A stretch of 60,692 bases of DNA, the filler included, from Basidiobolus ranarum (lineage: Eukaryota), in the NCBI GenBank assembly GCA_040143965.1. It is 4 parts of 4 records of this genome, joined end to end, with 100 filler letters (N's around TTAATTAATTAA, not from the genome) between each part and the next. Parts side by side here need not be neighbours in the genome. Positions count along the whole stretch, not along the records: positions 1 to 15,136 come from JASJQH010000392.1; 3 more parts are not named here. One strand, 5' to 3'. Shown in pieces: positions 1-60,692 of the stretch. The notes under the pieces were generated by a model. The model was given only the letters and a program-made list of their open reading frames with translations. It made no database searches and was not told the DNA's origin. The first letter of the stretch is position 1; every line of letters begins with the position of its first letter. Made by a program: the position numbers and the translations under genes.

Positions 1-486
1 GATGACGGTCGTGGCATAGGAAAAAAATACGGCTACAACAACGGCTTCAAGTTAGGCTTGGCCGCTGCTCTTGCTGAACGAGGAACTGGGAACTACAAAG
101 ACCTCGAAAAGAAGTTTGCTTATAAAACTCATTCTGGCGGCGCCGGTTACGGTAAAGGCTATAAGTATCTCGATAACTTCAAGGGCTATGACTTTGATAG
201 CTCTAAATATGGCTTCAAAGGCGGCAAGTTCAACAAATATGGTTCAGCAGGTATTTCCGGATTTGGAGATGACTCTGAATTCTCTAGTGGCTTTGGTTTA
301 GGATTAGGCTCAGGGAAGGGCTACTCCTCCAGCTCTATTTCCGACTCCTATAATTCTCTAAACCTTGGTGGAAACCATGGTAGTCTCTTTGGTGGCTCAT
401 CCTGGAAAGGTGGCTCCATCCTAAAAGACAAAGAAGATGAGGGTGAGGAAAATGATAAGGATGATGGCAATGACTCAAAGTACTAG
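1..486 (+). CDS. 5'-truncated Gly/Ser/Tyr/Lys/Phe-rich low-complexity protein with acidic C-terminal tail (possibly structural/cell-wall)
   Basis: Frame +1 is open from base 1 (DDGRGIGKKYGYNNGFKLG...) to TAG 484-486; biased G/S/Y/K/F composition, then DKEDEGEENDKDDGND. Confidence 0.6.
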   Translation, partial: DDGRGIGKKYGYNNGFKLGLAAALAERGTGNYKDLEKKFAYKTHSGGAGYGKGYKYLDNFKGYDFDSSKYGFKGGKFNKYGSAGISGFGDDSEFSSGFGLGLGSGKGYSSSSISDSYNSLNLGGNHGSLFGGSSWKGGSILKDKEDEGEENDKDDGNDSKY

Positions 487-933
487 AATACCGTTTTAGT
501 TCTTACACTATGTTGCTATCAGTGGTGTAGATATTTCCAATGAATGCATGTGAAAAGTTCTAGCAACAATAAAGGCTATCAATGAGCTTAGCTCTAAACA
601 AGTGAACTCATCATAAAGAAACCTCTTGATTCCTGACTGAAAAATCAGCTTTTTCAATTAAATTTGGAGTAGAGCTAATTTACAATGAGCATGCCAAATA
701 TCTCTGTTAGCAAAATCCAGATATTCACGTGATGGAGATATATTCCAGTATACATATATCTCCATATTCGTCAGCTAACACTCACATTATTATTATTGGT
801 TCATTCAATCAATCGTTTTTTTTTCAAACTAGCAGACAAAAGGAAATGCTAAGAAAACTTTTTGACTCGTCTCTGCTCCGTGCTAACTCAACCAAAAGTT
901 TCTCGGCGAGTTTAAAACACAAAAGCTGCTGTT

Positions 934-2921
934 ATGGTAAGTTTTCAACGATAAACTCAAATACCAGCACACTATCTACTTTTGTACAAACCATTTGTGG
1001 ACATACATTTCTACCTTACAGTATCCTAATTTCTTGAACCTAATGGAATTTTTTAATTCAGTACCAACCGGAAGATTCTCCTGACAGTGCTGACCTCGCA
1101 GCCGCTTATGAACGTGAGGCTTTAGCTCTTGAACGTGAAGCTTCACAGCAACATGATATATCAGCGTATGAAGATCATGGGGGAATTGCTGTTCAACATC
1201 ATGTTCTTAGTCATTCTCCTAGTATGCACCACAATAATGAAGTTGCCCATGCAGTTATGCATGGTCACATTAAGCATGAAGGCCATGAAATTTCTGTAAG
1301 TTAATACTACTACGCTTCTGAAGAAGCTTCATATACTAAAAGAAAATCTATCCTTGGATAGATTCACCCGGATGATTTCTCGACCATGAACCCTTCTATT
1401 CTCGCCAGCTTAGACACCAACTTGCAAACCTTAGCTGGCCTCGTTAGTATGCCACCATCTGCCAACAATTTATCGTCAGTTCATTCGGGAGTGGCCACAT
1501 CTATCGTCACTAATTCGATAGTCCCTTGTAAGAGAAAAGACCGCGAACGTTGTGCTTGGACACCCGAAGAAGACAATCTCCTTAGATTGGCTGTTCAACT
1601 TTATGGTGATAAAACCGAGAAATGGGCAAAGATTGCCGCTTGTGTCCCTGGTCGCACGAACAAAAATTGTCGTAAAAGATGGTTTCATTCGTTAGATCCT
1701 AGTTTACGTAAAGGTGCATGGACACCTGAGGAGGATGAGTTGCTCAGACAAGGTGTCGAGCGGTATCAAGGCCAGTGGAGCAAAATCGCTGAAGCCATAC
1801 CAGGGCGTACTGATGATCAATGTGCCAAGCGTTGGAGAGAAAGTTTAGATCCTTCAATAGATAGAGCCGAATGGTCTCCTGAAGAAGATGGACTTTTGCT
1901 TGAAAGATATGAAGAGTTAGGAAGTCAGTGGCAAAAGATATCCCAGTTTTTTCCAGGACGACCTGGTTTACACTGCCGAAATCGGTGGAGAAAAATCCAA
2001 CGTAGTATGAATCAAAAAAGTCGCGAAAAAGAAAAGCTCACTCAAGCATTAATGGCGCCTGTTGAAAGTAAATTAACACATGATATACTTCATACACCAG
2101 AATCGATTGTTGGTGCTGATTTTTCAGTTATTGGCCATCCGCACACGTTGTTGCATCAGTCGGAACTTCAATTGGGAGACCATGAAGGTCAGCCTTATGG
2201 CTGTGGTATTGACAACTGTATAGCTAGCTTTGGAGATTCAAGTGGTCTCTTTTATCATATGAAAGTGTCGCATCCTCGAATTGACTCATCTCTAAGGCCA
2301 TACAGATGCGGTTTATTTGGATGCAACAAAAAATACAAAAATATCAATGGTTTGACGTATCATATCAAGCATGCCAAGAACACATCTGGTCATGGTAGTT
2401 CAAGTATTCATGGCGGATTAGATCAAATAGAAAAGCCATATAGATGTCCGCATGAAGGGTGCGATAAGAGTTATCGCAACCCCAATGGTCTACAGTATCA
2501 CCAGAATCATGCTCATGGACCCCAAGAAGACGAGATGGAAAAGCCATTTATTTGCTCAGTCGAAGGCTGCAATAAAACCTATATGAATCCCAATGGGCTA
2601 GCTTATCATTTTCGACATGGCCATCCAGAGGTAATTGTAGATCCATACTGCTCCCTTATGACACGATAACTGATAAGATTTATTGTGTAGCTTCTTGACT
2701 CTAGCTATTTTGCCGTTGCTGATACAGAGCTAACGCCTGAACATGAACAAGTGCACCATCAAGAGGGGCATATTCATTCTGAACATACAATGCAACACGA
2801 TTTTCAAACTCACGAGCACCTGCAGCATCATGAACATACAGAGCACCTTTCACACCATCATGATGAGCTACAGGAGCATCATGGACATGAGCTTACGGAA
2901 GAATTATCACCACTACGCTAG
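934..2921 (+). CDS. Bas1-like three-repeat Myb transcription factor with four Sfp1-type C2H2 zinc fingers and His-rich termini
   Basis: Exons 934-936 (ATG only), 1062-1295, 1362-2630, 2691-2921, with GT-AG introns in frame. Myb repeats WTPEED..W..IA..GRT...CRKRW and RPGLHCRNRWRKI; fingers such as KPYRCPHEGCDKSYRNPNGLQYHQNHAH. Confidence 0.9.
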
Positions 2922-3748
2922 AGGGTAAAGCTAATCAAGTTGCAACTGCAAATAGTTATTGAAAAACAATTTTGTAAAATTTCGTAAAAATTCTAGAAAT
3001 ACATTTCTTTCAATCGATGGTTACTTATGTAATAAATTATTAATTAATGTTTGTTTTTTGTTACTGTTGAGTGGAAACAATCTTCGCCACATTCAACCCA
3101 TTCGCCAGTCGGAATTCCCTACTTTGTCATCGATATTGTATATTTATAGTTTTACCCTTTGAGAAATATGTCACGAAATAGAAATCTTTCTCACCAAGCA
3201 ACATGTGTTTGCTGGAATTCAGTAAGGATATAGCGAATGTATATACTTGATCACCTTGAACTCTAGCTGTCTCATGCTTGCACGATGTGCCATCCTTTCA
3301 TTATGAGGGCCATTACGATCCTCTTGCTTTAGATCAACGGGACTATGATATGGCGATTCTCAACTGATTACTTACGAAGGAAAGCTTACTGAAGAGTTAA
3401 GCTCTTCAACCACCAGGATGCAAAGGTGTTCAAGTAATGATTGAACTCTTCGCGTCCCAATGCAGGAATCGTATCCTTATCATTGTCACTGATGTATGGT
3501 TATGAACGCTATTTCAAAGATGAGTGTCGACACAGCGAAGACTGTTTTTCCAGAATTTATATATGGAGGCATGTGTAGTGCATATCAAGAGAGGCAGAAA
3601 AAGGATGGTTTCTCATGAAAGTGACGTTAAAAGGGATTTTGGATCAATCCGAGTAGTCGGAAGTGATTTGTTTTGTTGAACGAAGAATACATTTGAAACA
3701 TGTTCGTCCCCAATATAATGCCAATCAATTGCAAGTGTATCTAATCAC

Positions 3749-4835
3749 CTACGTATGGAAATACCAGGTGATTACATGACGACTAACATTGAATCCAAAC
3801 AGGGATAAAACGAACAAAACAATGAAGATAGGCAGTGGATAGAGGAAGATTTCGGTATGGGTAAGGAACGGGAGAGCTGGAGAAGATGAAGAGTGAATTA
3901 ATCGCCAGATTATGCCTGGATTGGCGTCAGATAACATACCTTTGTACCCAAGAAACGTCAAATAGTTGTAATATGAGAATGCTACTAGATACATTAGATT
4001 GCCGATGAAAAGGGATATCCAGGAGTCAGTATTAAGAATCGGAAAGAAAAAGAACTGTAAAACATATAGAATAAAGAATATTGGTAGAAACGAGTTGCAG
4101 TGGATGTCGAAGGCATAGTTCCATTCTATGGATTGGTCCACGGCGTATATGGATTGATGCTTGAGAAATCGATTGGCAAATATCCTAGTGTCCACTGTTA
4201 GTATGCTCCAAGCTATATCAAACCGATGAAAATATTTACCGGCATAAAACGGATATAACAAGTCCCACGGCAATAAAGTCAATACACACAATGCGAAGAA
4301 TTAGCTTGACAATTGCTGTGAAGCTACGACCATAACTTATCCCGTAAGCTGCTCCCGAGACTGCAAGTATGAAAAATAAAAGTATTTAGCTTGGACACGA
4401 TAACAAAAGAATTTAAGCGCTTCTAACTTACAAGTCAGGAAAATAGAAAGCAGTAAAATAAATGCAGGATCTTTGCGAGCCCATCTGTTGGTGGTTTCTA
4501 TTAGAAACAAAATGAAGTTGAGGATGACTCTATGTTAAAAGTGGGCCAACTAAGTCTTACGCTTATGCTGATAGATGCTACGATAGCTACAAGTGAAACC
4601 TTTAAGTTATCCATTTAAAGTGGAACGAGACGGTGTTGTTAGTGACTTACACTCTTTGCGGAGCAATACATAGATAAATCATTTGACGTAGCGCGGCTGA
4701 GAAATCCATATCCCTGAAACTGAACACATCTCCTAGCATTCGATTAGATTGTCTTCTTGGACTAAAGTTCTGAACAGGAATTTGCTTGCGATGCTTTCCG
4801 TTCAAAGATGTACTAGCACGATAGGTCGGTAACAT
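3749..4835 (-). CDS. UNC-50/Gmh1 family Golgi membrane protein (multi-exon)
   Basis: MDFSAALRQMIYLCIAPQRV, NRWARKDPAF and EWNYAFDIHCNSF motifs; hydrophobic helices; GT-AG introns. Confidence 0.9.
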
Positions 4836-6078
4836 TTCAAATATCCACCTCTAATCTACATTGAAGAAAGGGAAAGTGCCGCGTTTATAAGCATCAAATG
4901 AATCTCCAGTCAAAGCATGTGGTGCATGAAACTTGCCTTACTTCTGAAGACACTTTAAGTTACTTGATATAAGTAAGAGAGCAATTGAGGTAACTCTTGA
5001 TGCTGACAATATTTGGTAGTTAGCTCTGTGATTTAGCGTCACTAACTATCGATCTTATTCACTCTCCAGATTTGATTAAGACTAAGAGATTTGATTTGGC
5101 ATTGAACTAGTGTGAGGGTTAAATCTACACACAACTTGACTCGTATTCTTGAAATCCTTTCTAATTTTTGATTGTTGATATTAACCTTTTTTCAGCGTAG
5201 TCCATTATTCTGCATAGCCTGATCTCATGGTGTTCAGAGCACACAGGCTTCTTTTGCGGATATGTTTGATGCTCGCCTCGGTTTCTACAATATTGAGCGC
5301 AACTATACTCAGATTAGCTCTGCACTTACCACGCACGTAGTACAATTTGTACTCTCGAAGTTTGCTTCAGAAATCCAACCATGCCCTGCCCTGAATAGTT
5401 AGATGCATTCGGTATGTTGGATCATATACAGTGTGAGCTACGACAATCCCACAAGTGTAGAGGTGATTCGATTTCAAGGTTTGCAACGATGGAGGTTCAT
5501 TCGTGAGCCATAGTCGAGTTCAAATGCCACTTGGAAACATGCTAGGATGTTGCTCAGCACCTATCATCCTTTACTGGTAAACCTTTGAAATACTACGATC
5601 CCTCACAAGTAGAACTTGTTCGAGATCGATGCAAGAGAAACCATAAAAATGCGGGCTCTATTGGTCTGTAATAATGAATCAACCAAGGTCCATCACTGTA
5701 TGAGCAAGGTGCATCATTATGCATTGCTAACAGGGAAAGCTATTTTGAGGATGCATTGTGCGGATCTCAACCTGAACAATGCTAATCGCATCAAAGGTAC
5801 CAACAACACAGCCCGCGTAGGCGGGGTAGGCAATAAGTCTTCGGGCAATTCACGATCATTGTTTGGTAGTGTGCGAGGTAACCTCCGTCGATACATTCAT
5901 CAGAAACTGGATTGGCTACCATTCATGTTAAATAGTTCATGTCGCTTACATTCGCCCCTAGTGGTTGGCCCGTCCCCATTCTTCTACCAATTCTCACTTG
6001 GTTCTTTACTAACATTTTAACCGCTAGTATTTAGCCTTTTGCCTCCTCCGCCACCAATTTCTTTGTTTTCCAGCAGAT

Positions 6079-6910
6079 ATGCAATCCAATGACAACTTCC
6101 TATCTGCGAGTGCGTCACTCATAGACAACTCCGCTGGGGGAGGGCATTTTATCTCTACCTCTAATGGAATGGAGGTTGCCTCATCTCCTTTGGACTATCA
6201 AAAGATCTTGGCCAACAAAGAGATGATACAGGACGCGTTGGTTGGTTCATTGATAGGTGTTTCAGCAACACTAGTAATTGTCGTTGGGGTACTAATATAC
6301 TTGGTCATCTGGATACACAAGCAAAAACAAACTCATTCCGAACAGGTTTTCATGCACCAATATCTTTATACTTCGCCTCACATTAACTTACTTTCCAACC
6401 CAAATGTAGAGGTATGAAACTGGTACTAGGTTTTCATATGATATATCCCCATCTAATCGGGATTCCATTATCCCGGATGACTTTTTACCTGGGCAAATGG
6501 CTGCTCTTATCCCGCCTACAACTGATCGCTCGTCTTTACCACCCGATCAGAGTAAAGAGAAGACAGCTCGGAATGGCTCGCTATTGTATAAAAACCCGTA
6601 TTACCTTCAGCGTTTAGGTGATCAGGTACCCACCACCGATCTGATCGCTACGCCTAGAACTTTCACTAGGACTACTTCTTGGCTTATGAGTAGGCTTTCC
6701 GCCACCAATCTCCCTCATGTAGTTGCCGGATCACGGCGGCCGAAACCAGGGCCAGTTGATACCCATACACCTCCGCAGATAGAAAATAATGAGATTACGC
6801 CGATCATTATGTATCATTCTCCACTTCCACCGTGGACAAAACGTCGACCCGATAGTGCTCTTGCAGCGCACGCTATCGAAGAGGAGCAAGAAAGGGAAGA
6901 TCTCACTTAG
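6079..6910 (+). CDS. Hypothetical single-pass membrane protein; 5' exons probably extend upstream toward ~5227
   Basis: TM segment LVGSLIGVSATLVIVVGVLIYLVIWI followed by basic HKQK; intron 6346-6409 joins in frame to the 6497-6910 ORF; signal-peptide-like ORF at 5227 could not be linked firmly. Confidence 0.55.
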
Positions 6911-7234
6911 AATTAAGTGTATATAGCAGTGGGGCCCACATTAACGTATTAGCGCCTCACTAGCATGGAGATAAAGTAATATACCTTCTATCAGAGTCAA
7001 CAAGGTCACAAGCATCAACAATCCCGAAAAGCTATCCTCAATCAAGCCTTTCATGTACAGCACATATTTCATATTAAACGCGCTCATGCCATTCAAAGAC
7101 TCCAAGGATAAAGGCCATAACCACTAGACATCCATTCCCATCGTTCATATCAAAATAAACATCCTTGTACATGAAAGGTACTTGTGGAATAGAGACTATT
7201 TATTTCTTACTGCTATACAACGCAGTTCTTCGTG

Positions 7235-8728
7235 TTATAAGATTGCATTCAGAACATCAATTAGTTGATCTACCTCGTCAAGAGTATTGTAATGAACCAT
7301 GGAGACTCGCACCACACCTCCATATAACCCTAACTGATCTTCCACCAGTCTCTTAGCATACATATGTCCCCAACGAATGCCAATCTTTTGTGATTTATCC
7401 ACAAGTGCAACTACTTGTTCACTATCAATATCCTTCACAATAAAGCTAACGGTGGGAACTCGCAATTCTGGTTTAGAATCAGGCACTCCAATGATCCTGA
7501 CGGTTTCTTTCGAGTTCAAGAAGTCGATTAATCTTTTGGTTAAAACGCTCTCGTGCTCAGTGATCTTCTGGAAAGCTCGGTTGAGGTTTTCCTGAGTGAT
7601 GGTATTTGAAAGATCTCCGTCCGCTCCGAGTTTGTTGAAATACTCCACTACAGCACCGACAGAATATGTTAGTTCGTAATTCAGGTTGCCTGGCTGAAAT
7701 TTGTATGGATAATCATTCTCCGCAATGAAATAATGATTTAACGAGCCTAGCTCCTGCATGCAGGATTTACGTGAGTAAAGTACTGATATATGAGGCCCGT
7801 AGACTTTGTACCAACTAAACACATAGTAATCAACTTGAAATTCTTGCACATTGACACGCCTAAAAGAGTATGTTATGGTGAGTGAATTAATTTCAAAAAG
7901 GAATTCCCTTAGCCATTACCTGTGTGGACTATACGCAACACCATCTACACAAAGCTCTGCTCCAGGTATTTTGTGAACCATCTCTGCAATCTTCTTTACG
8001 TCGTTGATAGTTCCCAATATATTGGAGCAGTGGGTAACGGCAACCAATCGAGTGTTACTGTTAAGAAGGCCTTCTAAATCGTTCAAGTCAAGTAGCAGTG
8101 TGTCTGGGTTGGCACTCCAATAATTAACCTTTAGACCTTTACGTTCGGCCATCCTGACGAAGGAACCAATATTTGCTAACGAAAGTAAACAAAAATTCAC
8201 TTGATAAAAGGGCATTGATAGGCTGTTTTCATTCAAATAACCTTTTACCTTCATGATCAGTATTTGTGACAATGATTTCTTGACCGGGTTTTAAAGTACA
8301 CTCCATCGCTTTCGATAGATTCGCAAGAAGCTGAGTAGTAGAAGAGCCAAAAATGCATTCCGAAGGCTCCTTTGCATTCATAAATAACTGTGCCGCGCAT
8401 ACTCCCTCATCTACTCTTTTTGAAGCGCTAATGCTAGCCGGATATGTGGCACCCTGATATGTTGTTGAATTGAGAATGGGATTTTGAATGATACAAGCCT
8501 CTATGACTTACCAACTGAACGTTTGTATGTAGGAGATAGTCGGATATCCTTTGCGCAACTGCTTCTAATACCTTTAAAAGTATGTTGGTTAGAACCTTGA
8601 CAAGTAGTTGATGATCGGTAGGTAGGGTAACGCTTCACCTGAGAACCACCAGCATTCTCGAAGTATACAAAACCATTCGAGAGAGCGGGGAAATGTTTCC
8701 GAACCTCGTTGATATTTAGAGGGTTCAT
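7235..8728 (-). CDS. PLP-dependent aminotransferase class V, cysteine-desulfurase-like (VC1184/UstD-related) protein
   Basis: VRKHFPAL..YFENAGGSQV, THCSNILGTIND, VDGVAYSPHR, FSWYKVYGPH (PLP Lys), VRVSMVHYNT; several short introns. Confidence 0.88.
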
Positions 8729-8751
8729 GATAATGAGTTTGCAACTTGTCG

Positions 8752-8816
8752 ACAAGTGTGGATGGTATTTAAGTGAAATATTATAACAAGTGTGGATGGT
8801 ATTTAAGTGAAATATT
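8752..8816. repeat. 31-bp direct repeat (2 copies, 34-bp period) just upstream of the PLP-enzyme start codon
   Basis: acaagtgtggatggtatttaagtgaaatatt at 8752-8782 and 8786-8816. Confidence 0.9.
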
Positions 8817-9313
8817 GTTGAACAAACTTTTCTCATGCTTCGAGAACAGAATGAGTTTACATCATCAGGTGTCATGTCAAACTCCCACCGTATCATACTG
8901 AAATGGCTATTCGATCTACTGACAATCGACTCATCATTATCGGGAATTATTCTACTTTGGGAAAAGGACGATGGTTACACCAACAGTCGACCTTGAATTC
9001 TCACACTCTGTAGTCATTCACAAGCCACAGAAAGAAACGGTCAAATTTGTAGCTCACGTATCCAAAATATAAAAAATAAATTCCTCTCTTATTCTCAGAA
9101 TGGACCAAAACCATTTAGGTCTCCAACATGAACCTGATTGGTAATCAACGGTGTAAATGGTTCAATTTATTAGTGTTCATGCTCAGGTGATTATAATAAT
9201 AGCATGGGAGTCATGTAACAAGCTTCCAGCTAAAGGCAGCTAATCAAAATACCAACTGCAATATACCTGCCTAAATTAAAAAAGAATACAACAGCTTACT
9301 TCCCACCTATTGA

Positions 9314-9665
9314 TCAAACGGAAGTGGTATTCATGTTGCTCTTGTTTTCACGCTTACTTGCATAGTACATCGAGCCTCCCGCAAGGGCCAAAAGTGTAAA
9401 TGTCTGAGAGTAAATTCTATATTTCAAAAACTGTTGTCCAGCAACGCGATTCCCTTTTTTAAGATTTAATGTAGCTCCTACAAGAGTAGCGATTGTAGCC
9501 AATGTACCTAATCCCAAAGATGTTAGCAAGTATTTCGTGCAAGTATCGTTATTTATTATTACCAATGACGACGAGAGGTTGCTCTTTACTATTCTTGATC
9601 ATGCGTTGCCAAGCATTCTCGTAACTGCTTGACTTGAAATCCTCTTCGTAGATTACTGACGACAT
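9314..9665 (-). CDS. RCF1: HIG1-domain respiratory supercomplex factor (Rcf1-like)
   Basis: MSSVIYEEDF..AWQRMIKNSKEQPLVVIG, one intron, then TLATIATLVGA..QQFLKYRIYSQTFTLLAL. Confidence 0.85.
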
Positions 9666-10054
9666 ATGAATAGTCAAGGGAAGAGACTATATTATGCGAA
9701 TCTGAGATAACTTAAGTTGAGGTCATTCCCTCAAAGAATATCCTCATATAAATGGCCGAGCGGAACACTCTTCATTTGTACATATTAAATCCTGAGAGTT
9801 CTGGATTCAATAAACCATCTAGTCTCTTGCTCGTGTGGTGTTTACTAGTGGCTAAGCAGTGAAGTGGATATTAATAGATCAAATTTATTATTCAAATAAT
9901 ACAGGGGGTCACTGATTGAAAATTAATGTTTACCAGTAATCAAATAAATTCTATCCCTACAGAAATAAACAAAAAAGGTGCTTTATTCACAAAATATTAT
10001 CAAAAACAATTATGAAAGCATCATGGGATTATATTTAACATAACGATACAACAA

Positions 10055-13000
10055 TCAATTCTTGCGATTCCTCAGTCGTGTCTGACGAGCTGGAACCTTG
10101 CTACTCGTAGTATTTTTGGATCTACTGGTAGGTTTCGAAACTTCTGATGCCTTTGTGCGCTTGCGCGTAACAGGTGGAATACTTTCCTCTTCTGGCTCTA
10201 TGGTAGCTTTACGCTTGTTGGTTGTTTTCGTACTCCTTGTATGCTTAGGACTAATATTCTCCTCTTGTTTCTTTCCATACTCGACACTGTTGACAACCTT
10301 TGCTCGAGTAACTTTCTTTTCTACTGGGTTGCTTACATCCAATTGTGAGGTTTCTGGAAGTTGCACCTTCTGTCTCAAACTGGAAACATTCTTGCCGGTG
10401 CTAATACTCTTTTTGGAGTTATTACGTTTCGACATGCGACTGGACTGTAAAGATGTATCTTCTATAACTTTAGCTCTGCGTAAGCTTCGTTTAGTAGATT
10501 TTTCTTCAGCGTCCATGTCTTTGACCTGATCATCTTTGACATCGGCCTGTACAGGAGAGATTTTATCATTGGATGAATGCTTGGGAGCACGAGTAGAGCG
10601 AGTTTTACTACTCTTAGTTTCATCAGACTTGGATTTGGCTACATGACTAACGCGACTAGCTCCACGGGTAATGATCCTATCTTCCTCCGCAGCGTTCTTC
10701 TCCGACTGACCAGCCTGTGATACAGCTTCGATGGTAGTCGGGCGCTTACTACGAAGTTCTCTGGGTTCGAATTCAACTTGTGCTAAATCAACGGGTTCCA
10801 ATTGTTCAGTCCGAGGAATATCCTTGATGACACCTACGAGTCTGCCACCACGTGTTTCAAGTGTTTTCCTCGATTTAGCAGCGTTGAGTACTGGCTCTTT
10901 ACCGCTAGTTGCTTGAGTGCGAGTACGACGACTAGCAATTTTTGATGAAGGTTCTATCATATCCTCAGATTTTTCTAGAGTAGATTCTTTTTCTATGATG
11001 TCGTGTGTATTTTTCATAATTGGTTTTCTGACTTTCTTACTAGCACGGGTTGTAGATTGAAGTGCACGAACAGCATCCTCACCTTCATCTCCTTTGTCTT
11101 TCTTCGAGCGTGTTTTGACCTTCTCATCGATATGAGTTTCTGAGATCACTTCGTTTGATTCATCTATTGTTCGCTTGGTACGACGAGTACGTGGTTTAGG
11201 CTGCTCGCTAGGATCTGTAATAGCTGTGTCGATATCTACGTTTTCAATTACAGGTTTAAGTTCCTGTTTAATACTTTGACGAGTAGAACGAGGACGTATA
11301 GGTGTATCAATTTCTTCTGAGATGGCTTCCAGGGCAGTCTCTGTGATTTTTGCTGCTGTAGTTGCTCGCGTGCTAGATCTGGTAGGGCGACTGGTTGCAA
11401 GGCTTTCGTCATCGAGTTCTGGCTTCTCCTTCTTGGAACGTGTAGCCCTTATAGATGATCTAGTGACTCTGGTTTCAACTTGAATGGTCTTTGAAATTGA
11501 TTTGGAAGCTGAACGAGTCATACGTTTAGTAGTGGTATAGGGCTCCTCTTCCGGACTCTGACTGTTGGTATCACCTGACTCCTCTAACCGGCTTTCTCGA
11601 CGCTTTGGTGTCCTTTCGATATCAATTGGAATCATGGTAGAATCAATATCTTCATTTACCTTAGCTTCATGGTTCACTTCTGGTTTTGCTCTATCGTCAT
11701 TAGAAGAGTTATTCTCTCGATCGCTATCGACTAAATCACCATGAAGTCCTTCGGCAGAATTGTCACTAATAGCATTACCATCAGGACTTTCGTTGTCTCC
11801 AACTTGTCCTTTTGGCTGCTCTTCTTGCTCTAATATACTAGCCTCATAGATGGGATCTACATCATTTGACTTAGTTGGCGAAGTGGTTGCATTGTTCAAT
11901 CCCATATCGGTAGATTTTTCATTGACCAATTCACTGGTATTGGGTTTTGGTGAAGTCTTTGATTTCGAAGGAGAACTCAAGTATTCGGATAACGCGGTAG
12001 AATAGCTAGATGGAGTCATTCCACGAATGGGTGTACGAGTTGATCTGGAAGCGAGGGGCGATTCAGGAAGATCATCTTCATTGTCAGATTGAACCGGTGT
12101 AGATAAATGAGGTTCGGATAAGATGTTGGCTATTGCTTCATCTTCTACCATGCTCTTGAGATCTAGCTGCTTGGGATCATTCTTCTCTAGGGTACCCAGA
12201 TCTATAGCAAGTTCTTCGGAATCATTCATAGATTGGACTGTTGTAAGGGTCTCTTCAATATAGTCGGATGATAGAGATTTTCGATTGTTTGTGAGAGGTG
12301 ATGGTGTGGCAAGAAGATCACCCATAGCTTCAACTTGACAAATGCTTTCAACAGAACGACTAGTTAAGTCCAGAGATTTACGTCTGGTTGGCGTGGTGCT
12401 CTCAAACACTATAGTAGAGGACAAGGGATGCTTGGCTGTAGATGTGGCCTTTTTACCGGATTGTGGCAGACTAGACATATTCTCGTGAGCAAGATCCACA
12501 TTTGTGGTGGTTGAATTTGAATCTGAAGTGTTTGCTGATTCAGATGAGGTAATAATATTGCTGCATCCACCGTTAGTAGACTGATCCCGCACATCGGCAG
12601 CATGAGCAATATCAGGTTTCGTGTCAGAGCTTAGAGATCCGTTGCTGGTATGGCTGATTTGCTTGCTGTGAGGGCCCACTTGAGATCTTCCGGAATCCAT
12701 ATTAGATGTAGTATCCAAAGTATTCAAACTATTCGACAAATTAGCTATTGATTCTTCACTTGAGGTGACTACATTGAGCAGGGTAGAAGCTAATTGGAGA
12801 GAGTCATTGGTTTCTTCATTTGTATCTAAAGTAATAGGACTGCTCTCTTTGGCACGGAAATGTTTCAAAACATTTTTTAGTAGTGAAGAGGAAGGGGTTG
12901 CCGGTTTAGAAGCAGAAAAGCCCTTTCTAGGGGTATTTTGCCCAGAAGCAGCCTGCCTTCCCTTCTTCAATGGCGAATTGGGAGGAAGTGCTTTGTCAAA

Positions 13001-14483
13001 GATCTCTGGGCTCAAATCAGGGCCAAACCTTACTCGCCTAATAGATGCCACACTAGTAGATCCTAGAGAACTTCCAAATACATCTCTTAATCTACTTTGA
13101 GATAATGCAGGTGTGCCGGTAGGGGTTTTCCGTCCACGCTTCAGTGGTGAATTTGGTGGAAGAGCTTTATCAAAGATTTCCGGACTCAAATTGGGCCCAA
13201 AAGTTACCTTGCGACGAGAAGCCTCTTTCTCTTTTGTGTCACTGGGGTCCGAGGCTACCTCATCCAATAAATTTGTCGAGGTGAAGTTTCCAAGGAGATT
13301 AGTATGATCAAGCAAAGAAGATCTTCGCCTGGATGAACGGCGACTAGGAGTACTTGGCTGCACGACTGGCGTGGTTTCTATCGACTTTCGCTTTTTAGGA
13401 CTAGAAGCATTGGGGAGAAATAGTGATTTGGGCAATTTGGGGGAGGTGGCTTCAGTGACTGAATTGGTACTAGAAGAGTGGAGTCCAGACCCTACACTTT
13501 CAACTTCGGCAATATGACTTGTCAAGTTTTGGGCATTAGTACCATGTTCAGTACTATGAGAGCTGTCCTCTGAGGAACTTAACTCCAATTTCTGCTTGAC
13601 AATTGAAGAAACATTTTCTTCACTTTGAAAATGCTTGGAGGGACTTTGAGCTTCACTAGGGACGTTGCTAGTTGTATCAGGAATGTTGCTGATATCTTGC
13701 AACTTTACTTCACACGTTTCATTGGCCTCTTGTGCTTGTTTGACCTCAATGTGATGCTTAACTTCACATTGTTTCTCCTCCCCACTCTCATGTGCAACTT
13801 TAATCTTTTTGGCAGCCTGGGTATCTCGATCCTTTGATCCAACTTTTTGATTACGAGATCCAATGACGGGTTTGGCCCCTTTCTTCAAAGATCCGGCCAG
13901 TGAAGCCCCTGTACTCGTTTCGAAAGGTCTAGTAGAGGATGATTTAGATGAGGGTACTTTTGAAGTGACTTTGGGTTTTGCTATTGGACGTGTGAGTTTG
14001 GGGGGATGTGGAGTAGCTCTGGGCTTACTCTCGTTAGATAGTGTGTACTCAAAACGAAAAGTTCTATCATGAATTGCAATAGTATCTTTATCTTTAAGAG
14101 CTCTACGGTCTTGCTTTCCAATACTTTGACCATTAATCATGGTACCATTTTCGCTGAAATTCACAAGGGTAGCCTATTATGCAAAATAAAAGTCAGCTTC
14201 TGTCATTCATCATCATAGCTTTATAACGAATATAAAAACTAACCTGACCCTCTTTTTCGAAGGAAATTTTACATTGAACATCAGAAATTTGTGGCAAATA
14301 TATACGGACATCACAAGAAAGTTGTCTACAGAAAGCAAAAATCCAAGTAAGTTGATGAAATTTGCTACTTTGAAGTACGGACGATACCTACTTTCCGATG
14401 AGGAATTCTTTTTTGTTGATAGGGAAAGTCTTGAAATCTCCGCCGACTCGACGAGTAACTATGAAGCTTCCATAGTATCCCAT
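10055..14483 (-). CDS. Ki-67-like protein (~1430 aa): N-terminal FHA domain, two PP1-binding modules, long disordered S/T/P-rich region, basic C-terminus
   Basis: Exons 14483-14392, 14325-14244, 14173-10055 give MGYYGSFIVTRRVGGDFKTFPINKKEFLIGKQLSCDVRIYLPQISDVQCKI..LVNFSENGTMING..LKDKDTIAIHDRTFRFEY; two copies of (K/R)VxFGPxLSPEIFDKALPPNSPLKxG. Confidence 0.85.
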
Positions 14484-15136
14484 AATTCAAGCTTAGGTCG
14501 TGAAAAAACCATTAGAACATAAGTATATTGAAGGTATTTCGGAATTTCAGAAACGCTCTTACCTGGGATTATGATGCTATAAAAGGGGAATGTTAGTAGA
14601 TAGTAAGCTAATCACTTAAATGAGCGCGCTCTCTATTATTCTTTGGTGGTATAGACAAATTAGCTGATAAAGATGTAAATCCATTCATAGTAAATTTTTT
14701 AATACGTGTATTGACTTTGACTATAATGTTTACATTTGAATCAGAGTAAACAAATCAACCTTGTTGCCATTGGGCCTCACCATCACATGTTTTTCGAGTA
14801 TCTAGCCAACCAAATACGATTTCTGCTCACTCCAGCATCAATGCTTTTTACATTACACTTTGATTCAATGATCCAGCTTGGTCAATTGAGGGTAGAGTTC
14901 GAATGTGGGGCCTCTTTAGGGTTGTGCCCTAAATTATTCATAATGTAAGTGTATTGATTTTTAGATTAACAACTCGAACGTGATTTTATTCCAGCCAAAT
15001 AACGCCTGGAACTTACAGAGAAGATGGTCTAGTCGTATCCTACGGTTAGAAGCAGAGAAAGTAACCGCCGCTTGTTCTTTCCCATTTAATTAGTGTCAAT
15101 TCGGGTATGTACCGGTGATGAACATATACTCAGTCG

Positions 15137-15236
15137 NNNNNNNNNNNNNNNNNNNNNNNNNNNNNNNNNNNNNNNNNNNNTTAATTAATTAANNNNNNNN
15201 NNNNNNNNNNNNNNNNNNNNNNNNNNNNNNNNNNNN
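15137..15236. other. Artificial contig spacer
   Basis: 44 N + TTAATTAATTAA (stops in all six frames) + 44 N. Confidence 0.97.
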
Positions 15237-15451
15237 GCAACTTCATCGGAGACAATCTCGCCAGCAAGGAAGAGATTCGCAATGTTCAGCCACCCACTCC
15301 ACAAGAGGTAGAGAAGCGAGAGGCACATAGACTCGCTGATGTTGACGAACATGGGAACCCAAAGGAAGGTGGATCTGCAGGACGAGTACAAAATCCCTCA
15401 GTAAGCGATCCAAAGTTAGAAGATCGTAATCGCAATTACATGAAGAACTGA
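15237..15451 (+). CDS. 3' fragment of an unidentified hydrophilic protein at contig start
   Basis: Open frame NFIGDNLASKEEIRNVQPPTPQEVEKRE...RNYMKN* running from the spacer, higher GC than the AT-rich sequence that follows. Confidence 0.45.
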
Positions 15452-16034
15452 GCGGTTACTTCAGTGTAACATTTAGAACATATGAATATTTCCAAATAAA
15501 GATAAGAAAATATTTCCGAATTCATTGGTACCGTTTTACAAATATGGAACCGCCTGTGAGATTTCTTAAATTTGTTTATTTTCGCGCTGATCATGAAAGT
15601 AGAGGAGTTGGGATTGCACTCGTATTATGAGTGAAAACCTAAATTTAAACTTCGCCTTAAACATCAATCTTAAACTTATTTATGAAAACCAATAGTAATC
15701 GTTAAAAATCTAATGAGTTAGAAACCATGGTTTCTATGCGTAAAATAGCCATATAATTAAGTTGGTGTTGGATAAATTTATGGCATTAAAGTTTTACAAT
15801 TGGTTTGTTGCATTTTACCAGGTATTAGTTAGAGCTTTTCTGTGGTAGATAAGGAATTACTATCTTATTTTTAAGCTATCAACGTACACATGTATATCTT
15901 GTTTATTTACTTTACAGCACAGTACAATTTTTCTGAATATATAAGTGTGCTTTCACCGCTTATCGATCACTTTGTCCTATAACTGAATCAACTCGTGTCT
16001 CTTTCATCAAATCTAAAAGAAACTACTTACAGGG

Positions 16035-17542
16035 ATGAGCTATGATAAAAGGGGTAACAGTTGCATAGAAAATGTTGACATTTATCAATTGAAAGGTATA
16101 ACCACTATAAAATGCAAAATTCATAATTTGATTTACTAACAGTAATTTCAAATGTAGAGATCATGTACGTAACGTTTAACATGGTCGAAACACATGCAAC
16201 TAATTTCGGTAACTGCGGGATATCAGAAGAAGCTGTTGTTCAGTTGAACCATTTTTTAGATGAATTCTTGAATCAACTGGTTCGAATAGTCGGGTATGAA
16301 TTAGTGGATATTGACAGATTGTCTACATCGATTTCTTTTCAATTTGCTTTCAACTCTTTGGGCAGTCGATGTATAGAGGAGGGGAAGAAATCGATGAAAC
16401 TTCGTGCTACTCAGGGCGATATACAAGCACAATTAACTAAGCAGGATTTAAGGTTGCTAAAGGCTTTACGCAATGTTACAGCTAACGAGTACCAAGAAAC
16501 CTCATCTATCAAAAAATTTCGCTTAAGTAGATCAGTCAAATATTTTTTAAAGATTGTTATTGCTACTCTTGGTCAATATGTGGTCCATTCTATGGTGCTA
16601 ATGGCAGGAAAGAGTACCGGCGAGATGCTGAATATGGATGATCTGTTCTTGACATTGTGCGAAGATGATCAACTTAAAGGAATGTTCCTAAGGATGAAGA
16701 CCAGGATACACATGGAGGTATATCATTGTGCTTGAATAATTTTGTTAATTTAGTGATATTGATACTGAATCACAACTAGAAACTTATTGTAGAGGACAGG
16801 GTACAAAAGGCTTTGGACCAAGAGATAACTAGGAGACTTCGATCATCATCTGCTCCACCAAAAAGCAACAATATAGTTTGTAATTTACATACACTACTAG
16901 ACCCCGCCAACTTTCGTTCTACTCCGGACCCCTCTGACTCTATTCAAACAACCAATGGCAAAAACAAAGGACTAGCCAAGGTTCTACGAAGTATATGTGA
17001 CAACGTTCAGATGGTAAACTTTAATTATACCAACATTTCACAATATATTGATCTAACGCTCACTGTGGCATATCTTCCCTCTGGCCGTTAGCAACGTAGT
17101 AAATCTGCGGGTTTTCAAGATATACATGTCAAACCTCAAGATGATAAGAACACAAGGCAAATAGTACAGGCGAGTTGAAATATATATCAGAAATTAAAAG
17201 GATTTTACTAACGCTTGTGAACAGAAAAAGGTGGATTTTGATATACTTTTAGACTCTGATCAAACATTAAAACTCACTTTAACACCTACACGACGCAAAT
17301 TTATGGAAGTAAGCAATATGATTTTTATTAGACGCATTCTCTGCACTGGCTTTACAATATTAATCCTCAAATCCTTTTCATAGAAAGCCTGTAGACGGTT
17401 CTCTCCCAAGGTTGTAAAAGCAACACTGCGCCGAAGTCAATCAACTATAGATAATAGGTTAACGAAAGGACATTTTTCTTCACTGAGAATTGGAGATACT
17501 AACCAATACACTATACATATTTATGGTGACCTGATACGATGA
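16035..17542 (+). CDS. Hypothetical multi-exon protein, helical N-terminal region and C-terminal DFDILLDSDQTLKLTLTP motif
   Basis: ATG 16035 and a chain of short introns (one GC-AG, 17170-17224) linking the ORFs at 16163 and 16813 to downstream exons. Confidence 0.6.
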
Positions 17543-18226
17543 AATCAAGTGTAAAATTTTGAACGGAGAGGCGTTATTTCTTTTGAATCTACTTAACTGA
17601 CACTTGCATCGTCTTCGCTTTTGCGAAATAACATTTCAGTTGGTGACTGAGGTTCGATTTATAGTTTTAATTCCTCCGATATTTGGTTCTTCAAGTCATT
17701 AGGTTTTATCTTATATCGTATACTCTCATGTAGATTGTTTCTGATTGTGGCGTTTATTATTTAAATTGCTATCAGGTGTTTTTTTATAATAGTGGTTGAT
17801 TTTGGGATATGTGGTTATAGTTTGGAAATCCTAACTAAGACAACTCCCCTTTGTAGAGAATTAAACCAGTAATATAAAGTAGCCAATTGATTTATCACAA
17901 ATGTGACTTGAACTCTTGCAACGATATGATTGTCGCGTATATCTTCAAAGTCTTGTTATTGTATGATATGCATAGCTTTTGCCACAAGAGAATGTTACGC
18001 TGTGAATCAGCTATTATGCATCCTCATGAATTGTAACTAAAGGAAACATGCATTTTCTATTATCTGAAAAGCAGCATCCCACTTCAACCTGGATTAAATT
18101 TTCTCATTGTTTTGCTTCTTATTTTCACTACCAGTATAAAAGTAAAACCGTGAACACTACATTACTTTGTAAAATCCAACATAACCCCCCTTCTACTACT
18201 AACCTTTAACTAAATTTCTAATTAAT

Positions 18227-18622
18227 ATGCATTTCTCTTTCCTTGTTGGAGCCTTCGTTTGTATGTCAGTGATTCAAGGAGCTCCATTACCTAACGAATG
18301 TAGTGGATGGCGACTGACTGCACCACCCAACGTTCCTGGACTCAAGTGGAATACTGGAACCGAACAAGGTATTTCTTGGGATAGTGGGAACTCTAAAGTT
18401 TCCAGTATCGATACCATCGCGATATTTGGAGTAGAGAATTCTAGTTATCATGTTGTCAAGAAATCTGAAGAGCCAGCAGGTACTTGGGGATCATTGGAAT
18501 TTCAAATCCCCCATGAATTAACCTCTGGAAAATATCAATTTCACGTTATGGCTACCACTTTAAATGGTATAAAATGTTCACTAAATTCTAACCAAGTGAA
18601 TATTGTTAATGTGGATGAATAA
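18227..18622 (+). CDS. Small secreted protein, probable Ig-like beta-sandwich (Kre9/Knh1 N-terminal-like)
   Basis: Signal peptide MHFSFLVGAFVCMSVIQG; pattern W..G....ISW...G.L.F.IP..L.SG.YQF; upstream TATAAAA near 18136. Confidence 0.7.
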   Translation: MHFSFLVGAFVCMSVIQGAPLPNECSGWRLTAPPNVPGLKWNTGTEQGISWDSGNSKVSSIDTIAIFGVENSSYHVVKKSEEPAGTWGSLEFQIPHELTSGKYQFHVMATTLNGIKCSLNSNQVNIVNVDE

Positions 18623-18967
18623 TTTGATCACTTTTTGCATTATTTTTTCGATCATTTTGTAAATATTTCCCAATATAATGGAAATGGTTATTGGATCATA
18701 TAATAAACATATACATTACGAAACCTTTACAACCTGGCTTTACAGAAAACATAACATTGGTCCCTTGCATTCATTGGATAAAGTTCACCGCTCAATGTTT
18801 ATTGATTTTAAAAAAGGGGGAATAAAATAAGATCACGCTCTATTGCGATCATTCGATTTATACTGTATTTATACGATTTCTTGAATGGGAGTAACATAAA
18901 TATATACTTAAGTGTACATCGATCTAACCCAAGGTCTCACCCTCACCCTAGCCTTCACTCTTCCAAT

Positions 18968-19661
18968 TTACACTTCTACCTGGAACTTCTTCCCTTGAAG
19001 AACTTTGGTGAAGTAGACGTAGAAGAAGTCTAGGTAGAGCAATGTTTGAACAGTTCCAGCAATCCAAGCAATAGGACTAACATAACCCTCATAATGATAT
19101 CTATATATCCAATTTAAGAGATAAAGACCTCGATATCCACCTAAAGCAAAGAGATAATGGGTAGTAATGGTCTCAGCTTCACCTGTCTTACTAAGCTGAT
19201 AGAGTTGGGGAAGAATAGCCACGGCTTCCAGATATATGGAAAAGGTCCATAATACCTCTAGCACAGTAAATTCTTCGTGGAATATCAAGGCGAGAACTCC
19301 AGCGGTAACCAATAATATCTCAATTCGAAAGGTATCTTGTGAAGAATCATAGGTCGCTTGAAGTTTCACCCTCATCAAGTAGAGTACATATAAAGCAGAT
19401 CCAATGAAAAATAGCTTCATAAGGGTATTATACAAGGAGATGAAATGTACAAAGAGATCAAGGTAGCGTGTAATAAACACTATGGCGTAGAGAAGTTGAC
19501 TCTTGAACGAAATCCCTACAAAGAAACATTTAGTCTTCGGTTTGCAGAGCAAAAGGACGGTTAGACTCACCTGAAACGGAATTAGAGGACATCATCTTAA
19601 GCATCAAGATACATATAGATGCTAGATGCATCAAATCTCCACAGAATCTGAAAAGGTTCAT
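18968..19661 (-). CDS. ERD2: ER lumen protein-retaining (HDEL/KDEL) receptor
   Basis: [60 protein letters not shown]; one intron near 19516-19570. Confidence 0.96.
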
Positions 19662-20405
19662 TGTACCAACGATAACAACTGAGAAGGAATGAAGTAAATG
19701 GGAACTAAGCAGTCTAGATGAAGTTGGCTAATTAGTACCAATGAGCATTTATATAATCGTAAGTATCGGGGTCGGCATGTCAGGAAACTGTGCAGAGAGC
19801 TGTACGGTCAAATACACTTGCAGAAGAAAACGTGAATGTACGTGTCGTAATGTACTCATTAACAACGCCTCTCCTGCAACAATCAGGTTATCATAACCTT
19901 TGCCCCTATACCTATGTCTATGCCACGATCGTTCATGATATATTCTCCGACAACGATAACAGCCTAGCATGGAATTGCCTGAATCTTGACTCGATTCTTA
20001 GGGTTAGGGTATGGCACATGATATAGCTTGTTAGAAACAAATGACCCTTGATAGAGCTTGTTGGACACAAATGACACATTATTAGAAACAAATCGTATGT
20101 CGCATTAAATAGCATGTTAGATGAGGTTTATTTGTGATTATCAATGAACACAGTGTTCTATGAATCAGATATAATGGCGTGTTCGGTAATAGAGATGCGA
20201 GTGGATGAAGGCGAGAGCTAGCTATTGAGATTAGTTGGTTATGTACAGAAGTGTGGTTTAGATACGTGCTAAATCATACCATAAAATGGGTATATAGGCT
20301 TACGATCGACGAAGCGAATTAGTGCGATGCAACGAAGCAAGACGAGGCGAGGCAACGAGATGGGACAGTAGGGTATAATGGTATAATGAATAGATATTCC
20401 GGAGT

Positions 20406-21098
20406 TTACCAAACATTAATGCTAGATTCAAAATAAGTCTCTAAATGATAACGTGAGCGGTTTACAGCACGATGGGTAGAGGCTCTAATACTTGATCCTA
20501 GGTCTGAATCAGAAATTTCGGAAACATTTCCAGTGATATCAACTGAATGGCGACGCATAGCCTTTAATAGACGGCGACGTTCAGCATTTTTCTCAAGTGT
20601 GGAGCTTGGTCGGGTTTGAATCATGCGTGAGAGCAACGACACTCTAGAGATCTCGACCGGCTTAACTTTGACAAATATAGGGTCTTCAGTTGAGCTCCGA
20701 TTAGCGGTAGGGTTAGATTGTATAGTATGTGTCGGACGAGGTTTAGAATTAAGTGATGTGTTGGAGCAATACATATGCTCCGATCGGTCTTGAGGAGTTT
20801 GAAGTGAACCTTGGGAAAATTATTAGTACATCAGCCATTGGGGAAGTAAAATTCAAGAATTACCTTCTTGTGAGTCAACCAGATACTTCAAGTTGGTACG
20901 AGTAGTTCGTTTACTGAATCTTTCAAGCGAATAAACGAAGAAATCCGAACTGTAGCGACGCTTTTGGGTTTTATTCGATTTTAATGGCATTCTACTATTT
21001 CGAGGTTTCAAATACTCGTTGGAAAACTTCGCACGGGAAGAAATTCTTTTTCGTAAATACGCCACTCTATGTTTTGTGTTGTGTAAATAGCGTTTTTC
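20406..21098 (-). CDS. Hypothetical basic, disordered protein (start unresolved)
   Basis: Two ORFs join in frame across a GT-AG intron at about 20810-20863; no recognisable domain. Confidence 0.4.
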
Positions 21099-22276
21099 CT
21101 GAGAAACACCCCAACTTTGAACTCAATTAGTAACCAGAGTTTCATTCCGTAGGGTTCAAATAGAAATACCTTTCTTTATCTAAGTACTGTTGAGTGTTAT
21201 GGTGGAAAGTATCGGTCAAATGGACTTTACTTGTGTTGGACAAGGTGGGGATATTCAAATCTATGACTGTCTGTAGGCAAATAAACTGAGTTGGCTGCAT
21301 TATTGTCGGTATTAACTGTTGATCTATGAGAAGTAAAGGAAAGAAATAAACAAAGGAAAATCTATATTATTTGGGGATGCCAAAGCCTATTCTGTGGCGA
21401 CTGGAATGTTTTATATAGTGAAGATGGGGCCACCCTTCCCACCCTCAGTTCGCACAGTATAAATCATCGACAATAATAATGAGATATTCCCGATATGATT
21501 GTACAAAGTAAAAAGGGGATGAGGCAGACGTGCATTAATACATGCTACAATGTTCACATCAATAAACCGGTCAGGTGGCAAAACTTAATTGATCTCAGGT
21601 GATATACAGCATTCGTGCCACTGATAAAACAATGCCAAGTCAATACCATTCTTGAATGCCCTCGGCCTATACTAGTGCATCTCAACAATGTTTAGTTGGT
21701 ATATATGAAACCTACGTGAGATACTTTAATAAGCAAGAAACAGATGAAATTGATTATACCGAAACCCATAGCGTTCTAGAACACACAAGCGAGACGACTA
21801 ATAAATCTTAAAATTGGATAATTAAGCCATAAAGCGATAATTTAGAAATGAAATACGTATCAATAAAGAAGTAATACGGTCTCAGGAACTATGTGGCTGA
21901 TGATTGGTCTTTTCGTTTACCTAGTGCAATATATAAACCCTTATTTGTCGCTGATAATTAGTGACTTGGATTGGCCTAGAATGTTTCGAGGAGTCACCAG
22001 TCTTAGAAATAAACGATCACGAATATCATATCCAAGCTCAAGCTAGTAAGCAAGTCTAACTGTACAAGCGTACAACCTTAGTTGGAAATGGTAAGTCTAG
22101 TCACATTGAAACTGCTTTTACAACATAAGCGAAATGTATACCATAGATGATGGGAGGTGAAAATGTGTCAGAGAAGTAGCATACAAATTTATTGAGTATT
22201 CAGAGACGTGTGAGCTTAGGTAGTAAAGATATCTGCGTGTATATACATGGAGTGAGGAAAGAAGACGTTTGAGTAA

Positions 22277-22774
22277 CTATTCTTTAGGATCTTCTGAGAT
22301 AGGCTCCAATTTACTGATACTCAATCGATGAGAGTTTCTGCGTGGACGTGTAACGAATAGATCGGGCTTTTCTGGAGGAAATTGAGCATCCACGTTAAAG
22401 GTTGGTATTTCAATCTTCTCTAGGAATTGAGGAGAATTCGGGCACTCTGGAAAGGCCTCAGTGATAAATCGGTGACTGGGAAAATCTTCTAGACAGGTGT
22501 TATAAAATTGTTCCATATCCAATGTGTGGGGAAAATCGTCTAGTGTAGGGAGAGTGTTGTACTGTTTAAAAGAGCAATGAGAAATGACGGGAATAGCGAC
22601 AGGTTAGTAGCAGCCCTCCCACCTTAAATATCATTTAATTTTGGCCCACGAGTGAAACACTGTTCTCGGCCAAGTCAGGTGTCGTCTTCACCCTATCCGA
22701 TGATAAATCGATTATCCTCATCAAGCTCATTACTCTCATAGTAATAAATGGACATTAAAACTCATTACCATCAT
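22277..22774 (-). CDS. Small hypothetical protein (~97 aa)
   Basis: ATGATG micro-exon 22774-22769, intron to 22562, then YNTLPTLDDFPH...RPRRNSHRLSISKLEPISEDPKE*. Confidence 0.45.
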
Positions 22775-23338
22775 AATGATCTGCAAGTAGGTGAGAATTG
22801 GGCGGGATGATATTGGGTCAGCTATTGTAGGTTCCCAAAAGGGCACTTGGTTGTCCTAAGCATAGATCACACCAAGAATATTGATTGGACTTTGCTCGTA
22901 AAGCAGCCACTTTTTGGAAATATTACTGCAGTCACTTGACGTAATATGCCAATGGATTACACTTCTCTCGGCAAATCAGTACCAGGCATATCAAATGGTC
23001 AATTGGCTAAGTGTCAGTAGCAGCAACGATCGTTTGCGCTTGTGCATTGATAAACCACCTTGTTTGTAAACAATTAGAGAGAGTTTGTGGATTTCCTAGT
23101 TCGCCAATATTCTTTATATAAATCCAACAGTCTGGTCTCTATCAGTAGTCACCCCACTGCATAGATTTGGTTTCAAATATGGTCTTTGGAATTCCTCGTA
23201 CAATGCAGATGGATAGAGACAATTTCGCATTTGTAATCAGTTGACCAATTAGGCTGTAAATGCTACAAATTATGTCAATTTGAAAAGGTCTTATATTTGC
23301 AGTCATAAGGATTAAATATATACTTATATAATGCTGTA

Positions 23339-23468
23339 TCTGTGAGATTGATGTGGGTGTGAGTGGTTGCTCTGTGAGATTGGTGTGGGTGGGAGTGGTT
23401 GCTTCTAAGATATGTATTATGTAGATTACCTAGTTTCAAGATATGTATTTTGTAGATTACCTAGTTTC
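23339..23468. repeat. Two adjacent tandem duplications (32 bp x2, then 31 bp x2)
   Basis: tctgtgagattgrtgtgggtgkgagtggttgc at 23339 and 23371; aagatatgtattwtgtagattacctagtttc at 23407 and 23438. Confidence 0.9.
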
Positions 23469-23579
23469 GTAATTTACGATTGAATGCGCCCGATATGGCT
23501 GAGGTTAAAGAGATATATATAGTTGATGCTTTTTGAAAACATGAGTGGTGGAGAAATATATACATTGAACAGTGGGTGC

Positions 23580-25287
23580 TTAGAAGTGAGTGCTTAGAAA
23601 ATTAATATCTAGTTGCCAATAACAATAGAGGATCAAAGTCAAGCTCATAGGCTTCCATAGATTTGGTAATAATCTGTTAGTATCGCTACTATCTGCCTCT
23701 CCGGTTACTGAAGGGCCAACATAAAGTAAAGGTATCCTATAATCTTCCAATGTTGCCGCAAGTGAATTTTTCTCACTTTTCTTTAGTTGGATTTGAGTGG
23801 CTTGATCTTGTATCCACTGTTTCATATGGAGAGGGCTTAAATCCTGCTCACCTAATATGAGAGCTATTACACCAGCAACCTGTATGAGGAAACGTTAGAC
23901 TTAACCACGACAAGATCCTTAGGAGGGATGAGTTACGTGTGGTGACGCCATTGAAGTACCAGAACGAGTATTTGTTGAAGTGGGGCCATCTTTCCAGGCT
24001 GATTTAATACCTACACCTGGGGCATATCTGAATAGAAATACGAATTAGTTCGATACTAAGTTTAAACTAAACATAACTCGAGCGTACATTGATACACAGG
24101 GGCCAACATTCGAAAATGACCCAATTTCATCGTTGTCTGTAGTAGCTCCAACTACCAATGCTGATTTTACTGAGGAAGGTGAATAATTACACGCGTTATC
24201 ATTACCATTTCCAGCTTGTTGATTAGAAAAATAGGTAGAGAGTTAATAAATCATCGTTGGAGAAATGACAATATTCCTCAACTAGTCACCAGCAATTGTG
24301 AAATGGATTCCGAGTTTCATAGCTTCCTCAATTGCGTCATTCATCAGCTGGCTATATGTCGTTCCTAATGATAGACTAATCGTATATATATGATGTTAGA
24401 GCTCAGCCTTCAAAATAGAACTGCACATACTAAGGAAGGGGTACTTGCTTGACTACTGATTTTTGCTTGGAATTTTTCTTATATTCGCTAACCACCCAAT
24501 GCAATGCTTCCAATATGTTACTCAATGAACCGTATCCATCGCTATCAAGTGCTTTTAATGAAACTAAGTGGGATTTCTTGGCCACTCCAAAATTCTTCCC
24601 TATTGCTACAGCAGCGACAAAGGTCCCATGTCCATTAATATCTTCTGGCCCGCTATCATCATTGAAAATTGGACCATTAGTGGCGCGGCCTTCAAATTCT
24701 TCGTGATCAATGTTAACGCCACTACAAGAATTCAATTATTTAACTACTAAACACTGAATAATGGCTCCATACGTAAATACCTGTCTATTGAGTAGATGAT
24801 GACTCCTTCGCCAGCTGACCTAGGGTAACGATACTCCCTATCGGTACCTTTTCGTTGATCGATACGGTCAATCCCCTAGAAAGAGATGTGGTTAGAATGG
24901 TAAACATCGAACATTGTGGTTACAGAATTCACTTACCCAATTTGGTGGTTTCTTTTGTACGTCATATGCAGTAACCCGTACATCAGGCTCAATATAGGCT
25001 ACATCAGAGAGTTTCTTTAACTCTTCCAGTTCAGAGGCTTTGAACTCACCATGGGTCCATTGGAAATTTCCGATTGTTTGGACGGGTAAAGTAAAAGACA
25101 GTGCATCTGAAGCAGTGGTATTTTTATCATTCAATTGTAAAGTTTCTATGTTGAAATGGGTAGTCCATTGTGATAATACTTGACTCTTGGTCACATCACT
25201 GCCAGGCTTGAAAACTATAAGGTGCTTACTACTTGTGAAGGAACACAATGTCCAAATAGCCGTTATGGCGATAAGAAACGGTGACAT
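23580..25287 (-). CDS. Secreted subtilisin-like serine protease (S8A, proteinase K-like) with I9 propeptide
   Basis: Signal peptide; VAYIEPD; NWGIDRIDQ; DINGHGTFVA; SGTSMASPHVAG; multiple introns. Confidence 0.93.
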
Positions 25288-26351
25288 AATTCACGAAATA
25301 TATAGAGAAGGTAACGTCAATAAGCTTGCAGAATGATAACAGCAGTTGTGGAAGTGATGGCAACTAGTACACTTTATGTTCATGCGTCATCGGCTTGATA
25401 TATATATTATCATGTCGAGGATACGAGTAGATTGACCTTCCTAAGTAATCAAAGCGACCATGATGTACAAAGTCAAACATGTAAATAATTAGATCATACA
25501 ACTATGACCACTACCATTTGCGGTATGGTTTCGTAAAGATCTTTTCTCTCTTTCGGACAGTCAATATCAAGACACTATATTGTCTTGAATTAAATGGGAT
25601 TGTATTCGAACGAAATAGCTTTTCTCAGCCATCGTGAGTAGAAAATAGTCGGGTGGAATTTTCTTTTCAAAGCTAATTAATGGAGGCTATTCTATATAAA
25701 TCAATCTGACCTATGAGTCAACATTTTGGAGATACACCTGATCGGATTGATGGTTTCCGGACTCTGGGAGCAGTCGAGTACAACTGAAATGTTTTCTCTC
25801 CGCTACTAGTTAAACATACGCCAAGTGAATGGTTTGACAAGCGCGAATTTGTCAGAATAATTTGTTTGACAATGGATGAAGCTAGTGATGATGCTGGAAT
25901 GTAATGTTGTTGAATACACTGATCTCATTACAACAGGATATGGGTATGTTTGATGATACTTGGGACTTGGCTGCTTAAGTGGATTGATTTTTGTGCTTGA
26001 TTGCAATAGACTATTGAAAGATTTTTGTTGAGATACTTTGTGAATCACTCCACGGTCTAGATAGTGGATTCATGTACAGGGAAAGTCCACTCATGCAATT
26101 TGTGTTGCGAAATATATAGCACTAACATATTTCTTTTCGATTTTATTCTATGGTGACTTTTGAATGACATTTGTGAAATGCTAAATAATGCGGTAAGAGG
26201 GAAAGCGAGGATTTGTAATAGACATCGAAGAGAAGTGATATGGAATAGAGATGGGGTAGAGTAGAGTAGAATAATCAATCCAAGAATTAAATGTATGAAT
26301 GTTTGCCATATGAATGCAAATGATTTACTTTCTCTCTCAAATTAGCCGCAA

Positions 26352-26972
26352 TTAATTCTCCCTCTTCAAGAATTTTTTGAATTCTTTGGGAATGCGGTGA
26401 GATCTGCACTTTTCACGGAAAACTTTGAGACTACGCTCACGAACAATATCCTCGACTACAAGTTCGTTATGGATCATACGACGCTAAAATAGAACCTTCA
26501 TGTTAAACTCTATAATTCCACTGTGACATAAAAGTATAAAATTACCTTGGATTCATCAGTGTAAATACTATCGCGAATATCATAGTCATCGGGATCCTCT
26601 TGCAACTCCTTCTGCTTAATGGCTAACTCTTCGTCCAATACCTAAGGAAATATACAAGGTTACTATAAGGAATGACTTATATTGATAGTAATATCTATTT
26701 ACTGTTAGGCAGTATTGGATGCTCTTTTCACGCTTTTTGTACGCTTCGGAGAGTTGACCAAAGATGGTAGCGCAGGCATTCTCAGAGTGAATGTTGGTGC
26801 TGTTCATTTGAAGCATGATGTTATCATCGATCTTACGAAGACCCTTCATCAAGTCTAAAAAATAAAACTCAATTAAGGCACAATTCAGTTTTGGACTTTA
26901 AAGTTGAACAATACCTTTGAAGTAAGTTAAGTTATAACAAACATTGGGGTTTAGAATCTGTTCTTCAGCCAT
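26352..26972 (-). CDS. MIX23: Mix23/Cid2/CCDC58 family mitochondrial intermembrane-space protein
   Basis: CYNLTYFK..LRKIDDNIMLQMN..C..R...IQYC..NELVVEDIVRERSLKVFREKC over four exons. Confidence 0.88.
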
Positions 26973-27550
26973 GGTAGTCAAAGTGGTAAAAATTTGTATA
27001 CAGAGTAAAGCTACAAGACCAACGATGAAATTTTTCTATAAATTCTCGAACAATTCATTTTTATCAACTCGGATTGAAAATCTATCATAACAAAAATTAT
27101 TCCCTAATACATGTGTTAAAAAGGTAAACAAATATATTATTCCGAACTTTGAATGAGCGCCACTATCAAACTATGAGTATGCGCTCTAGATTTGGATTAT
27201 ATAACAAGAATATCATCGAAAATTTATATCCGTCTGGGGGATTATCTCGCTTATATTATCGGTATTGTAAATGTGTAACAAGATATTGCTGGAAACGAAA
27301 ACAATTTCCGTACAGAATTTCCAAATCTATCTTGACTATTAACCGATATTGGATATTGTCAATGAAAATCCTCCTGCGCAACGTATCGTCATGTTCATGA
27401 TTTTATTGAATGTTATAAACGAGGATGAAGATATTTCAACAGGTTAAACTTGGATTTACTGGACATAGTAAAAATTTATATTATTGGGCTAAATACGATC
27501 AAAGCAGGTCTGAAAAGAATTAATATACACATATTAGAGTGTTTTGATGA

Positions 27551-29077
27551 TTATACATGAATAACTTGTAGTGCATTAGTATGCCCTACACCTGGCTTGC
27601 AGCCTTGAAGTACAATGACAGTGTCGCCTTGCTTTAGTATCTCCAAATCAACTGCTTGTTCCACGGCCCATTGGATACGCTCATCAACGTCTTGCTGCCA
27701 TCTGTTCCCATTTGCTTTTTCTTCACGAGTAAGAGGGCGTTTAGGAAAAACGAACGGATAACAGCCACGATATAAGTGGATTTGACGAGCAGTTTGTGCC
27801 TCGCGAGTAATGGTTAGGATAGGGCAGTGTGGGCGATACTTGGCAACAAGTCGAGCAGAGTTGCCTGATGTAGACAAAACAATAATGGCTTTGGCATCAG
27901 ATTCATAGGCTGCACTGACTGCAGAGCTAGCAACAGTCTCACTAGTGTCAATGGGTGTATCATGAAGGGCGCGCATCTCATTGAACAATGATTGATATGA
28001 GATCACTGACTCTGCAAGTGCAGCTACGTGTGATTGCATCTCAACAGCTTGAATGGGGAATGTTCCCTTGGCAGTCTCTCCTGACAACATCACGCAGTCA
28101 GCTCCGTCAAGAATGGCATTGGCAACATCTGATACTTCCGCACGAGTAGGACGTGGGTTGTATGTCATCGATTCCAACATTTGTGTGGCGCATATCACCG
28201 GCTTGCCTGCTAAGTTACACTTGGCAATCATTGCCTTTTGAGCAATAAACACTCGAGAAACTGGAATCTCAATCCCAAGATCTCCACGAGCAATCATCAC
28301 TCCATCAGTTTCCAGTAGAATATCATCAAAGTTCTCAACTCCTTGGAATGATTCGATCTTTGCGATGATCTTGATGTTCTTTCCTTCCTCTCCAAGAACC
28401 TTGCGAATCTGACGAATATCCCCGCCTGAGCGAATGAACGATGCAAATACCATATCCACTCCTTGCTCAACTCCGAATCTCAAATCATTGATATCCTTCT
28501 CTGATAGAGCAGGAAGGTCAACGTCGGTCTTGGGAAGATTGACTCCTTTGCGGGAGGCGAGCTTACCACTGTTCATGGCACGAACTCTGACAGCATCCTC
28601 GAGTACCTCAACAACCTTAAACGACATAATACCATCATCGATAAATATGGTCTTGCCAACCTCGATAACCTTTGGCAAGTTCTTGTAGTCGACATATATC
28701 ACCTCACCAGTACCAGCTTCTTTGTATTGCTCGTCAGTGGAGAAAGTCATTTCGTGACCAGTCTTGAACTCTACTTCTTGGTCATTTTGCATAAGACCAG
28801 TACGAATTTCAGGGCCCTTGGTGTCCAAGGCAATAGCAACAGGTCTACCATGCAACTCCTCCATAGATTTGCGAGTGTTTGAGATCACTGAAGCGTGATA
28901 ATCGTAGGAACCATGAGAGAAGTTCATACGAACAATATTCATACCAGCCTTTCTCAAAGCATTTATCATTGGGACGGTGTTAGTTTTGGGACCAATTGTA
29001 CAAATAATTGAAGATTTACGAAGGGTGGGCTCAACATCAACATTGAAACCTGAAAGCCAACCAAGTTCACTATTCAT
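27551..29077 (-). CDS. CDC19: Pyruvate kinase (intronless, complete)
   Basis: [63 protein letters not shown]. Confidence 0.98.
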
Positions 29078-29997
29078 TTTGAGTTATAATTGTAATGTAA
29101 AGCAGAGTAGTAAAGTAACTAAATATTTTAAAGAAATAGTACAGCGTTAAAAGAAAAAGTAAGAAATATTGTTATGTTACCTATTAAATACCAAGTCACA
29201 GAATCAAGTGACAGATAATCATAAATATATAGATCGAGTAATTTACAATCAATATCAATCTCATAGTATAGATGGCGTAGATAGCACAAGATGTCACCCC
29301 GCACTATAATTCTCCTTCCCCATAAATCAGCAAAAAAATATTCAGTTTTGTCAAAACATATCCCCCTCGGCAGGGGCAAGCGATACAAATGCTATATACA
29401 TCGTGCCAAATGGGGAATCCTATCCCAATACAGAACTGAGCATCGAATGAAGGTTAAATTGGTTGGATATCACGTTCCATTTCCCTTTGCCGATAACCAT
29501 CCAATTGTGACGCAATCTCGAATCAATAATGGAAACTGGGTGAGATCCGATAAGGCGATGGCTAATCAGTAGATCTACTGTAACTCCTTACTTGCATGTA
29601 AAGCATTGTTACCCAAGATCGACGTGCACCATATTCCGCTTTAGCCATTGAGTGGAATTAGGGTAGAATTTGGGTTATACACATATATCTTTCCATCTAT
29701 GTGGCGCACACTTATCAACATCACATGAATTTCGTTTTACTCCCATATTGACTGTGGCTGAATAGAATCAAGTCTTGTGGCAACACATCAATGCACCCCT
29801 CAGCACATGAAAGAATATTCGAATATCAAAGTATTTATTATGCTCCATATAAGCGGCCAGTCAAGCATACAAGGGTAGCTCGACTATTTTAGGTCGATAA
29901 GAATTGTTCTATATTTTTGACAAGTGTGAAATTCTGATAAATATTACAAATTAATATGGGCTAAGGGTATTTACTTATATCATCGAGATATAAAATT

Positions 29998-30331
29998 TCA
30001 AGCAGAGATAACTTGCATGGAGTTGGTATGACCGACGCCAGGTTTGCCACCTTGGATTACAACGACAGTATCACCGCGCTTGAGAATATTCATCTCAAGA
30101 GCTTGTTCGATACCCCATTGAATACGTTCATCGACATCCTGTTGCCATTTATCAGAGTCAGCTAGCTCTTCGGGAGTCAAACAACTCTTGGGATAATTGA
30201 ATGGATAGCAACCACGATGCAAGTGGATTTGACGAGCAGTTTGTGCCTCGCGAGTAATGGTTAGGATAGGGCAGTGTGGGCGATACTTGGCAACAAGTCG
30301 AGCAGAGTTGCCTGATGTAGACAAAACAATA
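29998..30331 (-). CDS. Second pyruvate kinase gene, C-terminal part only (cut by contig end)
   Basis: [19 protein letters not shown]...[12 protein letters not shown]...GHTNSMQVISA*. Confidence 0.92.
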
Positions 30332-30431
30332 NNNNNNNNNNNNNNNNNNNNNNNNNNNNNNNNNNNNNNNNNNNNTTAATTAATTAANNNNNNNNNNNNN
30401 NNNNNNNNNNNNNNNNNNNNNNNNNNNNNNN
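30332..30431. other. Artificial contig spacer
   Basis: 44 N + TTAATTAATTAA + 44 N. Confidence 0.97.
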
Positions 30432-32924
30432 CGAACACGCAGAGCGGAGATTCTCGGCTTCTGTGGGGGAGGTGTTAAGTAGCAACGACATCGTTCGAGC
30501 GGCACACATCTCTGAAGGTCAATATTTACTATCATCAAATACAATTGATCTGCGGATATTAATCTTGCCTGACTTTAGATCTCTCGATCAATGGTGACTT
30601 AGAGGAGGATATCTTCTCAGGTGATACGAGGAGGTGGTCTTGTCCATCCGGGAAACTTCGATCTTGTGATGATCTCTTGGCAGAAAAGCGAGCTTATGTA
30701 GGACTCCTAAGGCACCAGTCAGTTAAAAGATCTGATATCTTTGGAGTCAATAAGTTGCCATCCACACCCAGAGACAAATCACCCAATGTCAAAATTCATA
30801 CCATATTTCAAAACAAAATCTCACTCAACTACTTTCGGGAGTTCTGTTTGAAAGTGCATGCGTTGGAAAACTTGCACTTCTGGATAGAAGTGGAGGTTTA
30901 CAGATGTACAAAGTCCTCTTTAGTCTCGGTCATTGCAGATTACCTGTACAAGGTATATATCGCTCAAGATGGACCATTACGAATCAACATACCAGAAGAA
31001 ATTAGAAAAACTATCCCCATACCCAGGCTCTCGCCAGAGTCCCTTCCCAATATCAATATATTTGATGAGGCACAAGAGTATGTTTTTGATCTCTTAGTTC
31101 AGTATATAATCCCACAATTTGAGGCTAGTGACCTTTACACCAAACTCGTACGTGATAGAACTACAGGTAAGGGGATTTGTTTAGGACAATTTCAAGAATT
31201 CTTTTAATCAAAGTTTCACTCTCTCAGACTCTGCAAACTTTGAACTGGCTTACATGGGTGAACCTGTTACCAAATGGTTACAGTTTGATATAGGTACGGT
31301 GGCTAACGTAATGGATATTATTAGTAAATACCGAGAAAGTAAGCTCAACATGAGATACTCGCTGCAAGAACGTGAGAATATACTTGAGCAAGTTACGAAT
31401 CAAATGTTTTCACCTATTACGATGTCTTCATACTATACCACACCACGATACCCGGCTTCAGAGCACAGCGGTAAAAAGATGATGTTGAAGAAGAAGCTGG
31501 CCAAACTTCTAGGGCAAAGATCCATGGAGAAGCAAACTATCCAGCAATTTATAGACGAATCGGTATTGACATGCACGTCTTCACTCATTTCAACAAAAGA
31601 AAAGGACCATATTCCGGCCGATAATGACAAAAACACATTGAAAAAGAAAAAGATTGAAAAATTGGAGAAGTTAGAGGGATTCTTTGGGAAAAAACTCTCT
31701 AATAGCCAACTAGCACATCAGAATTTAGTAAACTCCGTGGAGGAACCAAAGTTCAGTGATATAATCGAACCACCTGGATCCCTCACTCTATGCCCCTTGG
31801 TTACTTATAATGATCTCTCTCCAGAGGAGCGTCGTCTCTTAACGAAACGTACACGAAAACTTAAACTTTTATTTGGTGAGCCAATGGATGAGCAATTGGT
31901 CTCTAAATCATTAACAAATCCAATTATAGCTCAGAAACTACTAACTGATGATTCTGAGAAGAGTTTGTTTTACAATTTTGAATCGCATGTTACAGAATCT
32001 GAAGATTTTGAAATCCATCCAAATGAAAAAAGGTTGATGTCAAGGCGCAATTCCAAGGAAATCAAACGAAAAAAGCTAGGAAAACTTTACCAACTCTTGG
32101 GGGTATATCCCTCATCAAATGAAATTGAAAAAGGCACTCCTCCAGTTGGTGACGTTAAGGAAACGTTGATACACCGGAACGCAAAAACTGCACCTCCTGA
32201 GATTCGTAAATTACAGTTAAAACGAGCCAACAAGCTTGAGAAAGTATTCGGTCAACATCCGCCCAAGGAATTCATCACAGTAAACAAAGAAACCGAGCTG
32301 CCCTTTCAAAAACGCTCCTCTGTTGTGTCTAATCTGTTGGACGCTGAAGATTCAGTTGAGGATATGGTACATTATCTCGAGATTCTGTCAGCAATGAATG
32401 ATGAGTCAACAGACAACTCTGGCGTATTATCCTCAGATAACTTGGATGATGAGAGTAACGAAGAAATATCCGAAGATAATACAAGTCAGGATAGCATTCT
32501 TGAAACAAACAAATCAACTCGTCAAAAAAAACTCTCAAAATTACGCCGGTTCTTTGGTAACGATCTTGGTTTAGAATCATTAATCGCGCAAAATATTCTT
32601 CTTCGCCGAGAACTCGTGGCTGAAAGCATATACGATATAGGTGAAGATAGCGAGATATATGGACAGCATCTAAACGCTTTCAGGTTTGGTAGAGATGAAG
32701 CGTCTGAAATGTATATCCGTAATGCAATGAAAAATGATTTAGAGCAATTGCGCCGGGAAGTTCAAGAACTACATCGGTTGAATTCCCATAATTCTTCTCA
32801 AAACAGTTTTATGAAACGCCTAACTCGAACAACCACCATTTCTCGTCCGAATACTTTACTATCACGACATTCAATAGCAAGCACAGATAGCAAAAACTCT
32901 GACTTAAAGTACAAGGAAGGATAG
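30432..32924 (+). CDS. 5'-truncated RGS-domain protein with repeated KLxx(F/L)(F/L)G motifs and C-terminal coiled coil
   Basis: YFREFCLKVHALENLHFWIEVEVY..LYKVYI..GPLRINI..IFDEAQEYVFDLL..IPQFEASDLY; introns near 30518-30578 and 31167-31228. Confidence 0.85.
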
Positions 32925-33341
32925 GTACAGTGTTTCCTTAAAGGATGTGACTGTGTATATTTTTCACTTACTGTCTACACACTGGTGGTCATTCCTTTAG
33001 AAAACTCATGTATACTATGAAATGATTGGTTTTTATATTTTCATATCATTCATTTTCAAGAACATTTACTGCAACTAGTCTCCACCCTTGAACCTTTCGA
33101 ATATAATTTCAACGTTGACCTTTACATTTTATTTTCTATCGAAGAGTATGTTTTTTTAAACCAAGGGAATAACCTTACACGACACCTTCAATCCATACAG
33201 CATGTTAATATTAGAATTTACGTATGGCCATTTCACTAAAAAATTACAATTGATTCAATCAAAAAAATAAGAAATTGGATGTGTATTGAAAGTCAATTTA
33301 CTAGGCTGCCCTAAAGATAATCATGAAAAGATCCAGTGTAA

Positions 33342-34259
33342 TCATGTAACCCTAGTGGGTGTAGGTCTAGTGATTGCATCTACTTTGCATGTAAATTGTG
33401 GAGAATTAGGGCCAAATCTCTCCACTGTTTCCGTACCTATCGATATAGCAGTTGTCTCAACTCCACTACCACCAAATCTCTCCAGTAGATTTGATGAATC
33501 GACATATTCCAAGATTTTCGTGCGGTACTCGTTCTCTTTCCATATACGTATCTTTTGTGCGGTCACTGGATCTATGAAGGGCTTAATGCACTGCCACAAG
33601 GAAGTTAACAGAAACGAGGATGGAAAAACAAATATGCTTTTCAGGCGCTCAGGGAAATGTCGTTGGAAAATTGGAAATGCTTCTTTAGCGAGACCAAGAT
33701 CGGTATTAGCTTTAGTTGCATGGGAACGATCATAAATGATGGTTATTTTATCGGTTAAAATCCCCTCTTGCTCTGCTTTAACTAGAATCCAAACATAAAA
33801 ACGTATTTCACGACTACGTTCTGCCACATTAACCAGGTGTTTACAGCTTCTCCATATCAAAATTGGAGTCCCGTCTTTGGCATTTCCGTGGAAAAAGACT
33901 TTTTGCGCTCCGATAAGATCGGAAAAATCTTCTTCAAGTATGCTATCATAACGAAAGCTCTGTCGCCAGCGCTATATAGAAATAGAGTCAATTTGATAAG
34001 TATCCCTCCATGTTGATGATTAAAGCTGAAGCATTAATCTCACCATTGTATCTGCTATATTGTGGGAGTTCTCTTTGAAATTCCCTTTATTGCCATACCA
34101 GAACCGAGTGACATCTTTTTGCGTCAGTGTACATGCTTGAGGAACTTCAGAAAGAATATTCTCTAGTGTTGTCTAAAAAGTTGATGAATCAGCAGTTGGA
34201 AACCGTAATAAGTGGTAAACAAATGTTAAGAGTACCGAATCAAGGGCTGGAATATTCAT
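33342..34259 (-). CDS. CRAL-TRIO (Sec14-like) lipid-binding protein
   Basis: Three exons: MNIPALDS / ..DVTRFWYGNKGN..DTM / RWRQ..FFHGNAKDGTPILI..FQRHFPERL..WQCIKPFIDPVTAQKI..LLERFGG. Confidence 0.88.
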
Positions 34260-35230
34260 CACCAAGTACGAATGAGCAGTTAGACAAATTTCACACCTCG
34301 ATATCCAGGAGATATGCTATGGATCTCTACTATGATGGCTGTAACTTATATAGGATTATTTGCAGCGTGTAATGCGGGTGGCTACAACCTCGGAGAGCAG
34401 TATCACAGCCATCACTCAAGTCACAAATCAAGCATAGAAAAATCCCTTTTTCGTCATTTCATCCAACTAAAACTGGTAGATGGCGTAAGTCGTGGATCAT
34501 TACAATAGACATCATGGTGATCGCTTCTTGGCTGTTTTTGCTTACAATATTGAGTATTGGTCTCTACTAGCAATTCTTTATCCCTTCTAAAAATAGTTCT
34601 AACACGAAGCTCATGGGAAACATCTCTAGGCTCTTTCAACTACGAAACCATGAGTTAATACCTGATTGAAGACCAGATCACATGACTAGCTCCGCTTAGA
34701 TCCAATCATTTCTGATATTGGCATCAGAGAGTTCCTTCTTGGCATCTCACATTTCATGATCTACCTATGGAACACTTCACAGGCGATCATTACCGCATCA
34801 GTATGTATGGATATTGCTTATCCTCCAATTGGATAGTGATTTTAGTGTCCTGCTGAGAGGAATTTACATCATCAATACACTAACCTCCCTGACTATGAAA
34901 GCAATCAAAGAATGTAGCAAAGAATTCAGGGGAATCATATTATATTCATCTGACAAAGCAAACCACTTGGGATCATTACCCAGAGCAGCTCTCAAATTCC
35001 ACACTCTACATATGTTTTGGAACAATAACGTGACTCTAAAGGAACTCTGATACTGAATGCGTCAACGTCGACGATTATCAGAAGTTGAAGAGATTCCGCC
35101 ACAACAAGTGCCTATGAGCAAGACCTTCGTACTGTAATTTACCTCAGTATAAACTCAATGAAAGCAAGTTACATAGTATTTGGTTTATCAGCCATCAACT
35201 ACCGTTTACTACTATCCCTATGATGTGTAT

Positions 35231-35468
35231 TGTTGAAATTAGCATGGAATTCACTTAGAAGTTCTCAGATATATAGATTTTTCAAAGAAGCCTCAAACTT
35301 TGCATACATGTTCTTGGGACCTTCCTTAACACATTCTACACGTTTGTTTGTTTACTTCTTGACAAAACTATAAATGACAATTCTCTATTCAATAAATCAA
35401 TATGTGAAAACCATCAATTCTTCTAGTTCTCCAAGCCACTTCCAACAAACTCCCAAAATACTTCAACA
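35231..35468 (-). mobile_element. Solo LTR, internally deleted, with perfect 5-bp target-site duplication
   Basis: TGTTGAA...TTCAACA termini; TGTAT on both flanks; reverse complement matches the copies at 45132, 49769 and 50164. Confidence 0.85.
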
Positions 35469-37761
35469 TGTATTTCACCGTATTAGCAATCTATAGTAAG
35501 AAATGATTGTTGCTGGCAGTACCTCGCATTCAACACCAAACGCTAAAGGAGTGGTCTATTTAGCATCACCTGGATAAGCCTTCCTTTCTAAACCGCGGCT
35601 ATAAAGCTGTGGTCGCCAAGGAATTAGCTACATGTTGGGAGAAGCACAAAAGTAGGATAGGCTGAATAATTTTTGAATACAGTCTTGTCTAAATATGTAG
35701 TTATGTGATCATGGCTCTATTTGCCTCACAATGAAGATACTATACATTTCATAATTGTTCTAGTTTCTGTCATTATTGGAACATTCGTTACCTACACTCC
35801 AGGGGATAGCTTAAAGGTCGATCTTGACTGAATGCTCATTCTCTATATTATTTCAACATTCTTGTCTACTCTCTGCGTTACTACTAGCATTTTTCTTAGC
35901 TTTAATCCAGCTATTTTTTATGATTTTTGTGCGCTCATCCTGATAGTTTCTTCACCTATCGTGCAACCATCTCTTGATAGAGGAATACCAGACATTTGCA
36001 TACTGCCCCTGGAAGACACAGTGCATACAAGTTGTGAGCAATGTTGTAAGCTACCATATCTCTCAAAACTACCTCATTTCTAAATTACTTGAGATGATTC
36101 TTATGCGGCAAGATCTCCATTTATCTGGCATATAACATGAGGTTGACCCTTAATGTACAATTCTCATTCTAGCTAGAGACTGTTTATCTCAGTAGAATTA
36201 GTTTTATATTCGTAAACTTTGCTATTTCTACAAATATTTGTACGTTTTGTCTCCAGGATGCTGACTGCTTATAGTTGCTTTAGAGTTACGGAAATTAAGT
36301 GATATGTGGTGTTGATTCATCTACACGTGCATGCTTTGTTGACTTGAATGCACTAACATCTCAATTTGTGAACTATGATTCAGACATCCATGCTATAAAC
36401 AGAAGAGTCTCATTAATGCAAATTTCGATGATACTACGAAACTTCAATCCGCTGAACTCACCTGTCTGCAACATGTGTATAATCAGGATGTCAGTATATT
36501 AATTTGTAACACTAACTTCTTGCGCAACTCTCAATATTAACAACAGCCATTTATTGAGCCTTGAAGAAGGGATTTTTGTATAACACCCTGGCCACGAATA
36601 ACAAGGGGCAAACCAGTTTATTAGAAAGTCAATATTTTCGGTGGGGAAAGCAGAGAAACATTTATAGCCAAATATTAAACTCAGCTCCAGTCAGGGAAAT
36701 TCTTAAGCCTACATGCACCAGTCTCTCAACAATCTCTGAGTCATTAATAGCGAGATATGGCAGTTATCGTAGCCTTGTAATACTCTTTGCAACCTATACC
36801 AGTATCCACCGCCTAACAGATTTAGTACATCGTTGTCATTGTATTGTGAGAAACTGGAGTAAATCTAAAGATTGAGATTTGGTCTGCAATTCATTTAAAT
36901 ACCCTCGCTTTGTTGTGTGATAGTCGGTCACATCACACACCTCGAGTGCAGTCTTGAACATAGTCTGAGCATCGTTCTACTTTCCCCTCAATCGACACCC
37001 TATAATATATAGACACTACTACTATTCAGTCATTGATTCGACGGATATCTCAATGCTAACAGAATATATGAATTATTACTGGCTGGGTTTGATTCAATTG
37101 ATGGTAGCTTAGTTATCTGGTTTCAACTCGGTAGTCGGAAGCATCCTCAATATAGGTACGTGGGTACCCTACCAAGAGTCGCTTGAATTGTGCAGTCATT
37201 AACGCATATGAAGGCCTGTATGATAACGCCTCACATTCACTAGATTAGAGTTCAATCAAATACCTCAAGCTTTGCACAGATCTTGCAGAGCACGCGAGTC
37301 TCAATGTACCCCTAAACGATATCAACCTCGAAACTATTCAAATATTAGCTTGAAAGGGGTTGCTTTCACGAAATTAATTATGAGATGAATGCAATTTAAG
37401 CACCGTTGATTCATTGGCCAGCAACTCCATCAAAAGAGTGCTCCAATTGTTTATGGTAATCTATACAGTTCAAATCAAAGACTGGCATGTTTATTTGGGT
37501 TCAGAATTAGGGCTCTGATTTTATCTCACTTGTACAAAGTATACAATTGTGACACAGTCTTCTCAACTGTACATGGCTTTTCTAATCTGGTTGGTCGACA
37601 TTAGTAGTAAACTCGCATTTTCTCCGCAAACCCTTTGTCTATAGTTTACGTATCAAACTTCAACTTCAACCTTAACCGTTCTAGTATATTAACAACCAGA
37701 CAAGTACTGTACTGAGCTAAAGGTTGATACTCTAAAGATCCTTAAAGTAATAGAACAAAAT

Positions 37762-40700
37762 ATGCCTAAATGGCAGCCACTTCCTCGAGTCGCCTACGGG
37801 ATAGCTATCTTCCCCTTTTTATTATCGACTCCTAGCATAGCTGACGATCCACAAGATGACTGTAGAGGCAGCCAGCCACCTTTATCCAATCCTACATCTC
37901 TTCAAGCGACATATCTAGTCAACTTAGAAGTGGGTGATAGCGTTTATGCATTTGAACAATTAGAAGGTTGGTATAAAGGCTACGTAATAACGGCATTTCC
38001 TCCAAATTCACCACCTAGATGTGGTGTATTTCCCGCGAATCACGTTCATATCCGCTCCTACCTACTTGTAGAACAGCAGGAATTATCTTTTGGGAGTGGT
38101 AAAACTCTCGGTGTTTCGTCTCCAAAGATATCACCGCTACTACGATCGAATTCTGAATGTACTTACAAAAACGTTGCTAACTTGAATGTTTCCAGAATCA
38201 CAAACCGTATTCGTCCAATAAGTCTACAGGAAGAATCTGTCGAAGAGGTTCGTCTATCGCCACCCTCAGCTTCTCGTATGACCGCTTATACGACGACAGG
38301 TGGATTCTCTGAACCATTGGCTGATTTTATCGCTTCCGTCTTGAAAGAATGGTGCTCGTTTTTGCAAATATATTTGAAAAAACGCGAGTATGTATTATTC
38401 AGCCAAGTAAAATATCTTATGGCTACCCTTTTCAAAGGCCGCAGGCAGCTTCTTTCACAAACCTTATCGCTAGAAGATCTGAACAAGCTTCGAGTAGAAC
38501 TAATTCACACGATATTATCTGGTAACAAATTGCAGGGTCTGGATTCTATCGTTCTTCACAAAGAAAAAGGATTTCCAATTAATGAAGCCGATTTCTCTTT
38601 GACAACACTCTACAGAAATCATGTTGAGCTTGCTGGCAATGATAATAATGGAGTTGAGAGCACTCGGTTAACAAGTCCCAACCAATCTCCGCTCGGGCTT
38701 AACTCAGCTCTTGCTCGCAAAAAATTAAGCAAATCGACAGCTGATACCTTCTCCAATTTATACCACCTCTTCTTTGACTTGAAAGCTTTTGTTGCTTCGA
38801 TCTGCTCAACCGGAGAATATACTGAGCTTCAATTCTGTTTGTTCAACAAAACCACTTCCAAGATTATTACTGAGGAATTTCTGATTGTTCTCACATCCCA
38901 AGGGATGCCTCGCGACTCCAACAGGATTGGAAGACTGCATACTTTATTCACAGATTTATCTTACAAAGATATTAGTGATCAAATATACTTGATATGCAGA
39001 ATAGTTCGTGTTGGTAGAACTTTATTGTTGGAGAAATCTAAGGATGGAATTGATTTCCCATCCTCCTCATCAAATGACATCGCGTATCGGGGAAATTCAA
39101 CGAATAGCAAGATAAGCCCGGAGCCAATAAGTTATAGAAGGCCGTTTGGGTGTGCTGTTCTTGCAGTTAGTGATATACTTCAGGCGAATGATCAAGTTGG
39201 CACATTACGTGAGTCTGTTGCGAAGATATTTATTCCGTTGAATGATAGCACATTTTCTACTTTACACGAGAGTATTATAAACCAGACCGGAGAATACGAA
39301 AAATCCTCAAGAGCCGAGAACATTTGCGTTTCATTCCGGGTATTTCAGGGACAAGCACAGTCTTTGATAAGAGAGCATCCAACTCTCCTATTCGACATTC
39401 CCCTGACGCCCAAACTGGGTTTTCCTGATGTAATTCTTCCTGGTGACAATCGAAACGCGATGCATTTAACTATAAGTTGTGGCGAATTTCAGCAAGGCCG
39501 CAGAACAACAGCTAAGAACATCCAAGTTAAGGCAGAAGTACGATTGAACACCGGGAATGGAGCAGCCCTAAATAATGCAATATGTCGTGGGTCTGGAGAA
39601 GCCAATGTAACCGAATATGAATCTGTGATATTCTACCATTCAAACAATCCTAGATGGGACGAGTCTATTAAAATTGAGGTAACTCCGGATATATTCAAGA
39701 ATGCCCATATTTTTTTCACATTCCGACATTGCTCAAGCAAAGGGCAATCCGGGTCGACCATATCTATTGGCAAAGACAAATCCTCTGACAATAATATATT
39801 TGCTTTCGCCTTTTTGCCACTTTCTTTAGATAATCATCACACTATAGTGTCAGATGATATACATTCTCTTACATTATACAAATATGATTCTAAAACTGTT
39901 GCATCAACTTCATACTTGACACGAAGTACACATGTGCCAAGATCCCATATACTTTCGTCATTTGATAGTCTTGATTTAATCAAGAATTCTAATGCATCGT
40001 CTGGACTCTCGGCGCTAAAAGACTCCTTTACTGTGAAAACATTCTTATGCTCAACCAAGCTAACTCACAGCGAAGCATTGGTCAATCTCTTACATTGGAA
40101 AGAGGCATTGCTTACTCGGCACGATATGCGCTCCATATTGAAGAATTTCACCTTTATAGGTGAATTAGAGATTGTGAAATTTCTACAGGATATATTTGAC
40201 GTATTATTCGAACTGTTGGGAGCCCCTCCTTCTTCATTTCAACATGGGAATACTTCTACCAAGCAAAGATCTCACCAACGTCAACCTTCTATTTCCGGCA
40301 CTGATCCCACACTAGACGATTTAGTATTTGCTGCTTTAGTGTTCGTATTAAATATAGTTTCTGATCGACGCTTTACTAATTTCCGACCAGTGCTTGATAT
40401 GTATATCGAAAACCATTTCTCTTCACCTCGTGCAGCTCAGCATCTAATTACTGCAATGAGAAAGTTACTCTCTGATCCAACGGATTCGAGTAAAGCAATG
40501 GGTCTCCGCTCCAGTATAAAAGCATGGGAATATCTATTCAAGCTAGTCGTCAAGTCATGGGGTATTCAAAAAGCTGAAGAAAAAGGGAAAATAATTACCG
40601 ACAGTTCCGGATCTTTATCGCCGACAATTGCTGAGAATACAGAAGACAGCGAAACTAAATTTAAAGCTAGCCTGTGGGGGCTTTTTGAAGATATCAATAG

Positions 40701-43700
40701 GCTGATGTCTCTTACTGATCCACTCTCAGTTCTTGGAACGCAAACCATTGCTCTACAACATTATCATACGATTTTCGATGACTTAGTATCTCGCTTTCCT
40801 AATAACGAACTTACAGATATATCCATTTCATTCGTCAATTCTGTTGCTAGCTTTAGAAAAGGGAACCTTGCACATCACCGGCTTCAACTAATATATCAAT
40901 TGGTTCATGGAGTACTATTTGATTGCCCAGAATCTCGGCATTTGCTAGTCAAGGCTACAGTTGGATGGGTTGAAGAATACTTAAAGCAGCCGATGACTGA
41001 TTATGCGGATTCAGGACAATGGAAAGAGATACTTCGTTTAAGCAATCTAGTTGTGACTGAAATGCTAGGGAAAATCCATTCTATACATCATAAGGTTCAG
41101 CATGGCACCGATCCTAGTGTCAGTGAGAAAAAACATGAGGATGTCGATATTGAGACTATTTTGAGTATATTGCCCCTCTTTATGCAAGCTTATCATAGAC
41201 TTCGTCAGGCATTAGCAATCTCTGAGCATTCCGGTTTCAGTCCTTCCAAGCATAATTCTGGGTTAAGCGGTCCACTATCACCAATTTCATCTTCTCCTGA
41301 CCTTTTAGGCACTGAAATGTCCGAGAGGTACTCCAACGCGTTCGGTGAAACTGCGTCTATGATTATGACCCTCATATCTTTAACGTCGACAAACCAACTC
41401 GAACGCTTCTTTCAACGATTCATGAATAAGGCAGAGTCAGTTGAAGGACTTCAAAACATAATATTGCTACTCGAGATTTTTCATTCTATTCTATCTGAGA
41501 GTGCATTTCCAAAACATTGGTTGAACTTGACTGTCCTTTCGTTAAGGATGGTGTCAAAGGTATTGATTCCTCTTGGCACTGTTCTCAGGAAAAATCTAGC
41601 TAATGCTTCTCGGATATCTGAGCTTCTAACCAATGTTTGGATTAGATTTTATACTGTTCTGATATTTATTCTGGCAAACAAACGACTCAAGGTTGAGACG
41701 CTCAATCCTCAAATCCAAAGTGCCACAGTTTATTTGCTCCAAGACGTTAGAACCCAAGGTGCTGACTTGCTTATATCTATGTGGCTTTCTTTTGAGACAT
41801 TCAAGGCTAAAATAAGTCACGAAAAATATCGGGAAATCTCACTTACTCTTCTGGGTCCGATCTTAGATTTGAATCTCTCACTGCATGATGGTCTTCGCAG
41901 ATGCGCGTTAAATATGTTGTTCTCTATCATGCTCTCAGAATTCGAGATTATGAATGATTTCAAGCACATAGAAGTAGAGTGCTTTAATCGATTTGAGCAC
42001 CTTGTTATGACGGAAACCAAAGGAGATTTAACTACCTACAATTTGTTCATTCAAGGGCTTGTATCTAAAACCGAGAAAGAAGTACGTGAACAATCTTTAA
42101 ACCTCTCTCTGGTGAAGTTGATAGATTCCATCGACAAATTCCTCGAATTGTTGTTGAACGTGCGTGATCTACCTAACGAAGATGAATACGAAGATGAGCG
42201 CATTATGGGTACCATGAAGCTACTCAAGTTCATTAAAATCATGAATCAGGATGATATTTATATCAAATATGTCCACCAATTAGTCGACATGCATCTTCGA
42301 AGCCAGAATTTTGTTGAAGCCGGGATTACTCTCAAACTTCATGCTAATCTGTTAAGCTGGTCTTTAGAAAGTGGCTTAGAAACTGTAGAAGGTCTCAGTC
42401 TTCCCTCTCAAACTTCATTTGAGAGAAAGGAGCTTTTACTACTGAAGGTGCTCCGATACTACGATGAAGGTCAAGCTTGGGAACATGGAGTAGAGACTTG
42501 CAAAGAATTGGCATATCAATACGAACACACTTTGTTCAATTATGATAAACTTTCGGCCATTCTACGTACACAAGCTCAACTTTATGAGAATATATTGCAC
42601 AAAGAGCGTTACTATAGTGAGTATTTTAGAGTCGGATTTTACGGAAAAGGGTTTCCGACTAGCATCCGTAATAAGCAATACATATATCGTGGCTTGACTT
42701 GGGAAAAAATCAGCGCCTTTTGCGATAGAATTCAAAACAAACATCCCTCCGCTCGCCTTCTCAATTCCAATGGAGTTCCACCTGAATCTATACTTAACTC
42801 AAATGGGCAATATCTACAAATTACTGCCGTTACCCCCGAGCCTGACTTGACTCATGCTGCACTTCAACGATTAGATACTGTCCCAGGGCCTATTCGAGAA
42901 TACTATGAAGCCAATGAAGTAAACACATTTAGCTTCTCAAGGCCTGTAAAGAAATTACCTTCCGAGAGAACAGTATCTTCCAGAAATAGTACTCTAATAA
43001 GCAATAAGACGACCTCCCATGAGGGGCATATTGTACCACCTAAAAATACAGACGCTTTGAACGAGTTTTTATTGCTGTGGACGGAAAAAACATTCTTCAT
43101 TACTGAATTTAAGTTTCCATCTTTACTTCGTCGTGCAGAAGTTGTATCTATGATCATAGAGGAACATTCACCAATAGAGAATGCCGTGGCTGCAATGAAA
43201 AGCAAAACTAAAGAGCTATCTGCTCTAGAGAAGAAGTATCAAACCTATGTTGGCACAGATACTTCCAAAATCAATAGCAATCCCTTAGCTATGGCCTTGA
43301 ATGGAGCCATCGACGCACCCGTCAATGGAGGTGTATCAATGTATAAACAAGCTTTCTTAACAGACGAATTTATCAAGCAAAACCCTGACAAGGAACAAAC
43401 CGTGAACCAACTACTTTCGCTCATCGATGAACAGGTAACACCTTTACCAAAGAGACTTGTTAACTATCGATTACAAACATAGTAATATCTTACTTTTAGA
43501 TATTGGTAATCCAGCGCTGCCTTGCGATTCATAATCGCATTGCGCAAACAGAAATGAGACCACTTCATGAGAATCTAGTTATACGTAAGAATTTCCTTTT
43601 AACTCATTATATATAGTGCTTTACTAACTGAGTGTAATAGTTTTCCGCAAAAATTTTGCTGAGGAACTAGTTCGAATCTCTATTAGTAAGCCCTCCATTG

Positions 43701-44227
43701 CCTTATCCTACCCTCCATTACCTGATGATCGACCCGGCAGCCTGACGACTGGACAATCCACACCTCACCTGATCCAAATCCACCCAAATTCATCTAGCAC
43801 TTTGCCACTTGGCACTCGGAAGCATATAGATAGTGTTCAAACCTTATCTCCTAACAAAAGAGACAGCCAATTCTCTGACTCTGTTGTATTTGACCACCAT
43901 TACTCGCTCTCACCCTCAGTCGCATCCCTTTCTGCTGAAAACAAAAGCCCCTCTACCAGAAGCTCAAACCCTTTTACTTACGCCCTTAAGCGCTTATCCG
44001 GAGGCTCCTCCACCACCTGTAGCAGTATGGATGGTAATGACATTGATTATCAAAGCCTCACTGCCATAGGATCTCCGCTATCGACAACACCCAGCTTTGG
44101 CAATGGAACTGATGGCTCTACTTTGGATAAAAAAAATAGATGGTCTTTAAAGAAGTATCGAATGTTGCTAGAACGACATTTGACCACCAACAATACCAGT
44201 GTTACCCCAGCCGAAGGCTCCTTATAG
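37762..44227 (+). CDS. DOCK-family (DOCK1-5/Dck1-like) Rac/Cdc42 guanine nucleotide exchange factor
   Basis: N-terminal SH3 (LEVGDSVYAFEQLEGWYKGY..GVFPANHV), DHR-1 C2 (YESVIFYHSNNPRWDE), DHR-2 (YFRVGFYGKGFP, SPIENA, DAPVNGG); exons 37762-43434, 43500-43584, 43641-44227. Confidence 0.95.
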
Positions 44228-45131
44228 TTATAGGTCCAGCAATGATTACCACTCTATATTACGCCTCTACTGTGTGATGTATATCTTTGTCTACACTAAT
44301 TTCTATCGTACTTGCTACGAAATGTTTTTTAACAGCTTTGTGATAAGCTGTCAAGTAGAAACTAACCTAATTTTTTGTTTCACTTTCAAGAAAGATAGTT
44401 GTAACTTTACTAATTAACACTGTAATATGTAATATTTTGGATACTTAATTTAATATCTTATTTATCATCGAGAAGGTTAGAATACGCGGATTTTTTTATC
44501 GAATCCATCAATACCTCAACGTATGTCTCATTCTTCGATCATTTTATTTAGCCTTAATCTCAAGGATACCAACGTTATTTTTATGTTAGCATTAGTCAAT
44601 ATTTCATTTTCGAACATCCATAACTACTAACTAAACCATCTCTACTCAGTATTTCATATCCAATTGATTTTATCTTGATGAATACGCTTCCAACCAAAAT
44701 ATTTGGGAATCCCAAGTTTAACTCACAATAATTAATTTGAAATCTAGCAAGAACGAGTGCTATCCTAGTGATACATATGATTTGGTTTGAGTGGTGAATC
44801 ATTCTTCGAACGAGGCTGTATGTTTCGCGCACATCTTCCAGTGTCAGAATGACATGGCGATGGGAGAGTTTATTTGAATATTACCGATCGACAACCCTTA
44901 TAATCATGATTACGATTATATACCTATTCATGATGTTACAATGAACACCATTTAGCCTAATACAACTATCAATAACAATGTCGCCCGCAAGATGAACATT
45001 CAATTTCATACAATGATAGGATAGTCGATATAAGGCATTTTCTACGTTGTCTTAGTCTGCATACTACACAGAAACTGAATTGATCGAAATCTAGCTGTAA
45101 TCTTGCTGTAACTATTGTTTATTATTGATCA

Positions 45132-45462
45132 TGTTAAGGTATTTTGGGAGTTTATTGGAAGTGGTTTTTCGAACTAGAAGAATTGATGGTTTTTACTTAT
45201 TGATTTATTGAGTTGACATTCATAGTTTTGTCAAGAAGTAAACAAACAAACGTGTAGAATGTGTTAAGGAAGGTCCCAGGAACATGTGTGTAAAGTTCGG
45301 GGCTTCTTTGAACAATCTATATATCTGAGAACTTCTAAGTTGGTAAAAATATTAAGTAAATTCCGATATCGAATAATGGGTAATATCTTAGTTCAATATA
45401 GGATAAATAAATACTAAGCTATATATGACTATATAGGTGTTTAGGCAATGCTAATTTCAACA
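45132..45462 (+). mobile_element. LTR copy near contig end (no clean target-site duplication)
   Basis: TGTTAAGGTATTTTGGGAG...GCTAATTTCAACA, collinear with the other three copies; flanks GATCA and GCTCT. Confidence 0.8.
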
Positions 45463-45518
45463 GCTCTATCAAAATCTAAAACCACACTTGCCATTATGAC
45501 AGAACTGTATCTTCTCCA

Positions 45519-45618
45519 NNNNNNNNNNNNNNNNNNNNNNNNNNNNNNNNNNNNNNNNNNNNTTAATTAATTAANNNNNNNNNNNNNNNNNNNNNNNNNN
45601 NNNNNNNNNNNNNNNNNN
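45519..45618. other. Artificial contig spacer
   Basis: 44 N + TTAATTAATTAA + 44 N. Confidence 0.97.
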
Positions 45619-45625
45619 TCTCGAT

Positions 45626-45687
45626 ATGACCCTGACCATGACCATGACCATAACCATAACCATAACCATGACTATAACCCTAATCCT
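45626..45687. repeat. Degenerate hexamer repeat (TRACCA)n
   Basis: atgaccctgaccatgaccatgaccataaccataaccataaccatgactataaccctaatcct. Confidence 0.85.
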
Positions 45688-46827
45688 CTATTGAGTTTTG
45701 ATAAGCAAGAGTTATGGTTAAAGTTATTGATCAAATTGACATAGCCGATGATTCTGGATCACTTGGCTTCCCGATGATTCCAGATCATAATATTGCGTTA
45801 CAAATAAGATATGAAAACCCGGGTTTGTAAGCTCTGGAGGCTATCAAATCAGCTATCAAATCAAAGCAGCTACACCCAAGAAATTTCTAAAATGGGTGTC
45901 AGTGAAAAGGGATAGAATCGGCATGCAATAGCGAACAACATTCAAATGAGAGGTAAATGAGAGACCAAATGGGATACCAAATGCAGCAAGTATGAATAAG
46001 TATATTCGTATAAATTATAAATTCTTTACAGTCGAAAATTCTATCGAACACGAGAAACTTTACCGACGGGTGTCTCATGTGACTCTATCCTATTACGTAT
46101 GCTTACATCTACTCCAAGTAGTGCTATATACTCCAATATTTACCAGTATAAGGTGGAAAGCGGAAGGTGGAAAGCGGAAAACTCAAACATCCACACTCCA
46201 TACCTAGCTATGTTCAGTTTCATACTGAGTCATTAAGTCAACGTGCCATCGAGTGGTAACGGTAATTACTCGCACGGCTAGTTTTGGCTCACAAAAGCCA
46301 ATAAGAATTCTACTAGCAGGAAAACATTGGATTGTAATGATTAAAACAAAGTTGATTTGAACCTCAGGAGAACTGCAAAATCCCATCTCCTCCATCCAAT
46401 CAATCGCCATACTATATTTTGGGTTTGAGAAAAGAATGAGAGGCAGTTGGGTATTCTTATAAATGTCTCAAACCAGGAACGAGTCTAGTCCAATTGAAGC
46501 CATGCAGCACACTGCACCAAAAAGATAGGGAAATCATCAGGAAAAGAAGGGATGGGATATGATGTGGATTTGAAATAGTTCAAGTTGCAACTGAATCGGT
46601 GTTCTCCCTGCCAGGTCAATATCACCTTGGCAAATTCACCAAAAACGGACCTGATAGATCATACTGGGTAAATGTGATCGAAGCTGGTCTATGACTGATA
46701 TAGGTACTGGTCTATCCGCCACACCAACTTCTGACTCTTTTAAAAGGGCTGTTTGTTCCCTTTCGGATCGTACACATCTGATTGCTTTCTCTCTAACCCA
46801 GACCTTACCTTTTTACATTTTGTATTG

Positions 46828-47313
46828 ATGACTTCACTCGTACTTGATATGATAAAACCTGTTTCTTGTGGAAAAGAGCGTCGGGATAATATCTGTGACA
46901 TTTGTCAGAAATCCTTTGGCCGTCTTGACAACCTCAAGCGTCATTATCGGACACACACCGGAGAAAAACCTCACCGTTGTTTATATCCTGGATGTACACA
47001 AAGTTTTCCTCGAAGCGATCAGTTAAACAGACACTTCGGCATGCACTCAGATGACACTAACCTTAAGAAACGAAAATCTAGCACCGATAGTGATAGTAGT
47101 GACTTTTCATATTACCAACAATCATCAACCTATAATTCCTCCATCTCATCCTCGCCGAGCCCTATACCGTGGGCACTACCAAGTAATAAGAAGTGTACAT
47201 CTATGGGTGTAACTCGGATTCAACAAATCTTGGACTTAACACCGGTTCATATGGCTATAGCCCCAAAAGAGTCCAAGTCTTCCCGTATGGAGCTCACTTA
47301 CCTGTTGAATTAA
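46828..47313 (+). CDS. Small two-finger C2H2 transcription factor
   Basis: CDICQKSFGRLDNLKRHYRTH-TGEKPH-RCLYPGCTQSFPRSDQLNRHFGMH; first in-frame ATG at 46828. Confidence 0.9.
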   Translation: MTSLVLDMIKPVSCGKERRDNICDICQKSFGRLDNLKRHYRTHTGEKPHRCLYPGCTQSFPRSDQLNRHFGMHSDDTNLKKRKSSTDSDSSDFSYYQQSSTYNSSISSSPSPIPWALPSNKKCTSMGVTRIQQILDLTPVHMAIAPKESKSSRMELTYLLN

Positions 47314-49290
47314 CTCCATCTGATACTTTTTTATTCGTCTTTCAGCATAATTTTTACATATGTACATTTCCTGCGTGATCTTTAACTTCAACTCGACATT
47401 AGAGTATACGTTTGAATCACCTTCCTTTCACTTACTCACCTGTACATAATACTCAGTAGACAGGTTAATGCTATCCAATAGATACTCCAATTACTCACAT
47501 TAAACAAAGACCTTATTTCTTATCCTTTAACTATAATTTTATCATATCGTTTTCCGTTCAATCATATTAAAATGTAAATACAAAACTATGCAATTGTCCC
47601 GGGGGAGCATTAATCTGACCCTATCTTCTGCGGTGCAATAATAGTTAGAATTTATCCTGGTTGCCTTTCTTGACACGATAATGAAATATCAGATCAGTGT
47701 TCATTTGTACATACAAATAGGAATTTTAACGCTTAGGGTTAGTTACCACATAGCTAAAAGGACTAAATTGGTTCCAAAATTATATACATTCCGTCCCAAA
47801 AATATCTACTATTCCTCCAAGGATAAGTCATATTCCGATGATATTCCTAGGAGATGCTCTCGATATTTCTAGGTAAGGCGCCTCCATATCACCCATTTCC
47901 CTCCATATATAGATTATCTTCAGCTTGCCTCCATCTAGTGTATTTTCTATTTGCTTCCCGTTACAGAAAATCTTTCATCTACTTTGCTAGAGATAAAGAG
48001 AAACTAGAAGTGTGAAGGGGAGCTGATGTATATGGATATCATTGAGTAGTGTAATACCTACCATTCAAAGCACCAATATCAAATGATCCCCAATGGCCGT
48101 TTATCTAATTTATCAATCATCTGGTTATCAATCTGAATTAGGGTGGGAGTTATCCGGCTTAGTGGTATAACTTTACCCAGCTTCGGATACGTCAGTAGAG
48201 GAGTGGACATGTATAAACAAACGAGACGTGGAATTGAGAATCTAGACCCAGAAATTATTTCTATTAGTAAGTACTGTATCTAGTTATTATCTCACACGTT
48301 CCGGTGATACACTAGTATTACTATGATGTCGAGTGAAGTGATATAGGGAAAGCATACGGGTGCGAGTGCGAGTACTGTTTTAGACCGAAGCTAAGGCCAG
48401 TCACCTGCTGAGCCAATAACGACACATGCATCAATTCCTTGCATTAAGTCGAGGATCTACTCACTATTGGACTCTCCACAATCATCGCCTACGTGGAAGA
48501 ACTCAACTCAGCATGTGAAATATGGACAAGATATTATGGCGGTGCTTCTCAGTAGCTGGTTTAGTCAATGGCCTGCCAATGATTTACCTTGTGCACAGAT
48601 ACTACCAAATAGTCAGCGTGTTCTTCATTTCAATTCCCAACATTTGTCAATGGAATACGCTAAGCCAATGGTAGCTGCAGTTCATGGGGATCATTGGAGA
48701 GGTATCAGTGGGATACGGAGTCATGATTGCTTGAAAGATTGGAAGTGAAAGAATACGAGATCCATATCAATAAGTCACTCCATAATTATTTAGGGTTGGA
48801 GCCAGCGGAGCTATATCTATCCAATTATAATATCACTATTAACATTTCGTATGTTTCTCTTTACCAACAGTACTGCTTGAAATTACCCACTTTGGCTTAT
48901 CAGTCCACGTATCACCTGTATCAGTTATGTAACCCAGTCGGTGAAATGATATGTCACTGATCGCTACCAAAGCAAATATACTACGAGAATTTACTAGCGA
49001 TTTCCAGTCATGTGAGCTCTTGGTTCTAGATAGCATCCCTTACATTATTGGACAACTCCAGCTTCATCAAACTACTTGAATAGCGATTGTGTTGGGGTGG
49101 ATGTAACCAGATGCACCATCCCGTCTATTGCCAATACGTGATACCACTAAACTCTACTTGTTTTGGATAGCCCCTGCAGATTCACAGAGGCACTGTGATG
49201 TCATGGCGATGATAAGGCCTGTTCACTTCCTGCTCACTTCCTGTTCATTGTTATTATCAATCCCACATGGAAACTTGTGGTTCGGGAAAT

Positions 49291-49371
49291 AATCAATATT
49301 AAAGTATCCACTCTGACAATCAATATTAAAGTATCCATTCTAACAATCAATATCAAAGTATCCATTGTAAG
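49291..49371. repeat. 27-bp minisatellite, 3 copies
   Basis: aatcaatatyaaagtatcca core at 49291, 49318 and 49345. Confidence 0.9.
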
Positions 49372-49768
49372 CATACCATGATCTTAACTGATTCACACGC
49401 ATTGTACTCAGTAGCGCGTCATAGTGCAATCGAAATATTTCATTTTATATGAAACATGCTCACCAGTCTACAAACTTAGATCATAGTGAATCACTGTAAA
49501 AGTGACTATATTGTGTGGGATACTATGTCATAGAGAGGTCATTGACTAGGGAGAGGATGATGTACAGTATAGACATAGTATATTTTGAAAGTCATGGCCA
49601 TTTTTTCTTACTTCGAAAGAAACCGGCTCATTTACCCTCTCTTCTAGCATTTACCCGCTCTTTAAGTTTCTTCACACTTAATGGTATTTACCCATTCTTC
49701 TTTGAATGTTTTGACCAACTGAAACCGTTGAAGTCGAAACACAGGATGAGCAGCATATTAGTTATTAT

Positions 49769-50107
49769 TGTCAAAGTATTTGGGAGCCTGTTGGAAGTGG
49801 TTTGGAGAATTAGAGAAATTGGTGGTTTTCACTTATTGATTTATTGAGTAGAAAGTTGACATTTATAGTTTTGTCAAGATGTAAACAAACTAACATGCAG
49901 AATATGTTAAGGAAGGTCTCAGAAACATGTGTGCAAAGTTTGGGGCTTCTAGCACAAGTTTGATAAATCTATATATCTGAGAACTTCTATGTTGGTGTCA
50001 ATATTCTAAGTAAATTCCGATTTGAGAATAATGGGTAATATCTTAGTTCAATATAAGATAACTAAATACTAAGCTATATAGGTGTTTAGGCAATGCTAAT
50101 TTCAACA
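49769..50107 (+). mobile_element. Solo LTR with perfect 5-bp target-site duplication
   Basis: TGTCAAAG...TTTCAACA; ATTAT on both flanks. Confidence 0.85.
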
Positions 50108-50163
50108 ATTATTACTTCTAATTAATTCAAAGATTGTATATACAATGAGTTTTGAAGAAGGAT

Positions 50164-50496
50164 TGTTAAAGTATTTTGAGAGCCTGTTGGAAATGGTTTG
50201 GAGAGCTAGAGAAATTAGTGTTTTTCACTTATTGATTTATTGATTAGAAAGTTGACATTTATAGTTTTGTAAGCAAAAAAACATGTATAATGTGTTAAGA
50301 AAGGTCTCAAAAACATGTGTGCAAAGTTTGGGGCTTCTAGCACAAGTTTGAAAAATCTATATATCTGCAAACTTATAAGTTGGTGTCAATATTCTAAGTA
50401 AATTCAGATTGAGGTGCTATCTTTGTGAAATACGGAATAACTAAATACTAAGCTATATATGACTATATAGATGTTTAGGCTATGCTTATTTCAACA
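50164..50496 (+). mobile_element. Solo LTR with near-perfect target-site duplication
   Basis: TGTTAAAG...TTTCAACA; flanks AGGAT and AAGAT. Confidence 0.82.
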
Positions 50497-51181
50497 AAGA
50501 TGACCTTTAAATATTGGACCTGTAACATCTTCTCTATAACTTTGTTAACGTATTGCAGTACAAAAGAGTCCTTCTTGCTTCCTAAAGATATGTAGCTGTT
50601 GGAAAATCATATTATCAAGAAACCAGCTTTTGAGTTTACAAGTGATTAATGTCCAATGCTGGAAGTGCTCTTTCAGGTTTGGGTTGGCCTTAGATATAGC
50701 ACTTCAACCTAGATATTAGCCTTTTTTTCGTATCATAGAGCTTGTGAGCAGTCGAATATGGAAGAAACAAAGGTCCATGTATTTATTACTTCTGTTCGCA
50801 AATACTACTAGTTTTTTGTTCATCCGCAACTAGCATGGAACGATGCAGAAGTGATAGATGAGTAAAACCGTCATGGATCCTGATCCTGAAATTTCAATGA
50901 TTCCATTTGTGTGGAATTTTCCACAATCTTAGCCTTAATTCTTGGCCTTTCCCTTTTCATTCAAAATTACTGCATAAAGTACTTTTACATTTCACTTGGC
51001 AAGTTACACCATCAGTTTAGTCTTGAACTTTGCATCTAGAGTTTTACATAGCCGTAGAGTAGTCATTAAAATACTGCATCCTTCCGTTGAGACTCTGACC
51101 GATTAAGTCAGCGGCTACGTTTTATCGCCTATTTGCATATATACCCCATTTCGCCTGTTATACTAGTTATTTCTAGATCAC

Positions 51182-54129
<2,948 letters not shown>

Positions 54130-54457
54130 ATTCTGCCAACAATTGTTTGCTCTCTTTCCCTTCCCCTTCTCTTCTCCTTCCCAATACTAACTTATACCTC
54201 AAGATCGATTCTGTCTATAAAGAATATAAATATATATGAACACTAGAGTGAAGTCTATTATAAGATTTTAGTTGGTTTTACATTGTTACAGAATAATATT
54301 ACGTCGTGTAACATAGATAAATATGGTTAGTCCCATCGTCGAATAAATTACTAAGAACCTGATTCATCAAGAAATAAAGATTGGGTCTAACTAAGGGTAA
54401 GAAACTATACACATTGACTTAAAGTAAACCAGGCGCTGGATATGACGAGTAATTAAA

Positions 54458-56074
54458 TCAATCACAGCAAGCTCGACACGTAAACACATCCATAACTTTC
54501 GTCCAGAAGTTCTTTTTCGGTTCAACGTTGGGTGTGTTGTGAGGCTGTGAGTGTATACCGACGCTGTTTAGATTCTCCTGTGGTCGTGGAAGACGTGGAG
54601 GATTTGCATTGATGTGAGCATACACACGCGGTTGACGGGATTCCTTAGACTAACGAAAGGATGAGAAATAGTAGGGGGATTGTTTCATAAAGCGTGGACT
54701 TACCAGGCCATGATCGTGTGATACCCAATCATACATGCCATCATTACGCTGGCCAATCTTCTCCAAGACCTGATCAAACAGTCCCCGTAAGCGCTTATAA
54801 TCTGGTTTATCATCAAAGCCAAGTGTACGAACATAATTCATGTATTGAGCGAACTCCTCTGGAATCGATGGGTGAGTGATACTAGATTTGTATGATCGAT
54901 GTTATCATCTATGCTTACCTGGAAATCCACCGCATAATTCTTTTATAGGTGTTGTTTGCTTCTTTTCTCCAATTTTCGAATATTTTTGTTTAGCATTGGC
55001 AGCCTTCAACCCTTGCCAAGGAAGAGACCCACGAAGGAAATACATTAGTACATGACCAAGGGATTCAAGATCATCTCTTCGAGATTGTTCTAAATTCCAA
55101 TGTCAGTGACAAATCCAGGTTGACAAAGGAGAAACCAACCAAATACCTCTGCCTAGATGTGTATTGATACTCATATAACGAGCGGTTCCTGTCAGACTTT
55201 TACGTTCTCTGAATGGGATATGTTGATTTGTTTTTGGATTTATATAATATTTAGCCATTCCAAAGTCCACCATATATACCGAAGTTTCATGAGAAGAGTT
55301 TGGTCTTCCCAGTAAGAAATTATCCGGTTTGATATCTCGATAAATTAATCCATGTTCATGCACTGATTGAACACGTAAAATCTATTTTAAAATAATAGAA
55401 CTTGGTTATTTTCTTTTCTTGAAAGTTAGATTCTGAATCATTTTCAAACCATTTGTATTGCTAACATAGCCACCGTTTTGACGCTGAATTTACGATGAGA
55501 TTTCTCGAACATATCTTCCAGACTTGGCCCTAATATATCAATCACCAGCACATTATAAGCTCCTTCTTGACCAAAGTAATAAGCGGAAGGAATGCAAGCT
55601 TATTTCAATGTGTTGAGTATGATGAAAAGGAAAAATAAAAAAAGTGAGTTAAAGCTTACAAACACCAGCCAATATTTTGTATACTTTATATTCGTCACGA
55701 AGTTGGGGGACAGTAGTTTTACGATTTTCCTAAAGTTATTGAGTTAAGTTTCATAACTCATAAACCAATGGCAAGTTGGAGAAAGTGGTGAATAAAAGTT
55801 ACTGTCACTATTTAAGGATACAAATTTCAGTGCCACCGCTTGCTTTCGGTTAAGATCAGTACCTAGATAAAAGTGAAACGATAGTGGTTAGTATTACGAA
55901 AACTATACCAGAACTTTAGTTCTAAAAAGGTGAGTGAAAGAGGTACAAACCTTCAAATATTACACCAAAACTTCCTTCACCAATTTTACGGCCAACACGG
56001 TATTGATTCCCTATAATCGCGGGAATCTCTCTTTCATTAGAAGCACCAGGGGTACGCTGGTTTCTAGGTGCCAT
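54458..56074 (-). CDS. Casein kinase I, Yck1/2-Cki1 type, with C-terminal Cys cluster
   Basis: [71 protein letters not shown]; ends CRACCD*. Confidence 0.95.
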
Positions 56075-56793
56075 TTACAATATATATATGGGTGTGGGCA
56101 GACGTGTAATATGAACCGAAAAAGTAAGAAAACAAAAGAGGCTTCTTAATTTGATACAAGTAAAGAGTGACAAAAATCCACTGAGTTATCTATAGGTATT
56201 CTGTTCGTCAAAGGAATCTAAGGTAAAAAAGCTATTCAAGCAGGGATAATAGGTATATGGGTATTAAATAATAAACTAAGATATGAAGATAATAAAACTT
56301 AAGAAACAAGATTAAAAATAAAGAGAAGCAACCAAAAAGGGGATTGCTTTTCTTTGTTCCTTTTTTTCGGGAGCCTAACTCCTTGGCCATTCCCCCTTTT
56401 ATGTATATATATGTCAATTATCCAATTGATTCTAAGAACTGATCTGATTGCGATTCCTGATCACGTCCCATTAGTCCAGTTGGAGCTGTGGTAACCAATC
56501 AACGTGCTTGATGGAAATCAACGATGCGATAGCTCACACAGTACACTCAAGGCATGATGAATCATTTCGATAGGAATTTTGACCGCTTTACACTAATTTG
56601 CTCTGACTAATTTGCTCTGAATGTTTACTATCGATTCAGTAGCAGTAGCAGTCGCAATTGCAGTTGCAGGTACAGTAGCAGCATCAAGGCTAGGTGAGGT
56701 ACAGTAATTAAATGGATGATTAATTTATTATTACATTAAAGATATATATTTGCTAAACGATATATATATATATACAAACGTAAACTTAAATTT

Positions 56794-58598
56794 CTAATCC
56801 AAGAGATCAGCATCCTCAACCTCCTTCCTATTCAAATTCCCATCTACGCACCAAGCTAGCAGGAACCCGATGGTGGTGAATCCGGTTAAAATCCAGTTCG
56901 CCTCTTTCATCGGATAGGCTTGGTTTTTATGGTTAAGAAGATCCATTCCAACTGTAAACAGAATACCAAATATTTGGGCTGCTGAATTCAATAACCCTGC
57001 CGAGGTGGTCTCACTAAGGGGGTAGTATAACTCTCCAGCGTATTGGAAAACGCCGGGGATAATGGCTGTGGGAAGTACGATCAGTTACGGATGCTCGTCC
57101 TTACAAATCATTAAATAAATACCTGAAGAAAAGAAGCCATAGGACAAGCTATACGGACCAAAATAGATCAATGATCATGCAGTAGACGCAACTCACGTAT
57201 GCTTATACTTTACCTTGAAATAAACACAAGCGTGAAGGTACCAAATTCCACAATCAAATGGAAACCAAGAAAAGACAGCAACGTCCCAACAAACAGAAAT
57301 CTACACATCTCCTTGTATTTGTAGGTTTTATCCAGGTATAATCCACACAAGATCCCACTGATCACTCCGACAATAATGAACCAAAACCCTATTTGGCCAA
57401 TAGCAGTCTGGGAAACAAAGATATTTTAGTAGTTGTCCTTGAATAAGACTTGTTTCTTTGTTACCTCGGTGTATGTAGGATGCATAGGGAGAATTATCTG
57501 AGCCAGAAGAGTGCTGACCGCGTATTGTCCACCCACGACAATTCCATAAGCCATGAATAAGAGGATAAAACTGGAGTTACTGAGAAGTATCTTAATCGAC
57601 TGAATCACTGCATGGGGAGTTTCAAGAATGACAGAGCAACTAGTTTACATGTTAAAATCGAGCTCTACTCAAAGTCTGGTAAATATAGCATACCTTGGTG
57701 GTGTTTTAGGTTTGGAATCGAATGTGAAGAAGACTAGGACCAATATAAACGCGCAAAATATAAACTAATTTGAGAGATTAAAAAAAGTGACATCATAATA
57801 TACTAGGAAAAATACAAACTTGATACATGAGATATATGGGAATATCATTCAAAGCCGTTTTGTCGCGAATAAAGACCGGAGAAAGTAAGAAGCTGTTATA
57901 AAAAAATCTCGTCAAGTTAGGTTGGAAATATTATGTAAATACAATAAGGCAAATACCCCAAAGCAACTCCAAGATTATTGGAGGTAACACCAATAGCACT
58001 AGCTGTGTTTCTTTCGTGAGAGCCAAACCATACACTTGCAAGCCTAGGTGGAATCCCTATTACAAAAATATTTTAGTTAAAACACATAAAGATGAAAAGT
58101 AAAGAAGTTGAGAAACTTACCCAAGATAAAAACTTGACCAACTGCAGCCAGTAGCTGTCCTACAAACAGGACCCAAAAATTGACAGCCCAGCCTCCAAAG
58201 AAACGAAACAATGCGCCAAGACAGTTAAGGGATGCACCTACTAAGATAACCTGCCTTAGGCCACCTCCCTGACTAGCCGCAGAAGATTGACCAAACTCAA
58301 ACACCCACAATGAAGGCAAAAAGAGAATGGGGTAGACCATCATGTAGATTGTGGATAATGAGTTCACGTAGAAAGTAGATTGTTGTCCAAAAAACTCCAT
58401 GAATATTGCTTGACAAGGAGCAAAGGTTATCCACATAGCGGCCGAGGAAAAGGACAATATTGAAAATGCAAACAAAATCAACCAGCGTTTATTTTCTAGG
58501 GCATATTGAGACTTTTGTGAAGACTTCAGCAGTGGTTGTTGCTCAGACATTTCAGCAACTGATTCTTGCGAGGTAGACTCAATAACAGCTTCATTCAT
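56794..58598 (-). CDS. MFS transporter, FLVCR/SLC49 family
   Basis: KRWLILF..WITFAP..VNSLSTIYM, GQVFILGIPPRLASVWFGSHERNTA, FQYAGELYYPLSETTSAGLLN; multi-exon. Confidence 0.9.
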
Positions 58599-59146
58599 GG
58601 TGTCGTTAATTTGTCCTTGATTAAAAGTTTGGAAGGATGAAGTTCAGCACTCCTACCTTAAAATATTGGAGGGCATTTATATATACAGACTGCTAAAAGT
58701 CAATCTAAATTTTCAAGTAGCTGGCATGGGATTAAAATCACTGTAACTCCTTAACATCAGATTAATCCGGCTTCATCGAAATAGGAACCTGAGATTGATT
58801 AATCAATCGAATGTTACAGCCGTGCTGATTCCACCACATGTATGATAAAGCATTTGCTCCAGTCTTGATTCCCACTGTTACATCGAAATCTTAACGACAT
58901 CTATATATAGGCGACACAGGTCACACTTGCCTTGTTAATAATTCGTATTTAGGTGATCTGACTGACAGTAACAATTCAACAAGCATTAATAGAATAATTC
59001 ATATTTTATTCGAGAGGTACAATACATATATTGCAAGAATAGAAAATAAAATAATTACTACAGTTAAAATAGTAAAATGATGGTTTGAGCATGAGCATGC
59101 GCATGAAAGATTGTGAATGTAATCAAGTCTATTTAATTCACTACTT

Positions 59147-60017
59147 CTAATTCTCCTTCTTGGCGGGTCCGCTGGTAACAGCAGGAGTTTCATTCTCAGC
59201 CTCTACTGCAGGTTCAGCAGCGGCAGCGGCAAGGTTGCTAAATATAATAAAAGATCGACCATTAATATTGACTTGCAATAGACTTCAATAATACTCTACT
59301 TACCCGAAAGGTGACTCGGCTTTCCAGGGACGCTTCAAATCTCCCTCGGCAGGTTTGTTGAGAATATGAACTTTGAAAAGTTTGCTCTCGAAGAAACTCT
59401 TAAGAGGTAAGATAGATTGGAGGAACAAAGGCTGAACGTATTCCCATTTATAATGGATGAAGCAGAGGATGCCGACTGAGATGAGGGTTTGTTTGACTTG
59501 CTTCTTAAGCTCGCTAAGATCATAGTCACAAACAGTGGTGGTAACTTCAGTAGTTCTGATAATAGAGGTGAGTAACGTAAACAACGAACATATTCATACA
59601 ATAATACTCACTCTTGAGTCATAGGTTTGGGTTCGGTGTAGGTCAAGGGAGTGGTGTCTATTAATAAATACTTAGTATAAAGTTGTAGTTCAAAGCTACA
59701 CAAGAATTTCATACCATTCTTGGCTTGGATACGAGTCATCACATAAAAACTAAGAGCAAGAATAATAGCATTCGAAGTGGCATAAGCCATACGAACATAT
59801 GTTATATTCTCTGGTTCCTCAAGATTAAGTTTTCTGGACTACAATAATCAAAGGGTTATTCAATGGACTAACAACAACTTACGTAATAAATTGATGACTT
59901 ACAACTTGCACTAAGGCAAGTACCAGAACCATGCCTGATATCTATGTAAAAATACCATTGTGAGTAAAACTGAAAGGATGGGGGGTCATAATGAGCGAGA
60001 TTTACCTGAGAATTCAT
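59147..60017 (-). CDS. PHO88: Pho88/Snd3 ER-targeting protein
   Basis: MNSQ first exon; TTTVCDYDLSELKK..IHYKWEYVQPLFLQSILPLK..KVHIL..AEGDLKRPW. Confidence 0.92.
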
Positions 60018-60628
60018 GTTGGATTTTTAGAATAAGGAAACGTAGAGAAAGAAACGACTTAAAGAAGACCTCTGTAGAGAGCAGTTCGAATTTAACAGAA
60101 CCTCGGAATTCAACTGGATTTTCTACCACAGAAAAAGATGAGGAATCTTCATCGTGTGTCTAATTGATTGGAGCTAACTGTGAAGATTGTGTAAACTGTC
60201 TCACCGGAATACTACAATTCAATGATACTCTGCTTATCTAATATTTCAACCAATCAGTAATCAAAACTATGCTATAGCGCCACTTGAATTGGATGATAGT
60301 ACTCATACACGAATTGGAAATAATTCTCGAAAAATTCTCATTAATCATGTGTATTTCCGTCAATATGGTAATATTTATTCATGGGGGTATTTTATCCAAT
60401 CACTTATCTTATGAAAAAAAACACCCTTGTATTTTTTTTTTCGTTCGTCTCAATTGCGTTGAAGGCATAAAATTCACATGCAGTGCTCACGCTCAACTTT
60501 ACTACAAACATTTTCAATGTACGTATGATTCTCTTCATGTTGGCTCCAGTTTCATTTTATCAAGTGCTAATTGACTGAACTTCATTTTAATTATTTAAAT
60601 GCAGTGAGGACGTCTGTTAGCTTTTACA

Positions 60629-60692
60629 ATGTCTGCCGAAAACCAAGAAATCCCCCAAGAAGTTGAGGTTCCCGCCGAAGCTGCTCCCCGTG
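60629..60692 (+). CDS. 5' end of a gene cut by the window edge (acidic N-terminus, possibly 40S ribosomal protein eS12)
   Basis: ACAATGTCT start context; MSAENQEIPQEVEVPAEAAPR with strongly biased codons; too short to identify. Confidence 0.4.
   Translation, partial: MSAENQEIPQEVEVPAEAAPR

Follow-up and report, generated by a model that had tools for sequence, protein, structure and literature searches.

The stretch of Basidiobolus ranarum DNA analysed here (60,692 nucleotides, filler included; hereafter the window) carries on its minus strand a gene whose three exons are separated by GT..AG introns of 66 and 70 nt, extending from 14483 to 10055 (Table 1). The start ATG is present at 14483, preceded by an in-frame TGA at a distance of two codons, and the spliced coding sequence of 4293 nt translates into 1430 amino acids with a single terminal stop. 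This translation is letter-for-letter the same as the deposited NCBI protein P0002. The initial annotation had placed the gene at 10055-14483, which is exact, and every peptide string quoted in it is found in the translated gene. Its proposal that two small upstream exons are spliced to the long one is supported at the level of sequence, as the spliced model coincides with the deposited protein and the alignment with the human Ki-67 FHA crosses both junctions. A tRNA scan of the window returned none. Cell-cycle promoter elements were also considered and rejected, since neither E2F-like TTTSSCGC nor MCB ACGCGT elements exceed chance numbers across the window (4 occurrences, where 2.8 and 3.9 would be expected) and none lies in the stretch from the ATG to the end of the contig at 15136.

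Table 1. Features of the Ki-67-like gene of B. ranarum, with positions counted along the window
Feature	Position	Strand	Codons or residues	Description
Exon 1	14392..14483	-	codons 1-30 and 2 nt of codon 31	first FHA strands
Intron 1	14326..14391	-		66 nt, GTAGGT...TAG; its removal gives a protein identical to P0002
Exon 2	14244..14325	-	remainder of codon 31 through codon 58	FHA core, contains SCDVRIYLPQISDVQCKI
Intron 2	14174..14243	-		70 nt, GTTAGT...TAG, CTGAC branch-point-like site
Exon 3	10055..14173	-	codons 59-1430	stop at 10055-10057
FHA domain	14045..14483	-	aa 1-101	across three exons and both introns; Pfam, PDB, AF2, Foldseek
PP1-binding module 1	13133..13213	-	aa 379-405	RKVTF, LSPEIF and FDKALPPNSPLKRG (KiR-SLiM core)
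PP1-binding module 2	12959..13039	-	aa 437-463	RRVRF, LSPEIF and FDKALPPNSPLKKG
Middle region	11558..12937	-	aa 471-930	acidic, S/T/P-rich, low hydrophobicity; pI 4.6, net -32
Tail	10058..11557	-	aa 931-1430	basic, K/R/S/T-rich; pI 10.1, net +36

The spliced protein matches the Pfam FHA profile over residues 28 to 92 with 45.9 bits (E 7.8e-12; cut-off 20.7 bits). Exon 3 alone reaches 18.3 bits, which is under the cut-off, and therefore the two small exons complete the domain, as had been annotated. Of the 18 sequences that a search of the PDB returned at E<=1, the two best are the human Ki-67 FHA (2aff and 1r21, E 4.7e-13 and 5.5e-13). Other FHA families follow, with CHFR at E 1.9e-3 and Dun1 and Rad53 at E 0.02-0.12, Rad53 being at 0.025 or above. 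An HMM built from animal Ki-67 FHAs only (14 sequences) gives 99.3 bits for the Basidiobolus FHA. The FHA fold is predicted by AF2 with pLDDT of 91-98, and Foldseek analysis of this fold places the Ki-67 FHA first and second (1r21/2aff, TM 0.87/0.90, rmsd 1.4-1.6 A, 37% identity), the best match after them having an E-value of 1.6e-7 and 19% identity. Agreement between the PDB search, Foldseek and the animal-only HMM assigns the domain to the Ki-67 type, as first suggested. Two canonical phosphate-binding residues are changed, the Arg of GR to Lys31 (GK) and the His of SxxH to Gln48 (SDVQ), while Ser45 of SxxH is retained together with the Asn of NG. Because these two positions are near-universal as Arg and His in Ki-67/bridgin-type FHAs, phosphothreonine reading by the domain may be weakened or altered.

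Downstream of the FHA, the Pfam profile PP1_bind (PF15276) matches in two stretches with 87.2 bits (E 8.1e-25), about three-fold over its cut-off of 27 bits. This is the highest score among the fungal proteins examined, eight others of which score 31-48 bits. The initial annotation had described one PP1-docking module; such a module is indeed present, but as two copies in tandem (aa 379-405 and 437-463). In the PDB search, the Ki-67 PP1 peptide 5j28_C is matched at E 3.4e-6 and the RepoMan peptides 5inb/5ioh at E 4-6e-6. In the solved complexes of Ki-67 and of RepoMan, the KiR-SLiM core fills a pocket of PP1. Both Basidiobolus modules fit this core, FDxxLP(P/A)N(T/S)PL(R/K)(R/K)G, a definition that we took from PMC5005033; in 2016 no Swiss-Prot proteins other than Ki-67 and RepoMan were reported to have the motif. 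In module 1 the terminal Gx(T/S)P lies one residue out of place, and module 2 lacks it. The RVxF of module 1 is RKVTF with a phosphorylatable Thr at x, and the module also has LSPE, NSPL and KTP sites; module 2 has RRVRF, in which the Arg at x is not phosphorylatable. Comparison of the two modules over 27 core codons reveals 11 identical codons, 12 synonymous and 4 nonsynonymous differences. As 12 of the 16 differing codons are synonymous, the duplication is old with both copies under selection. The modules are too diverged (59 of 81 core nucleotides identical) to have been caught by the DNA repeat search of the gene, in which a single trivial 9-nt tandem array was detected and no family of direct repeats reached 30 nt.

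The annotated S/T-P-rich disordered region and basic tail are both recovered in the remainder of the protein, where 28 of the 31 S/T-P sites of the whole protein fall within residues 112 to 931 and the last 500 residues carry the strong positive charge listed in Table 1. The whole protein has a pI of 9.25, and its last 300 residues (pI 10.47, net +31) resemble animal Ki-67 tails in charge. The tail contains 19 'TR' dipeptides against 5.6 +/- 2.2 in shuffles, none of 1000 shuffles reaching 19. Disorder was judged by AF2 pLDDT over the first 508 residues, 299 of which, all outside the FHA, lie below 50. The protein is large, basic and, by this prediction, mostly disordered, with many S/T-P sites whose phosphorylation would reverse its net charge, features by which the Ki-67 family is recognized. 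The Ki-67 repeat KI67R (PF08065) has no Pfam match at E<=0.1 in P0002, and scores 85.8 and 72.2 bits in the Ki-67 of Crotalus and Anolis. It has been reported that KI67R is variable even among vertebrates (10.64898/2026.06.18.733134), and we therefore take it as a vertebrate rather than a family-wide feature. Neither the linker (aa 106-375) nor the acidic middle with the tail (aa 480-1430) finds a blastp match at E<=1 among the 151 other collected proteins; consequently, homology rests on about 160 of the 1430 residues.

A HMMER search with residues 1 to 508 against 1.84 billion representatives gave 424 matches at E<=1e-3. We looked up 30 of these; among the 23 that have an organism, 13 come from animals, mostly under the name Ki-67, and 10 from fungi. 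An FHA together with the PP1 module, the latter detected with an HMM built in this analysis, is present in 74 of the 152 proteins compared. Of the 10 named fungal proteins, 8 pass Pfam for PP1_bind as well as for the FHA, and these belong to early-diverging fungi of Chytridiomycota, Endogonales, Mortierella and Kickxellales; conservation of the KiR-SLiM thus extends over at least four lineages of early-diverging fungi. In the FHA tree, the Ki-67/bridgin-type FHAs are split with support of 98/93 from six unnamed FHAs, the outgroups being weak matches of the same search and not Rad53 or Dma1. Inside the family, 12 of 26 inner branches are open and Basidiobolus is placed in a basal comb with chytrids, and a 134-row FastTree of FHAs resolved even less. 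As relationships inside the family do not resolve, neither tree was used for claims of orthology. Homology to the Ki-67/bridgin family is well supported, while orthology rather than paralogy is not proven by these sequences.

The initial annotation had called the product a fungal Ki-67-like protein, and its FHA and PP1_bind scores, together with the top rank of the Ki-67 FHA in the PDB search, support that name. We consider it probable that the gene encodes the Ki-67/bridgin-family protein of B. ranarum, which would act on chromatin as a largely disordered scaffold for PP1 docking. The NCBI record of the same protein already bears the Ki-67 name. Ki-67 has long been thought to be restricted to vertebrates. 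This view has already been revised by the 2021 work on bridgin (PMC7794384) and by a 2026 preprint (10.64898/2026.06.18.733134), which settles a question the annotation had left open, namely whether such fungal homologues had been reported. The preprint describes non-vertebrate Ki-67 homologues, including those of Malassezia globosa, Mycoemilia scoparia and Paramicrosporidium saccamoebae, and two PP1 motifs in some species; Basidiobolus does not occur in its main text. The Basidiobolus locus is therefore a clear fungal Ki-67-like member of a kind that is itself already published, and its value is that of a specimen in which two near-vertebrate-consensus PP1 modules are present in one fungal protein.

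On this reading, the FHA head would dock the protein on a phosphorylated mitotic partner, and the basic tail would bind DNA or chromatin without sequence specificity, by analogy with the tails of bridgin and Ki-67. The PP1 modules would then bring PP1 to chromatin at mitotic exit. By analogy with Ki-67 and RepoMan, phosphorylation of the Aurora and CDK types could turn off module 1, which has RKVTF along with LSPE, NSPL and KTP sites, and module 2 (RRVRF), having no Aurora-type site, could bind PP1 more constitutively. If all 31 S/T-P sites were phosphorylated, the computed net charge would go from about +26 to about -36, which may correspond to the charge switch described for Ki-67. A scaffold that combines a phospho-gated PP1 dock with an ungated one would offer a natural test of what each of them does.

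The annotation had further proposed an ancestral Ki-67-PP1 system, and this is reasonable because the FHA and PP1_bind combination passes Pfam in the 8 named fungi. A fuller version would be that a Ki-67-like chromatin coat protein, docking PP1 through RVxF and KiR-SLiM, was already present in the opisthokont ancestor, was kept in early-diverging fungi and was reduced to the kinetochore linker bridgin in Dikarya. The Basidiobolus protein would then be a true perichromosomal organiser with an Aurora/CDK-gated dock (RKVTF) and an ungated one (RRVRF), holding PP1 through mitosis and adding a second PP1 at anaphase. We regard this fuller version as speculative and rather unlikely. In Basidiobolus mitosis, the nuclear envelope fragments and the nucleolus is giant (PMC6492006). 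Its large nuclei, prominent nucleolus and fragmenting envelope make the fungus reasonably suited to the question of whether fungal members coat chromosomes in the manner of Ki-67 or mark kinetochores as bridgin does.

In Cryptococcus neoformans, bridgin (Bgi1, CNAG_01903) was described as Ki67-like by those who reported it. Its FHA is N-terminal and is followed by an acidic unstructured domain and by a basic C-terminal domain which binds DNA non-specifically and is replaceable by the basic region of Ki-67 (PMC7794384). Bridgin is a kinetochore protein with which PP1 co-purifies (PMC7794384). It is the sole fungal member known to have experimental data. It is thus possible, though we lean against it, that the Basidiobolus protein belongs to the same family but acts in the manner of bridgin, its PP1 docking serving dephosphorylation at kinetochores and not the formation of a chromosome coat. 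The order of parts is the same, and the charge layout agrees with that of the bridgin family (FHA at aa 1-101, aa 471-930 with pI 4.6, aa 931-1430 with pI 10.1); an FHA followed by an acidic middle and a basic C-terminus is what that study screened for (PMC7794384). Moreover, the Basidiobolus FHA matches Kwoniella P0134 (E 3.9e-7) and Pneumocystis P0114, proteins from lineages in which bridgin homologues have been reported (PMC7794384). Relatives of Kwoniella P0134 reach Cryptococcus depauperatus at 70% identity, where the comparison stops, short of CNAG_01903. However, Pfam PP1_bind is absent from all five Dikarya proteins tested (three of Kwoniella, one of Cryptococcus depauperatus and one of Pneumocystis), and the two near-consensus PP1 copies are of the kind present in animal Ki-67 and RepoMan. 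The FHA is also no closer to that of Kwoniella (35.6% identity) than to those of fish and tunicate Ki-67 (43.1% and 41.7%).

The changes at Lys31 and Gln48 raise another alternative, that the FHA is degenerate and persists as a structural or phospho-independent module of what is mainly a RepoMan-like chromatin regulator of PP1. Besides the loss of Arg and His at two canonical positions, the presence of two PP1 modules favours it, as two are found in all five PP1-only (RepoMan-type) proteins and in 2 of the 74 proteins with an FHA and a module. Nevertheless, the fold is predicted with very high confidence, the Ser of SxxH and the Asn of NG are retained along with the Ki-67-type CDVRI and DRTFRFEY motifs, and a Lys could still contact phosphate. 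The two changes each occur singly in animal Ki-67-like proteins, that of Lys31 type in Armadillidium and that of Gln48 type in Phallusia and Candidula. We therefore give this alternative little credence.

An animal origin, whether as contaminating DNA or by a recent transfer from the host animal, is highly improbable. It is prompted by the fact that B. ranarum lives in amphibian guts, by the PP1 core LPPNSPLKKG, which is identical to that of frog and snake Ki-67, and by the nominally highest FHA identity being to fish Ki-67. Module 2 in particular has FDKxLPPNSPLKKG in common with the Ki-67 of Gastrophryne and Crotalus, where other fungi have PP(S/A/D/Q)TP(V/L)(K/T)RG. However, identity of the FHA to any animal sequence does not exceed 43%, and its tree position, in the basal comb with chytrids, lies outside the vertebrates. 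A one-residue-shorter 'S(E/D)-NG-T' loop of the FHA is common to Basidiobolus and 9 of 10 other fungal rows but is present in 1 of 10 animal rows, the introns are short and Ki-67 repeats are missing, and the same contig bears ordinary genes with no animal signal. It is equally hard to credit that the gene model is an artefact, with small exons that belong to another transcript or are spliced otherwise and a true start inside the long exon: P0002 may itself be an automatic prediction, but both introns have canonical ends and lengths of 66 and 70 nt, exon joining restores a full FHA (18.3 to 45.9 bits) which aligns with that of human Ki-67 over both junctions and folds at pLDDT above 90, and homologues as a rule have an FHA at the very N-terminus with a PP1 module behind it.

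As a probable member of the Ki-67/bridgin family, the protein can be compared with four known systems. It shares with RepoMan (CDCA2) the PP1-binding module (5inb_B, E 4.1e-6), present twice as in all five RepoMan-type proteins compared. Unlike them, it has an FHA; the RepoMan-type proteins have no FHA match and no other similarity to it. Membership of RepoMan was rejected and the protein is not filed there because the N-terminal FHA is present beside the PP1 module. A Callorhinchus protein labelled CDCA2 is exceptional in having an FHA.

Human and other vertebrate Ki-67 (MKI67) is similar in its extreme N-terminal FHA of the same subtype (E 5e-13; TM 0.87-0.90), in the RVxF and KiR-SLiM module downstream of it, and in being long, disordered and basic (pI 9.25 here) with many S/T-P sites and a basic C-terminus. 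The Basidiobolus protein differs from it in size (1430 against 3256 aa), in having two PP1 modules instead of one, Lys31 and Gln48 in place of Arg and His, and an acidic middle without KI67R repeats; its TR-rich tail has no sequence similarity to animal Ki-67 tails. The 2026 preprint recognizes homologues by an N-terminal Ki-67-type FHA, an [RK]-x(0,1)-[VI]-{P}-[FW] PP1 motif, a highly disordered chain of basic pI, and S/T-P sites whose phosphorylation reverses the charge. All of these features are found in the Basidiobolus protein, the charge reversal by computation, although the preprint scores this short RVxF expression and not the extended KiR-SLiM used here (10.64898/2026.06.18.733134). 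Bridgin is, like it, a fungal protein with an FHA, an acidic middle and a basic tail in the same order. In contrast to the five Dikarya relatives tested, in which no Pfam PP1_bind match is found, the Basidiobolus protein carries two full modules.

The Ki-67-like gene is built around a long frame on the minus strand which is preceded by two small exons, with predicted introns of 66 and 70 nt. Joining the three pieces by coordinates with a script results in a coding sequence of 4293 nt, comprising 1430 codons and one terminal stop. The spliced product is identical across all 1430 residues to the database protein P0002, which carries the title 'antigen identified by monoclonal antibody Ki-67 [Basidiobolus ranarum]' both at NCBI and in UniRef. 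On its own, the long exon reaches 18.3 bits with the Pfam FHA profile, under the cut-off of 20.7, whereas the spliced protein scores 45.9 bits and covers profile positions 2-66 of 67. The two small exons therefore complete the FHA domain, as proposed in the initial annotation, and its observation of the gene and of the overall architecture is confirmed. Positions of all features are collected in the table.

Features of the Ki-67-like gene, its product and the other genes in the window (aa, residues of the spliced protein)
Feature	Position	Strand	Size or score	Description
Start codon	14483	minus		ATG; in-frame TGA two codons upstream
Exon 1		minus	92 nt	ends at GTAGGT donor
Exon 2		minus	82 nt	flanked by TAG acceptor and GTTAGT donor
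Acceptor of exon 3		minus		TAG immediately 5' of the long frame (sequence inspection)
Long frame	14173 to 10055	minus	1372 codons	stop-to-stop
PP1 module copy 1	aa 379-405			RKVTFGPNLSPEIFDKALPPNSPLKRG
PP1 module copy 2	aa 437-463			RRVRFGPDLSPEIFDKALPPNSPLKKG
Basic tail	10058-11557 (aa 931-1430)	minus		TR frequently in (V/T/P)TR(S/A) context
Myb/zinc finger frame	1365-2669	plus	161.6 bits (Myb)	gene's contig; open frame, three Myb repeats then C2H2 zinc finger
Class-V aminotransferase	7238-7915	minus	80.5 bits	gene's contig; fragment
HIG1-domain protein	9317-9598	minus	39.4 bits	gene's contig; fragment
Pyruvate kinase	27554-29083	minus		other contig
DOCK-family exchange factor	37693-43479	plus	1929 codons	other contig; open frame
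WW + HECT ubiquitin ligase	51623-53233	plus		other contig
Artificial spacers	15137-15236, 30332-30431, 45519-45618			N44-TTAATTAATTAA-N44

Since the window consists of four contigs joined by artificial spacers, only positions 1-15136 are physically linked to the gene, and the genes past 15136 are not shown to be its neighbours. This first contig agrees in length with the 15,136-base one on which the database places P0002. The aminotransferase and HIG1-domain fragments, its nearest downstream neighbours, are ordinary housekeeping genes. The combination of Myb repeats with a C2H2 zinc finger is an unusual pairing, if the frame represents one gene. No tRNA genes were found across the window.

A sequence search of the PDB returned 18 distinct sequences matching at E<=1, the best two of which are the human Ki-67 FHA (2aff, 4.7e-13; 1r21, 5.5e-13). 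The alignment to the human domain spans residues 8-118 and runs through both exon junctions. FHA domains of CHFR (1.9e-3), Dun1 (0.02) and Rad53 (0.025-0.12) follow. AlphaFold2 modelling of residues 1-508, using an alignment of 33 rows, reveals an all-beta domain at residues 1-100 with pLDDT of 91-98. Foldseek places two Ki-67 FHA entries at ranks 1 and 2 (E of 5e-10 and 8.7e-10, target-normalised TM of 0.87 and 0.90, rmsd of 1.6 and 1.4 A, 37% identity), while rank 3 has an E of 1.6e-7 and 19% identity. With a profile made from 14 animal Ki-67 FHAs only, the Basidiobolus domain scores 99.3 bits, in a range comparable to those of Coemansia (100.9) and Jimgerdemannia (115.2). When 21 named members of the family are aligned, the arginine of the GR motif is replaced by lysine in Basidiobolus, a change found otherwise only in Armadillidium, and the histidine of SxxH is replaced by glutamine, as also in Phallusia and Candidula. 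The serine of SxxH, the asparagine of NG and the family-typical motifs CD(V/I)R(I/V) and DRxFRFE are retained.

The PP1-docking module described in the initial annotation is present (Pfam PP1_bind, 87.2 bits over two stretches; cut-off 27), but it occurs in two tandem copies and not in one as had been given. Its PDB matches include the peptide of Ki-67 in complex with PP1 (5j28_C, 3.4e-6) and those of RepoMan (5inb_B and 5ioh_B, 4-6e-6). Both copies fit, as far as the glycine, the definition FDxxLP(P/A)N(T/S)PL(R/K)(R/K)Gx(T/S)P of the KiR-SLiM, the PP1-binding motif of Ki-67 and RepoMan (Kumar et al. 2016, PMC5005033). According to the same study, Aurora B targets the x of RVxF (S507 in Ki-67, T394 in RepoMan), its phosphorylation makes PP1 binding 25-30-fold weaker, and Cdk1 sites within the module are credited with additional inhibition. 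Copy 1 has threonine at x and S-P or T-P sites at LSPE, NSPL and KTP; copy 2 has arginine at x. By analogy, copy 1 could be gated by Aurora-type and Cdk1-type phosphorylation as in Ki-67 and RepoMan, and copy 2 would escape gating through an Aurora-type site. Among the 27 core codons, 11 are identical between the copies, 12 differ synonymously and 4 nonsynonymously (59 of 81 nucleotides identical). This excess of synonymous over nonsynonymous differences indicates that the duplication is old and that both copies have been retained by selection.

The whole protein has a pI of 9.25, with an acidic middle (residues 471-930; pI 4.6, net -32) and a basic tail (residues 931-1430; pI 10.1, net +36). 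Residues 112-931 hold 28 of the 31 S/T-P sites, and with two negative charges added per site the net charge, +26 without them, is calculated to become about -36. The tail contains 19 'TR' dipeptides, as against 5.6 +/- 2.2 in shuffled sequences (none of 1000 shuffles reaches 19), an enrichment equalled by no other named homologue. Many of these dipeptides create R-x-S/T, an Aurora/PKA-type context. Neither the linker (aa 106-375) nor aa 480-1430, comprising the acidic middle and the tail, shows similarity by blastp to the 151 other proteins compared, and no Ki-67 repeat is detected in the protein by Pfam.

HMMER search with residues 1-508 against 1.84 billion representative proteins gave 424 matches at E<=1e-3 and 67 at <=1e-10, with the protein itself as the only one below 1e-30. 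An FHA match is present in 146 of the 152 proteins compared, and FHA together with a PP1 module in 74, the module being scored with a custom HMM built from five modules, which makes the scores of the seed proteins P0002-P0004 circular. Two modules occur in only two of these 74 (the Basidiobolus protein and P0020 from Anolis), and by the same HMM in all five PP1-only, RepoMan-type proteins (P0003, P0116, P0131, P0137 and P0153).

For look-up, 30 proteins were picked across a rough tree, 23 of which have an organism name. Thirteen are from animals, the majority titled Ki-67 or Ki-67-like (Carassius, Phallusia, Gastrophryne, Dromiciops, Oscarella, Corticium and an Armadillidium cluster); the remainder are from Coregonus, Latimeria, Anolis, Bubo, Candidula and Callorhinchus, the last labelled CDCA2. 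The ten fungal relatives belong to the Endogonales (Jimgerdemannia, Bifiguratus), Coemansia and Mortierella (both already titled 'antigen identified by monoclonal antibody Ki-67' at NCBI), the chytrids Chytriomyces, Cladochytrium, Gorgonomyces and Borealophlyctis, and Pneumocystis and Kwoniella. The first eight pass Pfam for PP1_bind (31.1-47.5 bits) and FHA, whereas PP1_bind was not found even at E<=10 in the proteins of Pneumocystis, three Kwoniella and one Cryptococcus depauperatus. One of these, P0184 from Kwoniella heveanensis, is titled 'PP1-binding domain-containing protein' in UniRef, yet matches no Pfam family even at E<=10. Tremellales relatives carry a possibly degenerate relic (…RRRASHRLSLVPEGRTFVPLSPMK…) C-terminal to the FHA.

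In an IQ-TREE analysis of 29 FHA domains, the 23 family members from animals and fungi are separated from six unnamed FHAs with support of 98/93. There is no resolution within the family, where Basidiobolus lies in a basal comb alongside chytrids and Kwoniella. Contamination by an animal host, or a recent acquisition from one, is argued against by an FHA identity of at most 43.1% to any animal, and by a one-residue-shorter 'S(E/D)-NG-T' loop which Basidiobolus shares with 9 of 10 other fungal rows and only 1 of 10 animal rows.

P0087 from Callorhinchus milii combines an N-terminal FHA (34.7 bits) with PP1_bind (65.8 bits), and one source labels it 'cell division cycle-associated protein 2' (RepoMan). 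This layout hints at a possible origin of RepoMan from a Ki-67-like protein which lost its FHA. Two metagenome-derived proteins of about 1100-1200 aa, P0060 (118.8 bits with the profile made from animal Ki-67 FHAs only) and P0132, have a Ki-67-type FHA without a PP1 module by the custom HMM, an absence confirmed by Pfam for P0132 only.

The protein is a true member of the Ki-67/bridgin family, with a Ki-67-type FHA and an extended PP1 dock, and the Ki-67-like reading offered earlier is supported. The family, its fungal members and the Ki-67 name of the Basidiobolus record are already public. A preprint (10.64898/2026.06.18.733134) describes non-vertebrate Ki-67-like proteins, among them fungal ones from Malassezia globosa, Mycoemilia scoparia (Kickxellales) and Paramicrosporidium saccamoebae, and lists common features, which were the ones applied here to judge membership. 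Basidiobolus is absent from its main text and from that of the bridgin study (PMC7794384); the supplements of both may list it. A full-text literature search for 'Basidiobolus' together with 'Ki-67' returned one unrelated clinical report only. What is new is modest: tandem docks that are both conserved, of which only the first has an Aurora-type site; altered FHA pocket residues; a TR-rich tail; and full PP1_bind in early-diverging fungi as against none in the Dikarya tested.

Adl et al. 2019 (PMC6492006) describe Basidiobolus nuclei as unusually large with a big central nucleolus, with fragments of nuclear and cytoplasmic membranes forming the only screen around mitoses; many small chromosomes have been reported (Robinow 1963). 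The protein is likely to be a chromatin-tethered PP1 scaffold, anchored through its FHA and switched by mitotic phosphorylation, by analogy with the solved Ki-67/RepoMan-PP1 complexes and the bridgin experiments. It may act on the whole chromosome surface or at the kinetochores. Bridgin (CNAG_01903) of Cryptococcus neoformans, a human Ki67-like protein, is recruited to the outer kinetochore, has PP1 in its interactome and contains a DNA-binding basic domain for which the basic region of Ki-67 can substitute (Sridhar et al. 2021, PMC7794384). Its homologues are reported there across Basidiomycota and in Pneumocystidales and Taphrinales, and Ki-67 is given as the homologue in metazoans.

Follow-up and report, generated by a model that had tools for sequence, protein, structure and literature searches.

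Introduction

Does a fungal relative of Ki-67 carry the PP1-docking module of this family twice, and would both copies answer to the same kinases? The question arises from a locus of Basidiobolus ranarum, for which a preliminary description had proposed a duplicated module with one kinase-switchable copy and one that is not. The window, that is, the whole stretch of DNA that was analyzed, is 60,692 nucleotides long, and all positions are counted from its first letter.

PP1 and the 41-residue module of Ki-67 and RepoMan associate 1:1 (PMC5005033). The KiR-SLiM part of the module, published as FDxxLP(P/A)N(T/S)PL(R/K)(R/K)G, was described in the same report as confined to these two proteins (PMC5005033). 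Aurora B phosphorylates Ki-67 S507 and RepoMan T394, whose surroundings are termed "canonical Aurora B motifs," and phosphomimetics weaken PP1 binding ∼25- to 30-fold (PMC5005033); the RepoMan Cdk1 sites S400, T412, and T419 also oppose PP1 binding (PMC4703885). Ki-67, long held to be vertebrate restricted, was extended to fungi by a 2026 preprint, Table 1 of which lists species with two motifs (10.64898/2026.06.18.733134). In Cryptococcus neoformans, bridgin (Bgi1) is described as a fungal Ki-67-like kinetochore linker of 1295 aa, in which the pI is 4.65 for the unstructured domain and 11.20 for the basic one (PMC7794384). A table in that paper has PP1 co-purifying with bridgin, which is described with one four-residue "unconventional putative PP1 docking site" at aa 161-164 (PMC7794384).

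Results

Gene structure and family assignment

The Ki-67/bridgin-like gene lies on the minus strand at 10055..14483, and with splice sites read from the sequence, its exons (14483-14392, 14325-14244, and 14173-10055, with the stop codon at 10057-10055) encode a product of 1430 aa. A single open frame at 10055-14140 (-), 1361 aa long, takes in both module copies. The joined-exon product equals in length (1430 aa) a database protein, P0001, which NCBI names [quoted passage not shown]; P0001 matched the window at 100% over the queried stretch and contains both copies. The protein has 31 S/T-P sites, and its parts follow one another as an N-terminal FHA domain, the PP1-docking region (residues 378-463), an acidic and presumably disordered middle, and a tail of basic character.

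The FHA domain (14072..14402, minus strand; residues 28-92) runs across both introns and was recognized by Pfam with an E value of 7.8e-12. Its closest solved structures are those of the human Ki-67 FHA domain, 2AFF_A and 1R21_A (E 5e-13), followed by CHFR at 2e-3. The canonical phosphothreonine-binding residues of FHA domains are GR and SxxH, for which the B. ranarum domain has GK and SxxQ. When 14 homologs were aligned, GR was present in 12/14 and GK in 2/14 (the B. ranarum protein and P0014), and the His was present in 13/14, with Gln only in the B. ranarum protein. Given the Lys for Arg and the Gln for His, at least one family feature is thus atypical in this protein.

Downstream of the docking region, the acidic, Ser/Thr-rich middle (11648..12847, minus strand; residues 501-900) has a pI of 4.37 and a net charge of -37, and the basic C-terminal region (10058..11647, minus strand; residues 901-1430) has a pI of 10.03 and a net charge of +34. 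By analogy with the basic domain of bridgin and the basic region of Ki-67, the latter is likely to be a chromatin/DNA-binding tail. Bridgin, from its published description, is likewise fungal, is of similar size (1295 versus 1430 aa), and has an FHA domain, a PP1 dock, an acidic unstructured region, and a basic C-terminal domain in the same order; it differs in that the description gives one four-residue putative dock where the B. ranarum protein has two full Ki-67/RepoMan-type modules. Human Ki-67 (MKI67) shares the N-terminal FHA domain, a downstream PP1 module that aligns without gaps (PP1-binding domain 496-536; PDB 5J28; RVxF-PhiPhi-KiR-SLiM), and a long Ser/Thr-rich remainder with S/T-P sites and a basic tail. 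However, the human protein is 3256 aa long, has one module instead of two in tandem, has GR and SxxH where the B. ranarum FHA domain has GK and SxxQ, and differs by its KI67R repeats (PF08065), for which no match was found in the B. ranarum protein at E values up to 0.001. On the sequence evidence, the gene is most likely the B. ranarum member of the Ki-67/bridgin family. The presence of the FHA domain, which CDCA2 lacks, and the missing CDCA2-type N-terminal block do not fit a RepoMan/CDCA2 identity; this RRRSTIGVRGSPE-type block was found in the CDCA2-like proteins P0004, P0005, P0007, P0016, P0018, P0025, and P0072 but not in P0001.

The two PP1-docking modules

Copy 1 occupies 13133..13216 (-) (residues 378-405, RRKVTFGPNLSPEIFDKALPPNSPLKRG) and copy 2 occupies 12959..13039 (-) (residues 437-463, RRVRFGPDLSPEIFDKALPPNSPLKKG), and the two scored nearly equally with our own module HMM (59.4 and 58.5 bits). 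They are spaced 58 codons (174 nt) apart, and between them lies a basic, Ser/Thr-rich linker of 31 residues (406-436; 13040..13132, minus strand) with TP sites (RKTPTGTP). The proposed duplication of the module held up, both on translation of 13216-13133 and 13039-12959 and in Pfam, where PP1_bind (PF15276) matched the protein over 2 stretches and, at 87.2-87.3 bits, cleared the cut-off of 27. The RVxF pattern [RK]-x(0,1)-[VI]-{P}-[FW] picked out RKVTF at residues 379-383 and RRVRF at 437-441, and the sole further match in the protein was KISF, within the FHA domain. The RVxF of copy 1, K380-V-T382-F383, lies at 13210-13199 (-), with T382 encoded by ACT at 13204-13202; that of copy 2 is R438-V-R440-F441, with R440 encoded by AGG at 13030-13028 (-).

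Copy 1 aligned without gaps to the crystallized peptides 5J28_C (Ki-67, E 8e-8), 5INB_B, and 5IOH_B (both CDCA2). Its spacing from RVxF to FD is that of the crystallized Ki-67 and CDCA2 peptides, and copy 2 has the spacing of copy 1. Both copies read FDKALPPNSPLK(R/K)G, which fits the published KiR-SLiM. The terminal Gx(T/S)P, equivalent to RepoMan T419 and the least conserved part of that motif, was found in place in neither copy: copy 1 reads G-R-K-T-P there, with Gx(T/S)P displaced and one residue too long, and copy 2 reads G-R-Q-A-A-S-G-Q-N-T-P, with none at that place. By the Pfam match and the gap-free alignment, both copies belong fully to the Ki-67/RepoMan type of PP1-binding module.

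Age of the duplication and selection on the copies

The 17-aa core LSPEIFDKALPPNSPLK, at 13189-13139 in copy 1 and 13015-12965 in copy 2, is identical in protein, and 9/17 of its codons differ by one silent change each, in agreement with the preliminary description. By the Nei-Gojobori method, the 11.67 silent sites of the core carry 9 differences (pS 0.77, saturated) and its 39.33 replacement sites carry none; for the 27-codon module, pS was 0.74 and pN 0.12. When 9 substitutions were placed at random, the core protein was left unchanged in 0, 0, and 1 of 200,000 trials (kappa 1, 2, and 4, respectively). The absence of replacements at saturated silent sites and the random-placement trials bear out the claim that both copies are under purifying selection.

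At the DNA level, the copies form a 78-nt direct repeat that is 77% identical. Their flanks show no similarity (local BLOSUM62 scores of 20 and 22), nor does the 31-residue linker resemble the tail after copy 2. Since the repeat is only 77% identical and the flanks are unrelated, an allelic or assembly duplication was excluded; together with the saturated silent sites, this sustains the view that the pair is neither a recent slip nor an assembly artefact. An old duplication, with both copies held by purifying selection, is indicated by these comparisons, and the saturation of silent sites implies that T382 has long been maintained.

We also compared the copies with other modules. Copy 1 and copy 2 are identical at 23/27 positions, and with the remaining 171 modules in the extracted set neither shared more than 21/27; they are each other's closest module among the modules extracted. 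Of the 173 modules, 125 entered a maximum likelihood tree, and modules whose length after anchoring was other than 27 residues were left out, as were duplicates. In this tree of 125 distinct 27-residue modules, the copies were not resolved as sisters but fell in a polytomy, and 0% of 200 bootstrap trees joined them. A single origin of both copies is compatible with this tree.

Aurora- and CDK-type sites

In copy 1, the x position of the RVxF is a Thr preceded by K at -2 and by R at -3 (R379-K380-V381-T382-F383); in copy 2 it is Arg (R440). The Aurora consensus calls for basic residues at -2/-3 of the Ser/Thr. Copy 1 thereby resembles human Ki-67, which has S/T at x in an Aurora-type context, and copy 2 differs from it. 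That Aurora B phosphorylation at the x of RV[S/T]F opposes PP1 binding, as the preliminary description stated, is in print (the phosphomimetics cited above; PMC5005033).

Both copies keep CDK-type SP sites, as had been claimed, and these are equivalent to RepoMan S400 and T412. RepoMan/CDCA2 (PDB 5INB and 5IOH) has the same module with the same spacing and CDK-type SP/TP at these places. Copy 1 has its third CDK site (Gx[ST]P) displaced by one residue, and copy 2 has none at that place.

Survey of modules and two-module proteins

Orthologs were surveyed with word-index searches and an exhaustive HMMER search, which gave 102 matches at E values up to 0.001, the B. ranarum protein among them. 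One of these, P0003, was rejected as a false positive (a bacterial He_PIG repeat protein), and L001, the sole locus of a metagenome scan, was a spurious bacterial contig matched via a short peptide pattern. Atlas look-ups returned only chordate PP1_bind clusters, with scores of 0.88, under the tool's own line of 0.9. The labels "CDCA2-like," "fish-like," and "invertebrate-like" (P0004-P0103 unless named later) are our reading of sequence and domain content.

With our own HMM, the survey of motif copy number that had been suggested yielded 22 two-module proteins. In the word-index and HMMER searches, no second Basidiobolus protein was found besides P0001 itself. The statement that Ki-67 and RepoMan each carry one module holds for the canonical human proteins but not throughout their families, as Crocodylus porosus CDCA2 (P0002) and Anolis Ki-67 have two, the second Anolis copy lying upstream. 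The crocodilian protein pairs a basic-x copy (RVKF) with a KVTF copy about 100 residues away, as in B. ranarum, but in reversed order, with the basic-x copy first. The upstream CDCA2 copies form their own clade (99/96), and the CDCA2 duplication is therefore independent. P0006 and P0010, with KVTF and then I/VRF about 70 to 85 residues apart, were rejected as Basidiobolus relatives because their copies group in the tree with CDCA2-like modules and with the SVRF-type modules of P0008, P0012, P0013, and P0017.

The x residue was S in 95 of the 158 distinct strong modules, T in 28, R in 17, and M in 5, with 10 others and 3 modules without an RVxF. Some proteins, such as P0023 and P0072, have a single module, and this is of the RVRF type, so that Arg at x is a common natural state and does not by itself speak for a designed two-tier switch. 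The x pairs of the 22 two-module proteins were T/T, S/S, R/R, M/R, and mixed, with no sign of a preference for mixed pairs.

Discussion

We think it probable that this Ki-67/bridgin family member has a tandem-duplicated dock on which two PP1 molecules can be loaded, with CDK control on both copies and Aurora control on copy 1 only. The PP1-docking region was duplicated in tandem long ago, after which only the ∼27- to 30-residue RVxF-PhiPhi-KiR-SLiM module stayed alike. Most likely, each copy takes up a single PP1 catalytic subunit, as solved for human Ki-67 and RepoMan, which would allow up to two PP1 per protein molecule. Because both copies carry Ser-Pro at the RepoMan Cdk1 places, PP1 loading on both may be timed by CDK, that is, held off in early mitosis and released as CDK activity drops. 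Copy 1, with its Thr at x in an Aurora-type R-K-V-T-F, could be blocked by Aurora like Ki-67 S507 and RepoMan T394; copy 2 could not, because it has Arg at x. By analogy with the published human biochemistry, Aurora gating of copy 1 but not of copy 2 can be proposed from these residues.

A complete module thus occurs twice in an early-diverging fungus, and the sequence evidence indicates that selection kept both. The protein is a natural construct for asking if the amount of PP1 per scaffold makes a difference and how much an Aurora-sensitive x residue adds beyond CDK control. The advance is incremental, since neither the module nor its regulation nor the family is new and public data already contain relatives with two modules. 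The doubled, well-preserved PP1 motif of this fungal Ki-67 relative is real, but it departs only modestly from what was known.

Somewhat unlikely, in our judgment, but the strongest of the alternatives, is plain redundancy or avidity, in which both copies bind PP1 and raise its dose or occupancy, Thr and Arg at x diverged by neutral drift, and Aurora does not discriminate between the copies. The x residue varies across the 158 distinct strong modules, and the two-module proteins pair x residues in all combinations; the T/R difference could be neutral, since Arg stands at x in 17/158 and RVRF-only proteins such as P0023 and P0072 exist. The CDK-type SP sites, which are common to both copies, could alone time PP1 loading. 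Against this, x is S or T in 123/158 distinct modules and is a working Aurora B switch where the cited study addressed it (PMC5005033), copy 1 retains the basic -2/-3 context, and T382 has been kept while silent sites became saturated.

A more elaborate form of Aurora gating on copy 1 alone is a self-priming switch, to which we give little weight. Here the Aurora-insensitive copy 2 would load PP1 first, once CDK activity drops, and this PP1, tethered about 30 to 60 residues from copy 1, would strip the T382 phosphate in cis so that a second PP1 loads; recruitment would be abrupt and irreversible. At other Aurora-gated RVxF docks, a separate phosphatase removes the Aurora phosphate. If self-priming were true, the mixed pairs of basic-x and Ser/Thr-x copies, seen independently in crocodilian CDCA2 and in P0006/P0010, would be convergent solutions.

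It is less likely still that PP1 docks functionally on a single copy and that the other is kept for a different partner of the same short motif, as a CDK/Pin1-type SP cluster, or as a PP1-buffering pseudo-dock. The defects at the terminal Gx(T/S)P, missing in copy 2 and offset in copy 1, would fit such a division, as would the decay of an upstream second copy in the CDCA2-like proteins P0019, P0024, P0042, P0071, and P0094 (12.6-22.5 bits), which implies that one copy suffices in those lineages. However, the HMM scores of the B. ranarum copies are nearly equal, both retain all residues of RVxF and of FDxxLPPN(S)PL(K)(R/K)G as well as the spacing, and the 17-residue core has no replacement even though its silent sites are saturated. 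Removal of the KiR-SLiM from RepoMan lowers affinity only about 5-fold (PMC5005033), so binding should survive the loss of the final two residues of the KiR-SLiM. Mis-assembly or mis-annotation (tandem stitching of collapsed alleles or of paralogs) or chance resemblance is hardly credible: the assembly is fragmented (the contig has 15136 bases, and the window consists of four such contigs plus spacers), but the copies differ at 22/81 bases between unrelated flanks, which stitched alleles would not, the frame is open across both, and the Pfam score of 87 bits excludes chance.

Other fungal relatives allow the tandem dock to be set beside single-module proteins. The Ki-67-like proteins P0133 (Entomortierella chlamydospora) and P0134 (Mortierella sp. 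AD032) are from Mortierellomycota and P0122 (Podochytrium sp. JEL0797) is from Chytridiomycota; all three bear the same database name as the B. ranarum protein and have FHA and PP1_bind domains in precomputed Pfam annotation, from which PF08065 is also absent. They differ from it in having one module each by our own HMM and in keeping the canonical GR and SxxH in the FHA domain. As in both B. ranarum copies, G-P follows the RVxF in all three, and P0133 also has the D-K-A of the FD stretch.

Two PP1-docking modules in a Ki-67-like protein

One open frame at 10055-14140 holds two PP1-docking modules, both identified by translation of the minus strand: copy 1, RRKVTFGPNLSPEIFDKALPPNSPLKRG, at 13216-13133 (residues 378-405), and copy 2, RRVRFGPDLSPEIFDKALPPNSPLKKG, at 13039-12959 (residues 437-463). 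Two short exons 5′ of this frame complete a Ki-67-like gene (14483-14392, 14325-14244, and 14173-10055, minus strand, GT-AG introns). Its 1430-residue product is the protein of database record P0001, which NCBI names [quoted passage not shown]. Pfam detected an FHA domain at residues 28-92 (E 7.8e-12) and two stretches of PP1_bind (87.2 bits, cut-off 27), but no Ki-67 repeats. The best solved-structure match to the N-terminus was the human Ki-67 FHA (2AFF, 1R21; E 5e-13), followed by CHFR (2e-3). Residues 377-500 are very basic (pI 11.9), residues 501-900 acidic (pI 4.37), and residues 901-1430 basic (pI 10.03), with 31 S/T-P sites in the whole protein. The architecture is of the Ki-67/bridgin type: Cryptococcus bridgin has the same layout, in which an FHA domain and a PP1 docking site are accompanied by an unstructured acidic domain (pI 4.65) and a basic one (pI 11.20). 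Its authors regard Ki-67 as the metazoan homolog of bridgin, and the Ki-67 basic region can stand in for the bridgin basic domain (PMC7794384).

Selection on both copies

The copies form a direct DNA repeat of 78 nt with 77% identity and 174-nt spacing, and no likeness was found between the flanks before or after them (local scores 20 and 22). As the preliminary description had reported, translation and codon comparison showed that the 17-residue core, LSPEIFDKALPPNSPLK, is the same protein in both copies and that 9 of its 17 codons differ, all silently. By Nei-Gojobori counts, the core has 9 silent differences over 11.67 sites (pS 0.77, at saturation) and 0 replacements over 39.33 (pN 0); the 27-codon module has 14.5 over 19.5 (pS 0.74) and 7.5 over 61.5 (pN 0.12), respectively. 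After nine random substitutions, the core protein stayed intact in 0, 0, and 1 per 200,000 trials at transition biases of 1, 2, and 4. The silent-only core divergence, the unlike flanks, and this randomization led us to reject a slip, stitched alleles, or chance as the origin of the repeat. Because silent sites are saturated, core replacements absent, the random trials nearly always disruptive, and the flanks unalike, the repeat is real, old, and confined to the motif, and purifying selection has held both copies; the earlier view that it is neither a recent slip nor an assembly artefact thus holds. With only ∼12-20 silent sites, its age can be given no further than "silent sites near saturation". 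We regard the duplication and selection of both modules as nearly certain.

Copies 1 and 2 are mutual nearest modules, with 23/27 residues identical compared to at most 21/27 to any other, and they have G-P in common, while D-K-A is common to both and to Mortierella-type modules. These features fit a duplication that probably arose within the fungal lineage. In a tree of 125 distinct modules the two copies lie in a polytomy, and bird Ki-67 shares 20-21/27 residues with them, so constrained is the module. Word-index, HMMER, and metagenome searches found no further Basidiobolus ortholog.

Fit to the known PP1-binding module

In Ki-67 and RepoMan, a stretch of 41 residues binds PP1-gamma 1:1 with KD values of 193 and 133 nM, respectively. 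Its contacts are the RVxF, the PhiPhi, and a then newly described KiR-SLiM, FDxxLP(P/A)N(T/S)PL(R/K)(R/K)Gx(T/S)P; removal of this KiR-SLiM causes an affinity loss of about five-fold (Kumar et al., PMC5005033). The Basidiobolus module aligns gap-free with the Ki-67 (5J28_C) and RepoMan (5INB_B, 5IOH_B) peptides crystallised in complex with PP1, and both copies have the RVxF, the same F-D spacing, and FDKALPPNSPLK(R/K)G. The final Gx(T/S)P is one residue off in copy 1 (GRKTP) and missing there in copy 2. Judged by score and ungapped alignment, both modules are assigned to this family.

That an Aurora B mark at the variable residue x of RVxF counters PP1 binding in the human proteins is in print: x is an Aurora B target (S507, T394), and phosphomimetics there bind PP1 25-30-fold more weakly (PMC5005033). 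In copy 1 x is T382, preceded by R (-3) and K (-2); in copy 2 it is R440. RepoMan Cdk1 sites S400, T412, and T419 counter PP1 binding (Qian et al., PMC4703885), and both copies do keep CDK-type sites as proposed, with Ser-Pro where RepoMan has S400 and T412.

By analogy with the published human biochemistry, each module would bind one PP1, which we consider probable for both copies, and CDK phosphorylation would weaken both. Aurora could shut only copy 1, a differential role that we put forward tentatively. From its geometry, the 31-residue linker might allow two PP1 simultaneously. We lean, with modest confidence, toward the whole reading of two selected modules, each docking PP1 and CDK-weakened, with copy 1 alone Aurora-shut. 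The original interpretation is partly upheld, as to two selected family modules, and its PP1, Aurora, and CDK steps are extrapolated from the human proteins. A self-priming switch seems unlikely; under it, PP1 loaded on the copy insensitive to Aurora would remove the Aurora phosphate from the neighbouring copy.

Module copy number among relatives

Of 164 collected proteins searched with our own module HMM, 141 have a single module, 22 have two, and 1 has none; the sample is unfair for copy number because it holds many 80-residue bird fragments, too short for two. Both modules reached 28.9 bits or more in 15 of these 22 proteins. The ortholog survey suggested in the preliminary description gave, besides these 22 two-module proteins, a single module in each of the fungal Ki-67 homologs of Podochytrium, Entomortierella, and Mortierella, in contrast to two in Basidiobolus. 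FHA and PP1_bind occur together in 9 of 31 Pfam-scanned proteins, with two Pfam stretches only in the Basidiobolus protein.

Across 158 distinct strong modules, S is the commonest residue at x (95), followed by T (28), R (17), and M (5); another residue occurs in 10, and RVxF is absent in 3. RVRF is the sole module in some proteins (P0023, P0072). The x pairs of the 22 two-module proteins are T/T, S/S, R/R, M/R, or mixed, with no preferred pair visible. A designed two-tier switch is disfavoured by this variable x, the RVRF-only proteins, and the two-module relatives without pair preference.

Crocodylus porosus CDCA2 (P0002) likewise has two modules, RVKF then KVTF, and the two-module proteins include further members without FHA that we label CDCA2-like from sequence and domain content. 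The canonical PP1_bind module is preceded, ∼100 residues upstream, by a second one in P0002, P0005, P0007, and P0009 (CDCA2-like, without FHA) and by a weaker one in P0019, P0024, P0042, P0071, and P0094 (CDCA2-like). Since the upstream modules of P0002, P0005, P0007, and P0024 form a single clade (99/96), this duplication looks old; in several CDCA2-like proteins the upstream copy has decayed (12.6-22.5 bits). Anolis Ki-67 (P0073, Anolis carolinensis; P0110, Anolis sagrei) has a weaker second module upstream; this lizard type, also in P0022, lies near residue 167 (KRASFG... or KSVSFG..., 25.9-37.4 bits), with the canonical module at 383. In P0008, P0012, P0013, and P0017, a KIMF close to the N-terminus is followed 290-510 residues downstream by SVRF; in the short proteins P0006 and P0010, ∼70-85 residues separate KVTF from the IRF or VRF that follows. 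P0003 (3365 aa, bacterial He_PIG Ig-repeat) was rejected as a relative; its match (E 5e-40, 23 stretches, query residues 31-78, the Ser/Thr-rich linker) was caused by repeats and composition.

Relation to published work

The tandem module is a variant in copy number: both the module and the family are known, and the protein already carries the name Ki-67 in the database. A 2026 preprint (10.64898/2026.06.18.733134) reports fungal Ki-67-like proteins in Malassezia, Mycoemilia, and Paramicrosporidium and remarks, on the basis of a loose RVxF pattern, that "some species have two motifs"; Basidiobolus does not appear in its main text. Literature searches linking Basidiobolus with Ki-67 returned only one unrelated clinical paper, and no paper naming PF15276 turned up. 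On a second RVxF or PP1-binding site in Repo-Man, one published passage deals with RVxF and PhiPhi within a single module. In the literature searched, which includes few subscription journals, we found no published description of a full module in tandem.

Other features of the window and of the protein

The spacers at 15137-15236, 30332-30431, and 45519-45618 each consist of two 44-N runs around TTAATTAATTAA. The window is thus four separate ∼15.1-kb contigs, so genes on different segments are not neighbours. Other open frames in it match ordinary eukaryotic families, with no PP1 or kinase among them: Myb plus C2H2 zinc-finger (1362-2669, plus), UNC-50 (3749-4300, minus), and class-V aminotransferase (7235-7915, minus) on the first contig, and KDEL receptor (18968-19591, minus), pyruvate kinase (27551-29083, minus), RGS domain (30563-31207, plus), DOCK-family exchange factor (37693-43482, plus), and WW-HECT ubiquitin ligase (51623-53236, plus) on the others.

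In the FHA domain (14072-14402, minus strand), Lys replaces the conserved Arg of G-R and Gln takes the place of His in S-x-x-H; of the 14 homologs aligned, 12 have GR and 13 the His. The G-R and S-x-x-H residues have a role in phosphothreonine binding by FHA domains, and this binding may be weakened or altered here. The basic tail (10058-11647, minus strand) carries short T-R-(S/Q/R)-(S/T)-x-(R/K) motifs at residues 962, 989, 1022, and 1054, spaced 27-33 residues apart, which may be what is left of a degenerate repeat.
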